The notes beneath the pieces were generated by a model. It was not told the origin of the DNA. It did not search any database and saw nothing but the letters and a program-made list of their open reading frames with translations. A DNA stretch of 59,490 nt, filler included, from Dugesia japonica (Eukaryota), in the NCBI GenBank assembly GCA_001938525.1. It is 4 parts of 4 records of this genome, joined end to end, with 100 filler letters (N's around TTAATTAATTAA, not from the genome) between each part and the next. Parts side by side here need not be neighbours in the genome. Positions count along the whole stretch, not along the records: positions 20,271 to 34,170 come from MQRL01626900.1; positions 34,271 to 43,456 come from MQRL01619720.1; 2 more parts are not named here. The stretch is one strand, 5' to 3'. Positions 1-59,490 of this stretch are shown here, piece after piece. The translations under genes were made by a program, and so were the position numbers. Numbering within the stretch: position 1 is the first letter of the stretch; the number at the start of each line of letters is the position of its first letter.

Positions 1-499
1 CGAAAATATTTTATTCATATATACAAGACAAATCTTTCAGAAATTGTTCAATATTATAAATAAAAATGTGTCAACACTTGTATATCTTATATCTAGACCA
101 ATACAAATCTATAAATCCGGCGCATTCATTAACCCAATACAGCCAATAAACCTAGTACATTTAATGAACCCGATACATTCATTAAACCTATACATTCAAT
201 TATTTTACATATTTAACTTACATATTTTATTAAATGCTGTCTGTTATCTTAATCTAGTCGTTCACGTCAATCTATACAACCAATTAATTCATCAAATATG
301 CCTTATTTGTTCCATTAGACATAAATCTATAAGTAAAAGCATGATTTTTATTAAAATAAACACTAAGCTGAGTCTAATGTTTACTGAGAGTTAACATGAT
401 TTTAAAGTCTACCATCATAATCCATTACATCTTACAACTAATGATACAGTTAATCAATTTACATAATTATTTAATAAGTAATATAACAATTTTTGTCAA

Positions 500-1132
500 G
501 ACAAATACACGAATTAGCCAATGAGTACAGTGTGATACAGTAAACAAATGGGTACAGTAACCCAATAGGATTGAAACCAACAAATAGAGTAAGCAAATTA
601 GTAAAATAAACCAATGCAATACAGTAAATCAATATGTTACAGTAAACTAATGTGTAACAGTGAAACTGAAAATCACAGTAAAGTCTACGTGTTACAGTAA
701 AACCAGTGTAATATAGTAAAGTCAATCAATAGCACACTAAATACCAGATCGAATCAAATTGTTAAAATAAATTATTCGACTTATTACAAACTTCTCTAAT
801 TAATTTATGATTATCAATTCATCATTCTAATGAATATGTGTAAATTACAACCACCTACGTATCAATTGAGACATTAGTTTCAAATTTTTAAGTCTGNACT
901 TTATTTATATTATTTTTTAAAGTAAGCCCATATGATACAGTAAATTCACTGTGACACAGTAAAGCCTACGTGTTCTAATAAAACCAATGGATATAGTAAA
1001 CAAATGTGATACAGTAAAGCTCATGTGTTACAGTAAACTAATGTGTAACAGTAAAAACAATGGGCAGAGTAAGCCCTAGCTATAGAGTAAAAGCAATGTG
1101 ATAGAGTAAGCAAATAGGTGCAGTAAGCCCAT
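500..1132. repeat. Degenerate 17-18 bp tandem repeat (consensus ~TACAGTAAACCAATGTG), two blocks ~500-730 and ~920-1132
   Basis: Recurrent tacagtaaa/tatagtaaa/tagagtaa cores spaced ~17-18 nt apart. Confidence 0.8.
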
Positions 1133-1399
1133 GTATTTTTTCCAACAATAATATTTTCTTCATGATCTTTAATCACATATACGACAGGCTTCTGCTCGAT
1201 ATTAATCTTTGATATTTGAAATACTTCATCACTCCAATTATTATTGAAATTTTNNNNNNNNNNNNNNNNNNNNNNNNNNNNNNNNNNNNNNNNNNNNNNN
1301 NNNNNNNNNNNNNNNNNNNNNNNNNNNNNNNNNNNNNNNNNNNNNNNNNNNNNNNNNNNNNNNNNNNNNNNNNNNNNNNNNNNNNNNNNNNNNNACTTG

Positions 1400-2020
1400 T
1401 ATGACTATAACTGTTGATTACTTTCAGTAAAACATGTATCCAGGTTTTATTACTAGTATGTACAAAGTACTTTTTTTATTGCATTTCTCAATGTTCTATT
1501 AAATCTTTCTACGTATACTGTTTTGTATTGTAAAAATACAGAATAAAGATTAATTTTTAAATGATTTATAATATTCTCGACTTTTGAATTATAAAATTCT
1601 TTTCCTATATTTGCAAATTATCTGGATGACTGTCTTTAAACATTATCTTGATTCCAGCTTCGATTTCAATAGATGATTTTGATTTAATCTACTAAAAACA
1701 TCGATACATGTTAAAATATACTTGTATCCTTTATTAATTCATTTTCCTCAATTCCATATGTTTTATACGGTCTTGTTGGGAATCCTTTCAATATTGGCTT
1801 GTTCAGACTGTACACTAACTGGTTCGATAACCACTGTTTTGTCTCGCTTTTTGAACTTTTTGTTGTTTTCCTTTTCACTTCTTTGAACCCTGCTGGATAT
1901 TTTGGGTCTGTCCATATTGTTTTCATTACAACAGCTTCAGATAGATATCAAATAAATTCGTGACAATGACTCTAAATTATCAATTGTTTATAATAAATTT
2001 GTTATTCATAATGCTGCTAA
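1400..2020 (-). mobile_element. Polinton/Maverick integrase fragment (degenerate)
   Basis: MKTIWTDPKYPAGF...KQWLSNQLVYSLNKP...RPYKTYGI, then frameshifted NKGYKYILTCIDVF. Paralogous to 10900-11420 and 48770-49520. Confidence 0.85.
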
Positions 2021-2877
2021 TGAGTAGTGAGATATTTCCGCACTGCCGCACCCCCCTCCCCCCCTAGCCAGAAAAGATTTTTTCGTCAAATTTTTTGCGA
2101 CAAAATTTTTTTTGACTAAAATTATTTTTGAAACATTTTTTAAAAAATAACTCAAGGTCAATGTGTGTATGCTATCGATGTTTTAAAAAGTGGAAAGAAT
2201 GCGCGCAAGTATGCGTCGCAATGTTCTGCAATTATTTATTGAAAAATATTATCAAATCAATAAAATATTTGAATTTGAATTTAAATTTTAAAATTGTTTT
2301 TTTGAGATAGCAACTTGAAACTATTACCAATCGTCTTAAAATTAAAAGTTACCTATACATTGTCTAAAGTACTATGCTTGAAAAATGCTTCGTTTCGACT
2401 CCAAATATGTATCCGCTCTGCCGCACCCCCTCCCTCATTAGAGTTAAATAGGAAAATGTTACGAAAAAGGTTTAAAGTAATATAGATGTAGAATTTAATT
2501 TCAAGGCGATCTGTCATCTCGAAATTTTAAATTTCCGCTTACTTCCGGTTGAAAGAACGGTTTAAAAGAACAAAGCCTTTCTGTAGGCCGCCACAGACAC
2601 GTAAATCACCGCACCTTAATAGGAAAAAGATAGACAACTAAAACTTACCTATACACTGTCTAAAGCATTAATATGAAAAATTCATCGTTTATGTTATGCC
2701 TAATGTCTTTGTATTATATGTTTTCAAATTGCATTTTCTTTATTTAATTTGCATTTCAATTGTAACACAATCAATGTTCTGATAAAATTTTTAAAAAATG
2801 TTTTTAAAAATAAGATTTATTTAAATACAATGTTTTCATAACATCAATCGACGAATGAGTTTATTTTCGTTTGAAAT

Positions 2878-3177
2878 TCATGGGAATATTTCTAAAATAA
2901 TGTCCCGCATTATCCAGTATGGACATGGATTGGTTTCACACATTGATATTATTTCAAATTCACTTTCNAAAAGATCTAAAACTCTCTTGATATCAATCAA
3001 CTCTTTTTCAAGAACATAGTCCCAATATTCTTCTTCTTCCATCATTTTGGATTTTCCTTCGCATTCTGGAAGCATTTCATTTATTATTTGTCTTGCAAGT
3101 TCTGAAAAAATTGAATAATTAACTAATAATAAAACTTAACCTCGTTCAGATATTTCTTCTCCATTTCTTATAATCAT
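2878..3177 (-). CDS. Small acidic two-exon orphan protein (~86 aa) inside the TIR element
   Basis: Exon1 3177-3141 (MIIRNGEEISER), 39-nt GT..AG intron 3140-3102, exon2 3101-2878. Phase-1 join is in frame. TATATAAAA lies upstream. Confidence 0.6.
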
Positions 3178-3737
3178 TTTGAAATTATATGTAAANGGTA
3201 AAATAAAATGTTTTATATATAAATTTGTTGTAACACAACCTAACCAATCATCTAGATGTGCTTGCTTTGTTTAACTTGCATTTCTATTGCAATGCATTAT
3301 GTTATTTGCATCTAAACTGCATTGTCTNNNNNNNNNNNNNNNNNNNNNNNNNNNNNNNNNNNNNNNNNNNNNNNNNNAAAAGAACAAAGCCTTTCTGTAG
3401 GCCGCCACAGACACGTAAATCACCGCACCTTAATAGGAAAAAGATAGACAACTAAAACTTACCTATACACTGTCTAAAGCATTAATATGAAAAATTCATC
3501 GTTTATGTTATGCCTAATGTCTTTGTATTATATGNTTTCAAATTGCATTTTCTTTATTTAATTTGCATTTCAATTGTAACACAATCAATGTTCTGATAAA
3601 ATTTTTAAAAAGTCTTTTTAAAAATAAGATTTATTTAGATACAATGTTTTTTCCTTTGTAACGTCAATCGATGAATCAGTTAATTTGCGTTTCAAATTGA
3701 ACTTTTCTTTATTATTGCTCTCATGATATTTGAAAAA

Positions 3738-4101
3738 TCAATCTTGAACATCAATGAAATTCACTCCGGTTATATGTTTAATTTTTAACCAAAGCATATC
3801 AGGTTCGCAGTTTATGATATCGTCTCTCAATCTAGGAAATATGATTTCCAATGCATCTATAAGCAAATCCTTGATGAATACCTTAGATGATTCCTCAACC
3901 ATATCTTTATTACATTCTTCAAAATTCTCTTCAGTAGACTCTTCAGTACACTCAGTACAATCTTCATTACAATCATTAGCGAATTCTTCTATGTTCGCAA
4001 GTGTTTCTTCCTTTGTTTCTTTATCGTCCACTAAAAATTAAGACATATATTAGAAATTAAAAGTAACCAATTAAAAAATGGTTTAACGCACACATACACA
4101 T
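3738..4101 (-). CDS. Small acidic two-exon orphan protein inside the TIR element
   Basis: Possible exon1 4101-4068 (MCMCALNHFLI), 37-nt intron 4067-4031, exon2 4030-3738 (DDKETKEE...LEIIFPRL...). Shares an LEI(I)FP-like motif and duplicated 3' flank with the 2878 gene. Confidence 0.55.
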
Positions 4102-5455
4102 GAAATTACTTATATAAAGCATCGTTTGTGATTAAACTATTTTCAAATGGCTTTATCTCTTAAGAAAAGTGAATTATTGAATGAATTGGATATTGGTTTC
4201 CGCAATAACAAAGAATATGAAGAGGACTATATGAATAAAGTTAAATCATTGAAGATACCAGCTATTTTCTTTCCNNNNNNNNNNNNNNNNNNNNNNNNNN
4301 NNNNNNNNNNNNNNNNNNNNNNNNAAATGGTTTAACGCACACATACACATGAAATTACTTATATAAAGCATTGTTTTTGATTAAATTATTTTCAAATGGC
4401 TTTATCTCTTAAGCAAAGTGAATTATTGAATGAATTGGATATTGGTTTGCGCAATAACAAAGAATATGATTATTATTGCCTAATAACATTATAAAAAATT
4501 AATGTGAAATAATTTCTTTTGTATTAATTATTGTTTAATAAATTTTATAAAAAATGTTTTTACTTATTGTGATATTTTATATTTGAATAGTTTAAATCCA
4601 AAGTTTCCAAAATATTATCAATAATAGAATCCATATTCATTAATATTATTGCAAATTTGATTTTGTTTATAATAATGTCTTTTGTTTTTAAAATATTGCT
4701 TTGTATTGTATTCATATGTATTGCAATGTCATTGTTACACTTGCATGCTTAATGTTTTAAATAAAAGTTTGACTAATATTTAGAAGTACTACTTATTTAA
4801 CTTTATAAGTAATACTTATTAAAATTTTTCAAAGTTAAACATGGTAAAACTTCTATTTATATTTTAAAACCCATAGATAGGTTTTATTGCAATCAATATT
4901 TGTCGCCCTAATGAGGACCGATATACGTTCAGATTGTATTGGATGTTTCTTCATTTTTATTTCATTGATGGATCTCTTTTTAAAATACAAATAAAAATAA
5001 ATAATAACTTTAAAAAAAATACCTATACACATTAATACCTTTTCCTCAGGCAGCAACTTTTGATGAATTTAAAAAACTATAAAAAGAAATGATAATAAAA
5101 TAATTTAAAAATTAAATTTACCACTACGGAATCTATCTGAAACATATTGCTGCTAAATGTAAAATATTATATTTAAAATTTTAAAATTTAAATTCAAATT
5201 CAAATATTTTATTGATCCGATCATATTTTTCAAAAAATAATTACAGAACATTGCGACGTATACTCGCGCGCATCTTTTCCTCTTTTTAAAACATCGATAG
5301 CATACACACATTGACCTTGAGTTACTTTTTAAAAAATTTTGTCGAAAAAAAGTTTTTGTCAAAAAAAATCTTTGTCGCAAAAAAAAATTGACGAAAAGTT
5401 TTTTTCTGGCTAGGGGGGGGAGGGGTGTGCGGTAGTTCGGACATATCTCACTACT

Positions 5456-6540
5456 CATATTGATTGCTGAAATTCTTTTCACGAAGAGCATGTTGAATTA
5501 ATCGAAAAAGATGGTAATCACTTGGTGCGATGTCTGGTTAGAATGGCGGGTGAGGTAAAGCTTCCCACCGAAATTCTGCTATTGTATTCCTCACTAAAAT
5601 CAAAGTGTGTGGTCGAGAATTATCATGTTGTAAAAACACCATCTAATGTCTATTGGAATAGTCACACCCTTTTTCGTGTAATGCTTGCCTCAATTTTATT
5701 AATTGCTGCTGATAATGCCGACCATCAACCGTTTTACGTTTGTTGAGAAGCTTAAAATAAATAATCTCCCTTTGATCTCAGAAAATGGATAAAATCATCG
5801 TGTTTCCATGCAAGTCTCATTTTGGTGTTGATTTTCTGGGTTAACCAGGCTTCACCCATGATTTTCTTAGTTTCTGATTTTCAGAAGATATCCATTTTTC
5901 ATCACAAGTAACAATAAGATGTAAAATGAAATATTTCCTTTGCCTACTGAGCAGCATCTGACAAATTTCTAAATGTACTGCAATATCTGCTTCTTTAAAT
6001 TGATGAGGCAACCACTCACGACTTTCTGTTTGTATCTAATGGCTTTTAATCGTCTGTTTATGATAGATTTATTTACATTAATGAATTTTGACGTTGCTTC
6101 AATTGTTTCGGATTGATCTTTGATCAAAACCTTTTCCAAATCTTCATTTGAAAAGCGCTTTGGTTGACCTAAACGTTGTTTATCCTGCAAATCAAAGTCA
6201 CCCATTTTGCATTGCCGAAACCATTCTCGACAGCATATTTCAGACATAGCAAGGTTGCCATAAACCTCGGAAAGCATTGTTTGACGTTCTGCAGCAGTTA
6301 TTTTGAGATGAAAACAAAAAAGCAACACCTCCTGCAAATCTGCGTTTTTTAGAATAAAACTAGTCATATTAAATGGATCTATTTTCGTTTGCTGTACAAC
6401 TTAACTAAATAATATACAATTATTTTAACATTTAAATATTAATACTTAACGAATCTTACCGATTGATTTAAATTAACGCTGAAATATTTAATGAGTTAGT
6501 TAATTAAAACAAACAGCGAGAATTAATGTAACTACCTAAT
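5456..6540 (-). mobile_element. Mariner (DD34D) transposon, degenerate, 3' end truncated
   Basis: N-terminal HTH (ORF 5969-6367), VTCDEKWI, HDNSRPH and PDIAPSDYHLF motifs on the minus strand. TA+TTAGGT terminus near 6540. Confidence 0.92.
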
Positions 6541-7999
6541 ATATATAGCACAANGTGAAATCATAGCACAGTATATAGTGTAGATTATCCAGCACAGCGC
6601 AACACAGTAGAGTTAAGATGATGATGTACCAGCGTAAACCCAGCACAGTATATAGCTTAGATTACCTAGCACNNNNNNNNNNNNNNNNNNNNNNNNNNNN
6701 NNNNNNNNNNNNNNNNACTCACCACAACAAGGGTTTATATAGCAATATTAATAACTAGCAAACAATATCTCAACAATATTATTATTATGATTATTATTAT
6801 TTATTAGTATTATTATTTTCATTATTATTAATTATTAAGTACTTGTCTCTTTTAAATAACATTTTATCTATAAAGTTTGACGATTTTAAGTTTACATATT
6901 CTTACTCAACTTAACATTTTCTATCGAATAGATGTTTTAATGTTCATGTTTGAGTTACTTTTTTATTTTTCGGAATAAGTTACCATATCCGAGAGAACAG
7001 TTGTATATATTTGTTAGGAAGTACTTTTGCCGAGACAATATTTTAACTTTATCCAGTTAGTTCTTCCTTCTAAGTTAAATAATACTAAATTTAGGTCCAT
7101 AACAGTTCTCAGCGCACAGAAGTCTGAAAATGTAAAAAACTTTGTCTATTTCCGCAAATAATTCAACTCAAACAGACGAACCTGAGGAAATTATTACCCA
7201 AAATCATAGAAATTTGACCCTTGTGAGTAAATAATCAACCAATTTTGTCCATACCGAGGAAATGTCTTGCAAAATCATCTAAAAATCAACCTTCTCGAAG
7301 AATGGTCCTATCCAAAAAATTCAAATAATTCGGTAAACTAGTGAAAATACGAACAAAAGTTATGTAATGCAGATGAATTTATTCATCGCCTAAAAAGCCA
7401 AATTCGTGTAGAATTAATCTATTATGTAATAATCTTGCTAACTGTTACGTAATACACACAAATTTGTGTCGCCACCTATTTACATTAGAAAAGTTATGTA
7501 ATAATTTTGCTCACAGGGAAAGTATTTGTGGTTTGTGACAGTGCGCTACTATCTATCGACTAGGACATTCAATATTTATTTAATAAAAATCATCGTTGAT
7601 AAGGTCTAATAATTTTTATAATTGAACATACTCTTTCACTAATTGCTGGACATAACCATTGATCGTTTTTCAGAATTCATTTAAAATAAAAATTTTGTTA
7701 TTTTGGTTTTCGATAATAATTCTATTTTTCGACTTTACCTACACCAGGAACTGACTTTTATCAATATATAATTATATAAATAACATATTAAATTATATGA
7801 GTACTTGTTATCTACAATAAGACTTGTTATAACCTACAAAATTTATGATTCTAAAACCTAAATGTTTTACATATACTGTAAAACAAAAATGAATTATCGA
7901 ATGTCAGAATTTTACAATACTAGTGCAAATTTTGTGTCCGATTAAATTATTAAAAAATTTTGAAATTTCCACAATGAGCTTTTAATAAATAAGCATAAC

Positions 8000-8480
8000 A
8001 AAATCACACCAAATCAAAAATGAAGCTAAAACCAATTAGAACATTTAAAAATCATTCAAAAGAGCTTGTAAATCATAATCAAGATAATCAATAATTTAAA
8101 TTTGATTTTAAAATGCGAAATGAAAACTTTAAATGATTAAGTGAAAAAAATAATTAAGTAAATATTTCCAATACTTTGATATCATCATGAAATTCCAAAG
8201 TTTTACTTTTCAAATGTTTATTACCAAAGCCAAAAGATTATTTAAAAATAAATTATAGATTTCTTAAATATAGAGTTTTACTAGGTCTAACCACTAAAAT
8301 TGTAGCACTTTTTTCCTTTATTCTAATTTTGTTTTGAAAACTTTCTGCCTTTTTGAAATCTGGTCTTCGCTGATTGATTAATATCGAAATCCGTAGCAAA
8401 TACAAATTTAAAGTATATATCTATGTTATTAAACTCTTCAAGTGCTATTCTACAATTCATATTCTTGTTTATATATCACA
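8000..8480 (-). pseudogene. Possible Polinton adenain-type protease remnant
   Basis: Only weak frameshifted YF..SFG and DLQ remnants. Position downstream of the capsid gene is consistent. Confidence 0.3.
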
Positions 8481-8499
8481 TATATTTTTAACTACTGAA

Positions 8500-9480
8500 T
8501 GCATGTTTAATGTGCTGTAATTATCATTTTCAAAGTCTTGAGTATATGATTCTCTGTACTCACTTTTTTATAGAGTCATAGATATGACATTCAAATGATC
8601 ACACTTTGTGCTTCCTGTTTTTAAGTGTCCATTATATCGATATATGCTTTAAAATGTTACCAACATAAAGTTTGATAATTAACGATTTCCAAAGATCTGC
8701 TCCTTGTAAAACATTGTAGTATATCTTTACTTATTGAATAAGTTTTTATCTCCTTTGTTCTAATTGGATGAACCAAATTTTGCTTACCAAAACCTAATTT
8801 AATGACTTGTTAGTACATATGATCCAACTCAAACTTTACTAACCATTAATTTGGCATCAGGTAATATCAATTTTGGTTCCTCAGTTTCAGTTTCTAAATC
8901 CATTCTGCTATAGGCTGCTCTCTTCATTTGAATGTGAACATTAACACATGGAATAAGATATTTTGGTTGATCCATGAAATACAGTTTTAAAGAATTACAT
9001 AAAGACAACGACATTGATAATTTAATTGACTTTTGTTTATCATCTTTATCTCCATAACCAATTGCTTCAAGACAAATGTTCTTATTATCTCTATTATAAT
9101 TCAAAACAGTTTTAATCATAGCTTTTTGAATATAATTTTCATTACCCCTGTTAAAAGAACAGCAACTTTTAACAGAGTACGAAGCACAAAGTTGCTTACT
9201 ACTACATCAGACTTTTTACACAAGTCTTTTCCAACTTTACTAACAATCTTTACTTGTACATACAATAAAGTACATATGATAATATCCAGATAATATCTTT
9301 GCGATTCATTTATAAAAAACTATGCATCACTTCTCCTTTCAGAAATTGAATTTATTGAACTTATCCTCAAATAATCCATATTCAATAATACCTTGAAAAG
9401 TTAGACGATCACAAATACATAGTTTAGTTTTACCCAAAATCCTTTATCAAATATAGTTACATAGTCATATATTAGTTTCT
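8500..9480 (-). mobile_element. Polinton major capsid protein (hexon-like) pseudogene fragment
   Basis: FMDQPKYLIPCVNVHIQMKR...KLILPDAKLMVSKV resembles the conserved F.Q.K.L..GV...I.L.R...K..I..A.L.V.KV segment of Polinton MCPs. Confidence 0.7.
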
Positions 9481-9799
9481 TCATACTTGAATATTTAGGC
9501 GTTATTCCAGCACCAGCTCCAAAACGTCTAAAAATAAGCAAAGCAAATTGATAAATTTTTGCAACCATCCAGATTCAAACTGTTTTCCTATAAAGTACGA
9601 AATTCTTCACCAGGTTGTCTAGTACTATAAAGTTTAATAATATCGAGATTATGCATTCATTTTTCAAAAATATAGGATTGAATGAGTTTTTCAGCCTTGA
9701 GCAAAGTTAATTAATTCTCCACTGTCATCCGTATACATAAAGTGGTAACTAGTTAATATATTTTAATTTTGACTATTATCTAAGCTAATTGATTATTTT

Positions 9800-10030
9800 A
9801 CAATAGCAACTATTGCGAGAATAATTGTTGGACATAACCATTGATCGTTTTATAGAATTCAGTTAATATAAAAGCTTTGATCAAAAGTTTGGTTTTTTAT
9901 TAATATTGGATAACAATTCATAACAAAAAAGTCCATTACTGACAAATACAAGGTCGAAATATCGAATTGTTATCCAATATCAATAAAAATAACCAAAACT
10001 TTGATCAAAGTTTTTATATTAAATGAATGC
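9800..10030 (+). repeat. Dispersed ~220-bp repeat with ~65-bp internal inverted arms and a degenerate hammerhead core
   Basis: Related copies at ~7640-7760, 36208-36410, 47790-47985 and 57880-58010. Arms ~9858-9920 and ~9964-10027. Confidence 0.8.
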
Positions 10031-10899
10031 TTAATTATCTTCATAATTCTCCAACCATGCACATTTCAACAAAGAAACATTAAAATCGCCAACAATTATA
10101 GGTTCAACAATATTACTAAAAATAAACATTTGATAAGGATTATTCATTAATTTTGGATATTTAACACCAATGAATTCAGTGTAAACTATATTTCTATTAT
10201 TACGGGTAAATGTTTATCTGACTAATTCCAGTGATTTTGCCAAAAAACTAACCTTTTCAACAACGAAAATCGAGATAACTCGTCATTTTTAAGGGTTTTG
10301 AAAATATACTTGCATATTTTTGTAATTAAACGACTAAATTTATTCAAATTTGATATGTTATATTCGTTTTGTAAAAATAGGAATTTATTAGTTTCTATTG
10401 AAAACACTAATTTTATTTTCATAACATTAATCAAATCATCGTTTTTAAAGTCGTGATATTGTATGGTAGAATCTGAATATATTTNNNNNNNNNNNNNNNN
10501 NNNNTTCATTTTTTAAAGTATTAAATACAAGTTTTTTGGAATCTTCGAAATGTTCAAATATTACAACATAATCATGATGTTTTAATGTGATTAACACTTA
10601 TTGTAAATAATCAATTAAATAAAAACCAGCATCATGAACCAACAATGTTTTTCTTAGTTATTAATTATAATTTCTACATTCCTCTCATAATCATTACCAG
10701 TTACATATTTGATGTATGATTTGTTATATAATTGAAAGGTTAAATATATAAAGGTAAAGTCCATCAAAGCTAATATTCTTTCTTTATTCAAGTAAATATG
10801 TTTTTCAAGTGCAACAATGAATCTAATTACTTTGTTATCGAAATGAATATGTGTAAAACTCGATATTATTCGTTTTTTTCATTTTCTTTCTTTTTCTTT

Positions 10900-11420
10900 G
10901 TTGACTTTACCATTTGAGATGCTGATATAATATAATACAAAGTACATTTTCAATGCATATCTCAATGCCCGATAAAATCTTTCAACATATACTGCTCTGT
11001 ATTATAAAAATACTGAATAATGGTTAATTTTGAAAAGTAAAACGATATTTTAACTTAAAAGCATTTAACTTTAAAAATATTTTGATGACAGCTTCCATTT
11101 TATTAACATATTTTGATTTTATCGGTACAGCTCTTATAAATCTATTAAATACATCAACACGTGATAAAATATACTTGTATCCCTTATTAATTTTCGAATA
11201 AATTACATTTTCATCAAATTTATTTGTCATAAATCATCAATACTAAAGGTTTTATACAGTCTTGCTTGAAATCCTTTCAACATTGACTTAGTCAGACTGA
11301 ACACTAACTGGTTTAATGACCCAATTTTAAACTCGCTTTTCAAATTTTGTATTGCTTTCCATAGTTTTCTACTCTTTTAAAACCAGCTTAATTTTTTGTG
11401 TCTGTCCATATTGTTTTGAT
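10900..11420 (-). mobile_element. Polinton integrase fragment (degenerate)
   Basis: INKGYKYILSRVDVFNRFIRAVPIKSK, plus an upstream WV..QLVFSL..RLYKTFSIDD segment. Confidence 0.85.
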
Positions 11421-11491
11421 TTTGTACATTACAACAATTTGATATAAACTTGAGATAAATTCCTGAGAATGAATCCAAGTTATCCATTGTT

Positions 11492-11807
11492 TATGTAAAA
11501 TTTAATAGTTCTAATGCTGCTAATGCAATTGGAAATAATGCAGCAAGGAATCCACTCTTTTGTGTATACATTATTTTTCTTATTAATTTCCTATTTTGTG
11601 TATTTACAAGTTAAAGCAATGACCTTTCATTACGTTGTAATGATAATTTTTTCTTTTTGCTGATATTACCACAAAAAATATTCAAAAAATTCTCTAGCAA
11701 AATCATCTATAATAAACCTTGGAAATGAATCTAACGATTTCTATGTTGACCTTTTTGAAACCCTTAGCAATACATTAAAATACGGAAGACTTTGTTTAAA
11801 TGTCATA
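11492..11807 (-). pseudogene. Polinton basic core-like protein with Q-x-(G/S)-G-F-L motif and amphipathic tail
   Basis: MTFKQSLPYFNVLL...RKIMYTQKSGFLAALFPIALAALELLNFT*, directly upstream of the integrase. Contains stops and a frameshift. Confidence 0.6.
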
Positions 11808-12937
11808 ATATTTTTTTAAATACAAACATGTAGATTGTTTATATCTTGATCCATTTTCAATTAACATTTGAAAGTTACTTGNNNNNNNNNNNNNNNNNNN
11901 NNNNNNNNNNNNNNNNNNNNNNNNNNNNNNNNNNNNNNNNNNNNNNNNNNNNNNNNNNNNNNNNNTTTTTTTGTTTCCTGTTCTTTATAGCCAGCTTTTT
12001 ATCTTACATTTTTGAATTACTTCTGTTTTACAAACTGTGATTATTTACTTGATCAACTATATTCGTTTGATTAAAGCATCCGATGTATCTATTGAAAGAA
12101 TGAAGAAAGTTATTTTAATGCCTTATAGTCAACCCTATAATTCACTTTGAGTATAATCAATACAACCAAAACCTTGTTAATTATCCACATATTTTTACCT
12201 TAATATATAAGTTTCCTTTGAAAAAAGACATCTTCATGTGCTTTATCAACCCATTAATCATTAACTTATAATATAAATGTATTCTTTCATTCATTAAAAT
12301 TCTAACCAATTACTCATGAACCTAAGGTTTACTTTTGAAATTAATTAATTAATTTCAAAGGTAAATATTAGGTTCATGATTAAAAGAAATTTTATTCAAT
12401 CAATTAAAATATAGAATCAACATATACAAAACTTTAAATAAAACTTATAAATTCAATACACTAAGTAATTATAATAAACGAATAAAGATTAAAATAACTT
12501 AATTGAAAATAAAAATTATCTTTATTTGAATTTAATTTTAGAACTATCCTTATTTATTTTAGTATTTACTGAATGTAAAACCATAAATTGCAAAGATTTT
12601 TCTTCTTTATAATTAAATTTTAATTTTAAAAGCTTAAATTTTCACTTCTTTTTTAAAAACGTTTGTTTTGAGAACTTTTTATTTTCACATCATTTATGTT
12701 ATCTACGCACTCGTATTTTAAATAATACAATTTTAATATTTACAAATGAAAACTGGTTATATACAATTAATTTATTTTAAATAATTGAAATATAATTAAT
12801 AATTATTTTAATAATAATTCAAAAGAAAAAAGAATAATAAACAAGAGGCAAAAATAATTAGTAAAAAGGATAAAAATTCAATCAACAATAATCTAAAAAA
12901 TTGAAATTATCATAGCCTCTAACAAAGGCCATGTTTT

Positions 12938-13453
12938 TCATCTTAATAAAGAAGCAAAGACGGATTCACAGTTAAAATCTCTATTCTTGATGTTGATCAT
13001 ATGCAAGGCAAGATCTTTTTTGGGCACAATGTAAGATTTGCTATTTCCCTTATTTAATGATTTTTTCGACCCTTGGTACTCTGAGTGGCTAGCGGCACCA
13101 GAGATTTTCTCTTGTGTAACCAGACTTGCTGACCTCGGGTGCTCTGAGAGAGTGGCGGCAACAGAGACCTTTTCTTGCGTAACCACAGTATTCTCAATAG
13201 TAATAAAAGTAGTTGCTGCCTGTTTGACGCAGGCAACATTATGCAGATTAAGATCAGTCGCAATTTCTACTATATGACCAACCATCACTTTGGAGATATT
13301 ATCCAGATTAGAGCAGTTGGTTGCTAAAATCCTTTGGTCCTTGGAAATAAATGTAAGAACATCCTTTTTCTTGCCAGCTATACTGAAAATACCTTTCTCA
13401 AAATTTGAAAGGAACTGTAACAAAATTCTTGCCAAATCCTGATTTTGATACAT
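12938..13453 (-). CDS. Orphan 171-aa ORF with internal 20-aa duplication, probably TE-derived
   Basis: Longest gap-free ORF in the track. VVTQEKVSVAATLSEHPRS and LVTQEKISGAASHSEYQGS repeat. Confidence 0.35.
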   Translation of the reverse strand: MYQNQDLARILLQFLSNFEKGIFSIAGKKKDVLTFISKDQRILATNCSNLDNISKVMVGHIVEIATDLNLHNVACVKQAATTFITIENTVVTQEKVSVAATLSEHPRSASLVTQEKISGAASHSEYQGSKKSLNKGNSKSYIVPKKDLALHMINIKNRDFNCESVFASLLR

Positions 13454-13571
13454 AATATGGCTATTAAATCTGTCACAGCCACTTTGGAATTTTGCATCCA
13501 GTTTAGAAAGAAATTTAACGGTTTTGTCACCTGTTGGTGTGGTACTCCAGATTTATCCTTACAGTAAATTG

Positions 13572-13695
13572 TGCTCACTATACTGTAGCATATTACAAGA
13601 ATTGTACGCACGACACTCTGGCATATATTGATAAGGAAGCTCACTATACTGTGGCATATGAGGATAAAATTGCTCACTGTACTGTGGCGTATATA
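13572..13695. repeat. 33-bp tandem repeat x4
   Basis: gctcactatactgtggcatat-type unit repeated every 33 nt. Confidence 0.8.
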
Positions 13696-14934
13696 ATAAA
13701 TATTTACAAAAGTGGTTATTAAAAGGAATAGTTATTATTTTTTAAATTAAATACTCCATATGCATTACCTAAAATGCTTTGTTCTCAAAATCAAAATTAT
13801 GTGGTGCACTAAGCCAATATAATGAAATAAGAAGTTCTACAAAAACATATTAGCACCATTAATTTAATCGGTGAAATTTCATGTAATAGGATTAACTGTT
13901 TTCAATTTTTCCAATGTATTTAGTTGGCAAATAATTTTTGCAGACAAATTACGTAATTTTTAATCGTGTTTTTAAAAATTTGGCGAATCATTTTTAAATT
14001 TAGCCTTTTAAGTCTGGAAATTTTTTCAGGCATTTTAAGCAGTAAAATTTTTTCTAGATATTTGGTTAAGAATTTATTTGGTGAGTTTGAATAAGGTCAA
14101 TTTTCGATTGGTTTTGGTGTTTTGTGTATGGTACTTTCTCGGAAAAGTTAAATAAGTTCAATTTTTGGTTAGTTCAGATGAATTTGGTCGAATATTTCCT
14201 CGAGATTGCTCAGTTTGGGTAATTTTTGGGTGATTTCGTCAATTATTTACTCGATTCAAGCAATATTGGTAATTTATTTACTCACTATGGTCAGTTTGGG
14301 TAATTTTTGTACAATCTTAGTTAATTATTTACTCACAAGAGCAAGATTTTAAAGAATTTGAATGATAATTTTCTCGCGCTGGCCAGTTAAGGAAATTCAT
14401 GTGAAAAGTTGAATTTGTTAAAATTTTCAAGTTTTTAAAATTTTTTTATGGAAATTGTTTGATAGGAATCCGGACAAATCATTCATGTTGTTTAGATACT
14501 ATGAAAATTTAAAATTTTTTAAATAAAATTTTTATGGGAATCTGGGTGAACAGTCTAAAGTTTCGAAAAAATATATGTTCTATGTCTCAGATTTCAAAGA
14601 TTTTTATACCCAACTGCTGAGAATCTTTCGGCAATCATTTTTCACAAATAAAATGTTTTCGAAAGGAATTTCCTTCTTAAGTAGGTTAAGACAGTGTCTA
14701 TTCGATAGAGACATTTTTGCTGATTTCAAATATGTTAACTTAAAATCGTCAAAGTTAATACTCCATGAAATAAATAGGGTTTTGTGGAGAGAAAAGCTCA
14801 AATTTTGAATTTTTGTACTTAATTTTCTCAGCGTACATAACTCATATGGTTTCAAATTTGGCATAATTTTAATCAAGAAACAAATGAATGTCAAAAGTTA
14901 AAATATCGTCTCGAAAAAATGCTTATGTTTGGAT

Positions 14935-17480
14935 ATGTACAGCAAATTGCGTGGTTGAAAAGAATTGAAACGTTCTCAGCCACAATTAACTTCGACTTCA
15001 ACTTTTGATTTGTTTATTAGATAGCGACGCTAAAGATTTATGGCTAGCTTGCAAATCACTAACCAAAATGGACGACAAATCAACAAGAGATTGGTTCAAA
15101 TTAAAGTTCGACAAAGATAAATCCCTTTTACGAATGATTGAAGATTTCAGTATAATCAGTCAAAAGACTGATGAAAGATATGAAAATTTTGAATTACGAG
15201 TTACAAGAGTTCTGAAGAATATATTCGAATCCAGATTATCAATGGAAAGAATTGTGAAGAAAGTAATTCAGCAAAGAGTAAAATCTTAAGATTTATAAAA
15301 AGCCTTTGCCCTAAAACCAGATTTGAATGTTGATNATATGCGACAATTAGCTGAAAATTATGAAAAAAACGATGAGATTGAATAAAAATCATAAGTCAAT
15401 AAATTATCATATTCTAATGTGGCAGCAGCTAATTACCGCTCAATATCGAATAGGATTAACGGTAAAATATGCGAATTCTGAATAGGTCAATAGCATCAAG
15501 GCCAGCTCCTGTTGTTAATTATCCAGAACAAAAATTCTCAAAAAGAGGCAATAGATGTAATTTTTTGATGAATTGGATGAAGTAGAGCATGATTTGAACT
15601 ATTTAAACGAGAATTACTTCATTGTTTAAATTTCGTCTGTGGAGTCAAGACAGTAAGAACAAATCAAAATCGAAATTTAAACGTAGAAGACGAAATGTAT
15701 GTGAAGAGCAATGGAAGAATTTGGAGTGTGGTTAAAGTGAATGGTAGAGGTGTAGAAATTTTATGGGACACAGGATCATTGATTTCAGTAATGGATATGA
15801 ATGCTCGGAAAAGATGTGGTTCGTTTGCATTGGAAAACTCTGAGATAAAATTGAGTGGAGCATGTTCAAAGAAAGCCATTAAATGTTAAGGCCTCTGAAA
15901 AGTGAAAATTTATTACCATAATATGAANNNNNNNNNNNNNNNNNTGGTAGTACAGAATATAAGCCCAAAGTTCATTGGTGGAATAGACGTTTTCAAACTT
16001 TTTAATATTCAATGAAAGATAATTGGATTAATCGAGTTAGATAATGTAATGTGTAATGTTTCTGATGAGGATCGTTTAAGAGTCACTATGGGCGTTTTCA
16101 AACCAAGAGATGACACCTTGCAAAAATTCTTAACTCGTTTTGCCTCGATTTTTATAACGCATACGTTTGACCTGGGGAAACACACCTAGTTAAACATCCT
16201 ATTCAAACAACGAGGAATCCTGTCGTACAACAGCCAATATGACAACCGATGCATCTAGAAGGCAAAATTGATAAGATGATTGAAACACTTAACAAAAGTT
16301 GCATCATAAAAGAATGTAGTACGCTGTGGAACTCACCTATGGTGATTGTTAACAAAAAAGAATGGAGTTATTCGTATGTGTCAAGATTTCAGATTATTAA
16401 ATGAAACAACTGATAAATTTTTGTTTCCTATACCAGATCCTCAAATGTTATTCGATTATCTTTGTGAGTGTACAATATTTATAACACTAAATATAAGCCA
16501 AGCGTATTATCAAGTCGAACTAGAAGAGAAGATTAAAATTAAAACCACTTTTTTTACAAAGAAAGGTCAGTACAGCTATAATCGCATGCCATTAGGCCTA
16601 TCAACCGCTCCGGTTACGTTTCAAAAATTAGTGCATATAATTTTGTCAGGTATTCTATTTAAATGCGTTGTAGTTTATATCGATGATATTCTAATCTTTG
16701 CAAAAAATTAGAAAAAACATTATAGCATTCTATCAGAAATTTTTCAAAGAATTCAAGCATCTGGTTTTAAAGTAAATCCCGCCAAATGTAAACTCTATCA
16801 AGAGGAGCTTGTGTTTTTGGGTCATACAAAAAACAAATTTGGAAAAAATCACGGAGATTTTTAATGCTGGAATTCCGAAATGTACTAAACAATTGCGATC
16901 TTTTCTTGGAATGGCCAACTATTACAGGAATTTTATAAAAATACTTTCGCAACTTGCTTCACCTTTATATGCTGCTGCCGAAGGTCAAAAGCAGGAGACA
17001 ATGTGAACAAAAGAATTCAAGACGAGTTTCAGGAAAATCAAGGAAGCTCTCTGTAACTCTCTAGTATTGAGGTGTCCTAATTCAGAAGGTCAATTTATTC
17101 TGGAATTTTTTCAAGAATTGCTTCTGTACTGAGCCAATCACAAAACGGTATGGAAGTTGTTATAGCATATGGATCAAGCTTGTTAAACGTACCTGAAAAG
17201 GATAGGAGCTATCGACTCTTTATGAATTTATTCAACATTTTCGGCATTATCTTTATGGGAAAAGCTTTTTCGCAAGAACAAATCACAAAGCTTTAGAGTT
17301 TATAAAGAATTCGAAAAAACCGATTCCGCCACAGTTTCAAACTTGGATGAACGAGTTATTAGAATATGATTTCCTATTAAAGTATAGAAAAGGGGAACAT
17401 CATTACAATGCTGATGGTACGTCAAAACTGACGTCTTATATGCCAGTCTGAACATAAAAATGCCAAGTCTAAATTGTCTA
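14935..17480 (+). mobile_element. Ty3/Gypsy LTR retrotransposon internal region (gag-protease-RT-RNase H), degenerate and truncated
   Basis: Protease ILWDTGS; RT RMCQDFR, RMPLGLSTAP, YIDDILIF; LRSFLGMANYYRNFI; RNase H VIAYGS...HFRHYLYG...TNHKAL...HYNADG. Confidence 0.95.
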
Positions 17481-18489
17481 AGAGACGAAGAAGTTGGAAA
17501 TAAATGTGATTTTGAAGTTTTGTTTGTATATTAAAATGTAAATAATACATTTATTTTCAAAATTCACGATGTCTTTTATTACTGATTTAACTTTTTGGGA
17601 AGAAGAAAGGTAAATGGCTGTAGAGGCAATTAATTTATAGGATTTTATAAGATTTAATTGAAATTTTTCTGTTGGATGGTTGTGGCGTAATAATTTTTAG
17701 AAAAGTTAATTTTACATAAAATGGGGAATTTAGCTTAAAACGATGAATTAGTTGAAAATAATGGTATTTTTGTAAAAAGATTGATTTTTTAGTAGACTTT
17801 ATATTTATGAATGGGAAGGGGTGTTTTTTATATTTTTGCAGCGGATGAAGGTTGTCTTGATATTTTTGGTGGAAAATTTAAAAAATTATTTTGGTGGGAA
17901 ATTAAAAAATGTTTTTTTTGAGCAGTCTTGATATTTTGCATGGAATGGGGGAGTCTCTATTTTTTCCATGGGATGAGGAAGTCTACAATTTCCCAGGCAC
18001 GCGTTTCTGTGTTGCAATCCAATTGCATGCCAATTGGACTTATTTAAATTTCCAGGCTTGTGATGCATCCCTTTTGCAAACATATGGCATCTCTTTTGCA
18101 TTCTAATTGCATAAATGTTGCATTCAATAATAAAAAACTATTTACAACAAAAACTATTTACATTTATTATTACAACAACTATTTTTTTTCTTCTTCTTTA
18201 ATTTTTTCTTCCTTTAGATGGATGAGTAAGAGTTGATATGATATACTTCTTATTTAAAATAATATAACTATTTCATTACATTTAAAAAGGCTGATTATCC
18301 TTTTGCTTCTTTGCATGCTCCCTGGTTCTTTGCTTCCTCTTTGGTTTCATGGGTTTCTTTTTTCCTTTTGATAACCAATATTCATAGACATTGTAAGAAA
18401 AAAAAGAGTTCAATATAGAAAATACAGTTCTTATCATTCGCAATATTGATCTCAACATTGAAAATATTTGTTTCAATAGATAAATTTAT

Positions 18490-18680
18490 GGTTTCATTAA
18501 AAAGAATAGGGGTTTTATCATGAAAATGTGGGTTTGGTAAATAAAGGATTTATCATGTAAATAATGGTTTTATCATGAAAATATAGGTTTAATAGAAACA
18601 TGCAGTTTTATCACGAAATTACTGGTTTTAACAAGAAAATATGTGTTTTATAATTAAATTATTGGTTTTATCATTGAATA
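18490..18680. repeat. Degenerate ~20-bp tandem repeat (ggttttatcatgaaaatat)
   Basis: Repeated ggttttatca core. Confidence 0.65.
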
Positions 18681-21609
18681 TAAGACCAATAAATTAAATA
18701 TATTTAATACATTACATTAAAATTTATTAATATTTTCAACACTTAGATCAACACATAGATAAGCAAGCAAGTATTCAATTATTTCTGATCCAAACTAGGT
18801 TTTAGTTGATATATATTATCATTATATTGGTTCTGTGCGTCACATCATAAATTTGGAGAACAAAGCCTTTTAGTACAAAATCATTTAGGTAATTTATAGG
18901 TAGCGTAATGAAATAATTATTTTTTTATATTTTTTGCTAATAGAAAGTGAGTTAATTTGGTAATAAATTACAAATCAATTCTTTTCAATTATAATTGTTT
19001 CGAAATAGCAGAGTTGTAGTAAAATAAATGATGTCTCAACAAATTAGTTTTTATTTGGAAAATGAATTATCAATTGAAGATATAACTAACAGGTAGTATT
19101 TAACTTCCTACCGAATGATACTAAAATCGACTCTATACGATCAAGTATATAAGCTATGGGAATTGTCAATCTTACATTCTTAACAACATATTACCNNNNN
19201 NNNNNNNNNNNNNNNNNNNNNNNNNNNNNNNNNNNNNNNNNNNTTATGCATTTAACGTCACTATGACAATACATACACAATAAAGTATCACCTGGGAAAG
19301 TTAAAACTAAATATTGAACTCCTGCGCATGTTTTTATATATAAAAATGTCAGCACCAGATCAAACCATTATATTTTTAAAACTAGTCCAAAGTTCAGCCC
19401 AGTATATTTGACCCCAGGTAAGTTTCAGCCCAGTTTATTTTAGCCTAATTTTTCGGCGGGTGGATAGGTATGGGATCATGAGCTACTATCTATCTACTCA
19501 AATGCTTCATCCGTTAGTACACGTACAAGTTGGTTTAAGCTCACACCAGCATTGTTCATTATTATATTTAGTGCCTTTTTAATATAGATATCACGGATTG
19601 ATTATTTAAGTGTTACTAAATGAAACACGTTTTGTTTAATAGTTACTTCTTCAGAAACATTGACGTTTAGCTTGAACTATGTTCCCAGATATTATCAAAC
19701 TGGCTTCTGCCAGACTTCAGTTTCTTTTCAAAAAAATGATATTTGTTGATTATTAATAGTAGTTTTTCAAGATTCAGGCTTATTTATCTGTAATTATGAA
19801 TTCTGTTGATGTAAGGTTTTCTTAATCGTTAAATAATAAATGACTGAGACAACTAATTTTATTTATTGAAATACACAAGTTGTACCAACCGTATTAGATA
19901 AATAAGCTATTCAGTACTATCCAACATGATAGGTTTATAATACATTCACGTTTATAATACTCCAGTTTACCAAACAACACTAATTTTTACGAGATATTCA
20001 CATTAATTTTCTACAATACACATTCAAAGATAATCGTAATATGATGATTGATTTTCTAATCAATTAATATAATGGTTAAACTGATTCAGGTCAGCTAAAA
20101 TTATGTAACAATCCAACTTATCCAATTGAAAAAATGTGAAACACCAGTTTCCGAGTTATTTGGCTGTAATNNNNNNNNNNNNNNNNNNNNNNNNNNNNNN
20201 NNNNNNNNNNNNNNTTAATTAATTAANNNNNNNNNNNNNNNNNNNNNNNNNNNNNNNNNNNNNNNNNNNNCTTTTTTGATCTACGCCTAAGTTTATTTTC
20301 GTAATTTTGAAAATATTTAATTTTTTTAATAATAATAATAATAAATAATAATAATGTTGGGGTGAATTACCCCGGTTGAGAAGAAATTCAAGGCCAGAAG
20401 CCAAATCAAAAAATAATAAGGAGGTGGTCAGAAGGAAAATCAATTAAGAATAATTATATGGCTAAAATATAATGACTTCAATTAATAAAAGTCAAATGGA
20501 AAAGAAAATGGGAATGAATATCTCAGATAAAAAGAATCCAACTCATCAATTCCAATAATTAAAGGAAATTATTAAAATATAAATAAAGATAAGAAAATAG
20601 TCAGAAAATAATAATTAATTAATGAAGGAAAAATTAATTAAGTTATTGTAAAAAAGAATTAAAATTAGGCAAAAAATCAGTTTTGGTCGAATAGATCCGC
20701 CCAGAAAAATCATGGAGACTTGGAATAAGAAATTCTGAAAAGGAAATGCTAAAGGGCAATAGGATTGCATAACAAGAAAATTCCATCAATATCAGGAGGA
20801 CCCCTACAAAGATTTGAAGTATGGGCCAATAAGAAGCCAAAAAAGAAAAATAAAACAAAGACCAGAAAATCACATGTTGACTTGAAAATAGACACCAATA
20901 GAAGTTCTAAAAATCTTGGAAAAAATCTGAAAATTGGCACCATAAGAAGCAAGAATTTCAAATTAAAAATAGAACACCAATGAAGGTACTGTCAGGGCGT
21001 AATCAGAAATGGTATAAAAACCCCGCTGTATTTTAGTCGAAAAAACAAATTTTTGCTAATATTTGAGCGTACAAAACTCAACCTCATTTTTCTCAATGTT
21101 ATTAAGTGATTTGTATTACGGCTATCTAGAAGGAAATTAGGTGAGAAAGTTAACAATAAATCATCACTCAACTATTCGAAAGATCACAAATTTTTTGTAA
21201 GATATCTAATTGTGCTTACTTTGGAATCATAGGAAAGAAGTATTTTAATGAGAGAAAGGAAAAGGAAATCAAACAGGAAAATTTTTCAATCAATATTCAA
21301 CGTAATTATCACAGTTAACCGTTGCAGAATCCTGAAAGTCATTTAGAAGTAATTTATTGATTTATTTATGTCATGATATTAAAGTTACATAATAAACGAT
21401 GGAATTTTTTCTCATTCAATTATTATTTAGTTTGTTAAATATGAATAAATGAAAAGTAAAACCGTGAGTATAATCCATTTTATTTAAGAAAACTCAAAAT
21501 AAAATACATCATTTAATGTTATTATATATTATGAACAGTTATTAATAAATGAAATGTAAAACCGTGAGTATAATCAATTTTATTTAAGAAAAATCACTCA
21601 CTAATTTTC

Positions 21610-22880
21610 TATTCTATGATATAATGGAGCATGTAACGAGACTAAATTCTAAATCAAACATTCCCATCATTGGAAAAGTCGGAAGCTTCATTTTTCGTTG
21701 AAGATCGATAAATAAGATAATGTCCAAAGTTCTGGCGAGTTGACGTATCTATTTTCTGTTTACTCAGTTAACCACACGATGATAGTTCGATAATTCTACA
21801 TAGCCAAATTACGCATCAATAAAAAATCTACAACTGTTTTCTTTTGCACTGACAAATTCTACAATTAATCAACATTATCTGTTTTCAACTGCGACATTTG
21901 AATGAAATATCGACAATTTTCATAACTGTCACACACACGTCGTCGACCTGGATTTACTTTCATTAATATTAATATCTGAGTAGGATTTATAACGAGTATA
22001 GGATAGTAGTGTGTATGGCGAAAACTGACACCATTGCAATTGACTCATTTACATTCTTGTGAAAATTTCTGTAGTTATTTAATCACCAGTTGTCTGCAGG
22101 ATTATCATGATATCGATTATTAATAGACTCGTTACTCTGATTAAAAAGTAAGCATAGGAATATCCTGATGATTCGTTCGGTTACTAGTGTCAATCACCGC
22201 ATTATTATTCTGAGTACTATTACTGATATTACTACCTTTTTATTATTATCATTAACATACACATTGTCATTACAACTTCTATTATTACTATTATTTTATG
22301 GTTATTAAAAATATTTTTACGCTAATTTGTTTTATTATTTATGATTACTATTAAAAATTTTATCGTTGTTAGTACTATTGTGGCTACGATTCATATGTCG
22401 GTTATTGTGATTAAATTATCATCATCCCAATAATTATCATCAGCGAAATTATAATCATTGCTGTTATCTTCATATTTGCCACCAATAACAGTGGTGACAT
22501 TATTAAGTAGCTATATCATTCAGGTGGTTACGACGAGCCCAATCACTAACATCATTATTAAATTACTCCTTGCCGAAGATATTATTAATATTATCATTAT
22601 TAAGTTCCGATTAAAATTATAATGGATAGATATACCCACCATCATTATTACTATTACGATTATTTACGTTATTCTTCTTCTTATTATTAATTGTTATCAA
22701 TTACTATCATAATTACCATTATTATTATTACTATTAGAAATTATTTCATTTACTATCATGATTATCAATATTATTATTACTATTATTATTACTATTATTA
22801 TGAGTATTATTATGAGTATTAGTACAGTTATCATGATTGATTTAAGTATTATTATTAAATTTGATAGTATAATTATGAAC
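21610..22880 (-). pseudogene. Decayed Asn-rich ORF divergently oriented to array ORF A (copy 1)
   Basis: Long degenerate (ATT/GTT/ACT/ATC)n tract reads AAT/AAC/AGT/GAT on the minus strand. A similar tract precedes ORF A copy 2. Confidence 0.4.
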
Positions 22881-23142
22881 CAGGAATGCGCCTGTTAGGA
22901 TACTTATGATCATCGTCACTATTCCTGTACGCTTTTAATTGTTATTAACGGACTTCCTGCTGTCAACAATTCTGCTAGGCCAGGTAATAGATCTAGAGTC
23001 AGGGTAATATCTTGCCATGAGTAATGATCGCACCTAAGAAGTTTTGAGACATCAATTTTTCTTAAAACTATACTTAGCCCTAATCGATAGGCCCATAATT
23101 AGGTCGAGAAAAACTTAGGTTTAACTTTACATTATTTAGGAT

Positions 23143-23328
23143 ATGCCTGCTGAGCTAAAAAATTCACTACTCTTGATTTGGAAGCAGCGTAAATCGGCTC
23201 GGCTCAAACAGCTCATTGGTCACCGCTTGTTTCCCCAGCTGGTGGAGCATCCTGACGAGACAGACTTACAATGTTTCGTCGAGATGTTCTCATTGGGTTT
23301 TAACGTAGACATGGAGGAGGAAAATTAA
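23143..23328 (+). CDS. Array ORF A copy 1 (61 aa, unknown)
   Basis: tttag|GAT ATG start, AATAAA near 23374. Protein homologous to 25220 and 28353 (LLL...RLKQLIGHRLFP...HPDETDL.CF.EMF). Confidence 0.7.
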   Translation: MPAELKNSLLLIWKQRKSARLKQLIGHRLFPQLVEHPDETDLQCFVEMFSLGFNVDMEEEN

Positions 23329-23929
23329 TACTGACGTTAATGCATGCTCCAATTATGTACTGTCAGTTTCATTAAATAAAATGTATTCTAGTTAAATTTT
23401 TAGTTATCGATAAGTGTCCCGTTGCATTTATATCATATTATAAATTTAAATTGATCATAATGAACTGTATTTTATAGTGGAATGGTAGTCCACGTGTTTG
23501 AATGAGGAACTCAATCATAAAAAGGAATTGTTTAATACACAGCCACTGCAAAATTGTTCTCAGAATTATAAAAGTGAAGACTCATATTTTAAGTTAATCA
23601 AAAAAGGAAACGGCCAAAAGAAGAAATCTACACAAACTTATTTGCCCAAAACGGAAAAAGAAAATACATCAGTGTGTTTACCCGTTGCAGAAATCTGAAG
23701 ATTGATATAAAAGTAAATCTTTAGAATTTATATCATGATAAAAAAGTTTTAATTAAAAAATCAATTTTCGGTTATATTTATATCATGTTAATAATTTTAT
23801 GTCTATGCAATAATAAATGTTTATTAAATTAAATCAACTCATGTTTACTTCATATTATACACGTTTTTAAAATGTATACGGAAATATATAAAGTTTTAAG
23901 TAGCTTTCATTTAAAAAACAAATCACTCA

Positions 23930-25150
23930 TTTCAGTCAGAATTAGTATATTTCCGTGTCATTATTTTTATGCAATTGTAAGCGAGATCTAGGAAAATAAC
24001 TCCAGTGTTTGAGTAATATTCATAGATTCATTTGAGAATTGTTGGATTGATAAACATAAGAAATTTCCGATTTTCAGAAAAATGAAGCATTAATTCTTGT
24101 TATCAATAAGTCTACAGCAGGATAGTGTTTGTGTTCTTCAATGTTGTTGCATGCACGATAGTAGAAAAATCCACATGAAAGCTGACTGACGGAGAGTTAA
24201 TTCTGACTCATTTAACAACTGCCTTATAAGTGAGTGTTCATTGTAGTAGAAATTTGTCAGTTCTACCTTTTAATAATCGTGATATATGAGTCAGTCACCT
24301 TGTGCTTAGCATTTCTGATATCATCATTCCTGGTGGATAATAAAAGCGTTAACAGTGTTAAAGTTCATTGGTATTATTACTAATGCCTTGCTATTTCCAA
24401 TTATCAGTAATTAACTTTCGCAATATTCCAATTGTTATATAGTTTCTTGATGTTAACATGATTGCAACTGTTATTGATCCTAATAAGATTACTGATATTG
24501 TTAATAGCGTTAGGATCATTAATTTTAGCAGAATTATTAGTATTATTATTAGCATAAGNNNNNNNNNNNNNNNNNNNNNNNNNNNNNNNNNNNNNNNNNN
24601 NNNNNNNNNNNNNNNNNNNNNNNNNNNNNNNNNNNNNNNNNNNNNNNNNNNNNNNNNNNNNNNNNNNNNNNNNNNNNNNNNNNNNNNNNNNNNNNNNNNN
24701 NNNNNNNNNNNNNNNNNNNNNNACTGTTAGGGAATGTATTGTTATTTAAGTTAGTATCGTTGGAAAATGATTGTTCCTATTGTTGTGAATGTCGTTTATA
24801 TTACTATTATAAACACGGTGTTCACGATAAGTATAATGAATGATTGTCAGTATTCTAAATATGAACCTGGTTCTTAAGGTTTTTACACCATTACTACTTA
24901 AATTATTCTGTAACTTTATCATTAGGATTATCGTTATCGTTGTTGCTAAGGTTGTTACTAGTGTTACCTTGATTTTCCCTATGAAACATTATTGCCTTTA
25001 GTATTAAGGTTTTACTAAGTTAAACGAGCTTTCAAAACATCCTGTCTAATTATAATAATACACATTATGATATGATAATATAATCAGCGTTACCTAATTA
25101 TTATTAACAGTATTGAACGCCGGGTTTAGTTTTCTTTTCTTTAACAATCA
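23930..25150 (-). pseudogene. Decayed Asn-rich ORF (copy 2)
   Basis: Same low-complexity character and same position relative to ORF A copy 2. Interrupted by an N gap. Confidence 0.35.
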
Positions 25151-25219
25151 TAACGATATTTAATACGGTAGATTATGCCACATAAATCTTATGTTTAAAT
25201 AATCCCGGTATTTTAGGTC

Positions 25220-25410
25220 ATGCCGGTAGAATTCAAACATACACTGCTTTTGATTTTAAAACAACTTAAGACAGCACGCCTGAAACAGCTTATCGGACAT
25301 CGGTTATTCCCCAACCTAATAGAGCATCCCGATGAAACTGACTAAAGTTGTTTTTTTGAGATGTTCCCGTTGAACCGTAACGTAGATGTTGACAAGGAAC
25401 GAAACAAAAC
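25220..25410 (+). pseudogene. Array ORF A copy 2
   Basis: ttttag|GTC ATG; MPVEFKHTLLLILKQLKTARLKQLIGHRLFPNLIEHPDETD*SCFFEMFPLN. Many synonymous differences from copy 1. Confidence 0.75.
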
Positions 25411-25551
25411 TCGTAACTGCGTCTTAATTTGTTTTGTTAAATGTGGTTATTTTACTAAAATAAAATCTTNGACCTAATTTTCTGCTTCATAGTTTTTCTT
25501 TTTGCACATATATTGTTTATTTATATGTAATTTGTTTATGTGTAATTTCAG

Positions 25552-25880
25552 TGGAATTTAAATGGGAGCTGTTATTAGATCGTCGAACGGGTCGAATGAT
25601 ATTCAACCAGTATAAAAATCCATTTAACCGAGATGCTCGAGTTTTTGCGGACCGGTCCAACCTTTTGACCGAAGATGCAGATGAGGAACAACGATAGTAC
25701 GCCACTGAGCGTGACGCCTACTACGATTGGACAGGCCCCAATCATGCTCGCGAGGTGTATCACACCATTACAACTTCCTCTCCCGATAGTGATAGTGAAC
25801 TTCACACAAATATTGAGTGGAGGGAGGCCCCTCCGCTGTCCCGATATCTACACCGCACTTGCCCCCTTTTTCTGGGTTGA
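25552..25880 (+). pseudogene. Array ORF B copy 1
   Basis: tttcag|TG; EFKWELLLDRRTGRMIFNQYKNPFNRDARVFADRSN..., homologous to 28721-28988. One internal stop; AATAAA near 25953. Confidence 0.7.
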
Positions 25881-26102
25881 GCGAGTTCATTGATAACATG
25901 TTATGGGGACTCAGACTCCGAGAATCAATTAGATGTTTCTTGTTCGGTTAATAATAAAGATTTCATTGCAGCTTTGTCTTACTGCTTTCGTGGATTCATT
26001 AATGTTGTTTTTGTCTTTAATAATAGTTGAAATAACTTAGAGCCTGTTTAAGTACCATTTGATAGGTGAGAGTTCGTAGTTATTGATATAATTTTCTTGT
26101 AG

Positions 26103-26461
26103 TACATTCATCAATTAACCGATCAGTCGCTCCTACAAAGAAAGTTGGAGAAAGTAGCGAAGACATCGATATGACTTGGGATGTTTACCGTCTTGCTAAA
26201 CGCCACTGGGAGGCCGACACAGCTGCTGCTGAGAGCAAGGTAAAGCGGTATAAGAATAAGTGCATCATGTTTCGCAAGGAAGCCGAAGCTTAACATGCGT
26301 AGGAACGCANTTNGAAACAGCAATTAGAGTCNTATCCTGAAATCATCNNGNCCCTCTATGACCGTGAAAATAAACTGGTGGCAAATGTAGTGGAGTTGCG
26401 GAAACGTATGCCGCTTGAACCCTTGATGATAGACAAGTCAACACAGACCCCACCACCATAA
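26103..26461 (+). pseudogene. Array ORF C copy 1: coiled-coil protein with C-terminal DKSTQT
   Basis: ttgtag|TA; DMTWDVYRLAKRHWE...LYDRENKLVANVVELRKRMPLEPLMIDKSTQTPPP*. Two internal stops. Confidence 0.7.
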
Positions 26462-26597
26462 CAAGCTGTGATTAAATTTTATGTATAAAAATAAATTTTC
26501 TTGATTGTAATCTTATGACAGGTGTTCATTTCGTCCTCTTAATTTGTAATAATTTTTAAACTGAATTAATCATTCAAGTTAACTTATTTAATTGTAG

Positions 26598-26956
26598 TGC
26601 CTAGAATTATTTTACCAACAAGCCTTCGCCGTTGTAACAGGCTCATACAGAAATCTTTACTCAATCGCCACATCAAACTTCAAAACGAACGAGCGCTTCT
26701 ACGTTACCTCACACAGAAAAACCGCCTAATAAAAAAATTAGATGTTATCGTTAAAAAACAGAGCTGGCGGAACACATCAAGCAGGTTCTTCTCCATAAGA
26801 TAGAATTCTTACAACAATATATCGTGGATATTGCAAACCGCCTTGATCAAGAAAACGTGGACCCGTTAGAACAGCGACGATGACGTTGCTGCCTTTAAAT
26901 TCATGGATACCGTGCCTACCCAGTGGTTAGATCCTGGGATGCTGGAATTTATGTAA
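26598..26956 (+). pseudogene. Array ORF D copy 1
   Basis: ttgtag|TG CCT AGA; PRIILPTSLRRC...ERALLRYLTQKNRLIKKL...NSDDDVAAFKFMDTVPTQWLDPGMLEFM*, with frameshifts. Homologous to 29766-30125. Confidence 0.7.
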
Positions 26957-27014
26957 TTAGCGAAAAATATATCTTAATTTCAAGTTTTTTCAAGTCGTTT
27001 AATAAATAAAATAA

Positions 27015-27277
27015 TGGAAAAAGGTTTGAAAGAAAAGGTATACGAAAGAAAAGGTATACTTCAAGTATATGTTGGAAGTCAAGCGCTTTGTACCAATAGC
27101 CTAGTTAGGGACATTAGGTAAATTCTTGAACGGGTCCCTTGAGGGCTGTTTTTTCCCCAGCCCAATTTTTCTTGTATAAACTCAGGTGGGACCCCAAAAA
27201 TAATAATAATGTTGGGGTCTACCTGCGTTTGTTGTAGAAAGATATGACTGCGGAAAAAAGTAGCCCTCAGGGGATCC
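27015..27277. mobile_element. Two head-to-head element termini (CCCCAAAA | (AAT)n | TGTTGGGG)
   Basis: 27210-27277 is an imperfect inverted copy of ~27130-27199; both resemble ~30295-30364. Confidence 0.6.
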
Positions 27278-27790
27278 ATCCAAGAGGCGTTAAACAATGT
27301 TGTCCTGTGTCTATGACTATCTTTAGCCTTGCAATCGATTTTTTGATTCAAGATACAGCAAATAAATTTCCATTCATCAATACAGATTTTAATACAGCCA
27401 TCCTTGCCTACGCTGATGTCCAACAATCAATTGAAAAGTGTCTCTATGTTAAACAATATTGTTAGTCTCTCTGAGATCTATCAACTCCGGTTAAGACCCA
27501 GCAAATGTGGTTTCTTCACCAATAACAATCTGTTCACTTCGAGTGACGTTTAAATCTATGGCGAACATTTCCCAATCATCGATGAAGATAACCTTTACAA
27601 TTACCTCGGTGTGCCTTTTGGCGAAAAAAAGAAATGCAGCCTTGAAAAACTTATCTCTAAAGACATTGAGGACTACACCAAAATTTCTGAATCTGACCTT
27701 CATCCAGCTCATAAAATACAAGCGTATAACGTCAAAATTTACGAAATTCATAGTATATCCAATAAGGAGTATAGTTAAAAATCTGGTTCG
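27278..27790 (+). mobile_element. RLE-type (R2/NeSL-like) non-LTR retrotransposon RT fragment
   Basis: RGVKQCCPVSMTIFSLAID, LAYAD and YNYLGVPFG motifs. Confidence 0.85.
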
Positions 27791-28352
27791 GTGATCGATA
27801 AACATTTGATTGCCACCAAGTAGAATAAAGAAATTCCTTTAATCCTCGTTGCAGATTCTGAAACATTTTCAATAAGTATGAGTTTTGTTTCCGTTTCAAT
27901 TATATGTTAATCATGTAAGATAATCATTAAAAGTTACTTATTCTGTATTTATTAATCTGTGATTATGATTTTGTAGTCGATGATTAAACAGTGATACCCG
28001 ATTCGCACAGCCCAAATTGCACCTCGCACCTAACAATCCCGTAACTATCCTACTATAATTGGACGCAAACTTAAAATCAAAAAAAGTATTGAGTTTATAA
28101 AGATGGAATGCGTGTTAAAATATTCTATTACTCACACCGCTATTCAGGGATAGAGATTCAAATAACACCCTGGCTTCCAGAATTTGCAGATAAAGTAACT
28201 TGATTACTATGACTATGCAATTAATCTATATCATTGTTAGTCATATTTGCTACCATGATCGCTCTCAGCCGAAATCTGGGCTTATGTCTAATTTTCAAGG
28301 TCATACAATCTACATATTCAATTATGCCATCTTACGTTATTTTTTCTAGATC

Positions 28353-28523
28353 ATGTCCGAAGTTCTCCACACTACTTTACTACTAATCCGCCAAGAAAGG
28401 AAAATATCTCAACAGCGGCAAATGATCGCCCATCGATTGTTACCAAATAGGATCGAACCCCCAGGCGAGAAGGACCTCGCCTGCTTTGTAGAGTTGTTCC
28501 CAATAAATTCAAGTCGTGGCTAA
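28353..28523 (+). CDS. Array ORF A copy 3 (56 aa, below the ORF-track cutoff)
   Basis: ttctag|ATC ATG; MSEVLHTTLLLIRQERKISQQRQMIAHRLLPNRIEPPGEKDLACFVELFPINSSRG*. Confidence 0.7.
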   Translation: MSEVLHTTLLLIRQERKISQQRQMIAHRLLPNRIEPPGEKDLACFVELFPINSSRG

Positions 28524-28720
28524 TGTAATCTTTATTAAATGCTGGACTGTCGTCAATAAACATAACGTAATTTGTCGTTGACATGGTTCATTCCGAATGA
28601 TTTTTAATTCATTTTATAGTAAATAAAATATTCTACTCGTTACAAACTGTTGACTTCCTTTTATCTTCAATTGATTTTACTTAAATACATGTATACCTAT
28701 GTTATCCTTTTTATTTTTAG

Positions 28721-28988
28721 TGACCGAATTTGATGGATGTTGAAAGTAGATAAGGCCACCAGCCAAACAGTATTTCAACGTGTACTTAATCCATATAACC
28801 GGGACTCAGGGATACTAGTAGATCGATCAAACATGCCCCACGAAGTGGCAGCCGACCGCCGACAACTCGACTCAGCGGAGCGCTGGTGTTATCAACATTG
28901 GTCGAAAGACACGCAAACCTTTGGCGAATCCACCTTCCCTCTGTCCTCTCCGGAACTCGACATGGACAACTATTATGGGCACTACTAA
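28721..28988 (+). CDS. Array ORF B copy 2
   Basis: tttttag|TG ACC GAA TTT, then a 1-nt slip into WMLKVDKATSQTVFQRVLNPYNRDSGILVDRSN. AATAAA near 29011. Confidence 0.7.
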
Positions 28989-29258
28989 CCCATTTTCTCT
29001 TTTTGTGAGAAATAAAGATAATTGTTAATCGACTTCCAGCTCATGTTGTTTTATTCATTCTTACCAATTTGATTATAATCAAGGTTTAATTACTAATGGG
29101 TATTAACACTTTTGGATTAATAATTCTGTCCTTTACTTAAATAACTTCCTGATCAATATTTAAGTTTATTCCCCACAGGTTTAACACTAAACGAACCTCA
29201 CACTTTTTGACTAGTTAGAAGGTTGCTGGTAATATTGAATTAAATTAATTTCGTCTAG

Positions 29259-29616
29259 TGAATTCATCCCGTTATCGGTCTGTCGCTCTCATTAAGAAAA
29301 TAAGAGAGAGAGGTTAGGACCTCGAGATGGCCTGGGATCTGTACCGGTTATCGAAAGGAAAATGGGAGACCGAAGTTGCTAATAAAGTGCCATAGCTAAG
29401 CGGGCTCGGACTCGTTGTAAGGAGCACAAGCTTGAGATGAAAGTCTCCCACCATTAGAACCGCCTCTGGAAAGACCAGTTAACAACTCACACTGAAGTAA
29501 TCTAGTCCTTGCATCAACGTGAGACATAACTAGTGATTAATATTATAAAGCTGCGGGAACAACTACCATCCAAGCCGTTATCAAAAGACAAATCAACGCA
29601 AACTCCCCGCTCGTAG
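29259..29616 (+). pseudogene. Array ORF C copy 2 with DKSTQT
   Basis: gtctag|TG AAT; DLEMAWDLYRLSKGKWE...SLHQRET*LVINIIKLREQLPSKPLSKDKSTQTPRS*. Confidence 0.7.
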
Positions 29617-29765
29617 AATTATTAATGGAAAAACTCATGTAATGTAAAATAGATATTTGGAATGATCGTTATCAATTTTTCTTTGATGTTCATACCCCTG
29701 TTGAAAATTATGTCTTTACTAGAATTCTGTTGCCTTTATTTATCTGATAATTGTTTTTATTCTAG

Positions 29766-30125
29766 TGCCCAGAGTCGGTTTACCCAATTCTCTATGTCGA
29801 TGCTACAAGTTATTGACGAAATTCATCATAGAAAGACACTTTTCGAAAAAAAGTGAGCGGACTTTGCTCAGGCGACTGTCGCAGAAAAATTGTCTAATTA
29901 AAAAGCTCGAGGTCTCTAGTAAGAAACAGCTGGGATCGCGAGTTGCACCAACAATCAGCTTTTTAAAAAATTACTTTTCTAAAACAATACATCGCCGACT
30001 TGTCTGTGCGTCTCGAATTGGAAAAGTGGACTTTATGAAACAGTGACGATGACGAGGCCACGTTTGACTTTGCACACGTTGAGCCCGCTCAGTGGTTAAA
30101 CCTTGAAGAGATACATTTTATGTAA
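29766..30125 (+). pseudogene. Array ORF D copy 2
   Basis: ttctag|TG CCC AGA; PRVGLPNSLCRC...ERTLLRRLSQKNCLIKKL...NSDDDEATFDFAHVEPAQWLNLEEIHFM*. Confidence 0.7.
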
Positions 30126-30529
30126 AAATAAGTGTTTCATACAAATCACACATTTTTGTTTCAATAGTTATAGGTAAAAGGGAAAATGTAGAACCCGAAA
30201 CAGCAGGATGGGAGCGTGTACTTAAAGTACGCGTTGGTAGTCAACAACTCCATTCATAAAAGCCTGGCCATAGATGCTAGGTTAAATTTTTCGCGGGGTT
30301 CACGGAGTGCTGATTTTCCCCAACACCATAGTTTTCTATTCCTCACTAAGATGGATCCCAAACAATAATAATATTAATAAAAATAATAATAAAATGCAAC
30401 TATACTAGTAGTTATTTCTTCATTTTCTACTTGTTCCGTAGATACTACCAGGCTCTTTATCCTATGTAGTGTGTAGTGTCAATATGGTACATAAATGTTT
30501 TTACTAGTTCACACTCACTCATCTTCATT

Positions 30530-31001
30530 ATTAGTGAGTGCGACATTTTTGTTCTTAAAGCTTTACAACTGGTGGTTTTTCGAACAAATTGTTTTATTGA
30601 GACCGGCTTATTACTTTCATAACAGTCAAGGTATGACTGATGTTTTAATTATTATTCTTTATTGTTATGCCTTTTGCCTTCATCGTTGTTATATCACTCA
30701 AAAGGCTTTAACACTTCGGCATCAAGAAAATCCATTCTTTGAAGTAAACCCCTTTACTTTCGTCCTTAAATTTCTCAATGACTGAATTGAGACTCTTACT
30801 GTAAAAGTGGTGGCTTGTGTTGTAATTTGATATGTCCAATAACTGGTCCTTCACCATCAAACCGGTTATCTTTTCCAAACTTATGCCTACAACTTCAAGG
30901 AAAAGGCTATCAGTTTCTCCGGCTACTATATTTATTTTACGACGGTATTTTTCCAACTTCAATATACTGTAGTTTGTACATTCGTAAATTTGAGAGGTCA
31001 A
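30530..31001 (-). mobile_element. Polinton protein-primed DNA polymerase B C-terminal fragment
   Basis: AGETDSLF (DTDS motif), LDISNY...HHFYS...VIEKFKDE, EWIFLMPKC*S, KAKGI. Confidence 0.9.
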
Positions 31002-31036
31002 GTACTGTCTGTTTAATGTAGCTCAGACGATCTAAA

Positions 31037-32300
31037 TGTTGGGTTACTAGGCTTTTGATGTTCTTTTTGTTACTTCTGTCCTGGTCGAAATGTCGTTTTC
31101 TTGATTAAGATTTCTATCTGAGTGATGATACTTTGTAGCCACAAGAATTTGTGTGATGTCTTCTCTGGCGTCACGATTCCCCATTCCCGAATTCAGCGGG
31201 ACTATGCTGTGTCTTGTGTTTATTAATTTCGCCTTTATTGGCCCTATTCTTTTTGTGCTGTTGTATTTTGTTAACACGGAAAGCTTACAATAAAACTCTA
31301 ATTACTTTTAAACAATAACTTTATTTCGATATTTATAACATTATTCGTACAGATTAATGATTTCCTCGTGCTTTTATTTTTTTACGTCCTTGTTTGCTCT
31401 CCACGTCTTTGTCAGAGCCCGGACCGTTGCTATTAAATTTCTTTCACGATCGGCGTTTGCTTTTTTAATATCCACTCTAATCCGACAGGTCTGTATTAGG
31501 GCGAGATCGCGCTACTTTAATTTGACATTCTTCTCAAAACCATTGAACCGGCGCGAATCGTTTCTCGAAATAATAATATTTTTGATTGAAAATAATAATT
31601 TTAGATTTCTTGTTTCACACATATAATTAAGGATATAAACATGATTGATTATAAACAATTTAATATTAATATATTATTCTAATTTGGAATTCATTCCTCT
31701 TTCGCTACATATAATTATAATTTCTAAATTCCACTTCTTTCTTTAAATTTAATAATATTTATTCGATAATAATAAAAAATAATAATATTTATCACAAAAT
31801 AATAATAATGATACNTTTTAATGTTTTAATAAGCACAATCTTTGTCCAATATTTGTCCAATCTCCAATAATACAATCATCCTCTTCCTCCATAATCTGGT
31901 GGTCCTCTTCTTCTGTTATTTGGCTTTCTTTCTCCACGGTCTGTCAATCCACTTCTTTAATCTGATAATTTTCGTCATCAGATAAAATGATAACGTCTTC
32001 CTTCCTTTCCTTGGCTGGAAAACCGTTCATTTCATTTCCCCTAATCTCCTTAAATAAATTTCTATTCTTTCTTATAAATTGTGAAATATGCTGTGCATTC
32101 TGTGTGTGGAAATTAAAATATGTCCATACACTTATTCTTTTACAGTTAGAACAGATGTAGTATCTTATCCCATAATACCATTGACCATAATATTTCTCCA
32201 TAATATCTTGCCAATGGTCATTATGAACTGGACTTCAGCAGTATTTTGTACAAAATTTACATCGGTCGAGAAAATATTAACAGATTCATTATAAATACTA
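31037..32300 (-). mobile_element. Second-family small-ORF element end (terminus TGTTGGG at 31037)
   Basis: 31037-31280 is homologous, in inverted orientation, to 38100-38361. Carries ORF H (31341-31622) and a CxxC zinc-finger/acidic ORF (~31830-32270). Confidence 0.65.
31341..31622 (-). pseudogene. Array ORF H copy (coiled-coil, SIM-like tail)
   Basis: MCETRNL...RDLALIQTCRIRVDIKKANADRERNLIATVRALTK...EEIINLYE*, homologous to 37727-38042. Two internal stops. Confidence 0.7.
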
Positions 32301-32879
32301 CATTAACATGATTAATTATTTTAGACTGTATAATTTGCAACAATGTTGCATATTGAAACTTATGTTAATTATATAACATTTCTATAATTTTTATTAATAT
32401 AACAAAATAAATAACTTAAATATATCAATTGAAATTATATGCATGTCTTAAAATTAACTTGCAAGTTTTAAATGCAAAATAAAGCAAATCAACATAAATT
32501 CAAAATCACATCATTATTATTATTTAAAAATCAATCAAATCATATAAAAAGTCTATAATTTATTATTATTGAGATTAATAAAACTTTTAAAATAAATCTA
32601 ACTTCAAAAATAAAATATCAATTTTTAGTGACAATTGAAATAGATTATTTGCTTTGAGAGAAATCGTATAAAATAGTTCAGAATCGCTTTCTGTTAAATA
32701 TTTACTTAATTCTTCTAATTCTGTTATGTATAATTCATTTTTCAACTGTATAGTATGATAACTTACTTTAGAATACTCTATTTTAAATTTTACATATTTT
32801 ATTGGATAATCTTCTTTAAATATTGTATAAATATTACTATAATACTTAAGATCCATTTTGTTAGTCTTATGTGGGAATC

Positions 32880-33350
32880 TAAATCTATTTTCGATTTTTA
32901 CATTTTCAAATATAATAAAATATGGTTATTCACAACTAATAGTTAAATAACCCATATGAGATATATAAACGTTTTCATTTTCACTGACAGTCAAGGATTG
33001 NNNNNNNNNNNNNNNNNNNNNNNNNNNNNNNNNNNNNNNNNNNNNNNNNNNNNNNNNNNNNNNNNNNNNNNNNNNNNNNNNNNNNNNNNNNNNNNNNNNN
33101 NNNNNNNNNNNNNNNNNNNNNNNNNNNNNNNNNNNNNNNGATTTTGAAGCTCAACAATGAATTTACTAGCATTATTATTCGGATGAATAAGAGGACAGCT
33201 ATTACTCGGTAAATGTGTATAGAAATCATTCGATTTCATTATAAACTAAGTTTGATGCTAATATCTAAGTAGGTTTTTCATATCCAACCCACTTAACATA
33301 ATATTGTTTATTCTTTTTTGTCCTTTNGACTTTATAATTTTTTCAATTCG
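32880..33350 (-). mobile_element. Polinton integrase chromodomain end plus minor capsid (penton) start
   Basis: VKWVGYEKPT*I, followed by MKSNDFYTHLPSNSCPLIHPNNNASKFIVELQN. Confidence 0.85.
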
Positions 33351-33359
33351 AAATATCCT

Positions 33360-33532
33360 CGGTGGAGGAATCACATGTAATTCTTGCTCATAGAACTTTC
33401 ACTGCGGCTATCTGAGCTTCTCAATAATTTTGGCGAGTCTGTACAGCTCCCAAGACATCCCTTGGTCATCGCTGTATTCTCTTCGACACTTACAGGTGTA
33501 TAAAGGGGTTGATTGTGCTCTATTGTTACTCA
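33360..33532 (-). pseudogene. Array ORF C copy 3 (5' fragment)
   Basis: cttctag|TG AGT...EYSDDQGMSWELYRLAK aligns with DIDMTWDVYRLAK and DLEMAWDLYRLSK. Confidence 0.65.
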
Positions 33533-33779
33533 CTAGAAGATAAAGAATCACTTATTTTTTATTTATCAATAGCATTTTGAGGATTATTTAATAAAGAGAG
33601 TTTACAATAAAATAATATGCCCATTTTTTGTATTTTAGTTAGCAAGAAAGTCACTATAGAAGTATGTGTGTCTTAGTTAAAAAGAAAAGTATTTAATCCC
33701 AATTTTACAGTAAAAAACACAGAATGAACGATCCACAGACATTTCCTATAAAATACATTTCCTTTATAATATATTTCCT

Positions 33780-34170
33780 ATATAGTAAATTTTTAACTTT
33801 TTCTGAGCGTATACTTTGTTCCTCATCTTTGTTTGTTGTTTTGTATATTTTAACGTTTCTTTTCCTTTTTGGATCCTCATGTTTGTTTAAACACTGCTCG
33901 CAATCTGGTAATCGTGAAAGTGCATCAGCATTAATATGTTCACGACCTTTTTTAAATTTTACAATCATATCAAAGATTTCCAGTTCAGCTTTCCATATGT
34001 AGTATTGTGACGTATTTTTGCTATTTCAAATAAGCATCCATTTTAATGCTTGATGATCTGTTCTTACTACAAATTATTATCCCATTAAATAGTGCTTAAA
34101 CTTGAGAACAAACACATATATTGCCAGAAACTATTTTTTTGTGATGCAGTACTGTTTCTGACTTTTTGTT
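33780..34170 (-). mobile_element. Gypsy RNase H fragment
   Basis: QYCITKK*FLAI...FKHYLMG..FVVRTDHQALKW...KKGREHINADALSRLP. Confidence 0.9.
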
Positions 34171-34297
34171 NNNNNNNNNNNNNNNNNNNNNNNNNNNNNN
34201 NNNNNNNNNNNNNNTTAATTAATTAANNNNNNNNNNNNNNNNNNNNNNNNNNNNNNNNNNNNNNNNNNNNATCTTTATTTTTATTTTAATAATTATT

Positions 34298-34330
<33 letters not shown>

Positions 34331-36563
34331 AATAATAAATTGACAAATTATTTTAAAAAATTTACCACGAAATCTGTCCAAGTTATTGGAGGTTTCAGGC
34401 TTCTGAGGATTATAATAGTTAATAGTTACATTTTTACCATTGAAATGCATATTTAGTTTATTATCGTGAAATTGAAATGTCATATTGAATTCATTTTCGT
34501 TCTTAGTGATTTCTATGTAAATTAATAATTAAACGAATAATATAAGTTTATAAAATTTATAAATTTTTGTCTTGATATAAATTTCATTTTTAAAATTTTA
34601 GATAGGTCATTGGTGAACTTGTGCCAATTTTGTAACCAATTTCTTGTTAATAGTCTTTAATTTGATTTAACTTACTTTAACCAAAATCAAGCAGCTGGTT
34701 GAAGAAATGCAGGCACTCCACCTTTTTTGCATATGATGTATTAATACATTTATATATGACTCCTAGCACTATCAAAAGTAACAGAATTCTATTATGAGGA
34801 AGAGTTACAACTGGAAATATAATAAAAATCCACTTTGTGATTAAATTTAGTTAATACATGATTTAAGCCCGGCAAGGTAGACATCTTTTACTCCATTTTT
34901 TTAAAAACTTTTTTCTTTTCTCCTTTAATAATTATTGTTGGTGATGATTCTTAAAGTTCATTTTTTTAAAAACCTTACCAATTAGAACATCGTAAAAGGA
35001 AAATTTTAAAATAAATACATCAATTTACAAATTAGTAATGTGTAATTAATACAAAAATTGTAAATTGCTGGTGGATTTTTGGNNNNNNNNNNNNNNNNNN
35101 NNNNNNNNNNNNNNNNNNNNNNNNNNNNNNNNNNNNNNNNNNNNNNNNNNNNNNNNNNNNNNNNNNNNNNNNNNNNNNNNNNNNNNNNNNNNNNNNNNNN
35201 NNNNNNNNNNNNNNNNNNNNNNNNNNNNNNNNNNNNNNNNNNNNNNNNNNNNNNNNNNNNNNNNNNNNNNNNNNNNNNNNNNNNNNNNNNNNNNNNNNNN
35301 NNNNNNNNNNNNNNNNNNNNNNNNNNNNNNNNNNNNNNNNNNNNNNNNNNNNNNNNNNNNNNNNNNNNNNNNNNNNNNNNNNNNNNNNNNNNNNNNNNNN
35401 NNNNNNNNNNNNNNNNNNNNNNNNNNNNNNNNNNNNNNNNNNNNNNNNNNNNNNNNNNNNNNNNNNNNNNNNNNNNNNNNNNNNNNNNNNNNNNNNNNNN
35501 NNNNNNNNNNNNNNNNNNNNNNNNNNNNNNNNNNNNNNNNNNNNNNNNNNNNNNNNNNNNNNNNNNNNNNNNNNNNNNNNNNNNNNNNNNNNNNNNNNNN
35601 NNNNNNNNNNNNNNNNNNNNNNNNNNNNNNNNNNNNNNNNNNNNNNNNNNNNNNNNNTGAACTATTTAATTTATTCATTAAATTTTTGAAATGCGAATAA
35701 TATTATAATAAAAATATTATAAACGATTAAAAATTCATGTAAAATACAAACCTAAATCCGACATTAAATATATATGTGTTTGCACGAAATTTAGAAGGAA
35801 ATTATAGTATCTAATTTCAAGACTATAATCTGTGAGTTCAACCCATAATGTTCGGTAACTATTATCTATTGCATAAAATATCAATCCCTGATATTTATTC
35901 ACATAAATTCGTAAACCAAGTCCTTCTTCCAAGAAAAAAGCTTCCTTTTCAATTTCCAAACTTCCTTGCCAAAATGAATTTGAAATTTCTGAAGAAAAAC
36001 TAATTGATTCATCTATTTGTTGAGCTGAAACAAAAGAAGCTAAATTTTATAAATTTCACCAAAATTATTAAAAACGTTTTATTTAATTTCATTATTATAC
36101 TTTAATTTTATTGGATTCGTTGTCAATAATTTAATTGGAATAATTTAATAGTAATTGTGGGAGAAAAGTTTCAAAAAACAAAATAATTTAATTTTAATTT
36201 ATGAATAACAATTATTGCTAGAATAATTGTTGGATTTATCATTTCTCAGAATTCATTAAAATAAAAGTTTAGATCAAAAATTTTTTTTTGGTTTTTGATA
36301 ATTCTAAGACGAACAAAAGTCAATTCCTGACAAAGACAAAGTCGAAAATATTTATTATCAAAAACCAAATACAAAAAAATACTGGATCGAAGATTTTATT
36401 TTAATGAATTAATTTATGAAAATTATATTTCTTCAGAAAATGTTATAATGAAATTAATATTTTCTTATTTATAATATATTAGTAAGTTTAATAATTATAT
36501 TAATTTTGAACTGTTTAACTTTGATCGTATTAAATTAAAACTGTTAAATTTTAATTTGCATTA

Positions 36564-38361
36564 ATGCCAAAAGGGTGTTCATTCCAGTCAACCATCATAA
36601 ACAATATGCCTGATCTATGGAACTCCATCGGCAAGTATGAAACGCACCATGATCCATGGTGGATCACTCAGGATCGCCTCCGACAGAAGGATCAGGAGCT
36701 GTTAACTCTGATAGAGAAATTGAATCAACAGAAGGAGACACTACGACAGAAGATCGCAATACTGGAGGAATTGCAGAAAGGAGTGGAACAACAAGAGCAG
36801 CACTACAACGATCAGCCAGTGGAGATCATTAGCAGGAATGAACGACGGGAAAAAGAAATGATATCTTTGNNNNNNNNNNNNNNNNNNNNNNNNNNNNNNN
36901 NNNNNNNNNNNNNNNNNNNNNNNNNNNNNNNNNNNNNNNNNNNNNNNNNNNNNNNNNNNNNNNNNNNNNNNNNNNNNNNNNNNNNNNNNNNNNNNNNNNN
37001 NNNNNNNNNNNNNNNNNNNNNNNNNNNNNNNNNNNNNNNNGAAACTTTAGTGTGATTAATGTATGATCATTGTGTTAACAGCAATACAGTTTTAACTCTA
37101 GTATTTTCATGTCTTGATTATATTACATAATAATGTGTTAAAATGAATCAACGGATAAGGAGGAGTTAAAATAGAAATTCGTTTTAAATGTTTGTGAATC
37201 CTGATTTAAAATGATAGTGATAGATAATATGCTGAATGATTTTTATNNNNNNNNNNNNNNNNNNNNNNNNNNNNNNNNNNNNNNNNNNNNNNNNNNTACT
37301 ATATACAGAACTGCATCAACATCAACAGCGAGTAATCCAAAGTTCGCGTACTACTCAGCTTAAAGCAGAAAAATTCAACAAGATGTCGGATCGGTTAAAC
37401 ATAAAAGTCGAAGCTATGTTACGACAGATTCTAATACCGCTCGATGGAACTATTGAAAANNNNNNNNNNNNNNNNNNNNNNNNNNNNNNNNNNNNNNNNN
37501 NNNNNNNNNNNNNNNNNNNNNNNNNNNNNNNNNNNNNNNNNNNNNNNNNNNNNNNNNNNNNNNNNNNNNNNNNNNNNNNNNNNNNNNNNNNNNNNAGAAA
37601 TTCGTTTTAAATGTTTGTGAATCCTGATTTAAAATGATAGTGATAGATAATATGCTGAATGATTTTTATATTTTATAAAATAATTGTATAATTAAAGTTA
37701 TGAATATTATGTCAAATTATTTCCAGTGACGGATACAAAGAAATTAACGAACACTTCGATCGCGGATATTCGAAAAAGTGGGCATCGTTACAAAAGAAAC
37801 TGCAGTAGTAAATCGTAGAGCTACAACGAAAGAATGCTACGTTATGTGAAAAGAACACCAGATTACAGGAGCAAGATCTGGCATTAGGTCAATCATGTCG
37901 GGCAATGGTGGACATTATTAAATCGTATGCGGATCGGGAAAGCGTCATGACTGCCACGGTGCGTACGCTCACACAAGCATCAAAATTAACGCCTGAAGTG
38001 GAAAAAGAAAAGCCAAAGGATATCATTGAGCTGGACGAGTAATCTTGATTGAAATAAAAGTTTTGTACAGCATGTATTTTGAATTTTTTTTGTTAATATT
38101 GATTAATGAAGTCTAATTTCCAAAACGAGAGACGGATAGAAATTGAAATCTAAGACGGGATACAGCATAGTCCTGCTGAATCCGGGAAAAGGGTGATCGC
38201 GTTACTAGAGAGAGTAACACAAATTTCTGTGGTTGCTAGGTATCATCTCCCAGACAGAAAAGAGATTTAGAAGAAAGAAACAAATATGATAAAGTGATTA
38301 TAAATAAAGATCAAGAGAAACACAAGATTAAAACAACATCAAAAAGCCTAGCAACCCAACA
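36564..38361 (+). mobile_element. Second-family small-ORF element: three helical/coiled-coil ORFs then a terminus ending CCCAACA
   Basis: ORFs at 36564-~36870, ~37297-37459 and 37727-38042 (ttccag|TG, ends KDIIELDE*, AATAAA near 38053). Terminal ~260 bp homologous to 31037-31280. Confidence 0.65.
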
Positions 38362-38689
38362 ACTTAATTAAAATTAAAATAATTTGACTTAATTTAAACA
38401 AAGAATCATTAAAAACCATCAATTAAAGCAAAAATAACTAAAATCTATTGATTACGTAACAATTACGTCATCATTGTATAACTATGACGACATCATTTCA
38501 TAACCATGGAAGCATTTCGTAATCAGCATACATTGAATTTCAACCAATCAAATTGAAGCCTATAAAAAATTTTAGGGTTAGTGAGGCTGTGCGGACCTAT
38601 TCCATTACTGTTTTTGAATTAATTTTAATTACTGAAGTTTTATTTGGTTAATTTTTATTTTTTTAACTTTAATTATTTTATTACTATAA

Positions 38690-39110
38690 ATTACACTGAT
38701 TTTAGGATTATCTTCGTTAATTAGTAATTTTTTCCCATGAAGTACGGAAATGTAGCCTCTTCTTAGTGTTTCCTATTTATGTGATGTTTTTCTAATAAAA
38801 TTTTATGTTTGTGTTAAAATTGTTTGAAGACTTCACTTTCTTTTTGTTTGAGATATTTCTTAATTTTTTTTCGGATGGTTCTGCATGTTTCACTTATATT
38901 TGTTTCTTTACATAAGGTGCATGTTTTTTTATTAGTAAATTTTTTTCTTATTGCATATGTTTCTACAATCACTAATGCATTTAGGATCACAAAAATATTG
39001 TCGTGGTTTCTGTAATTGGATGCATAAAGGTACTTGCGTTTTGAATATGATTTTTGGATTGTGCTTGAGTTTAGACTTTTTATATTATATTGTGCATAAT
39101 TTTGCTACAT
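38690..39110 (-). mobile_element. Penelope-like element GIY-YIG endonuclease fragment
   Basis: TCTLCKETNISETCRTIRKKIKKYLKQKESEVFKQF matches the C..C...YIGET.R....R..EH pattern in degenerate form. Confidence 0.7.
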
Positions 39111-39600
39111 TTCTCATTATAAGATAGTTTTGTTAATCAGATTAAAATTTTTTGTATTTTAAAGCGAAATTTATTAAAGCCAGATTTTTTTTATATTTGA
39201 ATTAGAAAAATAATTTATAAAATAAATTTTTAAAATTTAATTTGTTACAACTAAGGAATGAGAAATTTAGAATGTGTGTTGAACATAAAATTTTAATGTG
39301 TATTAAATGAAATGTATATTTTTACTGTATTTTAAAATCTGATATTGATAAAATTTCAAAATTAAAATATATTTGAATAGAATAAAATATGAAATGAAAG
39401 AAATTGAAATATGTTTGTTTAGGGTATTTTAAAATTTGATATTAATAGAACTTTAATATTAAAATATTTAATAAATGCTGATATTGAATATTTTTCTTTT
39501 TTGAATATGAATTTTTAAATTTGTTTGAAAAAAGTAAATTTATGCTTATTAGTTTTTAATTGTGAATAAATTTTGCAATGGAATCGAGTTCTGATATTAA

Positions 39601-39997
39601 ACGTCATCCATAAATGACGTCACACGATTTTTGATGATTCTTTGCGCTTGTCACGCTTAGTCACAAAAAGTCAGACCCCTCATCTGCATCCCCTACGCCA
39701 TTCCCCTATTTCTAAAAATGAAAATTTAAAGGTTCCAAATAATTATTTGCTACGTTGAAAGACAGAAATAGCGGTGTTCAGCCGAGAGCTGTGTCCAGCC
39801 TAAAAAATGCATCCCTGATGCTCAACAGTGCATTATGTGGCTCAGTTACAGGAATATATTAAAATAGTTAGAATTCAATACTCTCATTTATTTTGATGTG
39901 ATGTCACATATCTTAGACTCCCCTCCCCCTCATCATGCATCGTCAAAAATGTATCACCCCCTCCCCTAATCGTGTGACGTCATTTATGGATAGCCCA
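39601..39997. mobile_element. MITE with TIRs (ATCCATAAATGACGTCACACG / CGTGTGACGTCATTTATGGAT), Harbinger-like
   Basis: Perfect ~21-bp inverted repeats ~390 bp apart; right end GCCC followed by ATTA. Confidence 0.7.
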
Positions 39998-40529
39998 TTA
40001 ATGAGTATTTCAAACTCATCTAACATGGTGGCAGTGGTAAACACCGATGCAATCACGGAAAGATAGTTGCCAAAAATATTTTACAGAGGCGATGATCTAG
40101 AGAAGCTTATTAAACGGGGTGAAATATAAGTCGAGGCAAAGAGCATCGTTATTAAGAAATATCATGTATACTTGATAAATATTTAATGGCAGAAAGCTGA
40201 CGGATATCGTGAGAGATTGAGATTAGCTTTTGAGAGCAGAGAGGCGTAATAAAAGATGAAGATAAGATATAAAAGGTAATTTAATTACTGTCTTTGTTTT
40301 TGGTTTGATTTTATTATTTTCATATAATTTTATTTGAGTAGCCGTTGTACGTATTTATTTTGTAACAATTTGAGAGAAGTCAATTTCATTTCATCATTTG
40401 AATATAGTAACTCAGCTCGAATTCTTTCACCTTTAATTATACCCATTTTCTGGTTGATGGTAGTATTACAGTAAAGTAAAGATTTTATTGGGTAGTGGGT
40501 AGATGTGAACCCTCTCCCCGCCTGTCCCT

Positions 40530-40660
40530 AAAGAAGCTTGGAAAGAATTCCCAATAAAAAAGCTTGTGAAAACACTTGAAATTCCCATTAAATAAGCACC
40601 GAAAAAAATTCCATTAAACAAGCTTGTGAGGACACTGGGAATTGCCATTAAATTAGCTTT
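40530..40660. repeat. Degenerate tandem repeat (aagctt...aattccc.ttaaa, ~27-33 bp units)
   Basis: Repeated aagcttg and aattccc.ttaaa motifs. Confidence 0.6.
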
Positions 40661-43600
40661 TGAATAAAAAGGATATCAAATCCTAAAATTAATGTTCATT
40701 TGACGGATTCAACATCGCTCTTAAAATTATTTTATTGACTATTTATTACGATTGTATAACTGAAATTAAATAGTCATTTAAACTTTGTAAATAGTTCGTT
40801 TTGATATTCTTTAATTGCCTGATGATGACGGTTATTCAGACAAAATTGATTGAAACAAATAAATATTTTATTTTTATGAAAAAGTTGCCAATGTTTATGA
40901 ATTTTTTTAAATACAGATTTATATTAATTTTATAGAAAATTTATTAAAGATTAAACTTTTTTTTAAAGATTTAATGAATTTAATTCAGAAAATGACCAAA
41001 TATACAAGAATGGTTAAATTCAATGATAATTTGAAAAATTTCAATGAAATAATTATAAAAAAACCCAGTGGTATATTTTTGTTTGTTTGTATGTAGCATC
41101 ATTATAATCACATCCATCAATAAAGCTGGACCAAAATATAATACGAACATTATTTGAAATTGGTTATTTATCCATTAATATTTATAAAAATAATTAAAAT
41201 ATACTTTCAACGTCGTTGATTGAAAATGAAATTTTCCGTTACTAATATTTAATGCAAATTTTAATTATTGATCTAAAAATACTAAATAAATTTCTTAAAT
41301 AAATGTTGGAAATCTAGATGGATCAATTCCCATTGAAGGACATAAGAATATAGTTGATATTATAAATGACTTCTTTGAAAGATACAAAGAACATATAGCT
41401 ATTCTAGAGATTACCAATAATGGTTTCATGTCTTGTTAATTTGTATCACTTTTCAGATGCATGTTCAGATTCATAATTAAAGCCGCGTGATATTTCTATT
41501 TTTCATATTTCTATGAATACAAATAAAATAAGAAATAACCTTTCTTGAATAATCGATATATTAATAATGGATTGTATTATAATTATTATTATTGATTATG
41601 ACAATGTGAACTTTTAATTAATAGTACTTTTTATTTATAATATTTTTTAATTTAATTTAATTTAATTACTTTACTATTATTTTATTTTAATGTTAGACTT
41701 GATAATTACTTAACATTTTTCTAATAAAAAAATTCTATAACTATTTGTCTAATTTATTATTATTTTTAGTAAGTCATTTATATCCCTTAGAGCAAAACTT
41801 TATGAATTATTATTTATGTGGGCATATCCGTTTAGATAAACTGCGTAATAAAACTGAAAATGTTTTATAAATCGCATATTTTAAAATTCGCATTTTTTGT
41901 GACAAATAACACTGACGTCTAGTAATTAAATATTTTTATCCATTCTTTATGAATTTATAAAAAACTATATTATTTTAAAGAGTAATAGATTTTTAGACTT
42001 ACCTTCTACCTAATTTACAATTTTAAATTTAGAAATTAAATAAATTAAATAACCGATTATCTATATGGTTGCGATCCATGTTGCATTTTAAAATAAAGAT
42101 TTAAATGTTATAACAATGGATTTTACGAATTTCTTGGGAGAAATATAAGTAAAAGACCCGAGTAATATAATTGTTTTATTCATACAACACTTAAGAAAAC
42201 TCCAACTCTCCACTGACTCATTCTATTAAGTTTTATTATTTTTTCAAAATGTTTGCATATTTTCGATAAAGATGTATAATATATTATTTCTATATATATT
42301 ATTTAAATTATATATATTATTTATCTATATATATATATATTATTTATGTCAATAATTTTCAGTCACTTTTTAGCCAACTCTCTTGGCAACAACTGTCAAA
42401 CATTTACTGACCTTCCTAATAAAATTGTCTAAAAATTTACCCCTCCCCCACAAATTAACAATATTTTAACTAATATTTTTTATTAATTCAAGTTATTGCA
42501 AAAAAATTTGTTGACTGTAAAAATTCTTCAAATCACCTCGCTCAAATTTTGTTGAGATAATTAATGGACGGCCTCATTGTTATCATTATTTCTTTAATAT
42601 TTTTATAATTCATACTAAATTCGAACTTGTAATTTATTCAACTACTGTGATCAAAATTTCAAGTATAGTAAAAATAATCCAAATAACACGTTTAGTATTA
42701 CCATTGGATTCTAAACTTTTGTGAAAATCTTCTCATTTCATAAAAAATTAAATGTATAATGGAGTAAAATCTTAAAAATTTAAATCTATTTCCCTTTAAA
42801 AATAGTTTCTTACGAAATATTTAAATGAATTGAACAATTTTAAATAGTTTAGATATAAATGAATTAAATTACAATCTAAATAACTATTAAGTGAACATAA
42901 ACACGTTCAAACATTTTATTTTAAAATAATTTTAATTTAATTTATAATTTTAATTTAAATATATTAAGTAAAAATTTACTTGTATTAAGGTTTAACATCC
43001 AAAATACTATTAAAAATTTTATTTCCATAAGCATTGTAAATTCACAATAATATTTAAACTTTCAAATTTTAGATGCAATTGGTTTAATCTGATTGGTTTT
43101 ATAAACAAGCCAATAAAAAGCAACAAAAAATTCAAAGCATTTCCCCTTTAAATTCTATTATCTTAACTAACTGTAAAAAGCCACTAATAAAAACTGAATA
43201 ATAATTACTGTTTAAAGTTTGAAAAATCTAAAAAGAATTTTATTTTCTGATCTATCTGTTATTAAATAAAAAAACATTAGACCAATTACAAAAAGTAATA
43301 TTTTTTAGTGATTCTGAATTTTTTTTGTTTAGTCTAAAGTTTCAGAAATATTTTATTTGAAATCAGTAATTGTTTTTACAAATCTGAAATACAAATTTTA
43401 AGTCGAAGTAAAAACAACACTCTAAAGAACAAGGCTAAATATTTATGATTCGTGTTNNNNNNNNNNNNNNNNNNNNNNNNNNNNNNNNNNNNNNNNNNNN
43501 TTAATTAATTAANNNNNNNNNNNNNNNNNNNNNNNNNNNNNNNNNNNNNNNNNNNNAAACTTTACAAAATATGAATTCAAAATGATTACACAATCGGGTA

Positions 43601-44327
43601 AATAATTGGTTACATTTTTGATGACTAAATTGCGTACAATATTACCATCAAAATTCGGCAAAACATTTAATTCTAAATATCTTTTGCGTAGTCGTAACAA
43701 CCAATAAAAATGCTTCAATTTTTAAAACAATTTGTGGGGTAGGAGTGTTCTGATGCGCTTCTATCAATCTACTATGGAAGAATATGATCCGAACGGAGAG
43801 CGTAAATCTAAAGTAAGAAGATCAATTGAAAAAAAAAACAGCATGTTACATAACACTTTACAACGAAAATAGAAGAATTCAATTAATTCCCGAAAAAATC
43901 TATAAAAAAACAACCTAGCACTAAATTTGATTGAATATTGTACGCATATTAATAGAGTGTGAGTGAATAAATGGATACTGTTTATTTAATTAATTTTTTT
44001 TATATCCATCCACTTAAGTATAGATTTTCAGAACCGATTATTTACGAAAGTCGAGGTCTGTCTATATAAAAATAATTTTTCTTTATTTATACATTTCAAT
44101 TTTATATTTCAATATATTATACATAATTTTTTCAATATAAAATTTATCAAAAAAACCATTTATTAAAATTATATTAATAAACCTTTTATAAATAAAAGTA
44201 AGCTTACAGGAATGATTAACCAGAATAAAAATGAATAAAAAAATAAATATTCCATAAAACTATTTCAGATACAATGAAAACCGTAAAAAAAGATTTTCAA
44301 AATAGTTTAGTTTTAAAAAGTTTAGTG

Positions 44328-44693
44328 TTAAATCTTTGCTTTTAAACGTTTAATTACAAGATATGATTTTAAAGGGAATACAACTTTTCCATCAAATAGA
44401 ACTGGTTTACTTTCATGAACAAGACTCACACCTAATGCAGGAGCATTGTATTTCTTATGAATAATTTCTAATGATATTCCAATTTTAGCATCCACGATCA
44501 CTTTAATTTTTGAATCAAAATAATTCAGGCAAGACAACTGAATCGATGAAACTGGCTTGATCAGTTGTGGTTTAATGTATAAACCAGTTTTACGAATTCT
44601 TAACCCTAGTATTCCATAAAGGACACTATCTACATAACTAGAAGCTGATGGAAGATATGAACCGCTCCATAAATTACTGTCATTAGACCAAAT
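44328..44693 (-). CDS. PGGHG: PGGHG-like last exon
   Basis: Follows a 49-nt intron; ctttag|ATT TGG; IWSNDSNLWSGSYLPSASSYVDSVLYGILGLRI...KAKI*. Confidence 0.85.
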   Translation of the reverse strand: MWSNDSNLWSGSYLPSASSYVDSVLYGILGLRIRKTGLYIKPQLIKPVSSIQLSCLNYFDSKIKVIVDAKIGISLEIIHKKYNAPALGVSLVHESKPVLFDGKVVFPLKSYLVIKRLKAKI

Positions 44694-47600
44694 CTAAAGA
44701 ATCAATCATTATATAAATCTCTACTAAGTGGTATTTTCTAACTTTGAATGTATTATTTGAAAATTTTAAGAGTTGTTTCCAAAGTTTGAATGTGACATCG
44801 AATCTCTCTGCTTCAATGTTACCAATTAACAAAGTCGACAATGCCATAGGACTTGGGTTGTTAATTATTCGCTGTGACAAAAAATTTTTAAACAATGTAT
44901 GCCAATAGCACAAATATATTAATTTTAAAATGATTTAATTATCTACAACCGTGTCGGGCAACGTATATGTCTCAAAAAATTAAGAAAAATATATAAAATT
45001 GCTAAGGATTTTCCGTTTTTTAATAGGTAAATAAAATTTAGAAAAAAACGATTTTTTTAAAAATTAAATTTTTTGGGGAATTTTCATCAATATTGAGTCT
45101 CTTATAAGCCTTATTTGTGCTGATAAACCATCTTAGTGTTCTCACTGATCAAAAATAGTTATTTCATGTTCTTTATAACATATTTCTTTATTAAATTATT
45201 TATCACGTTTTAGAAATTATCAGGTTTTATTTTATGGTTGTATCTCGGAAAACTTTTTCGTGGTTTGGTGTGATGCGATACGAAAAACGGAATTCGCCCG
45301 AAACGGAATTAAAATAAAGACTTGATTAATTGAAAATTAAATTAAGCATTCTAACTGGGAAAGTTTTTATTAATTTTCTTTAAAAACTAAAATTAACTGG
45401 GTACAAATGAGTAATCTATGCGACAATATGAAATCAAGGTAAAGTGTAAACAATTAAACGAAATTTCATCAAAAAAGTCATCGAAAATAGTAAACTTATC
45501 ACATAGGTATCGTCAGTGATGATTCATCACACTTGTGATTTAACGCTTTAAAATATAAATCAATCAAACTGCTTTGAATGTAAATATTAGAGAAGCGGTT
45601 TACAAACTTTTCAAATCTGGAAACATTTAGCAAAAATAATAATTCTGGAGGAACACTTTTTTATATAGGGGATAAAATTTTATTTTTATTAATTAATTGG
45701 TATTTAGTTTTCTTTATTCGGAAGTCTTTTCTATCTTCAACGGAACACTCATGTTCCGGAGAATATCGTTTTGAAACCGGTTTGTTAGAGAATATCTAAA
45801 ATTAAAAATTTATTTTCAATTGAATATTCAATCAAATTCAAACATAAACTTCGCTAATTTANNNNNNNNNNNNNNNNNNNNNNNNNNNNNNNNNNNNNNN
45901 NNNNNNNNNNNATGAGCTGTGTACATTTTATTGAAACAATTAAACAGCTTTTGGGCTTCAAAAAATATCTTAAAGAAACCATTCTGAATAGAACGAATGG
46001 TTAAGTATTCTTAAAGTCATTTTTAAAATCAATTATATTAAGTTTGGATTGCATAACTCTGACAGAACTTCCACACCAAGGTGATCAAATGTTACAAGTA
46101 GATTTCTTTCTCTGTTAATAAGAAAATTTCGTGAACTTTATTATTCAAATTAAAGTTTTTAGCATGTGGTCATTCTATTGAAAATATTATGTATAATTTA
46201 TTATTGTAAATTTAAATTCTAAAAACAATGACTAAAAAGTATAAGTTACATAGCAGGTCTTAAAAATTACGAGCTTATTCTAAGAATAAATTTCAGGAAA
46301 AAAAAACTTTTTAAAAATTTTAATAATAAAATTCAAGAAATTTTTATTTTAATAGAGAAAGAAACTCACTTCTTACAATGGTCAGCAAATATGTGATCGC
46401 CTTGATATGGAAATTCCTTGAGAGTTTTAAAATAAATACTTCCTATAAATGATTTTTACAAGCGACCTTAAGATTACTTTATGCATTTTCTAGAAAAAGG
46501 TAATATGGAAATGTTAAATGATTTCTGATAAATCTTAAGTGTGATATGGTAAATTTTTGAGTAATAGAAATTGTGCGCCAATTTTTAGCCTTGGCTTTGA
46601 TAAAAATAAAATTCGACCATCTGTGGAGCAAAGACAATTTTTCATAAACCACTTGTTTATTTATGGTTTAATTTATAATTGCGACAGAAGAAAAAGACTT
46701 TCATGAAATGATTATACTAAAACTAATGTTGTTAAGTAAAAGATTTGCAAATAAAATGTGATTGATATATTTAAATACTTGAATTAATACTAAAGTAAAT
46801 AACGATAAAAAAAGATCAATTCTGAGTTTGTTTCTAAAAGTTTTATCGCAACATTAAAATCCTTAACAAATACATAAAAACTAATAAATTTTTTCAACGA
46901 AAATTCACAATGACTATGATAAAATTTAATAACATACTTTTTCATAAACTTCCACATTTCGAACACCAGAATCAAAATCTACCAATGAATCTAATGGGTG
47001 TCTCAACATGACTCCTTCTGGGTAATCGATTTTGTCTTCCGTAATTTTAAAATTTTCATAAGGTGGGTTGAAATTATTCATTTTGTCAAATGGAATTTCG
47101 ATTGAATCAGAAATATTCTGCAGATTGTGCATATATGAAGACAAATGTTCTGAAAATTTAACGTCCAAATAATGAAATAAAACTGGTAGAGTCTTTAAAA
47201 CTTCTTTTAAAAGGCCGATATTAAATACCGATTTTTTTACATTGGAAAGTAAATTACTCGGACCAACAGAACCTAAATTTCAAAATTAACAGAAATGTAA
47301 AACGTAACAATGTAAAAATACTGCATAATAATCAATTTTAATAGACTTTACACACCGTTTTATTGATAATATTATAATTATAAAAAGTCCAAAAAAAAAT
47401 TACAAAAATTTTCTCAGTGAAATATGAGGTTGGCAACTGAGCAATTTGCACATATTTTATAAGGAAAATAACTTATTACAAAAACTTTTCCAAAAAACGT
47501 TTTATATTTTTTTCAAATTTTTGAATTTATCTTCTTCAGGATTTGTCTTCTTCACAATTTCTGAAGAAGATAAATTCGAAAATTTGAAAAAAATAAAAAA

Positions 47601-50600
47601 CGTTTTTTGGAAAAGATTTTGTTATTTTAATAAAAATTTTAAAAAGAAACATTTTTTTGAAACTTTTTTTTATCTACGTCTTAGTTTATTTTCGTAATTT
47701 TGAAAATATTTAATTTTTTTTGTTTTATTATAAGGTTAAAGTTTGGTGATTTTTAACTATAAATATTCTTGACGCCTTAGTTTATTTTACAATTGCAATT
47801 ATTGCGAGAATAATTGTTGGACTTAACCATGAAGAAATACTAATCAAAGAAAGTATTATATTATAAACCTTGAATAAATTATAAAGTAAAATCCTGACGA
47901 AGACAAGGTCGAAATATCGATTTGTTATCCAATATCAATAATTAAAACCTAAATTTTGATCTAAGCTTTTATATTAAATGAAGCCTTAGTTTATTTTCAT
48001 AATTTTGAAAATATTTAATTTTTTTATTTCACAGATCAATAGTTAAAAATTTTTAAAAAGTGAATAATTACACAAAGTGTAATTTTCACAATAAACAAAA
48101 TAATAAAACCAAATTTGAAAAGTAAACAAGTAAGCAGTAAAGGGTTCCAATACGAGCGCTCTTAAATTCCTGTATATATTAGTTGTTCTCTGCAATATTA
48201 ATGTTAGATGTTACATCGAGAAATATTTAAAATTTGAAAAATTTGCAATCGTTGGTAAAACTAAATTTAAACAAATTTTATTAACAATTCTAATACATTT
48301 CATTTACAATTTAATTATAATAATTTTTAACAGAATAATGCTTATTAAGCTTGTTGAGTCATTTATTATTCTCAAAGGGAACTTTATTTTATAAGATAAA
48401 CTTATTTTCCAAGCAAAACTATTTATTTTTCAAACTAAAATTTTTACTTTCCATGTAAATATTATAAACAACCTTCTAATTAACCATTTTAATAATCATA
48501 ATATCAAGTTAAAAAAAAAGATGTGTATATTAAATTGTTGGACATAGTGGTAGTGGGAAAACTCTGTTTGTGTGTAAATTATTGAAATCAAAATTCAACA
48601 AAATCTATTGACACAGAGGAGTACATAAAAAGCATGGATTGGCCCAATCAGAGTTCTCTATGGAAAGCAACAAATATTCAAAGAGCGAGACAAAAAGATG
48701 GTTATCGAACCATCTAGCTTACAGTTTGAACAAGCCAATGTTGAAAATATTTCCAACAATAACGTATAAAACCTTTGGTATTGATGATTTATAGAAAATA
48801 GATTTGATGAAAATGAAAACTTATTCGAGAATTAATAAAAACTGCAAGTATATTTTAAAATGTATCGATGTATAATATACATTGTATATAGTAGATTTTC
48901 AAAACCTGTAGCTAAAAAATCCAAATATGCTAATGAAATGAAATCCGAAATCAAGACAATGTTAAATAATGGTTATCCAAATAATTTATAAACTGATTTA
49001 GGTAAAGAATTTAACAATTAAAAAGACAAAAATATAATTAATCATCTCAAGATAAACAATTATTCTGTATTTTCACAATAAAAAGCAGTATATGTTGAAA
49101 GATTTAATTGTACAATCAGAGATGGATGAAAATTTACTTTGTAAATAACAGAAATAAAAACTGGATACACGTATTAATGAAAATAATTTATGGTTATACG
49201 AGTACAAGTCATAAATTATTAGATGTAACAAGACCCGTTGATGTATCATCTGAAAATTCAATGAATGGTTATTGAGATAAAAATCAAAGAAAATTAAGAA
49301 ACCTAAATATTAAGTTGGTGATCATGTTAGAATATCAAGGATGTCAATATCATTGTTGGAAAGTTCAATAAACAAGAATTATAATAATTCCACCACCAAC
49401 AATATTTAGAATAGACAAGATTATTAAGTCAAAGGTAACTAAGAAATAAAAACAATTATAAGTAAAATGGCATGGATACGAAAAACTTACTTGGATATTA
49501 GCATCACAATTAGTTAACAAATGAACACAACGAATAATTTCTATACACCTTAATCTAGTTGTTCAAGTATTCATCCAAATAATAAAAGATTCATTGTCAA
49601 ACTTGAAATTCCTATTTATTTAGAAGTACAATGGGAAGTAGCCTTGTTGGATTATACTTTTCTATAAATTACATTTCAAACCTATACCAAATCAATGATT
49701 GAACATATATGAGGATCATTAAAATGATGGAAATAGTTATTGCAATTGATGTTGCTGTTGATTTATTTAATAATAGAAGAAGGCCATAATGAAACATCAC
49801 GAATATGATTTCATATTCTAAATATTAAACATGTAAAAAGATTTGCCTTTTATAATTTTAGTAATGATATTTCAAATACAAATATTATTCCGTTTTAGGC
49901 TTTAAAAATGATAGATCGATGGAAACAATGAAAGTAAAATCGAAGTCTTCAATAAAAACTACTAATGCATATTTTAAAATTTTCGATGCATTTAGTAGAT
50001 TTGCAAAAGCTGTAGCTAAAAATCAAAATCTGCCAATGAAATGGAATTCGTAATGAATAAAATGTTAAAAAATGGTTATCCAGATAATTTACAAACAATT
50101 TCAAGATGAATTATACGTGACATATTTGCAACAGCACAAATAATTGTTTTGGTTTATTCAAAAAAGATAAGATAAAATAAACAAAATGAGCTTTGAACAT
50201 AAAATGAAGAAAAATCAATAAAAACTTACTAAATTCATTTTTATTAAAGACAGAAAGCCAATACGTGTTTATTTCTTTCAATAATTTTATTCCAGTATTC
50301 GAGGCGAACATGTATTTATCACCCGTTATCATTAAATAATGCTTCAATGCCAATGCAATCATACCTGTTGGAAAATGTATATTTCTGCATAAGTCCTGAG
50401 AACATAATTCTTCTCCTTAAATGATAATAACAATAAACAAAATTATTATGATGATATATTTTATGCATAATTTTTCGAAAAAATTACATTACTTATTATC
50501 CTTTCCAAATGAACTTGTTTTTTAATTATTTTAATAATAGTATATAAACTTGACAAAGATCAAATGTTGGAAAATATGTTAAATGATGATAAAATTTGAA

Positions 50601-53600
50601 ATAATAGTAAAGTAAATTTGAGAAATAGATTTTAGATTTTGTATTATCATATTTAAAACATTATATCATTGAATATATAAATATAAAACAATTTAAATAA
50701 CTGCTTTTAGTAAGTGGAATTATTGGTGATGATAAAAAATATTATAATCTTGAGTTAACAACACGTATTAATAAACAATGCTAAACATGCTAATTTAATT
50801 TGAAGTAAACAGGAAAATTTTTTATACTAGATAATTTGAGTGCAGGTCGGACAGTATGAAATGTCCTATGGATATCTACTAGCAGAGTTTCAAAGACTGG
50901 GTTATTACATGAGGTTTTTAACAACCAAAATCCACCGATAGTAATGCATTAAAAATTTGCTAGCTGATATAGAGTTTCCCTTTGATAAACTTAATATTAA
51001 TATAGTATATATATAAAAAAAAGATAATGAATTTAACTATTAAAATTGATGTATGAGGTACAGATTGGTGCTCAAATCCTGTCAATGATAAATCAATACT
51101 GATAGTTCCATACAATGAATAAGATAGAATACATTTAAGACCAAGTGAAAGGAATTAAATGATTAGCACTTATAATGAGCTTCTGGGATTGAGTTGATAA
51201 TCTATTTTTTGTTCTGGAAATACGTAAGGTTATCTTTAACCAAGCACCTGTCACTATCAAACAACACTAGCTAGTTAGTCTAGTACGAACCCAAGGGGAC
51301 TTAACTTCCAAGATAGGAAAACAGGTAATAGGACCATTACACTGATGATTCTTGAACTCTCGATTAGCGATGTTGATGTTCCGGGAAAAGAAACTTAAGG
51401 AAGAGTAGATGAAGATTTTGTAGGCATTAAGCTTTTTACCAAGATAGGCGAATATAATTTTGTATCTTTTAGATTCACGATGATTGATTTGAAAATGAAG
51501 ACCAGCATTTGTTAAGAATCCTTGCCAATGTACTAAGGTACTGGTGGGTGTTGAGAAAGACAATCTTTGGTATTGGTTATCCAGCGATGATGATGCTAAG
51601 ATTTCTAATACCATGTGATGTTTTCTAACCGCATTTAGCAGGATTAAACTCCAGGCCGCTTTACAGTGACAAGTAATTTGCGGTATCAACTATTATTCAG
51701 GTTTAGTATTATTTTTGGTAATCATAACAATATCGTCAGCGTAGGCCAACATGAAAGTCCGACAAGATGAGATTGATGTTTTGGCATTATCTAGGTTACA
51801 ACATTTATTGAGAATAAGATTTCGCCAGGTGTTGAAAAGCAAAATAGATAACGGACAGTCTTGATTAGTCTTGAGGAATAATTTGCAACGTTTGCAGTCC
51901 AATTTAAATTGTTTTATTTATTAGGTTGGTGCAAAAGTAATGCAAATTTTAAAAGTCAACAAAATTTATTTAAAAAATAAACGATAACAATTCATTCGGA
52001 AGTATACCCTCCACCAGCATTTATGACAGCTTGTCATCTTTTACGAAGCTCACGGATTCCCTTGTCAAAGAACTCAGACTTATTTAATGCAAAATAGTCG
52101 ACCACCCATTTTTCTACTTCAATTTTATTTTTGAAATTTTTCTCCAAGACAAGTTGCTTCATCGAACGAAATAAATAATAATCGGAAGGTAGCAAGGTCA
52201 GGGCTGTAGGACGGATGAGGTAGTATTTCCCACCCCGAATTCTCAATTTTTTCATGGATGATTTTCGAGATATGTGGTCTTACATTATCATGAAGAAATT
52301 TTATGGTGGTTGAATTGATTCCTTTGTTTTGATAAGTTTGGTAAACTCTTGTCAATTTTTTCAGCATAAAGATTGGCATTCACTCTTTCGCCTTATTTCG
52401 GCACTTTAAAATGGACCCATCCTCGAGAATTCTACCACAAACAGAGTATCATTATTTTTCCGTCAATCGGAGCTTTGGGGACTCTTACAGCAGCCTGATT
52501 TACGGCCAACCATTGTCTTTTGGTATGAGAATTATTGAAAGAGATCCAAGTCTCATCTGACGTAAGAATTGATTCCCAGAAACCGGAATCTTTTGACATT
52601 TTCAGTAGAATTGAGCTTATAATTACCCTGGCAGGTTTATTGATATACGTCAAAGCATGTGGAATCCCTCTCCCACAAAGATTCTATTTTACAAGAATAT
52701 GCAAATGTCTTGGTATTGTGGTATGGTCATGTTTGAATATTTCTGCCATTCTTCATCCCGTCAATGTTCAAATATTCATCCCCTTCATTAAACCTTTTAA
52801 ACCATCTTATACATTGCGATTAGCTTATGACACCATCACCGTAAGCTTTGCAAACATATGCATGGGAAACCTTTGCTTTTTTGCCAAGCTTGAAATCATA
52901 TAAAAGAGATGCACGAATTTTGATTTTTCGATCCAATATATGTAAATTCAAATTTATATAAAGATTAATATATATATTTAACGATCAATATAAGGATTAA
53001 GATTAGTAAAGACTGATACTACATAATTTTATCAAAAAGAAATTGCTTTTCCTAAAGAAACACTGCTGACCATATAAAATAAACCTGATTGTATTATTTA
53101 TGCACCAACCAAATAGATAAATATTAATAAAATATAATATAATTTAATTTATTATAATATCCATAATATAATTTTCAAATTACATTTATTTTTAGATAGT
53201 TCTGTGGCTAACTAATTCTATACCAAATATGATTTTTAAGAATACTTTCGGTCTGTAAATAAAATATTTATATTTTTAGAAATTTTTTTCTACATAATAC
53301 TGAAATAAATTTTAAGTAGTATATTTTTTGATATTATGTCAAGTTAAAAGATTGCTAATGTAAAGAAAAGCCTTGGGTGAAACGAAATGAAATTTTGGCA
53401 ACTGGGAATTTTAATGCGTAGATTAATATTAATATTAAATATTTTAAAAAAACCATTATATTTTATGGTTCAAAAAAGTATGATTAAATTTATTTACTTA
53501 TTTTAAATAAGATTAATCAGCTTATATTCTGCTAAATGTATAATTATAATTTTTATTGGGTTTCGAGTGAATGTCTAAATTTGTGGTAATGGAAAGATGT

Positions 53601-54979
53601 GAATATTGATTGAAAAATTTTCAAAATATAGGGAAAAAATATGAAAATATGATGAAAAACCCCGTATACATAATTTTAGTTGTGTATTTGTCTGAAGGAA
53701 ATAACGCTTCAATTCAACTAAATATTAAAAAACCAATGAATTGAAAGTTATAAAGATATTATTAAAGTAAATAAATGACTAAATTTTAAATAGAACATTA
53801 ATTAAAATTTTTCGATTGCAAATATTATTTTGTACTGTAAGAAATTAGAGTTGAGCATAAAATTAAACTTTGAATTTCGTAAAATTTGAAATTATATGGA
53901 ATTTATTATTAATCTGCTACAAACATGTAAAAATTGTGAATATTGGAAACTACTAATGAAGTAGGAGAATAAAAAAAATCTAAATACATAATTTCCTAAG
54001 TCTCTATGCAAATTTGTTGTTACGCTCGAGTTATGGAGTTTTTCCAAAATTTTTTAAAAATTTTAATAGTTATATAGTATTTTTTCAGACCATTATGGAA
54101 TTTTTAAACTTTTCACTTACAAATCGTGATTTTTGACGGGCGATACCCTAGTCTTTTAATATTTTCTTTCAATTTTTCAAATAAACTTAGATCTTTAGTT
54201 GAAAAATAAAATTACTTACCTAATTCATTAGTAACAGCAGGAAATCTTGCCCCTTCAAATCCAAACATCTTGGAGTTTTGATGAGCCATAGATAACTGAT
54301 CTAATCGTTTCTGTAGCATAGATTTAACAGATTCTGGATTCATAAATGTTTGATAGCCCATCATCCATAATTCCTGACTGTATTCGATTCTTCCGTTACA
54401 ATTCACTTGCTATAGTGTATAACTGTAAATTTCTTTACAGAAAAATTTTTAAAAAAACCAATAAATTCAAATTTAGTCGAGTAAAGAAAAATACCAATTC
54501 ACATGAAGTGCAAGTTTTTTAAAATATATAATTATTAAATTATTTCATGTAAATTTTATACTATGAAAATATTGGTTGCAAAAAATTAATGATATGAATT
54601 AATGTTCAGCAAATTATAAAAGTGCAGTGTAAAACATTAAAAGAAAACAAAATGTTTGCTAAATAAAAAAATAATTAAAAACTTAAAGTTAAATTAAATA
54701 AATTTAGAATGGAAAATAAAATCTATAAAGCGTAAAATACCATTCCGGATCCAACACCTTGGTTAGACATAACTCCTAATCCTGAAGCTCCCATTGCTCC
54801 AGTTTTGTCTGACCTACCGAAACTTGGTGAATTAGTAATTAGTAGATATTGAGCCGATATTAATGGTACATCTAATTCATCAGACATTTTCATAAATATA
54901 CCACTATATGCCCATATATAATTCCATGTATATGTATGATTCGAATAAAGTTCATTTTCATGTTCCATTAATGAGATAC
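44328..54979 (-). CDS. PGGHG: Glycoside hydrolase family 65, PGGHG/ATHL1-like protein (six exons; 5' part not found); catalytic residues appear lost
   Basis: Exons 54979-54741, 54409-54220, 50415-50230, 47272-46938, 44871-44743 and 44693-44328 join through GT..AG with matching phases and no stops. Product is colinear with PGGHG: LYSNHTYTWNYIW, NGRIEYSQELWM, GFEGARFP, YWLS, IEIPFD...FNPPYE, FK|IWS, SVLYGILGLRI. Confidence 0.85.
44743..44871 (-). CDS. PGGHG: PGGHG-like exon
   Basis: tcacag|CGA...AAA|gttag; RIINNPSPMALSTLLIG...NNTFK. Confidence 0.82.
46000..46480. repeat. Imperfect inverted repeat (MITE/foldback) in a PGGHG-like intron
   Basis: ~46001-46145 is an imperfect reverse complement of ~46322-46480. 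Confidence 0.6.
46938..47272 (-). CDS. PGGHG: PGGHG-like exon
   Basis: atttag|GT...AAA|gtatgt; SVGPSNLLSNVKKSVFN...IEIPFDKMNNFNPPYE...RNVEVYEK. Confidence 0.88.
47472..47630. repeat. Foldback hairpin with ~70-bp arms
   Basis: ...ttttccaaaaaacgtttt...gaatttatcttcttcag / ctgaagaagataaattc...aaaacgttttttggaaaa. Confidence 0.85.
47889..47923 (+). ncRNA. Minimal type I hammerhead ribozyme
   Basis: AAATC CTGACGA A GAC-AAG-GTC GAAA TA TC GATTT: CUGANGA and GAAA boxes, stem II GAC/GTC, stem I AAATC/GATTT, AUC cleavage triplet. Confidence 0.7.
48500..50110 (+). mobile_element. Polinton remnant in a PGGHG-like intron: packaging ATPase, integrase, chromodomain, minor capsid
   Basis: Walker A GHSGSGKT (~48540); KTFGIDDL...YILKCIDVY; YKVKWHGYEKLTWI; MNTTNNFY...IHPNN...WEVALLDY. 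Confidence 0.88.
50230..50415 (-). CDS. PGGHG: PGGHG-like exon
   Basis: tttaag|GA...TTT A|gtaagt; EELCSQDLCRNIHFPTGMIALALKHYLMITGD...YWLS. Confidence 0.85.
51190..51900 (-). mobile_element. RLE-type non-LTR retrotransposon RT fragment
   Basis: QDCPLSILLFN, LAYADDIVMI and FAYLG motifs. Confidence 0.85.
51921..53113 (-). mobile_element. Mariner transposon with both TIRs and TA TSD, inactive
   Basis: TA-TTAGGTTGGTGCA...TGCACCAACCAAA-TA; ILTSDETW, HDNVRPH, HPSYSPDLA and PSDYYLF across frameshifts. Confidence 0.95.
54220..54409 (-). CDS. PGGHG: PGGHG-like exon
   Basis: ctatag|CAA...TTA G|gtaagt; NGRIEYSQELWMM...GFEGARFP. Confidence 0.88.
54741..54979 (-). CDS. PGGHG: PGGHG-like exon
   Basis: gtgtag|GT ATC...GGA ATG|gtattt; ELYSNHTYTWNYIW...SAQYLLITNSP. 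Confidence 0.85.
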
Positions 54980-56559
54980 CTACACATAAATTAATAATAA
55001 AACAATATTTTCAATCGAAGTATAATTTTATGAATTTATGAATATTTCTTGGTAAATCAAAAATTCATATTAAAATTCAAAATATATATATAATTTTAAT
55101 AAAGTTTTAACTAAACCGTCCTCACTGAATTTTTTAAGCTCAAACTTATGCATATTAATAAGTTATCAGTGTAGTTGATAATCAATAAACATTAGTTTGT
55201 CATCCAATGGGCTTTATTAGCTGTTGTCAAACAATGTTGATTCGTCGTCAATTAAAATTACAAGATATTAAACACATTTCGAAGTTATTTTTTCCAGAAA
55301 AATATTTCAAAAATAAAAGCTTAAAGATTAAATAGTCAAAGATAATTTCTTTATTTTTGCAATGTGTTGTGACTGTAGGTGGATTACGAAAATCTTAACT
55401 ATTTACGTAGTTATTGTGACTTGAAATCGAATAAGCGATGTCGAAATGAAAATAAACAATAAGATCTGTAAATTTATTATAAGTATTAACCTTATAAGCA
55501 ATTTTTCATTATTCGCATGAACAATTTTATATGTTTCACAATGCATTGCAAAGTGGTAAAATAACAGAACATTATAATATTCGCATATTTTCAAATGATT
55601 TCCAATTTCCAGAAATTGTGCTGATTTTCTTCTGGGACATTAATTTCTTTATTAAATTGAACTTTATCAAGTTTTTACAATTCTACTGAATTTTCTAACC
55701 ACTTTCTGTGTTGCAGAATTAATTTTGTCATTTTTAAGATAAATAAATTTCATAAACCTTTTTGATAATTGCTTTCTTTTTGTTTGCAAATCATGATTTT
55801 TGAACATAGTTACTTTATGTTTCTTAACTTATTTCTCCTGGATCTGATTGGATTTTTTTCAAATAAAAAATCAATTAATATTTTTTTTCATTTATTACTT
55901 TCATTATTATTTTCATTAATTAATTATTTTTTCCTGATAAATAAATTATTAGTATTTTTTTCTTTCTTTTCTTTCCAAAAATAAAATCAATGCTTCTTAC
56001 ATACATTTTTATCGGTTTTTAATGATATAAATCAGACCTGGTCAACTTAAATGGCTTCATGCGTCATTTTTTTTATTTTGTAACATTATAACGGACACTT
56101 TAAATAAAAAATGTTTTCTTTAAAAATTTAACAAGTAATAAATATACTAAATCAAAAAAAAATTATTATTAATTCAAATTTAATGTTTGCGCATTATATC
56201 AATTTTCATTTATTAAAATATTTTTACAAAACAAAAATAGTTTCTGAAAAAAATTACGGCGGGCCGCGTGTTGGTGAGGCTTGATATAAATCAATGTTTT
56301 AGAATTACAATTATTGCGAGAATAATACTTCAAGTCTTGTGGTTTACGGATATACACATAGGTAAAATAATAAATAAATGTGGAACAATATCCAGTGCGA
56401 TCATGGAACTCAAGCACGGTAAACATCAAAATCTTGGAAACCAAAAAAATTTAAAAACTAATTACGTTCTGATATCGGATTATATCGAAAACCCGATAAG
56501 ATTCAATAATATACAAACTAGATTACTTATGAAAAGATTCGAATTTCCTTTCAATCATT

Positions 56560-57131
56560 TCGAAAAAACGATAATCCAATAGAAACACTAAAATTATATA
56601 GTAATTTATTCTATTCTATAGTAATATTGATCCAGGACAACTTCCACTCTTATCAAAGAATTTTGCAGAATATGTACAATTAGTTCCGGCAATGATAGAT
56701 GTAGCAGATGAATGGCAAGATTATTTAGACATAGCATCTGGTGAAGTAATCCATGCTAATATCAATGATTTTTGGCGTGCTTTAGAGGACAGATTACCTC
56801 ACTTAACAAATCTTGCTAAAGTATACATAGCGTTGCCAATCTTTTCTGTTGATGCTGAACGCTCATCCTCGAAATATGGATCGGTACTATCGCCACTAAG
56901 GTATTCTCTGTCACAGCAAAATTTAAGAGCCTACAATGCCATTTAATTTAATAATAAATAATTATTGCAATATTTTTTTCATTTAAGTTTGATTTGAGTT
57001 TTTTTGCATTTAATTATATTTCACTGTGAAATTATTACTAATAATTTATTGCGTAAACTAGCACATTACGTCATCTGCAGTATGCCGCGGAATTTAATAA
57101 AATTTTTGCCACGATAAATCGTGGGCCCTAG
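56560..57131 (+). mobile_element. hAT transposase C-terminal dimerisation domain and probable 3' end
   Basis: FWRALEDRLPHLTNLAKVYIALPIFSVDAERSSSKY...R.SL; putative end ...GGGCCCTA near 57130. Confidence 0.85.
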
Positions 57132-58559
57132 TAATTTATATTGTTATACGATTAAAAGAAGAATCATAATAAACAGAAAAAAACAATTAAATAAAATATT
57201 CACAGGAAATTATTTTAATTTATTCAAAACTCAGTTTCTAATAAAATATCAACTAATTTCACTAGAAAATAATATTAAAAGTTATACATTTGTTAACTTT
57301 TAACACAGCTAATTGGATAAGAAAGACAGGAATATTTACCACATGGAATGATTGCTATTCCTGGAGCTACATAATCCAAATGTGTTTTAAATATTAAAAA
57401 AACAAACAATAATCGAACCATATTACATTGTATTTACATAATTCTCAAAGAGACTCTTTCAGACTCCATACAACTATAAATAGAAAGAATGTTTTAACTA
57501 TTGTTTTAAAAAATAAATTAAAAAGAAATTTCGAAAAATAAAATTTTCTTCATTAAAGTTTTGTTTATACAAAGACTTTTTATTTCAAAGTAATATTGTC
57601 TCTTTCACATAATTTCATAATTTTCAATGAAATCTATTCAAATAGAGTTTATAATTTACATAAAATAACTGTTTTATTATTTTTGATTAAATAAATTATT
57701 TTCTGTATGATGAAAATAAATTTGTTTACACAAAGATTTTTTTTCCTCTAATAAGAAACTTTATTAGTATTATTAAATTGTCGATAATAAACATGTAAGA
57801 AATAAGTAATTATAAAATATCAAAACAATAGATAAATAATAAAAAGTAAAAAATAATTTTAAAATAAATTATAAATGTTTTACAATTGCAATTTTGCGAG
57901 AATAATAAAAGTCAATTCCTAACAAAGACAAGCTCAAAATATCGAATTGTTATCCAATATCAATAAATAAAACCAAAAATTTTGATCAAAGCTTTTATAT
58001 TAAATGAATTAAATTATAAATATTTACATTATTTATATTAAATTGTATTTTTTTCAAACTTTTACAAAGTAATGAACGCCATAAAATTTAGCAACTATAG
58101 AAAATAAGAAAAGTATAATTCCATAATTAAAATTTAATTTTAATTAATTGAATTTAATTTGAACATTCTCAGTATTATTTGAAAAGAATAAACTTTCTTT
58201 AATTTAAATTTAAATAAGATTACAAATGTTTTTTAAAATTTCAATTTTCAATATATTAAAATAAATTAAGTGGCTTCAAAATTATTGTAATTAATAATTA
58301 TATCCATATTCATAAGTAGATAATATATATTAATTAAAACACAATAAAATATCAAATTAAACACAATTTTTAATTCTTATTTTACATAATAATTAATAAT
58401 TTTATATGATACAGTTCATACAATATTAATTTTTACTTTTTTTGAAATTGTTGCTAATTTTTAAATATATGGGCAATATTTTTCTGCAATTATTTTTAAT
58501 ATATATTTGTTAAATCTAATACGCAATAAATAATATTCAAAAATTTTATTTATTAACTT

Positions 58560-59080
58560 TTGAAAAATTTATTAATTAATATAATTCAAATTCTAATATA
58601 AAATTCTATAAAATGAAAATTATTCCTAAAATATTTGAAAAATAAATATAAGATACAAGCAGTTTATTCGAGTCCATATCACCACAGTGCTATACTAATA
58701 GTACGACAATTTAGAACAATTAGAGATCGTATAAATATAAATAACGAATAACAAGAACAAAAATTGGTCAGATTTGATTCTGGAAATTGAATTTTCCATG
58801 GATGCTTCAATTTAAAAAACAACAAAAAAGAGAGCAGCCGAACTGGGTTTTGGTTTAAAAATAAACAGAATAGCATTGCATAAAACCTATAAAATGCAAG
58901 GTAGAAATGCTAGTGGAACAGAATTAGTAAAAAAGGATAATCGACATAAAAATGAAAAAAGATGATGGACCGTATAAAGTGACGAAACGAATACATGAAC
59001 GAAGTTAGGAAATTACAGATATAAAGGGTAGAAAATTTATAAGAAATATTGTGTGGCTCAAAAGTTTTAAGAAAGGGGAT
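58560..59080 (+). mobile_element. Gypsy integrase C-terminal fragment with polypurine tract
   Basis: VYSSPYHHSA...RQFRTIRD, DGPYKVTKR (GPY/F motif), AAGAAAGGGGA just before a likely LTR. Confidence 0.8.
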
Positions 59081-59490
59081 TTTGATGATATAATTAATTA
59101 ACTAATTAATTTAAATTATATACGTATTTATATTTGTGTCACATGATTCATATAGTAAGCTCTTCGATAGATATTTAATCTTTCATCTTAATAAAAATGA
59201 AAATTATGATTAATTTAACCTATGATAAATTAAATCATAGATTGAGATTTGATATATATATTGATGAATCAGAAGTGATTCAGTTTTTATTTTTGTTTTT
59301 TAATAAATAAATATAATAATATTTGTATTTCTTGCTGCATGAAAAATTTTATATTATTCCTTTATTACCAGCATCCATAATTTCAGGTTTCAAATCAAAC
59401 AACATTTTGAAAATTTTATAATTTTTCGATTTGGTCTGAAACTTTAACAATCAGTTCCTTTAACAACAATCTTTTCGACAATTGTATAAT

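Follow-up and report, generated by a model that had tools for sequence, protein, structure and literature searches.

Four small genes in fixed order on a decayed mobile element of an AT-rich animal-type genome, three with a putative splice-made start codon

The question raised by this locus is what kind of unit repeats the same series of small open reading frames, and how such frames would be expressed. The window, a 59,490-nucleotide stretch of Dugesia japonica DNA, was searched by self-tblastx and six-frame profile scans, which identified two complete A-B-C-D cassettes, a third A and a fragment of a third C (Table 1). A first-pass annotation had reported the same gene order twice, and its coordinates and quoted protein motifs were recovered in the copies. 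The third A it placed at 23.1 kb is present as an open frame; its third C at 33.5 kb on the minus strand is real (profile i-E 6e-5, next best match 3.5), but is a ~130-nt fragment with an acceptor at 33533. A3 and A2 are the only unbroken ORFs, and A1, B1, B2, C1, C2, D1 and D2 contain stops and/or frameshifts. The genome is AT-rich and of animal type, and these results identify in it a repeated mobile element that carries four small genes, A-D, in a fixed order and of which most copies are decayed. The cassette is real and unusual, and we assign it as the accessory cassette of an unclassified integrase-type element. The feature reaches left of 21610: a motif common to the units occurs at 21320, and 20355 has a TGTTGGGG end.

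Table 1. Positions of the ORFs, upstream motifs and termini in the window.
Feature	Position	Strand	Description
Left-type end TGTTGGGGT	20355..20364	+	Immediately follows (AAT)n; unit 3 probably starts here, putative link
Upstream motif, unit 3	21320..21351	+	Candidate 21-nt leader exon (last base A, then GTA) or tail of a fifth, decayed ORF
A3	23143..23328	+	Open, 61 aa; own ATG 3 nt past acceptor AG 23138-23139
Upstream motif, unit 1	23683..23715	+	Candidate 22-nt exon
Unit 1, order	A1 25220, B1 25552, C1 26103, D1 26598, terminus end 27199
A1	25220..25408	+	Own ATG; internal stop 25343; 69% identity to A3
B1	25552..25880	+	AG|TG start, phase 1; internal stop 25695
C1	26103..26461	+	Phase 1, reads AG|TA; stops 26291, 26300
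D1	26598..26956	+	AG|TG start, phase 1; mid-ORF frame breaks, stop 26867
Right terminus, unit 1	27060..27199	+	Short palindrome at start; terminus followed by ATAATAATAA
Inverted terminus copy, TGTTGGGGT...	27210..27290	-	58/81 vs unit 1 end, 46/81 vs unit 2 end
Upstream motif, unit 2	27847..27878	+	Candidate 21-nt exon
Unit 2, order	A2 28353, B2 28721, C2 29259, D2 29766, terminus end 30364
A2	28353..28523	+	Open, 56 aa; own ATG
B2	28721..28988	+	AG|TG start; frame break within first codons, thereafter 84 open codons
C2	29259..29616	+	AG|TG, phase 1; end DKSTQTPRS; several stops, one frame break
D2	29766..30125	+	AG|TG, phase 1; frame break near 29930, stop 30036
Right terminus, unit 2	30222..30364	+	End CCCAAACA, then ATAAT; 64% identity to unit 1 terminus
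C3 (fragment)	33400..33532	-	AG|TG acceptor, phase 1; motif MxW[DE][LV]YRL[AS]K, then unrelated chromodomain-like integrase debris

The ORFs (GC 0.40-0.49) are set among AT-rich spacers of 140-270 nt (GC 0.22-0.33). Terminal stops of C and D fall at homologous places between copies, and a stop before the conserved tail occurs at the same place in both D copies, for which we have no explanation. Comparison of units 1 and 2 over 289 pooled codons gave pS = 0.81 and pN = 0.32 in codon blocks chosen by tblastx, a choice that biases toward amino-acid similarity. Mismatches at codon positions 1/2/3 numbered 120/69/183, and the signal was lost when the frame was shifted (0.48/0.42 and 0.29/0.50). The A3/A1 pair behaves likewise (pS 0.88 vs pN 0.16). 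The dN/dS was 0.31 for B and 0.20 for C, with dS saturated for A and D. The protein motifs of A-D were kept by purifying selection, as the annotation had proposed, while synonymous sites became saturated. Retention of four proteins in fixed order over that span indicates long service to the element. None of the outcomes named beforehand as telling against the annotation occurred: dN/dS near 1, order lost in other copies, or segments that are exons of one known gene.

No named protein matched A-D, in agreement with the earlier failure to recognise a transposable-element or host protein. An intact 60-aa homolog of A that begins with M lies outside the window (P0001, E 1.7e-11). C1 has a long predicted helix and a C-terminal DKSTQTPPP, of which C2 shares DKSTQTP without change. 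A matching LC8-binding stretch is listed for Mokola virus P (PMC3789673); across all six frames of the window, [KR]xTQT is found 7 times. The most likely role of C is that of a helical adaptor that would bind the dynein light chain LC8 via DKSTQT. In D1 the N-terminal part is basic and the tail acidic-aromatic, an arrangement that by analogy may be trans-activator-like. In seven frames of A-D no hydrophobic stretch reached the length of a membrane anchor (maximum 19-residue hydropathy 0.82), and an errantivirus env or a FAST-like fusogen of the sORF2 type, for which a transmembrane segment with a signal peptide or myristoylation motif is expected, was rejected. The products are probably soluble regulatory or trafficking factors, not envelope proteins or fusogens.

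The ORF starts carry the evidence for how the genes would be expressed. Six of the seven B, C and D copies (B1, B2, C2, C3, D1 and D2) begin AG|TG in phase 1, and C1 reads AG|TA. TG follows the AG at just 27/552 strong AG sites of the window. The first 60 codons of D1 and D2 lack an in-frame Met, though the stretch is conserved. By a crude score of our own, 8/10 ORF acceptors are among the best 7% of 814 AGs (C2, 10%; A1, 31%), and good pyrimidine tracts precede all starts except A1 (9/10). The annotation's pyrimidine-rich AG at each start is thus a good acceptor but not a rare one (51 AGs score at least 6.5 in 20.4-30.4 kb); those of the ORFs stand out since protein similarity starts at them.

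The account that best explains the locus as a whole, and that we consider reasonably probable, is an integrase-inserted element with a 3' accessory unit that uses alternative last exons. A retroviral-type integrase would insert the element (TG...CA ends, a 4-nt ATAA duplication in (AAT)n), and its right-hand 2 kb would be the accessory transcription unit. Transcripts from a single upstream promoter would carry a short, non-coding leader exon whose last base is A, and splicing would join it to any one of four acceptors in a row. Every exon beyond the leader would hold one small ORF in full, with a stop and probably a poly(A) site of its own, and each mRNA would therefore encode one protein. A would use its own ATG, and for B, C and D the last A of the leader and the first TG of the exon would form the AUG. 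Because this AUG is split across the junction, unspliced RNA could not be translated into B, C or D.

A motif shared upstream of the cassettes supplies a candidate leader. The pattern, derived from these very copies, matched 3 times (3/3 units) vs 0 in 100 shuffles. It contains an acceptor-like TTGCAG and ends A|GTA in 3/3 units, giving exon lengths of 21/22/21 nt; the unit 2 copy has no significance by plain local alignment. In units 1 and 3 its translation, RCRxLK, closes an open stretch, and the motif may instead be a decayed fifth ORF; the shuffle counts for this reading are 63/2000 with the motif and 616/2000 without it.

Other readings of the starts were weighed against a leader that supplies only an A. 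B, C and D could be fused in phase 1 to a common coding leader peptide, with Val or Leu as the junction codon, which we consider improbable. Their acceptors are indeed all in phase 1, donor-like sites ending in A occur ~990 nt before A (22148 in unit 3, 24230 in unit 1), and the DNA before these sites is somewhat GC-richer and could have been coding. Under this reading, however, the first two exon bases would be free, yet three unrelated ORFs have TG. Four-fold sites between copies are randomised (14/59 identical, G in both at 2/59), so a valine codon would lose its G, which a Met codon must keep. A leader ending in T (TTG/TTA, leucine) is also compatible with all 7 starts, and the TA of C1 would then be a silent change. 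No homology was detected by tblastx or nhmmer between 21.6-22.2 kb and 24.0-24.3 kb, where such a peptide could have been encoded. Still more improbable is that each ORF is a mini-gene with its own promoter, or that a polycistron is resolved by spliced-leader trans-splicing. The YAGT at the ORF starts would then be an initiator, as in baculovirus early genes; the ORFs are flanked by AT-rich spacers and often by AATAAA, and pyrimidine tracts are also needed by trans-splicing. A mini-gene D would have no Met to start from. An upstream leader ending in AUG, which we take to be the flatworm type, would give phase-0 frames, and these are not conserved and reach stops within at most 23 codons; other spliced leaders, which presumably end in G, would yield GUG. 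The segments have the size of exons, AG acceptors and intron-size AT-rich spacers, with three units within 10 kb, but to read them as exons of a single gene, whether of host or transposon, or as a tandem host gene cluster, is hardly credible. Against it stand the homologous terminal stops of C and D, the intact A homolog, the TG...CA termini in a microsatellite, and C3 dispersed on the other strand amid transposon debris, with many diverged relatives in a public sequencing run (X1). Nor did inspection reveal a convincing common donor among 10 in-register GT[AG] sites of the copies.

The 3' ends and RNA reads also bear on the proposed last exons. AATAAA lies within 100 nt past the ORF end in 6/9 ORFs vs 165/544 background bins (the end of A1 was taken as that homologous to A3); the signals noted earlier after several ORFs are therefore present, but their enrichment is weak (binomial p = 0.027). 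About a quarter of each of two RNA runs (X13 and X16) was aligned to 26352-32990. The genes had been called spliced in the first-pass annotation; splicing is here proposed rather than observed, and no joint at the D1, A2, B2, C2 or D2 acceptors was among the joints listed for the two runs (15/46). Over the ORFs, X13 had an RNA depth of about 0-1 and X16 of 0, no aligned reads were 99% alike (0/396 and 0/206), and strands were mixed, sense over D1 and antisense over C2. Contigs of X1 were about 10-12% diverged from C1/D1, A2/B2 and C2.

The termini bear on the class of the parent element. Left-type TGTTGGGGT ends at 20355 and 27210 and right ends ...CCCCAAAA (27199) and ...CCCAAACA (30364) give TG...CA boundaries, and 0/1000 shuffles reached either alignment score of the inverted copy. 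All four junctions lie in (AAT)n and are compatible with a 4-nt ATAA duplication, which is not provable inside a microsatellite; these ends, with short inverted repeats, agree with Gypsy/Ty3 elements, in which the duplication is 4-5 bp. The LTRs of such elements abut a primer-binding site and a polypurine tract; by eye, purine-rich tracts precede the last 130-145 nt of both units without abutting a TG start, and the sequence after both right ends is ATAAT rather than TGG. Beyond its first 10 nt, the 20355 end does not match the right ends significantly (212, 335 and 942 of 1000 shuffles reach it), and 20355-21310 has no further match within the window. In Gypsy/Ty3 elements two direct LTRs flank gag-pol (PR-RT-RH-IN); neither gag-pol nor RT, integrase or pPolB was found inside any unit, and solo LTRs would carry no pol. 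A compact Gypsy pol remnant at 15.0-17.5 kb (RVT_1 9e-20, RT_RNaseH 6e-9) lies apart from 20355, with a gap and a microsatellite in between. A Polinton/Maverick element would have pPolB, integrase, ATPase and capsid genes between long TIRs. Pieces at 30.7-31.0 kb and 33.2-33.4 kb, which we take to be pPolB-like and integrase-chromodomain-like, lie outside the right terminus and had no Pfam match. The sequence directly shows the gene order, the selection, the termini, the repetition of the units, and the phase and TG of the exon starts; the copies are best explained as decayed members of a single mobile-element family. The earlier description of a virus-like accessory unit agrees with the TG...CA ends, the diverged relatives and the accessory-like layout; a large or giant size and a Gypsy-type or Ginger-like identity are not established. 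By our own estimate, a long LTR or the 3' region of an LTR retroelement has a nearly even chance, a Ginger-like inverted-repeat element is possible, and another type slightly less so.

A DNA element as parent, Ginger-like with TIRs or Polinton-related, is tentative and would not conflict with the splicing model. On this view its left TIR would be the inverted terminus at 27210, and the cassette would resemble the late unit of a DNA virus, in which every ORF has a poly(A) site. At ~80 nt, the inverted terminus is within the Ginger TIR length, and poly(A) signals in the interior would be a burden to a genomic RNA but not to a DNA element. Termini are far deeper than interiors in X1 (summed depth 9141 vs 317-908, the unit 1 maximum being at the terminus), as would be seen if short derivatives were numerous. 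The inverted copy, however, resembles the unit 1 end more than that of unit 2, which is unexpected for the TIR of unit 2, and the 20355 end shares just ~10 nt with the right ends. No Gypsy-integrase-like DDE transposase was recognisable in six-frame translations of 20.35-30.4 kb, a lack still compatible with non-autonomous derivatives, and the targets CCGG/CCGT of Ginger1 and RTATAY of Ginger2 (PMC2836005) differ from (AAT)n. A second family, E, in the same window likewise ends in ACCCAACA. Rather speculatively, the integrase-inserted element could represent a new microsatellite-targeting invertebrate class, with a virus-like battery of small proteins that lack known relatives and are made one per mRNA, a shared A-supplying leader, a dynein adaptor for transport within the cell, and family E as a sister lineage.

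Several known systems resemble the proposed unit in part. Complex retroviruses and the adenovirus major late unit join a common leader to serial acceptors and make small regulatory proteins, the latter with separate poly(A) sites; the analogy is one of layout only, as no sequence or fold similarity was found. Burro elements, giant Gypsy elements of planarians, carry extra known domains (BIR, BCL2, MATH and env), mostly inside the polyprotein, and none of these was found here. Burro and the likewise giant Ogre elements of plants have accessory ORFs, internal tandem repeats and multi-kb LTRs (1.9-6.5 kb in the account of Ogre, PMC6431247), and a full unit from 20355 would measure ~4.8 kb. Ginger elements, as portrayed in PMC2836005, have TGTNR ends, TIRs of 40-270 bp and 4-bp duplications, Ginger2 prefers AT-rich targets, and those described encode one transposase each. 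The units share the type of end and a terminal repeat length in that range and are compatible with the duplication, but have four unknown ORFs in place of an integrase-like transposase, an (AAT)n target, and left and right ends of one unit without a clear match.

The start codon of gypsy env is formed from AT of the 5' exon and G at the splice junction (PMC2585583; bioRxiv 2023.08.03.551782), and rotifer ORF3s are separate spliced units too (PMC5408684). In these accounts, as proposed for A-D, a downstream ORF is reached by splicing. Unlike gypsy env, the cassette has four tandem ORFs of 55-120 codons, a proposed A|TG instead of an AT|G junction, and no membrane segment or gag-pol seen. A start codon present only after splicing means that B, C and D would escape ATG-based gene finders, and one leader choosing among several accessory proteins would be a compact switch. 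The LC8 motif would provide a direct, testable link to cell transport if the cassette model holds. Transposon accessory ORFs are mostly unannotated, and the few studied have changed the view of their elements. In the MDG1 group (412, Mdg1 and Stalker of Drosophila), sORF1 and sORF2 are reported as short, helical accessory ORFs with a short poly(A) isoform, and sORF2 as a myristoylated transmembrane FAST-like fusogen (PMC11952523). As described there, the MDG1 sORFs usually precede gag and sORF2 has a membrane segment, whereas A-D have none and adjoin the right end of their element.

Self-tblastx and six-frame profile scans recovered the A-B-C-D cassette of small ORFs that the first-pass annotation had described in this eukaryotic window, which is ~26% GC, gapped and rich in transposon debris. 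Measured from the A acceptor to the unit end, unit 1 spans 1983 nt and unit 2 spans 2015 nt, and GC content is 40-49% in the ORFs versus 22-33% in the spacers. The only unbroken ORFs are A3 and A2. The third C reported on the minus strand (C3) is real (profile i-E 6e-5) but is a short fragment. A chance match in an integrase tail was rejected as an explanation of C3: homology to the integrase debris at 49.4 kb breaks off at 33400, and the presence of a separate phase-1 acceptor in C3 also contradicts that reading. A resemblance by eye between C and E3 of the second ORF family (E) was rejected when profiles gave no cross-match. On the 3' side of A3, at ~23478-23700 (+), a weak AG/TG opens a frame of ~75 codons; this frame includes KSTQT as well as one early stop, and may be a further decayed ORF or chance. 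Decayed (ATT)n lies at an equivalent place upstream of A in unit 3, the A3-bearing unit (22200-22870), and in unit 1 (24350-25100), and is absent in unit 2.

Coordinates of the cassette units and of other elements and genes in the window
Feature	Position	Strand	Remark
Unit 1: A1, B1, C1, D1	25217-26956	+	terminus ends at 27199
Unit 2: A2, B2, C2, D2, same order	28350-30125	+	terminus ends at 30364
A3	23143-23328	+	frame open
C3	~33.4-33.5 kb	-	short fragment
Family E	36555-38361; 31037-31535	+; -	small charged ORFs, helical-looking
Decayed reverse-transcriptase piece	27274-27780	+	directly after the inverted terminus
Presumed Polinton-like pPolB, integrase-chromodomain and capsid pieces	30708-31022; 33170-33400; 8829-9206; 1021-1404; 49300-49600	-; -; -; -;
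Decayed compact Gypsy gag-protease-RT-RNase H region	14990-17450	+
Second RNase H piece	33705-34121	-	170 nt upstream of C3, same strand
Probable host glycoside hydrolase family 65 exons	44328-50416	-	weak Pfam, E 5e-4 and 0.11
Mariner HTH	6.0-6.4 kb
hAT dimerisation domain	56.6-56.9 kb

Units 1 and 2 were compared in ungapped codon blocks from tblastx. The 289 codons, whose choice is biased toward amino-acid similarity, gave pS 0.81 and pN 0.32, which bears out the proposed purifying selection, and mismatches at codon positions 1, 2 and 3 number 120, 69 and 183. The silent-site saturation is no artefact of block choice. B has a dN/dS ratio of 0.31 and C one of 0.20; in A and D, dS has reached saturation. 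Taken singly, seven blocks are significant in the proposed frame only (p between 2e-3 and 3e-16, versus at least 0.06 in shifted frames). The copies separated long ago while still coding, and decay followed insertion. The evidence for the coding cassette and for selection on it is solid, and the expression model that we infer is specific and testable. Both D copies carry a stop at a homologous place, 26867 (TAG) and 30036 (TGA), immediately 5' of a 28-codon tail. The tail is itself selected (pS 0.80, pN 0.29, p 4e-4), and the shared stop may reflect chance, readthrough or the presence of a fifth mini-exon.

In every ORF the protein similarity sets in at an AG, as had been claimed. A carries an ATG of its own, three bases past its AG; B, C and D are all phase 1, and the putative exon start is TG in six of seven copies. 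Window-wide, just 27 of the 552 strong AGs are followed by TG. Four-fold sites have been randomised between copies: of 59, 14 agree and 2 have G in both. A valine codon therefore would not keep its third-position G. D1 and D2 have no methionine within the first 60 codons. In the simplest reading, an upstream exon with a final A would complete the AUG of B, C and D. The candidate leader exon is a motif present once per unit 5' of A (21320, 23683 and 27847), with the layout acceptor TTGCAG, 21-22 nt, then A/GTA; its pattern, derived from these same copies, had 0 matches in 100 shuffles. Alternatively, the motif may mark where a decayed fifth ORF ended. With the motif as leader, the ORFs would be its alternative downstream partners. 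Stop positions of C and D are homologous between copies, no convincing shared donor was seen among the ORF copies, and AATAAA, earlier said to follow several ORFs, follows six of nine (weak, p 0.027). Judged from these sequence features, the combination points to alternative last exons rather than exons of one gene. RNA runs X13 and X16 were compared with 26352-32990, a stretch with the acceptors of D1, A2, B2, C2 and D2 inside it and with A1, A3, B1 and the first part of C1 to its left; depth was ~0-1 in X13 and 0 in X16, no read was 99% alike, and strands were mixed. Among the joints listed for a quarter of each run, none was a splice joint at the acceptors.

The expectation that the ORFs resemble no familiar TE or host protein held, with B, C and D covered more thinly than A. 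Pfam searches with seven pieces of A-D gave a best E of 0.063, all under the cut-off, PHROGs gave nothing better than 0.075, PDB sequences gave 0 matches, and the ESM Atlas gave no usable match to A3 or B2. A HMMER search of 1.84 billion representatives, with A as the only query, returned two matches. P0001, on a separate 1041-nt contig, is an A homolog of 60 aa that is intact and shares 47% identity with A3; P0002 was rejected as a 20-residue match inside a repetitive 1608-aa protein. Word-based homolog searches returned one candidate for A3 and two for C1 (X at breaks), none significant, and of 317 metagenome and 61 viral contig matches to the A pattern, 0 were confirmed. A host-gene exon used as query returned no homolog. 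The AlphaFold model of A has two helices (pLDDT 82.5); Foldseek against viral and PDB libraries found no match at E 0.001 (best VIA Z 4.6), a null that is uninformative for a small helical fold.

The C1 model has one 44-residue helix and a shorter helix (pTM 0.35). The C end, DKSTQTP, is identical in C1 and C2, and the LC8-binding stretch tabulated for Mokola virus P has the same letters (PMC3789673). Motifs of this [KR]xTQT type occur seven times in the window's six frames, so the LC8 argument for C rests on conservation, not rarity. B2 also contains KDTQT. The first part of D carries a strong positive charge (net +12 to +16), and the D tail is acidic and aromatic. A basic first part with an acidic-aromatic tail is suggestive of a trans-activator, which suggests D as a candidate. 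No membrane segment was found in A-D.

Over 140 nt, units 1 and 2 share 64% identity at their right ends, which finish CCCCAAAA and CCCAAACA, respectively, then ATAAT. An inverted copy of the terminus starts TGTTGGGGT at 27210, and a second TGTTGGGGT lies at 20355 directly after (AAT)n. All four junctions are compatible with a 4-nt ATAA duplication, which a microsatellite cannot prove. AAT/ATT arrays are under 1% of the window, so the targeting of (AAT)n looks real. Single contigs of the public run X1 have depth 5-11; summed depth, which is not copy number, reaches 9141 at the terminus, 317-908 across C1/D1 and 14-129 across unit 2. The run includes contigs 10-12% diverged from C1/D1, A2/B2 and C2, and these data show a dispersed, diverged family. 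Related termini, (AAT)n junctions and dispersed relatives uphold the claim that a mobile element carries the cassette. The terminus pattern had 0 matches in viral and metagenome contigs, and terminus folding was not significant (z -0.67, -0.04 and -1.91). A short palindrome at 27054-27068 and 30215-30232, which lies ~140 nt before the right end, keeps its pairing in each of the only two copies, helped by a single compensatory change. Rfam on 20-40 kb gave three sub-threshold matches only, which were rejected. The spacers (20171-20270, 34171-34270 and 43457-43556) consist of 44 N, TTAATTAATTAA and 44 N; the first lies 85 nt before the 20355 end, and joins at spacers are possibly unreliable.

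The parent had been proposed to be a Gypsy-type LTR or Ginger-like element, and the ends and putative 4-bp duplication fit. An LTR type is a serious possibility, held tentatively: the 20355 end has only ~10 nt in common with the right ends, a full unit, which would be ~4.8 kb, falls inside the Ogre LTR range quoted in PMC6431247, and solo LTRs lack pol, but no pol lies inside the units. A Ginger-like element is rather unlikely. The TGTNR ends, putative 4-bp duplication and 80-nt inverted end agree with features described in PMC2836005, and poly(A) signals inside the unit would be in keeping with a DNA element, but the units contain no transposase and the target differs from Ginger's. The 27210 inverted end is nearer unit 1 than unit 2, which counts against both, and membership of some other class is a little more doubtful still. 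The nearby RT, pPolB-like and integrase-like pieces look like separate insertions or lie outside the units.

The RT piece carries RGVKQ.CP, LAYAD and YLGVPF, which we take to be R2/NeSL-like non-LTR motifs; Pfam found no RT match there and gave no support for the pPolB-, integrase-chromodomain- or capsid-like pieces. Within 26352-32990 the highest RNA coverage belongs to relatives of the pPolB-like piece (depth 31 in X13). The Gypsy region and second RNase H piece have only a possible link to the cassette. Both E copies end in ACCCAACA, and purifying selection acts on their common ORF (62 codons, pS 0.69, pN 0.28). One E acceptor, at 37726, reads AG/TG, but its conserved frame looks phase 2. 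E is possibly a sister of the cassette element.

A layout of four tandem unfamiliar ORFs, three with a putatively leader-dependent start, did not appear among the papers listed by searches of the literature outside Repbase and subscription journals; passages in PMC8532177, PMC13524379 and 10.64898/2026.01.28.702291 held nothing bearing on it. Splice-made starts and short accessory ORFs are known already. As these sources describe them, the gypsy env start codon is made by splicing (PMC2585583; bioRxiv 2023.08.03.551782), MDG1-group elements carry short accessory ORFs (PMC11952523), rotifer elements have extra spliced ORF3s (PMC5408684), and plant Copia couples splicing to early termination (PMC5580714).

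Follow-up and report, generated by a model that had tools for sequence, protein, structure and literature searches.

A row of small ORFs in Dugesia japonica whose start codons may be completed by splicing to a shared leader

In the adenovirus major late unit one leader is joined to many alternative acceptors, with separate poly(A) signals; the late ORFs carry their own ATG, and the first exon shared by pTP and polymerase gives whole codons. Completion of a start codon by splicing is described for env in the springer-subclade retroviruses (Drosophila and insect errantiviruses), which, according to the available part of the source, is spliced to an AU that forms part of its start codon (10.1101/2023.08.03.551782). 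Flatworm spliced leaders are reported to end in ATG and to supply start codons (PMC7653826, available part). The Terminons, giant Penelope-like retroelements, are described as head-to-tail arrays with coiled-coil ORFs (PMC6431247, available part).

The window analysed here, a stretch of 59,490 nucleotides (filler included) of Dugesia japonica (GCA_001938525.1) made up of four parts from four records, holds several small single-exon ORFs in a row, and an acceptor-like AG precedes each of them. In B, C, D and H the frame opens with TG immediately past that AG, whereas A, Z and G would start at an ATG of their own. We propose that a single non-coding leader exon, with A as its last base, is cis-spliced to any one ORF, and that this A and the TG together would form the start codon in B, C, D and H. 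Alternative poly(A) sites would then give one mRNA per ORF, and unspliced RNA would be unable to start the B, C, D and H proteins. That these four gain their ATG solely through splicing of a shared leader ending in A is a reading of the sequence in which our belief and our doubt are evenly balanced.

ORF B is found at 25550..25880 and 28719..28988, with AG|TG at 25552 and 28721, and ORF D at 26596..26956 and 29764..30125, with AG|TG at 26598 and 29766, exactly where the original prediction placed them (plus strand, as for every stranded feature below unless stated). A third, deleted B copy at 23476..23698, overlooked in that prediction, has AG|TG GAA at 23478. To the eye the tail of this copy looks like the end of C, but tblastn finds no match. 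For C, the predicted AG|TG at 29259 (ORF 29257..29620) and at 33532 on the minus strand (33429..33534, a 5' fragment of weak similarity, E 0.004-0.15), and AG|TA at 26103 (26101..26461), all check; what fell away is the weight of the TA, which is a private exception, TG standing there in 7 of 7 relatives among the related contigs listed. AG|TG at 37727 in H (37725..38042) and the ATG at 31622 in a minus-strand copy (31341..31622) also check, but the latter copy is without an AG, and its upstream alignment with the other H copy is no better than shuffles. Frameshifts follow soon after the TG at B 28721 and H 37727, and the frame in these two therefore rests on the first few codons only.

All three A copies, at 23138..23328 (61 aa, open), 25215..25402 (internal stop) and 28348..28523, have their own ATG 3 nt past the AG, as predicted: the first base after the AG is 23140, 25217 and 28350, and the ATG begins at 23143, 25220 and 28353. 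To these can be added the decayed, single-copy ORF Z (27975..28200), with AG|NNN ATG at 27977, and ORF G (36586..36869), behind an acceptor, with its own ATG six codons in and running into a gap. Because the ORFs that have their own ATG retain the acceptor as well, the AG appears to be a signal in its own right. ORF-like E, with terminal stems and an (AAT)n end, lies at the end of unit 1 (27014..27212) and of unit 2 (30173..30395; 129 of 186 positions identical to unit 1); its starts differ between copies, and it was left out of the AG|TG cases.

The acceptor-like sites each have a T-rich tract, the next AG is absent for 18 to more than 68 nt, and GC rises across them from 0.13-0.32 to 0.32-0.50. 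The original prediction had suggested counting the two bases that follow acceptors; such a count over this stretch finds TG enriched, the background outside the region being only 18 of 369 acceptor-like YAG sites (4.9%), with TG after none of the four host-gene acceptors read. Four TG families among six to eight correspond to p = 1e-4 to 2e-3, the families having been picked after inspection. Chance and hand-picking in decayed repeats, with no special mechanism, would account for sites chosen by eye, two frames broken early and no RNA junction among the matches listed. This explanation is nevertheless very improbable given the low background, the TG kept at saturated divergence, the TG of the previously unlisted third B copy and the private nature of the TA exception.

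Coding constraint bears on what the junction codon is. Identity between ORF copies is 0.60, 0.75 and 0.36 at first, second and third codon positions (400 codons), and pS is 0.61-1.02 versus pN of 0.13-0.41; judged by these values, the ORFs were once under protein-level selection. The G of the TG occupies a third codon position and is nevertheless retained in 6 of 6 within-family comparisons, C copy 1 entering by its relatives (0.36^6, p ~0.002). Since TG is kept while third positions are saturated, the junction codon behaves as a start codon; an internal Val or Leu is unlikely because that third base would be free to drift. A start codon is what the sequence suggests, ATG being the simplest choice, and none of the nine acceptor-like AGs in B, C, D and H has an in-frame ATG upstream of it before a stop is reached. 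That the corresponding codon of one H copy is a genomic ATG (31622, n = 1) is weak evidence, one copy being frameshifted and the ATG copy perhaps an accident of decay.

A cis or host leader ending in G or C could use the same acceptors to make near-cognate GUG or CUG starts. It explains the TG conservation equally well, a G-ending leader with its GUG start fitting as closely as one ending in A, and G is the usual last base of an exon and also the last base of nematode SL1; flatworm leaders end in G as well (PMC7653826). Two related contigs, one of whose runs looks like DNA, have alignments that break off precisely at 25550, the A in the AG of B; these breaks would fit an upstream exon ending in AG, and so a GTG, and equally a diverged genomic intron. 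Such a leader would, however, require weak non-AUG starts of four unrelated ORFs when ATG serves A, Z and G, and in one H copy the codon is an ATG. We regard it as improbable, and prefer a leader ending in A.

For that leader, candidate ends can be pointed to. Between 19,000 and 29,800, plus-strand A|GTRAGY occurs at 22148 and 24230 only. From the candidate leader end and donor of unit 0 (22118..22153, A|GTAAGC, GT at 22148) it is 992 nt to the A0 acceptor, and from that of unit 1 (24200..24235, A|GTGAGT, GT at 24230) it is 987 nt to the A1 acceptor, a distance that includes 164 N of an estimated gap. Both strong donors are preceded by A, which is not the base usually found at donor position -1. 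At a background of 0.28 A|GTRAGY per kb, the probability of a chance match within 15 nt is 0.008, for a spacing of ~990 nt noticed after the fact. The apparent likeness of the two aligned leader ends is no better than shuffles, and that of the degenerate (ATT)n tracts between candidate donor and A0 (22200..22880) and in unit 1 (24360..25100) is low-complexity only. Unit 2 has a reverse-transcriptase fragment as its upstream neighbour and no candidate leader; a weak candidate donor, A|GTAAGT with GT at 36482 (36452..36487), precedes the G-H cluster. From the sequence we infer 22148 and 24230 as candidate leader donors.

The ATG could instead come from an upstream exon that is itself coding, whether common to the ORFs or specific to each; the junction codon would then be an ordinary Met, Val or Leu inside the protein, split by a phase-1 intron. 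D copy 1 does have, 76 nt before it, a mini-exon with ATG and donor, and AG|GT stands 37 nt upstream in both plus-strand C copies. The private tiny first exon originally suggested near 26515 is, however, missing from the second D copy; comparison of the upstream sequence of copies reveals no conserved private mini-exon in any family, and no in-frame-ATG donor is common to any family's copies within 300 nt. For the candidates in C, the frame contains a stop but no ATG, and the third C copy is without the site. Moreover, TG in four families would go unexplained, and a shared phase-1 coding exon would leave A and Z out of frame. A coding exon is accordingly quite unlikely.

In all three B copies a conserved AATAAA precedes the acceptor by 93-103 nt, in partial support of the separate poly(A) sites first proposed. 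The same signals might mark an operon resolved by a trans-spliced leader RNA ending in A, host- or element-encoded, to which we attach little probability. In 4 of 7 spacers (all three A-to-B, one C-to-D) an AATAAA stands 93-108 nt ahead of the acceptor that follows, the spacers are 136-270 nt long and T-rich, and nematode operons show such an AATAAA-acceptor layout. Yet AATAAA is common here (0.0036 per nt), candidate cis donors are present, and we know of no spliced leader that ends in A; the sources consulted have ATG as the flatworm ending and name no terminal bases in other groups.

The flatworm leader ending in AUG would, as the original prediction held, be in the wrong frame at these AGs for B, C, D and H, placing a strong AUG two bases upstream in a different frame. 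The frame would be restored, and the same proteins made, were TG itself the 3' splice site and such a leader joined after it; from such an AUG placed at their AG, A and Z would be read in frame. TG acceptors next to AG do exist in 36 human introns, in the available part of the source as alternatives only and never as the sole site (PMC2374985). Among those listed there, however, the TG sites are at least 3 nt from the AG, compared with 2 here (PMC2374985, available part), and we consider this reading extremely improbable.

RNA reads were drawn from five of the seven raw runs, with 6-26% of each read. Among the matches listed (five raw RNA runs and three contig runs, cover 0-3 reads), no spliced joint or loose end was found at any acceptor, and no listed RNA run carries 28000-31600. 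Poly(A)-selected reads related to the family are present. The spliced-read mapping originally suggested thus neither supports nor refutes splicing. With no junction read at the acceptors and cover so thin, the mechanism is one that we infer. The shared non-coding leader first proposed gains from the start-like codon, the lack of upstream ATG or private mini-exon, the AATAAA signals and the A-ending candidate donors.

The units are likely to be decayed copies of a repeated, mobile element-like gene row in an AT-rich genome, and the family appears to be high-copy and weakly transcribed. Units 1 and 2 share the same aligned end point, followed by (AAT)n, a simple-repeat tail not specific to non-LTR retrotransposons. 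The terminal stems score weakly (z -0.3 to -2.4; compensatory pairs 1 of 12). An inverted copy of the last 73 nt of the unit follows on the minus strand (27212..27285, 57 of 73 identical), then a decayed reverse-transcriptase fragment (27281..27729; Pfam RVT_1 E 0.045, no PDB match), which by its motifs we take to be non-LTR-like (with an R2/NeSL-like clade label) and not Penelope-like. It is absent upstream of units 0 and 1 and may be a separate insertion. Downstream of H, segment X (38048..38370) is homologous to ~31330-31040 on the minus strand (225 of 307 identical). One H copy abuts a fragment that is presumably PolB-like by motifs, without a match in Pfam, PDB, viral contigs or phages, and the C fragment at 33429..33534 is joined to a chromodomain-like fragment (Chromo E 0.055); neither neighbour has a counterpart at other copies.

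Searches of the units found no flanking LTR-like long direct repeats and no gag, env or gypsy-type pol; no Maverick/Polinton ATPase, capsid genes or long inverted ends; no Pfam or PDB match for an endonuclease domain in these decayed copies, around which no target-site duplication was seen; and no hammerhead ribozyme (no Rfam match at gathering score, two sub-threshold unrelated matches with E up to 1). Homologues of A and D were not found, nor of C in a full HMMER search over 1.84 billion representatives; exact look-up matched 0 of 9 ORFs. Pfam searches on 45 and 10 pieces left all small ORFs below cut-off, and searches of PDB sequences, of phages and, with A, of metagenomes were blank. In viral contigs, no relative was located with D, A, the A and B alignments or the PolB-like piece; one such search counted one relative of A without a locus. 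For a host-gene exon used as query, too, no relative was found. The predicted fold of A is two helices (pLDDT 82.8) with no structural match at E 0.001, that of B of low confidence (49.7). That no relatives were found among ~15 billion predicted proteins may be because gene finders miss such ORFs.

If splicing does make these start codons, every ORF of this kind would be overlooked or given a wrong start by gene finders. The arrangement would allow compact running of a multi-gene cassette, with unspliced RNA kept untranslated, in a family that appears abundant and is transcribed. It is possible, at rather less than even probability, that this is an undescribed high-copy animal mobile family in which one leader is the universal one-base start donor to unrelated orphan ORFs, one per mRNA, full-length or read-through RNA making none of the proteins; in its boldest form the donor would be a trans-spliced RNA ending in A.

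A one-base leader donor shared by several ORFs was not found in the literature searched. The adenovirus late unit, with which the original prediction drew its parallel, shares the joining of a single leader to many acceptors with separate poly(A) signals, but its late ORFs have their own ATG and its pTP/polymerase exon gives whole codons, where here the leader would donate one base. The likeness does not extend to the proteins: Pfam, HMMER and fold searches detected nothing adenovirus-like in these ORFs, and those tested had no homologue or fold match. Spliced-leader operons likewise have single-exon ORFs in close succession, with an acceptor before each, and their leader can supply the start (PMC7653826, available part); the flatworm leader differs in frame. 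With Terminons and Burro the units share the character of invertebrate giant elements with accessory ORFs (PMC6431247, available part), but lack any detected hammerhead ribozyme, telomeric repeat, LTR or polyprotein. The springer-subclade env is likewise, in the available part of its description, a downstream ORF of a mobile element without a whole start codon; in env a 5' leader completes it by splicing, as is predicted here (10.1101/2023.08.03.551782). The env junction is AU|G and serves a single ORF in an LTR element of gag-pol-env type, whereas the units of this stretch, in which no LTR, gag or env was found, would have A|TG in four or more unrelated small ORFs. Splice-made start codons are thus known for single mobile-element genes, of which springer-group env is a closer precedent than the adenovirus late unit, and their supply to four unrelated ORFs from one leader would be a repeated use.

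The window is AT-rich, mostly 20-30% GC, with gaps and with gypsy, mariner and hAT fragments, a repeat content that suggests an animal genome; GC rises to 35-39% across 25.0-31.0 kb. Two collinear tandem units of small ORFs, A-B-C-D-E, lie there on the plus strand (units 1 and 2, 25217-27212 and 28350-30395), with a deleted third, unit 0, at 23140-23698 and a C fragment on the minus strand at 33532. ORF H and its downstream segment X form a block separate from the A-E units, in two copies (37727, plus; 31622, minus). Copies share ∼35-70% amino-acid identity, and most carry stops or frameshifts. Directly after the common aligned end point of units 1 and 2 comes (AAT)n, and between these units lie, in order, an inverted copy of unit 1's last 73 nt (57/73 identical, 78%), a reverse transcriptase (RT) fragment and a further ORF, Z; upstream of A in units 0 and 1 an (ATT)n tract takes the place of unit 2's RT fragment and ORF Z. 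The stretch 27124-27285, comprising the 73-nt unit end, (AAT)n and the inverted copy, is a contig depth peak in run X9 (590-900). At 20340-20372, (AAT)n leads into a G-rich hairpin, and the opening letters of this hairpin agree with the junction at 27205-27220.

All seven AG|TG sites of the original prediction, where a reading frame opens with TG after an acceptor-like AG, are present (B, 25552 and 28721; C, 29259 and 33532 minus; D, 26598 and 29766; H, 37727), and an eighth lies at 23478, in B. A T-rich tract, an AG-free stretch and a rise in GC mark each of the sites, and at 9/9 AG sites in B, C, D and H a stop precedes any ATG upstream in the conserved frame. Elsewhere in the window TG follows 18 of 369 acceptor-like sites (4.9%), and it follows 0/4 host-gene acceptors. 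The A copies do have ATG 3 nt past the AG, as had been claimed, and so does Z. The AG|TG pattern is real and selected.

Codon-position identity is 0.60, 0.75 and 0.36 for positions 1-3 (400 aligned codons); silent sites are thus saturated. The G of TG occupies a third codon position and is retained in 6/6 within-family comparisons (B 2, C 2, D 1, H 1; p ∼0.002), C copy 1 being counted by its related contigs. The exception noted there, TA at 26103, holds for the copy itself but not for its relatives, since all seven listed contigs covering the site (two in run X10, five in run X2) have G. A third-position G is held constant only in Met or a near-cognate start, which argues that TG belongs to a start codon; its first base is not named by conservation. 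Initiation at GUG or CUG, the main rival to an A-ending leader, appears unlikely.

As to the source of the A, the 300 nt upstream contain no private donor with an in-frame ATG that is conserved in any family, and the mini-exon proposed near 26515, before D copy 1, has no counterpart in D copy 2. Within 19.0-29.8 kb the plus strand has just two strong candidate donors preceded by A, one 992 nt upstream of A0 and the other 987 nt upstream of A1; the nominal chance of this spacing match is ∼0.008, noticed post hoc and with 164 N in one span, and the flanks align no better than shuffles. A further A-preceded candidate lies 106 nt before the acceptor of ORF G. AATAAA precedes each of the three B acceptors by 93-103 nt and one D acceptor by 108 nt; it is absent for the other D and more distant for C. 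AG|GT occurs exactly 37 nt before the acceptor in both plus-strand C copies (26066, 29222) and in A copy 0, and is missing from the third C copy; a tiny intron is possible. Upstream of H, an exact 74-nt duplication beside gaps (37173-37246 and 37596-37669), probably an assembly artefact, flanks a short coiled-coil-like frame at 37297-37459.

Five of seven raw RNA runs and three contig runs were compared with 26352-34170 and 22900-26309, a range outside which H at 37727 lies. Oligo-dT reads of relatives, nearly all <90% alike, cover the A cores on both strands at depth 6-10 and the B and C cores at 1-3; A2 and D2 have zero cover. Among the matches listed from these runs, none has a joint or loose end at the acceptors. 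The match of two contigs breaks off at the A of B's AG, with 292 and 183 unlike letters beyond, as would be expected either of an exon ending in G or of an intron that has diverged. In run X2 the summed contig depth at the A core comes to 5862, compared with 7-10 from near-identical contigs, suggesting a family of hundreds of relatives, the summed depth being no copy number.

Database searches found no protein, fold or RNA-family relative, and the family is apparently undescribed. The common 3' end, tail and adjoining RT fragment, whose clade label we assume from motif resemblance, hint at a retroelement; a DNA element would better account for the internal poly(A) signals and for the Maverick-like fragments nearby. 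Fragments of this kind in the window include several related integrase/chromodomain-like ones (1395-2022, 10936-11525, 48658-49585, 33172-33400; 68-75% DNA identity; Chromo E 0.003), which we take to be Maverick-like, and a decayed DNA-polymerase-B-like fragment (30460-31030, minus), presumably so by its motifs and with no database match. At the latter, run X12 has related reads with a strongly one-sided distribution (25.5 vs 1.8), suggesting a transcribed relative.

Elsewhere, a very divergent host gene (44328-55010, minus) with long introns and exons 2.5-4.5 kb apart resembles family 65 glycosyl hydrolases (weak Pfam match, E 0.0005). Unconnected with the AG|TG finding, an open frame of 204 codons at 12938-13552 (minus) contains an internal repeat and has no Pfam match. 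The same 12-nt palindromic spacer, likely a scaffolding linker, sits between N runs at 20215-20226, 34215-34226 and 43501-43512.

On sequence grounds, the best reading would be a shared leader ending in A, to which we give an even chance; with its trans-spliced form included, a shared A-ending leader becomes somewhat probable. The available parts of the literature searched, with most subscription papers and Repbase outside, gave no account of such a leader serving several ORFs. Flatworm leaders have ATG at the 3' end (PMC7653826); joined at the present AGs they would give the wrong frame, as originally argued. TG acceptors are, in the part of PMC2374985 available, rare and never sole. Terminons and Burro elements, treated in PMC6431247, were also compared, as were the adenovirus major late unit and nematode operons, and the accessible parts of PMC2481426 and PMC10680173 hold nothing bearing on this comparison. 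The closest account, in 10.1101/2023.08.03.551782, is the env of springer-subclade insect retroviruses, whose start codon is completed by splicing. A start codon completed by splicing is already known, and the present form would be a novel variation on that trick.

Follow-up and report, generated by a model that had tools for sequence, protein, structure and literature searches.

A broken, twice-present gene, probably from a mobile element, with a predicted LC8-binding motif in the genome of Dugesia japonica

Introduction

LC8 is a subunit of dynein. For the TQT-anchored clients of LC8 (DYNLL1/2), the natural consensus has been reported as DKSTQT[D/E] (PMC3078936; PMC6607443). Over 100 host clients are described, many TQT peptides fail to bind, and it is the general view that LC8 serves as a hub for dimerisation rather than as an adaptor for cargo (PMC6607443). 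A viral example is the rabies virus P protein, whose LC8 site is SSEDKSTQTTG (residues 140-150). For this protein, CNS entry persisted when LC8 binding was blocked, but transcription was cut (PMC11750543).

Mavericks, Polintons and adintoviruses possess variable accessory ORFs with short host-binding motifs, for example the LXCXE "Oncoid" genes, which are typically located upstream of PolB (PMC8502044; PMC6431247). Maverick accessory genes are mostly without an assigned function. Small DNA viruses, such as adenovirus with its E4 region, use shared-leader early regions with alternative last exons.

Here, a window of 59,490 nucleotides (filler included) from Dugesia japonica was analysed, which consists of four parts of four records of assembly GCA_001938525.1; positions 20,271 to 34,170 come from MQRL01626900.1. 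The window harbors a cassette of five ORFs (A-E), which is present twice and in a third, partial copy. The analysis focuses on ORF C, which carries the sequence DKSTQTP close to its C-terminus.

Results

Organization of the cassettes

All ORFs of the cassettes lie on the plus strand. ORF A is found in copy 0 (23143-23328; an open frame of 61 codons with 72% identity to copy 1 and 45% to copy 2), copy 1 (25220-25456; with its ATG 3 nt past an acceptor-like AG, a single internal stop and an uncertain 3' end) and copy 2 (28353-28523). The candidate phase-1 donor of ORF A is preceded by stops in two of the three copies, which makes ORF A a doubtful leader. On the 3' side of copy 0, a phase-1 exon-like ORF (23478-23698) with one early stop contains a third KSTQT at 23624-23638; it does not match ORF B or C. 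Position +2 of this KSTQT is Tyr, and weaker LC8 binding is predicted for it. ORF B follows at 25552-25883 (copy 1; phase-1 acceptor, 3' end uncertain) and 28721-28988 (copy 2; frameshift near the start, acceptor read directly from the sequence), and a KDTQT at 28905 in copy 2 is not retained in copy 1. ORF D is present at 26598-26956 (phase-1 acceptor, no ATG near the start, frameshifted, with an acidic-hydrophobic tail) and at 29766-30125. The short ORF E lies at 27014-27121 (copy 1) and 30174-30259 (copy 2; phase-1 acceptor); in the block that could be aligned, the two share 6 of 11 residues.

Cassette 1 is closed by an imperfect inverted repeat at 27124-27285, the arms of which are about 75 nt long, 74-77% alike and separated by an AAT-rich loop (z = -6.6, 0/200 shuffles). 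A homologue of the left arm on the plus strand, 64% alike and lacking a right arm, closes cassette 2 (30287-30368). Between the cassettes, a weak reverse-transcriptase-like remnant is present on the plus strand (27238-27890; RVT_1 with E 0.045, below the cut-off), which has no PDB sequence match of note and is probably an unrelated insertion.

ORF C is a dead gene that was once under selection

Copy 1 of ORF C extends as an exon-like unit from a phase-1 acceptor to a terminal stop (26103-26461, Met at 26171), and copy 2 has the same layout (29259-29616, Met at 29327). In both, the 5' boundary is a splice-acceptor-like AG and not an ATG. Copy 1 is interrupted by stops at 26291 and 26300 and has N in five codons; copy 2 is interrupted by four stops (29315, 29455, 29503 and 29527) and by a one-base frameshift near 29393. 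ORF C is a dead gene, and its present copies yield no full-length protein. A ciliate genetic code as source of the stops was ruled out, since frameshifts persist and one ORF A stop aligns with Leu.

Past selection is nevertheless visible in the whole cassette, which was under purifying selection. Four-fold sites are saturated between the two cassettes (31/44 differ). In ORF C, 49 of 104 comparable codons are identical (47%), the differences are distributed 45/25/61 over the codon positions and pN/pS is 0.47. ORFs A and D reach 0.18-0.37, and off-frame controls 0.65-2.36.

RNA reads carrying the same species label were mapped to 26352-32990, a stretch that excludes the 5' two-thirds of ORF C copy 1, with 6-25% of each run covered. 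At 80% likeness, 982 reads from four runs were found, none of them at 99% identity or more and three at 95-99%, and no spliced reads were seen in the cassette among them. With 6-25% of each run read, the depth over ORF C copy 2 was 0.45-0.56 in one of the four runs and 0 in the others; the PolB remnant described below reached up to 31 with reads at 80% likeness. The first-pass annotation had spoken of two full copies and of an element that encodes an adaptor. The former does not hold, as both copies are pseudogenes, and the latter was overstated, as both are dead and without RNA reads at or above 99% identity on the stretch examined.

Database searches returned no relatives of the cassette proteins. 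For ORF C, there was no homologue among 1.84 billion representatives, neither of two candidates of a word search (lengths 65-209 only) passed E 0.1, and none of seven BFVD fold matches was below E 0.001, without a match to a virion protein. Pfam searches over the cassettes in six frames gave no family. For ORF A, 0/7 candidates were homologues and no Atlas match was usable; a 15-residue match in one viral contig (L020) was dismissed as chance, being located inside an unrelated longer ORF at 41% GC. None of 48 pattern matches of ORF D was confirmed, and PolB queries against viral contigs gave 0/11, 0/2 and 0/48 confirmed matches. A likeness to MxWxxYRL near 33480 was not recovered with the ORF C profile.

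The DKSTQTP motif

DKSTQT is encoded on the plus strand at 26432-26449 and 29587-29604, in both cases followed by Pro, so that DKSTQTP spans 26432-26452 (residues 110-116 of 118 in copy 1) and 29587-29607. Position -5 is Ile in copy 1 and Lys in copy 2. The codons are GAC AAG TCA ACA CAG ACC CCA in copy 1 and GAC AAA TCA ACG CAA ACT CCC in copy 2; five of seven differ, all at the third position and without any amino-acid change. DKSTQTP is the longest identical run over all seven aligned cassette blocks, the other runs reaching 4-5 residues, and, as far as two copies can tell, it is kept above background, with 7/7 residues and five silent changes vs 43% identity in the remaining ORF C. Identity of the motif near both C-termini, its differing codons and the modest identity around it had all been noted in the first-pass annotation and are borne out.

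How far chance may account for the motif depends on the null. Two matches of the back-translated motif pattern occurred in 0/100 dinucleotide shuffles, and DKSTQT in 0/60 order-3 Markov windows. The Markov null, with 0.9 expected [KR]xTQT per window, lies below the real background (3 in 50 kb), and the empirical count was therefore used instead. Outside the cassettes, [KR]xTQT occurs three times by chance in 50,342 nt (6955, 14220 and 14301, in stop-rich, repeated sequence), D[KR]xTQT[PDE] not at all, and KSTQT 0 times vs three times inside. Since both DKSTQT copies are homologous, they count as one origin. A 7-residue identical run anywhere in ORF C is not rare (21% of 20,000 shuffles), and at a site named in advance the corresponding value is about 0.003.

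Predicted structure of ORF C

AlphaFold2, run on copy 1 alone with X at the breaks, predicts helices at residues 18-61 and 85-101 (mean pLDDT 74.9, pTM 0.35). In this single-sequence model, the second helix stops 9 residues short of the motif, and the tail with the motif is of low confidence (pLDDT 63-68) with a 3-residue turn at 111-113. Tested by shuffling, the a/d positions of the heptads are significantly hydrophobic at residues 68-101 of copy 1 (p 0.003); the equivalent helix of copy 2 is borderline (p 0.063), and the first helix falls short of significance (p 0.10). Clear heptad support for the proposed coiled coil is thus confined to a single helix of a single copy.

Maverick remnants next to cassette 2

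Tail-to-tail with the end of cassette 2, a remnant of a protein-primed PolB lies on the minus strand (30458-31035). It matches 12/174 candidate proteins at 51-65% identity, nine of the twelve labelled PF03175. Two further minus-strand remnants are located beyond it, one of the N-terminal part of related Maverick PolB ORFs (31893-32261, E 5e-9) and one at 33141-33398, which comprises an integrase-chromodomain tail (33244-33398) and the start of the next ORF and matches the Maverick locus L011. The integrase tail stands 2.9 kb from cassette 2. L011, a related locus with a matching PolB, also contains rve+chromo, an A32-like ATPase and a weak match to adenoviral protease.

Remnants of core genes, among them integrase and ATPase, are found at several sites in the window. 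The ATPase remnant at 48534-48701 lies on another scaffold piece and not beside the cassettes, as does a remnant at 8371-9146 without a Pfam match, which we take to be capsid-like from gene order. No protease, ATPase or capsid gene was found next to the cassettes, and no Maverick terminal inverted repeats or target-site duplication were recognised around them in this decayed, gapped region. A Maverick gene adjoins only cassette 2, whereas cassette 1 is followed by the hairpin and the reverse-transcriptase-like piece. Remnants of gypsy, mariner and hAT elements are also present in the window.

ORFs A-E have no match in 19 related Maverick loci, nine of which extend more than 1 kb past PolB. These loci are 42-60% relatives in PolB and differ among themselves in their accessory genes, and with relatives so distant and accessory genes so variable, the absence lowers but does not exclude Maverick membership. 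Immediately beyond PolB, the related loci L010, L012 and L016 have additional ORFs that are unrelated, one of which, in L016, is helical-looking and is followed by QSTQTQP. A homology of ORF C to this L016 ORF was rejected as motif-driven, since masking of the motif abolishes the likeness (shuffle p 0.11) and copy 2 does not show it (p 0.62).

Discussion

With a probability of roughly 0.55, we regard ORF C as an accessory gene, now broken and present twice, of a mobile element that was probably a Maverick (Polinton); in this reading, the ORF C protein was likely bound by LC8 via the C-terminal DKSTQTP, with a predicted dimer clamp at the upstream helix. Judged from position only, the cassette probably belongs to a Maverick. 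The reading as an LC8 client is well founded because of the exact consensus match, the favourable flanks, the adjacent helix and the silent-only divergence. In both copies, DKSTQTP satisfies at each position from -4 to +2 the rules for LC8 binding given in PMC6607443. From sequence, the ancestral ORF C protein likely bound host LC8 and is predicted to have been clamped as a dimer.

Mechanistically, an LC8 dimer would bind two ORF C chains, each of which contributes its motif as a beta-strand. This capture may stabilise the short adjacent coiled coil and thereby set the active or stable ORF C dimer. ORF C, like ORFs B, D and E, would have been reached by splicing from an upstream leader, or it may have been translated from the conserved internal Met. 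The cassette itself would correspond to the region immediately beyond PolB in which related Mavericks have variable accessory genes.

The alternative that deserves most attention, although unlikely, accepts motif and LC8 clamp but assigns the cassette to a different, undescribed mobile element, the end of which would be the conserved inverted-repeat arm with the AAT repeats after it; the Maverick pieces would merely lie next to it in a graveyard of transposons. Within 5.3 kb there are three diverged copies of ORF A, arranged in tandem with the same orientation, but one PolB piece, and the same 75-80 nt arm ends both cassettes, its 64% likeness exceeding all 300 shuffles despite saturated silent sites. 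The missing cassette homologues in the Maverick loci and the remnants of other transposons in the window point the same way. However, the cassette has no transposase, integrase or intact RT linked to it. At 61% likeness, compared with 77% within the hairpin, the two arms on either side of copy 2 (27210-27285 and 30287-30368) make a poor terminal-repeat pair, and cassette 2 occupies the site where related Mavericks keep extra genes. Far less probable is an origin of the cassettes from a host gene family specific to the lineage, of which they would be dead members carrying the motif of an ordinary LC8 client of the host. Acceptors of spliceosomal type, copies in tandem on one strand and the lack of database homologues would fit fast-evolving host genes, and the host clients of LC8 are numerous (PMC6607443), but all copies are broken and lie among mobile-element remnants, almost no RNA reads fall on cassette 2 even at 80% likeness in contrast to the PolB piece, and several compact ORFs with their own stops would rather resemble a viral early region.

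Regarding function, ORF C would improbably have been a true dynein adaptor, riding microtubules via LC8 to bring, for example, particles or genomes to the nucleus. The motif and helix evidence applies here as for the clamp, LC8 is part of dynein, and dynein-binding peptides are reported to have been used for transport. Against this stand the accepted role of LC8 as a hub (PMC6607443), the rabies P result, in which CNS entry was spared (PMC11750543), and the lack of a virion-protein match. The first-pass annotation had proposed an adaptor for dimerisation or microtubule-linked transport; dimerisation fits, and a role in microtubule transport is not supported. Its description of the function as virus-like is plausible through the neighbouring Maverick remnants, to which the cassette is linked by position only. 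Even slimmer are the prospects of an incidental motif, that is, a chance DKSTQT in the ancestor which survived inside a generally conserved protein. The frequency of 7-residue runs among the shuffles and the background of [KR]xTQT would allow it, and the finding was chosen from many windows and many possible motifs. Yet the longest conserved run of the cassette is the published consensus with the favoured Pro at +2, in an otherwise variable terminal tail, and outside the cassettes neither D[KR]xTQT[PDE] nor KSTQT occurs.

Returning to ORF C as a probable Maverick gene, a broader and tentative idea, doubtful at present, is that an animal Maverick lineage carried, past PolB, a spliced unit resembling an early region, with one leader and alternative last exons. 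LC8-clamped coiled-coil proteins might then be recurrent: ORF C, present twice, the KSTQT exon of copy 0, which is unrelated to it, and the L016 protein with QSTQTQP would all have made use of LC8 independently.

Capture of LC8 by short TQT motifs is well known from viruses and host proteins and thus no new mechanism. Novelty would lie, if true, in a transposon-borne LC8 client; titles and abstract openings of the literature on Polintons, Mavericks or retrotransposons with LC8 or dynein light chain contained no such protein. Furthermore, the LC8 reading gives one Maverick accessory gene a direct test. With dead copies, a protein for which no relatives are recorded and an element not yet pinned down, the finding carries limited weight.

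Comparison with known systems

Compared with Mavericks, Polintons and adintoviruses, the locus shares remnants of a protein-primed PolB, an integrase-chromodomain and an ATPase nearby. It differs in that the cassette lies past the 3' end of PolB, whereas Oncoid genes are typically upstream, in that 0/19 related loci match, and in that the element ends were not found. The main text of PMC8502044 contains neither "dynein" nor "splic" and mentions no LC8-motif protein or splicing. With early regions of the adenovirus E4 type, the cassette has in common a series of several small ORFs that each follow an acceptor and have their own stop; in contrast, no leader exon was located and no spliced reads were seen.

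TQT-anchored LC8 clients and ORF C are alike in residues -4 to +1, with a favoured Pro at +2. A low-confidence tail near a heptad-patterned helix, as modelled for copy 1, would be a further likeness. ORF C differs in being a broken gene without homology to known clients outside the motif, and its LC8 binding is predicted. The identity with the rabies phosphoprotein motif, claimed in the first-pass annotation, is confirmed (PMC11750543). No homology between the two proteins is claimed: rabies virus P is an RNA-virus polymerase cofactor with an internal site, whereas ORF C has about 120 residues, a terminal site and, probably, a DNA element as its origin. Both have the same six residues, and P is a parasite-encoded user of host LC8, a use that for ORF C is predicted from its sequence.

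Motif conservation in two broken gene copies

The DKSTQT motif is present near the C-terminus of both copies of ORF C, at 26432-26449 in copy 1 (26103..26461) and at 29587-29604 in copy 2 (29259..29616), each time followed by proline, two more residues and an aligned stop. Five of the seven DKSTQTP codons differ between the copies and every change is silent, which confirms the differing codons reported in the first-pass annotation. The modest identity described for the remainder also holds (49 of 104 comparable codons identical), but the copies cannot be called full: copy 1 is interrupted by stops at 26291 and 26300 and has N in five codons, and the frame of copy 2 is broken by four internal stops and, near 29393, by a frameshift.

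Differences are distributed over codon positions 1/2/3 as 45/25/61, with a pN/pS of 0.47 versus 0.69-1.65 for off-frame controls, and 31 of 44 four-fold sites in six aligned cassette blocks differ, which amounts to saturation. Silent-site saturation and the codon-position pattern indicate an ancient divergence, during which both copies were working genes. No other identical run in the seven aligned blocks of the cassettes is as long as DKSTQTP. Since 21% of shuffles yield a run of this length anywhere in ORF C, length by itself is weak proof; the unlikely part is its landing on the published LC8 (DYNLL) consensus, with a chance of about 0.003 for a site specified beforehand. In the 50,342 bases that lie outside the cassettes, [KR]xTQT occurs three times, KSTQT and D[KR]xTQT[PDE] not once. 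The LC8 motif is real, of textbook form and was formerly under selection.

RNA reads were mapped to 26352-32990, a stretch beginning downstream of the 5' part of ORF C copy 1 (982 reads, four runs, 6-25% of each run read). Within this sample, none of the 982 reads matched at 99% identity or above and no splice joints were seen within the cassette. Copy 2 of ORF C was covered in one of the four runs, at a depth of about 0.5.

Dimerisation or transport

The natural LC8 consensus is given as D/S-K-X-T-Q-T-D/E, with values of 5.6 uM for Ac-DKSTQTD and 0.07 uM for VDKSTQTD, and LC8 is described as a glue for partners having a coiled coil nearby (PMC3078936). Many TQT peptides fail to bind; favoured are Asp at -4, Lys/Arg at -3, a non-bulky residue at -2 and Pro/Asp/Glu at +2 (PMC6607443), and both motif copies agree with this at each position.

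An AlphaFold2 model of the copy 1 sequence alone, with X placed at the breaks, displays helices at residues 18-61 and 85-101, the motif (110-116) lying in a low-confidence tail; comparison with viral models gave no structural match. The coiled coil proposed at first pass is supported in part, by a heptad signal in copy 1 that is significant over residues 68-101 (p 0.003); in copy 2 the signal is borderline (0.063), and the first helix has none (0.10).

The same annotation had offered dimerisation or microtubule-linked transport. The weaker reading is that ORF C, through its LC8 motif, used LC8 for transport; however, LC8 is generally accepted to be a dimerisation hub and not a cargo adaptor (PMC6607443), and in rabies virus P, where the LC8 site is confirmed, blocking this site lowered transcription and did not block CNS entry (PMC11750543). 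This favours dimerisation, in which LC8 would clamp an ORF C dimer, as the best-supported putative mechanism.

Cassette architecture

Five small ORFs, A to E, with ORF C in third place, make up a cassette of which there are two collinear copies (about 25220-27121 and 28353-30259); ORF A has a third copy (copy 0) at 23143. The same purifying pattern as in ORF C is seen in ORFs A and D (pN/pS 0.18-0.37). The ORF B copies are identical at 20 of 56 codons, with differences of 27/20/34. A pyrimidine-rich AG precedes the start of every ORF, that of ORF B copy 2 being taken by direct reading of the sequence. In B (copies 0 and 1), C and D (both) and E (copy 2), the acceptor leads into the conserved frame in phase 1. 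No ATG lies close to the start of ORF D, and C and D terminate at aligned stops. These features suggest a leader spliced to alternative last exons, for which adenovirus E4 is a comparison. In the 21 comparable codons ahead of the shared Met of ORF C, differences (7/3/11) lie chiefly at third positions, so this stretch was probably once coding.

No spliced leader was found, with ORF A examined as candidate: a phase-1 donor-like site closes all three copies, but in two of them stops lie before the donor. Codons 41-47 of ORF A share DLxCFxE in the three copies (Leu replaced by a stop in copy 1), resembling without matching the Rb-binding LXCXE of adintovirus Oncoid genes. A phase-1 exon-like ORF 3' of ORF A copy 0 contains KKKSTQTY at 23624, with disfavoured flanks, and matches neither ORF B nor ORF C.

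A conserved arm of 75-80 nt closes each cassette. At cassette 1 it belongs to a strong hairpin with an AAT-rich loop (27124-27285, z = -6.6), one arm of which recurs 3' of cassette 2; a terminus, a terminator or a small inserted element are candidates. Upstream of ORF A copy 2, an acceptor leads a decayed coding-like stretch in no clear frame (27977-28200, +), and no counterpart was found upstream of the other ORF A copies.

Proposed linkage to Mavericks

Separate scaffold pieces make up the window, joined by 100-base N spacers with a central 12-base all-frame stop linker (20171-20270, 34171-34270, 43457-43556), so neighbourhood is valid only inside 20271-34170. The window is AT-rich (GC mostly 20-30%, but 35-39% across 25-31 kb), long ORFs are scarce, and its character is that of eukaryotic, likely animal, DNA. 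Transposon remnants are numerous, with mariner, gypsy and hAT pieces among them (5972-6400 (-), 15593-17448 (+), 33909-34170 (-), 52128-52683 (-), 56605-56943 (+)), and a host gene of glycoside hydrolase family 65 is represented by exons (50114-50416 and 54215-54409, (-); Pfam E 5e-4 and 6e-7).

Mavericks are defined here after PMC6431247. Of 174 candidates, 12 match an ORF at 30711-31022 (-), with identities of 51-65%; they are protein-primed family B polymerases (PolB). An alignment of six such PolB sequences retrieved 19 metagenome loci out of 181 pattern matches. The Maverick core is seen in one of these loci, L011, where PolB is joined by an integrase-chromodomain, an A32-like ATPase and a weak match to adenoviral protease. 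The piece 20271-34170 contains a PolB N-terminal remnant (E 5e-9) and an integrase tail. With 106 ORFs of the related loci as queries, decayed pieces of Maverick core genes (integrase, ATPase and capsid-like) turned up at 1138-1929 (-), 8371-9146 (-), putatively the capsid-like piece, 11069-11827 (-), 48534-48872 (+) and 49470-49661 (+), with matches to L003, L011 and L015. The Maverick family was abundant in this genome. In all four runs, 30570-31013 is covered by reads of sequences divergently related to the PolB remnant, so the species transcribes some PolB sequence of this kin. An ORF without a Pfam family occurs in two diverged copies (31113-31535 (-) and 37727-38361 (+), 34-36% identical), both followed by the same short stretch found ahead of the PolB remnant.

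Cassette 2 and the PolB remnant are convergent, the cassette lying about 200 bases from the PolB end, and three related loci (L010, L012, L016) have extra ORFs past this end, which differ from locus to locus. None of the 19 loci contains a match to ORFs A-E, no Maverick gene lies beside cassette 1, and no repeats enclosing the cassette were found. On balance, we put the odds that the cassette is Maverick-borne a little better than even; if it is not, it most likely belongs to another, undescribed element. ORF C is probably a dead accessory gene of a Maverick.

Past PolB in L016, a helical-looking ORF is followed by QSTQTQP; it was rejected as a relative of ORF C, the likeness depending on the motif alone. 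Other Maverick-linked genes are a split dual-specificity phosphatase (L010:2926-3514 (-), Pfam DSPc E 2.5e-21) and an ORF that is ubiquitin-conjugating enzyme-like by eye (L011:13477-13881 (+)).

Comparison with known systems

Protein searches returned no homologues of ORF A or ORF C. Among adintovirus accessory genes, some have short host-binding motifs, and the main text of that account mentions neither dynein nor splicing (PMC8502044). Going by titles and abstract openings, none of the papers listed in literature searches concerns an element-encoded LC8 client. The rabies virus phosphoprotein does have DKSTQT, as had been claimed at first pass, and its LC8 site is the motif counterpart to that of ORF C (PMC11750543).

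Follow-up and report, generated by a model that had tools for sequence, protein, structure and literature searches.

GH65 proteins have been described as active hydrolases, phosphorylases, and one transferase; every hydrolase and phosphorylase of GH65 has the general-acid Glu, and enzymes mutated at the acid or the base are inactive (GH65 review). The general base of the hydrolase subgroup (PGGHG, acid trehalase, and alpha-1,2-glucosidase) is also a Glu. In the alpha-1,2-glucosidase FjGH65A of Flavobacterium johnsoniae, whose crystal structure serves as reference for the hydrolases, the acid is Glu472 and the base Glu616 (the E472Q and E616Q variants retain <0.1% activity), subsite +1 is formed by Trp391/Glu392, and subsite -1 by Trp343/Asp344/Lys538/Gln539, which are fully conserved across GH65 (PMC8626586). 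For human PGGHG, a passage in PMC10077716 that cites Hamazaki 2016 gives Asp301, Glu430, and Glu574 as essential. In the invertebrate Lamellibrachia luymesi, the PGGHG/acid-trehalase-like paralog ATH1 is missing a catalytic carboxylate and occurs beside a canonical copy (PMC10077716). No description of a GH65 pseudoenzyme was found in the literature searched.

Several non-enzymes derive from other glycosidases, including the GH18 chitinase-like lectins, insect IDGFs, alpha-lactalbumin, Klotho-type GH1 domains, and heparanase-2. In these, the glycosidase fold has stayed under selection after loss of the acid and base, for binding or signalling, and much of the sugar groove is usually kept.

The Dugesia japonica gene examined here lies in a 59,490-nt stretch of DNA (the window) and is probably a GH65-derived pseudoenzyme, an ex-enzyme now with a non-enzymatic use. 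We place at roughly two in three the probability that it is a transcribed and selectively maintained descendant of the PGGHG/ATHL1 branch that has lost its catalytic and glucose-binding residues and acts non-catalytically. PGGHG/ATHL1 (protein-glucosylgalactosylhydroxylysine glucosidase, EC 3.2.1.107), which trims sugar from collagen, is the best-matching family and has the same order of helical linker, barrel, and C-terminal beta domain; the gene differs from it in its low identity, in the replacement of Asp301, Glu430, and Glu574 together with the Trp, Lys-Gln, and Trp-Glu positions, and in its very long, separate branch. FjGH65A (7fe3) is the best PDB match of exon B (E 1.2e-6) and shares the barrel motifs, but none of its eight functional residues (acid, base, four of subsite -1, and two of subsite +1) is kept. 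Whereas the Lamellibrachia protein shows a single conservative change of the acid from Glu to Asp, the Dugesia gene has lost both acid and base along with the entire sugar subsite. The replacement of the glucose subsite likewise sets the gene apart from GH18-type and similar non-enzymes.

Gene structure and putative expression

The gene model comprises six GT-AG exons on the minus strand, from 54979 to 44328 (Table 1), with AG/GT flanks and consistent phases at all exons and all five introns. As the preliminary description had reported, the exons splice cleanly, and joined they give 480 codons without a stop. At the stop-codon frequency of the introns (0.070 per codon), ~34 stops would be expected over this length, and a stop-free frame would arise by chance with a probability of ~7e-16; the two other frames of the coding sequence contain 41 and 48 stops. 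GC content is 0.32 in exons vs. 0.18-0.28 in introns. Junctions A-B, B-C, C-D, and D-E were placed by homology and splice signals, with the exon D acceptor pinned by the stop codon that lies 8 nt before it, and the intron between exons E and F is 49 nt long with a GTTAGA donor. Alignment to the family profile is continuous over the D/E junction, and no segment is missing at the assembly gap in that intron.

Two simple explanations can be set aside. The gene is not a processed pseudogene, because it has five introns. A conventional PDE motif hidden in the gap or in a missed exon, the latter considered in the preliminary description, is ruled out by the continuous profile alignment through exons C-D-E and the fixed exon D acceptor. 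The decayed transposons previously noted in the introns are represented by the mariner-type DDE transposase remnant in Table 1 and by a weak reverse-transcriptase fragment at 51696-51917.

Table 1. Features of the Dugesia japonica GH65-like locus, in window coordinates.
Feature	Position	Strand	Content and basis
Exon A	54741-54979	-	Helical linker and start of barrel; preceded by an AG acceptor, in phase; splice sites
Exon B	54220-54409	-	GRIEYSQELWM for GHVFWDxxxWM; FPAVT for FPWES; PF03632 match, structure alignments, column counts
Exon C	50230-50415	-	Barrel helices; HFPTGM for HI(N/T)GD; PF03632 and family profile
Exon D	46938-47272	-	GPSNL for PPDEY; IDYPE for VKQAD; profile and human PGGHG alignment
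Exon E	44743-44871	-	43 codons; splice sites; same borders in relative L001
Exon F	44331-44693 (stop 44328-44330)	-	IWSND, last barrel helix, C-terminal beta domain
Assembly gap	45862-45911	.	N run inside intron 4 (D-E, 44872-46937); coding sequence untouched
Mariner-type transposase remnant	52037-52683	-	Inside intron 2; decayed and frame-shifted over three frames; DDE_3 (E 0.0018) and Transposase_1 (E 0.0028), both below Pfam cutoffs
Candidate polyadenylation signals	43990-44169	-	3' flank; AATAAA at 44164 and 44087; ATTAAA at 43990; pattern match

Evidence of expression comes from sequencing runs that are RNA-like, their RNA nature being a guess. In twelve such runs from five studies, the share of sampled words present for 44331-44934 is 0.75; exons alone would give 432/574 (0.753). 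In fifteen small RNA-like runs, three of which (X10, X12, and X13) are also among the twelve, 0.11-0.17 of the words of 46938-54979 are present, against an exon-only expectation of 0.104. These exon-only word shares would point to spliced mRNA from the gene.

Family membership and the 5' end

The alignment to GH65 profiles that the preliminary description had proposed places the gene in the family. Exon B matches Pfam Glyco_hydro_65m (PF03632) at 29.3 bits, above the cutoff of 27, and exon C matches the same model at 19.6-20.8 bits. We built a family profile of 689 positions from 118 canonical PGGHG proteins. The spliced model aligns to it in one domain over positions 220-680, at 196 bits (E 3.8e-62); the exon A open reading frame matches positions 219-297 (E 5e-6). 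The C-terminal beta domain is covered by this alignment, which reaches position 680 of 689, and Pfam PF03633 gives a weak match (E 0.11). Individual exons also align directly to FjGH65A (7fe3) and to the structures of human PGGHG (chains 9sd4-9sd8), and exon B to 3wiq. Identity to canonical PGGHG is 22-25%, the level at which sequence and profile alignments were used to map residues; of the 86 near-invariant columns of the family, only 32 are kept. On these alignments, the gene would be a bona fide, paralog-type descendant of the PGGHG/ATHL1 branch of GH65, in which the helical linker, (alpha/alpha)6 barrel, and C-terminal beta domain are kept at sequence level and the fold itself is presumably kept as well.

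The gene model is without the N-terminal beta-sandwich domain (~220 profile positions), a point on which the preliminary description was silent. Neither tblastn nor the family profile on six-frame open reading frames (with 57831-57877 masked in the profile scan) detected this domain (profile positions 1-218) in the upstream ~4.5 kb (54980-59490), and no Pfam family was found in the 16 upstream minus-strand open reading frames of the same interval. The locus could accordingly be an N-terminally truncated partial copy, encoding a protein of 477 amino acids from the ATG at 54968 with linker, barrel, and C-terminal domain. The absence of matches to profile positions 1-218 and to Pfam in the minus-strand frames of this interval would fit such a truncation, as would the position of this in-frame ATG only 11 nt inside exon A and the character of the upstream DNA, which is 15-28% GC and carries a hAT remnant. 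We nevertheless consider truncation less likely than a full-length GH65 gene with exons beyond the window: a good pyrimidine-rich AG acceptor precedes exon A, and the phase requires an upstream exon. With known introns of up to 3.8 kb at this locus, further exons may sit upstream, beyond 59490, and the N-terminal domain is the least conserved part of the protein, even exon A scoring only 20 bits.

Catalytic and glucose-binding positions

The motif changes listed in the preliminary description all hold against the profile columns and the human PGGHG alignments. In exon B, GHVFWD is GRIEYS, by which the sugar-binding Trp becomes Tyr and Asp301 becomes Ser. Exon D has PSNL for PDEY (Asp429 to Ser; general acid Glu430 to Asn) and DYPE for KQAD (Lys to Asp, Gln to Tyr, and Asp to Glu), and exon F has WSND for WTEN, which replaces the general base Glu574 with Asn. 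The three essential carboxylates are thus Ser, Asn, and Asn, as first proposed. The affected columns (H, F, W, and D; D and E; K, Q, and A; and the base E) are invariant in 118/118 canonical PGGHG proteins. Subsite -1, canonically Trp, Asp, Lys, and Gln, reads Tyr, Ser, Asp, and Tyr, and the Trp-Glu pair of subsite +1, present in 117/118 canonical proteins, reads Ala-Val. All residues for binding and cutting glucose therefore appear to be lost, and the gene product is predicted to be unable to hydrolyse or phosphorolyse alpha-glucosides and to act non-catalytically.

Continued catalysis by relocated residues (the Asp/Glu of W-x-N-[DE] or the Glu of IDYPE), directed at another substrate or using another chemistry, is improbable. 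An acidic residue directly follows the ex-base position in all three lineages known to carry the gene (see below), the change from Asp of KQAD to Glu is conservative, conservation is highest in the pocket loop, and the range of GH65 already includes hydrolases, phosphorylases, and a transferase. Against this, the general-acid position has the context GPSNLLS, with no carboxylate nearby; it is here that GH65 hydrolases and phosphorylases universally have a Glu whose mutation abolishes activity. The entire -1 glucose subsite is also replaced. The preliminary description had recognized the Asp of WSND as a potential substitute catalytic residue, and the acidic residue at that place in the three lineages might in principle reach the base position; it would not be expected to rescue alpha-glucosidase activity, however, because the general acid and the glucose subsite are missing.

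Relatives, selection, and possible role

A word search with exon F gave a sole match, a 162-aa protein fragment (P0001) that crosses the E-F junction, carries IWSNE, and is 62-63% identical over exon F and ~56% identical over the covered part of exon E; human PGGHG residues 563-651 align to this ortholog. A second relative, on a contig (L001), carries IWIND and is 51% identical over 163 ungapped codons; it has a 129-nt exon with the borders of exon E, including the acceptor at the same codon, and its exon borders are identical to those of the Dugesia gene. Both relatives come from AT-rich lineages, and the three lineages have in common the intron positions and an Asn at the base position, followed immediately by Asp or Glu. 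The comparison with relatives covers exons E-F; Ser at the Asp301 position and Asn at the Glu430 position are observations on the Dugesia gene.

An exhaustive profile search with exons E and F among 1.84 billion cluster representatives gave P0001, an 81-aa fragment (P0002), and distant canonical GH65 proteins, and no full-length ortholog. A word search with exon B gave no match, no contig encoding P0001 was found, and no further loci emerged when metagenomes were scanned with exon D or with the E-F alignment. One metagenomic fragment, P0009, has the acid but lacks both the base and the Lys-Gln pair; it may be of an intermediate grade.

Selection below neutrality, which the preliminary description had suggested looking for in orthologs, is indicated for exons E-F. 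Between L001 and the Dugesia gene, NG86 dN/dS is 0.205 (an approximate ratio, with dS saturated at 1.87), the 163 codons align without indels, and identity at codon positions 1/2/3 is 0.61/0.79/0.45 (2>1>3). In the tree, the three members form a clade with SH-aLRT 100; its stem measures ~5-7 substitutions per site and its internal branches 0.24-0.45.

These data bear on whether the locus is a transcribed but functionless PGGHG pseudogene in slow decay, with catalytic residues lost for want of constraint. Such a pseudogene would account for the loss of all functional residues, the retention of so few near-invariant columns (32/86), the failure to find the N-terminal domain in 54980-59490, and the lack of a full-length annotated ortholog among the 1.84 billion cluster representatives. 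It has little probability in our view: where ~34 stops are expected the 480 codons have none, GT-AG borders and phase are intact in all five introns, exons from two further lineages show no indels in 163 codons, a dN/dS of ~0.2, and the 2>1>3 pattern of identity, and the within-clade branches are short after the long stem. The maintained, non-catalytic GH65 fold of the preliminary description is thus supported by the replacement of three carboxylates, the intact frame, the expression evidence, and purifying selection in three lineages.

For the pseudoenzyme, the history may have been a loss of catalysis, then one burst of change, then purifying selection; the very long stem and short within-clade branches fit a single burst of this kind. 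Conservation among the three lineages is strongest in IW-x-N-[DE]-S..W.GSY.P.A.SY.D, which comprises the ex-base loop and the next helix. Because of this conservation, it seems most likely that the ex-active-site pocket now binds a different ligand or partner, and less likely that the protein is a mere inert scaffold. A lectin for glucosyl-galactosyl-hydroxylysine, the specific role first suggested, is not supported, since the glucose subsite is replaced throughout. More tentatively, and with the odds slightly against the proposal as a whole, the gene and its two relatives may constitute an undescribed, taxonomically narrow clade of GH65 non-enzymes, in which the pocket was stripped in one ancient burst and has since been selected, in the W-x-N-[DE]-S...GSY.P loop, as a new ligand or partner site.

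The impact is limited by a clade that looks small and by a cross-species comparison over part of the protein. If true, the proposed clade would be the first family of pseudoenzymes in GH65. New binding and signalling proteins repeatedly arise from pseudoenzymes; a conserved and expressed GH65 fold stripped of acid, base, and glucose subsite would extend the family, and would provide a natural experiment on the re-purposing of the (alpha/alpha)6 pocket. "PGGHG-like" or "acid trehalase-like" labels in invertebrate genomes need not mean collagen-deglucosylating or trehalase activity.

Family membership and gene structure

The piece at 43557-59490 (record MQRL01636845.1) is AT-rich, animal-type DNA (GC 0.15-0.35) and contains five GH65-like stop-free stretches on the minus strand. 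A profile of 118 canonical proteins of the protein-glucosylgalactosylhydroxylysine glucosidase (PGGHG, or ATHL1) type (600-900 aa; vertebrates, tunicates, a nemertean, and a dictyostelid) matches exons A, B, C, D, and F, each as a single-exon ORF (E 5e-6 to 7e-11), and the spliced model as one unbroken domain extending over positions 220-680 of the 689-position profile (196 bits, E 3.8e-62). The model is 22-25% identical to canonical members and keeps 32 of the 86 family columns conserved at 97% or more, mainly scaffold Gly, Trp, Pro, His, and Arg. The nearest family is PGGHG/ATHL1 in GH65; the gene is a member by sequence, yet lacks every hallmark of an active member that was tested.

The preliminary description had proposed six cleanly splicing exons over 44328-54979; this span coincides exactly with the exon borders, and the joined exons form 480 codons without a stop. 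All introns are GT...AG with compatible phases (331, 3804, 2957, 2066, and 49 nt, the 2066 being nominal, with a gap inside). At the intron stop frequency of 0.070 per codon, the chance of 480 open codons is ~7e-16; the two alternative frames of the CDS contain 41 and 48 stops, and GC is higher in exons (0.32) than in introns (0.18-0.28).

Features of the gene, its surroundings, and related metagenome contigs (splice sites of exons A-F read from the flanks)
Feature	Position	Strand
Exon A	54741-54979	-
Exon B	54220-54409	-
Exon C	50230-50415	-
Exon D	46938-47272	-
Exon E	44743-44871	-
Exon F	44331-44693	-
Stop codon	44328-44330	-
N run, intron 4	45862-45911	
ORF adjoining the YADD-type ORF	51270-51689	
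YADD-type ORF, intron 2	51696-51917	-
Mariner-type remnant, intron 2	52037-52683	-
hAT-family remnant	56268-56946	+
Extremely AT-rich stretch, GC 0.154	57557-58556	
Ortholog's last two exons, contig L001	620-1195	+
Partial GH65 ORF on fragment L002	20-880	+

The profile alignment crosses the D/E junction (...VEVYEK to RIINNPSPMAL...), between which exons the N run lies, with no profile segment absent, and the exon E acceptor falls at the identical codon position in a relative's contig (L001), so that the gap alters intron length only, not frame or exon content. Directly before the former acid motif, at the C-D junction (50230/47272), the protein has 7 residues fewer than canonical PGGHG; both splice sites are closely constrained, by the GTAAGT donor and by a stop codon lying 8 nt before the acceptor, and the deletion is thus real, not a mis-called border.

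A search of the 4.5 kb upstream did not reveal the N-terminal beta-sandwich domain, which spans profile positions 1-218. Exon A starts in phase after a good acceptor, and an in-frame ATG at 54968 is also present; the gene may continue into further upstream exons past 59490, or may encode a barrel-plus-C-domain protein starting at that ATG. Such N-terminal truncation is possible but somewhat doubtful. If the gene extends upstream, its next intron would contain the hAT-family transposase remnant, which lies upstream of exon A in opposite orientation and whose C-terminal dimerisation domain matches PF05699 (E 8.8e-10, above cutoff). Intron 2 holds a clearly decayed mariner-type DDE transposase remnant in three overlapping frames (HPxYSPDLA-like motif; weak matches to Pfam DDE_3 and Transposase_1), and a short ORF that carries a reverse-transcriptase motif of the YADD type (RVT_1, below cutoff at E 0.017). 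This ORF, with the adjoining 140-aa ORF, which has elevated GC (0.35) and matches no family, probably derives from a LINE.

Replacement of active-site residues

Residue conservation was assessed by column counts over the 118 canonical sequences. The motif G-H-V-F-W-D (G, H, F, W, and D each 118/118) is replaced by G-R-I-E-Y-S, F-P-W-E-S (W and E each 117/118) by F-P-A-V-T, P-D-E-Y (P, D, and E each 118/118) by P-S-N-L, K-Q-A-D (K, Q, and A each 118/118) by D-Y-P-E, and W-x-E (W and E each 118/118) by W-S-N, followed by D. Single-exon phmmer alignments to human PGGHG (9sd4-9sd8) and to FjGH65A (7fe3), an alpha-1,2-glucosidase of Flavobacterium johnsoniae, give an identical register. Passages on human PGGHG in PMC10077716 (citing Hamazaki and Hamazaki 2016) and PMC11442529 report Asp301, Glu430, and Glu574 as essential; their proposed replacement by Ser, Asn, and Asn agrees with both the column counts and the direct alignments.

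In the FjGH65A crystal structure, the subsite -1 glucose is bound by Trp343, Asp344, Lys538, and Gln539, called completely conserved across GH65 by its authors; subsite +1 is formed by Trp391 and Glu392, and the general acid Glu472 and general base Glu616 reduce activity to <0.1% when changed (E472Q, E616Q) (PMC8626586). Human Asp301 aligns with the subsite -1 Asp. Judged by sequence, the loss is wider than the three residues first named: the protein would lack both catalytic glutamates (acid and base), as well as the four -1 residues and the Trp-Glu pair of subsite +1. Such losses argue against residual alpha-glucosidase or phosphorylase activity. An enzyme still active through relocated residues is very unlikely; the Asp of WSND might act as base, but could not restore activity to a protein lacking the acid and sugar subsite. 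The losses at -1 and +1 also argue against a simple lectin still recognising the glucose of Glc-Gal-Hyl, and that suggested role is unlikely.

Evidence for expression, and conservation among relatives

In five studies, twelve small runs of RNA-like character each contain 0.75 of the sampled words of 44331-44934, against an exon-only expectation of 0.753 (432 of 574 words wholly inside exons E and F); thus, the runs contain the exons and lack both the 49-nt intron and the one upstream. Across 46938-54979, the share of words in fifteen small runs is 0.11-0.17 (exon-only expectation 830/8012 = 0.104), and three runs (X10, X12, X13) belong to both sets. The word shares are good evidence for expression, below read level, in runs guessed to be RNA.

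Comparison with relatives covers exons E-F, the positions of Ser301 and Asn430 falling outside the recovered sequences. P0001, a 162-aa UniParc protein, shares 62-63% identity with exon F and ~56% with the covered part of exon E, continues through the E-F junction, and has the base motif IWSNE. Metagenome contig L001 (ENA assembly ERZ27256860, contig k141_3173519; GC 0.28) has an exon of 129 nt followed by the terminal exon (360 nt); the intron between them, 87 nt long against 49 nt here, is positioned as in this gene. Identity is 51% over 163 ungapped codons, and the base motif is IWIND. An AT-rich eukaryote carrying this gene was present in that sample. P0010, from the 90% cluster of P0002 (an 81-aa relative), is recorded from a JGI sample. 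No full-length ortholog was found in an exhaustive profile search, and word searches and metagenome scans yielded no more.

Between this gene and L001, NG86 gives dN 0.38 and dS 1.87 (ratio 0.205, with dS saturated), the maximum-likelihood estimate is lower still, and identity by codon position is 0.61/0.79/0.45. This gene, P0001, and L001 form one clade (SH-aLRT 100). The intron-less partial ORF on metagenomic fragment L002 (protein P0009; JGI metagenome 3300036111) keeps the acid-motif Asp-Glu (LDES), with K-Q-A replaced by S-R-P and the base position reading W-S-N. In the tree it lies between canonical PGGHG and this clade (SH-aLRT 98), and it may represent either an intermediate stage or a separate loss.

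Non-enzymes derived from glycosidases are well known in other families, such as the GH18 chi-lectins, IDGFs, alpha-lactalbumin, Klotho, and heparanase-2. The literature searched offered no example from GH65; a tubeworm paralog has been noted as a single-residue variant, Glu430 to Asp (PMC10077716). The intact frame, lost invariant residues, word shares, and conserved relatives support the earlier view of a maintained, non-catalytic GH65 homolog. A pseudoenzyme with a re-purposed pocket is the best explanation, with a probability of about two in three. A transcribed pseudogene in decay, which could also have lost these residues, is very unlikely given that frame and those relatives. For the pseudoenzyme, the short internal branches of the clade (0.24-0.45) on a very long stem (~5-7 substitutions per site) form the pattern expected from a single ancient loss of catalysis, then conservation. 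Conservation among the three is strongest in the former base loop and next helix (IW.N[DE]S..W.GSY.P.A.SY.D...G..G..I...TGLY.KP.L), from which we infer continued use of the pocket.
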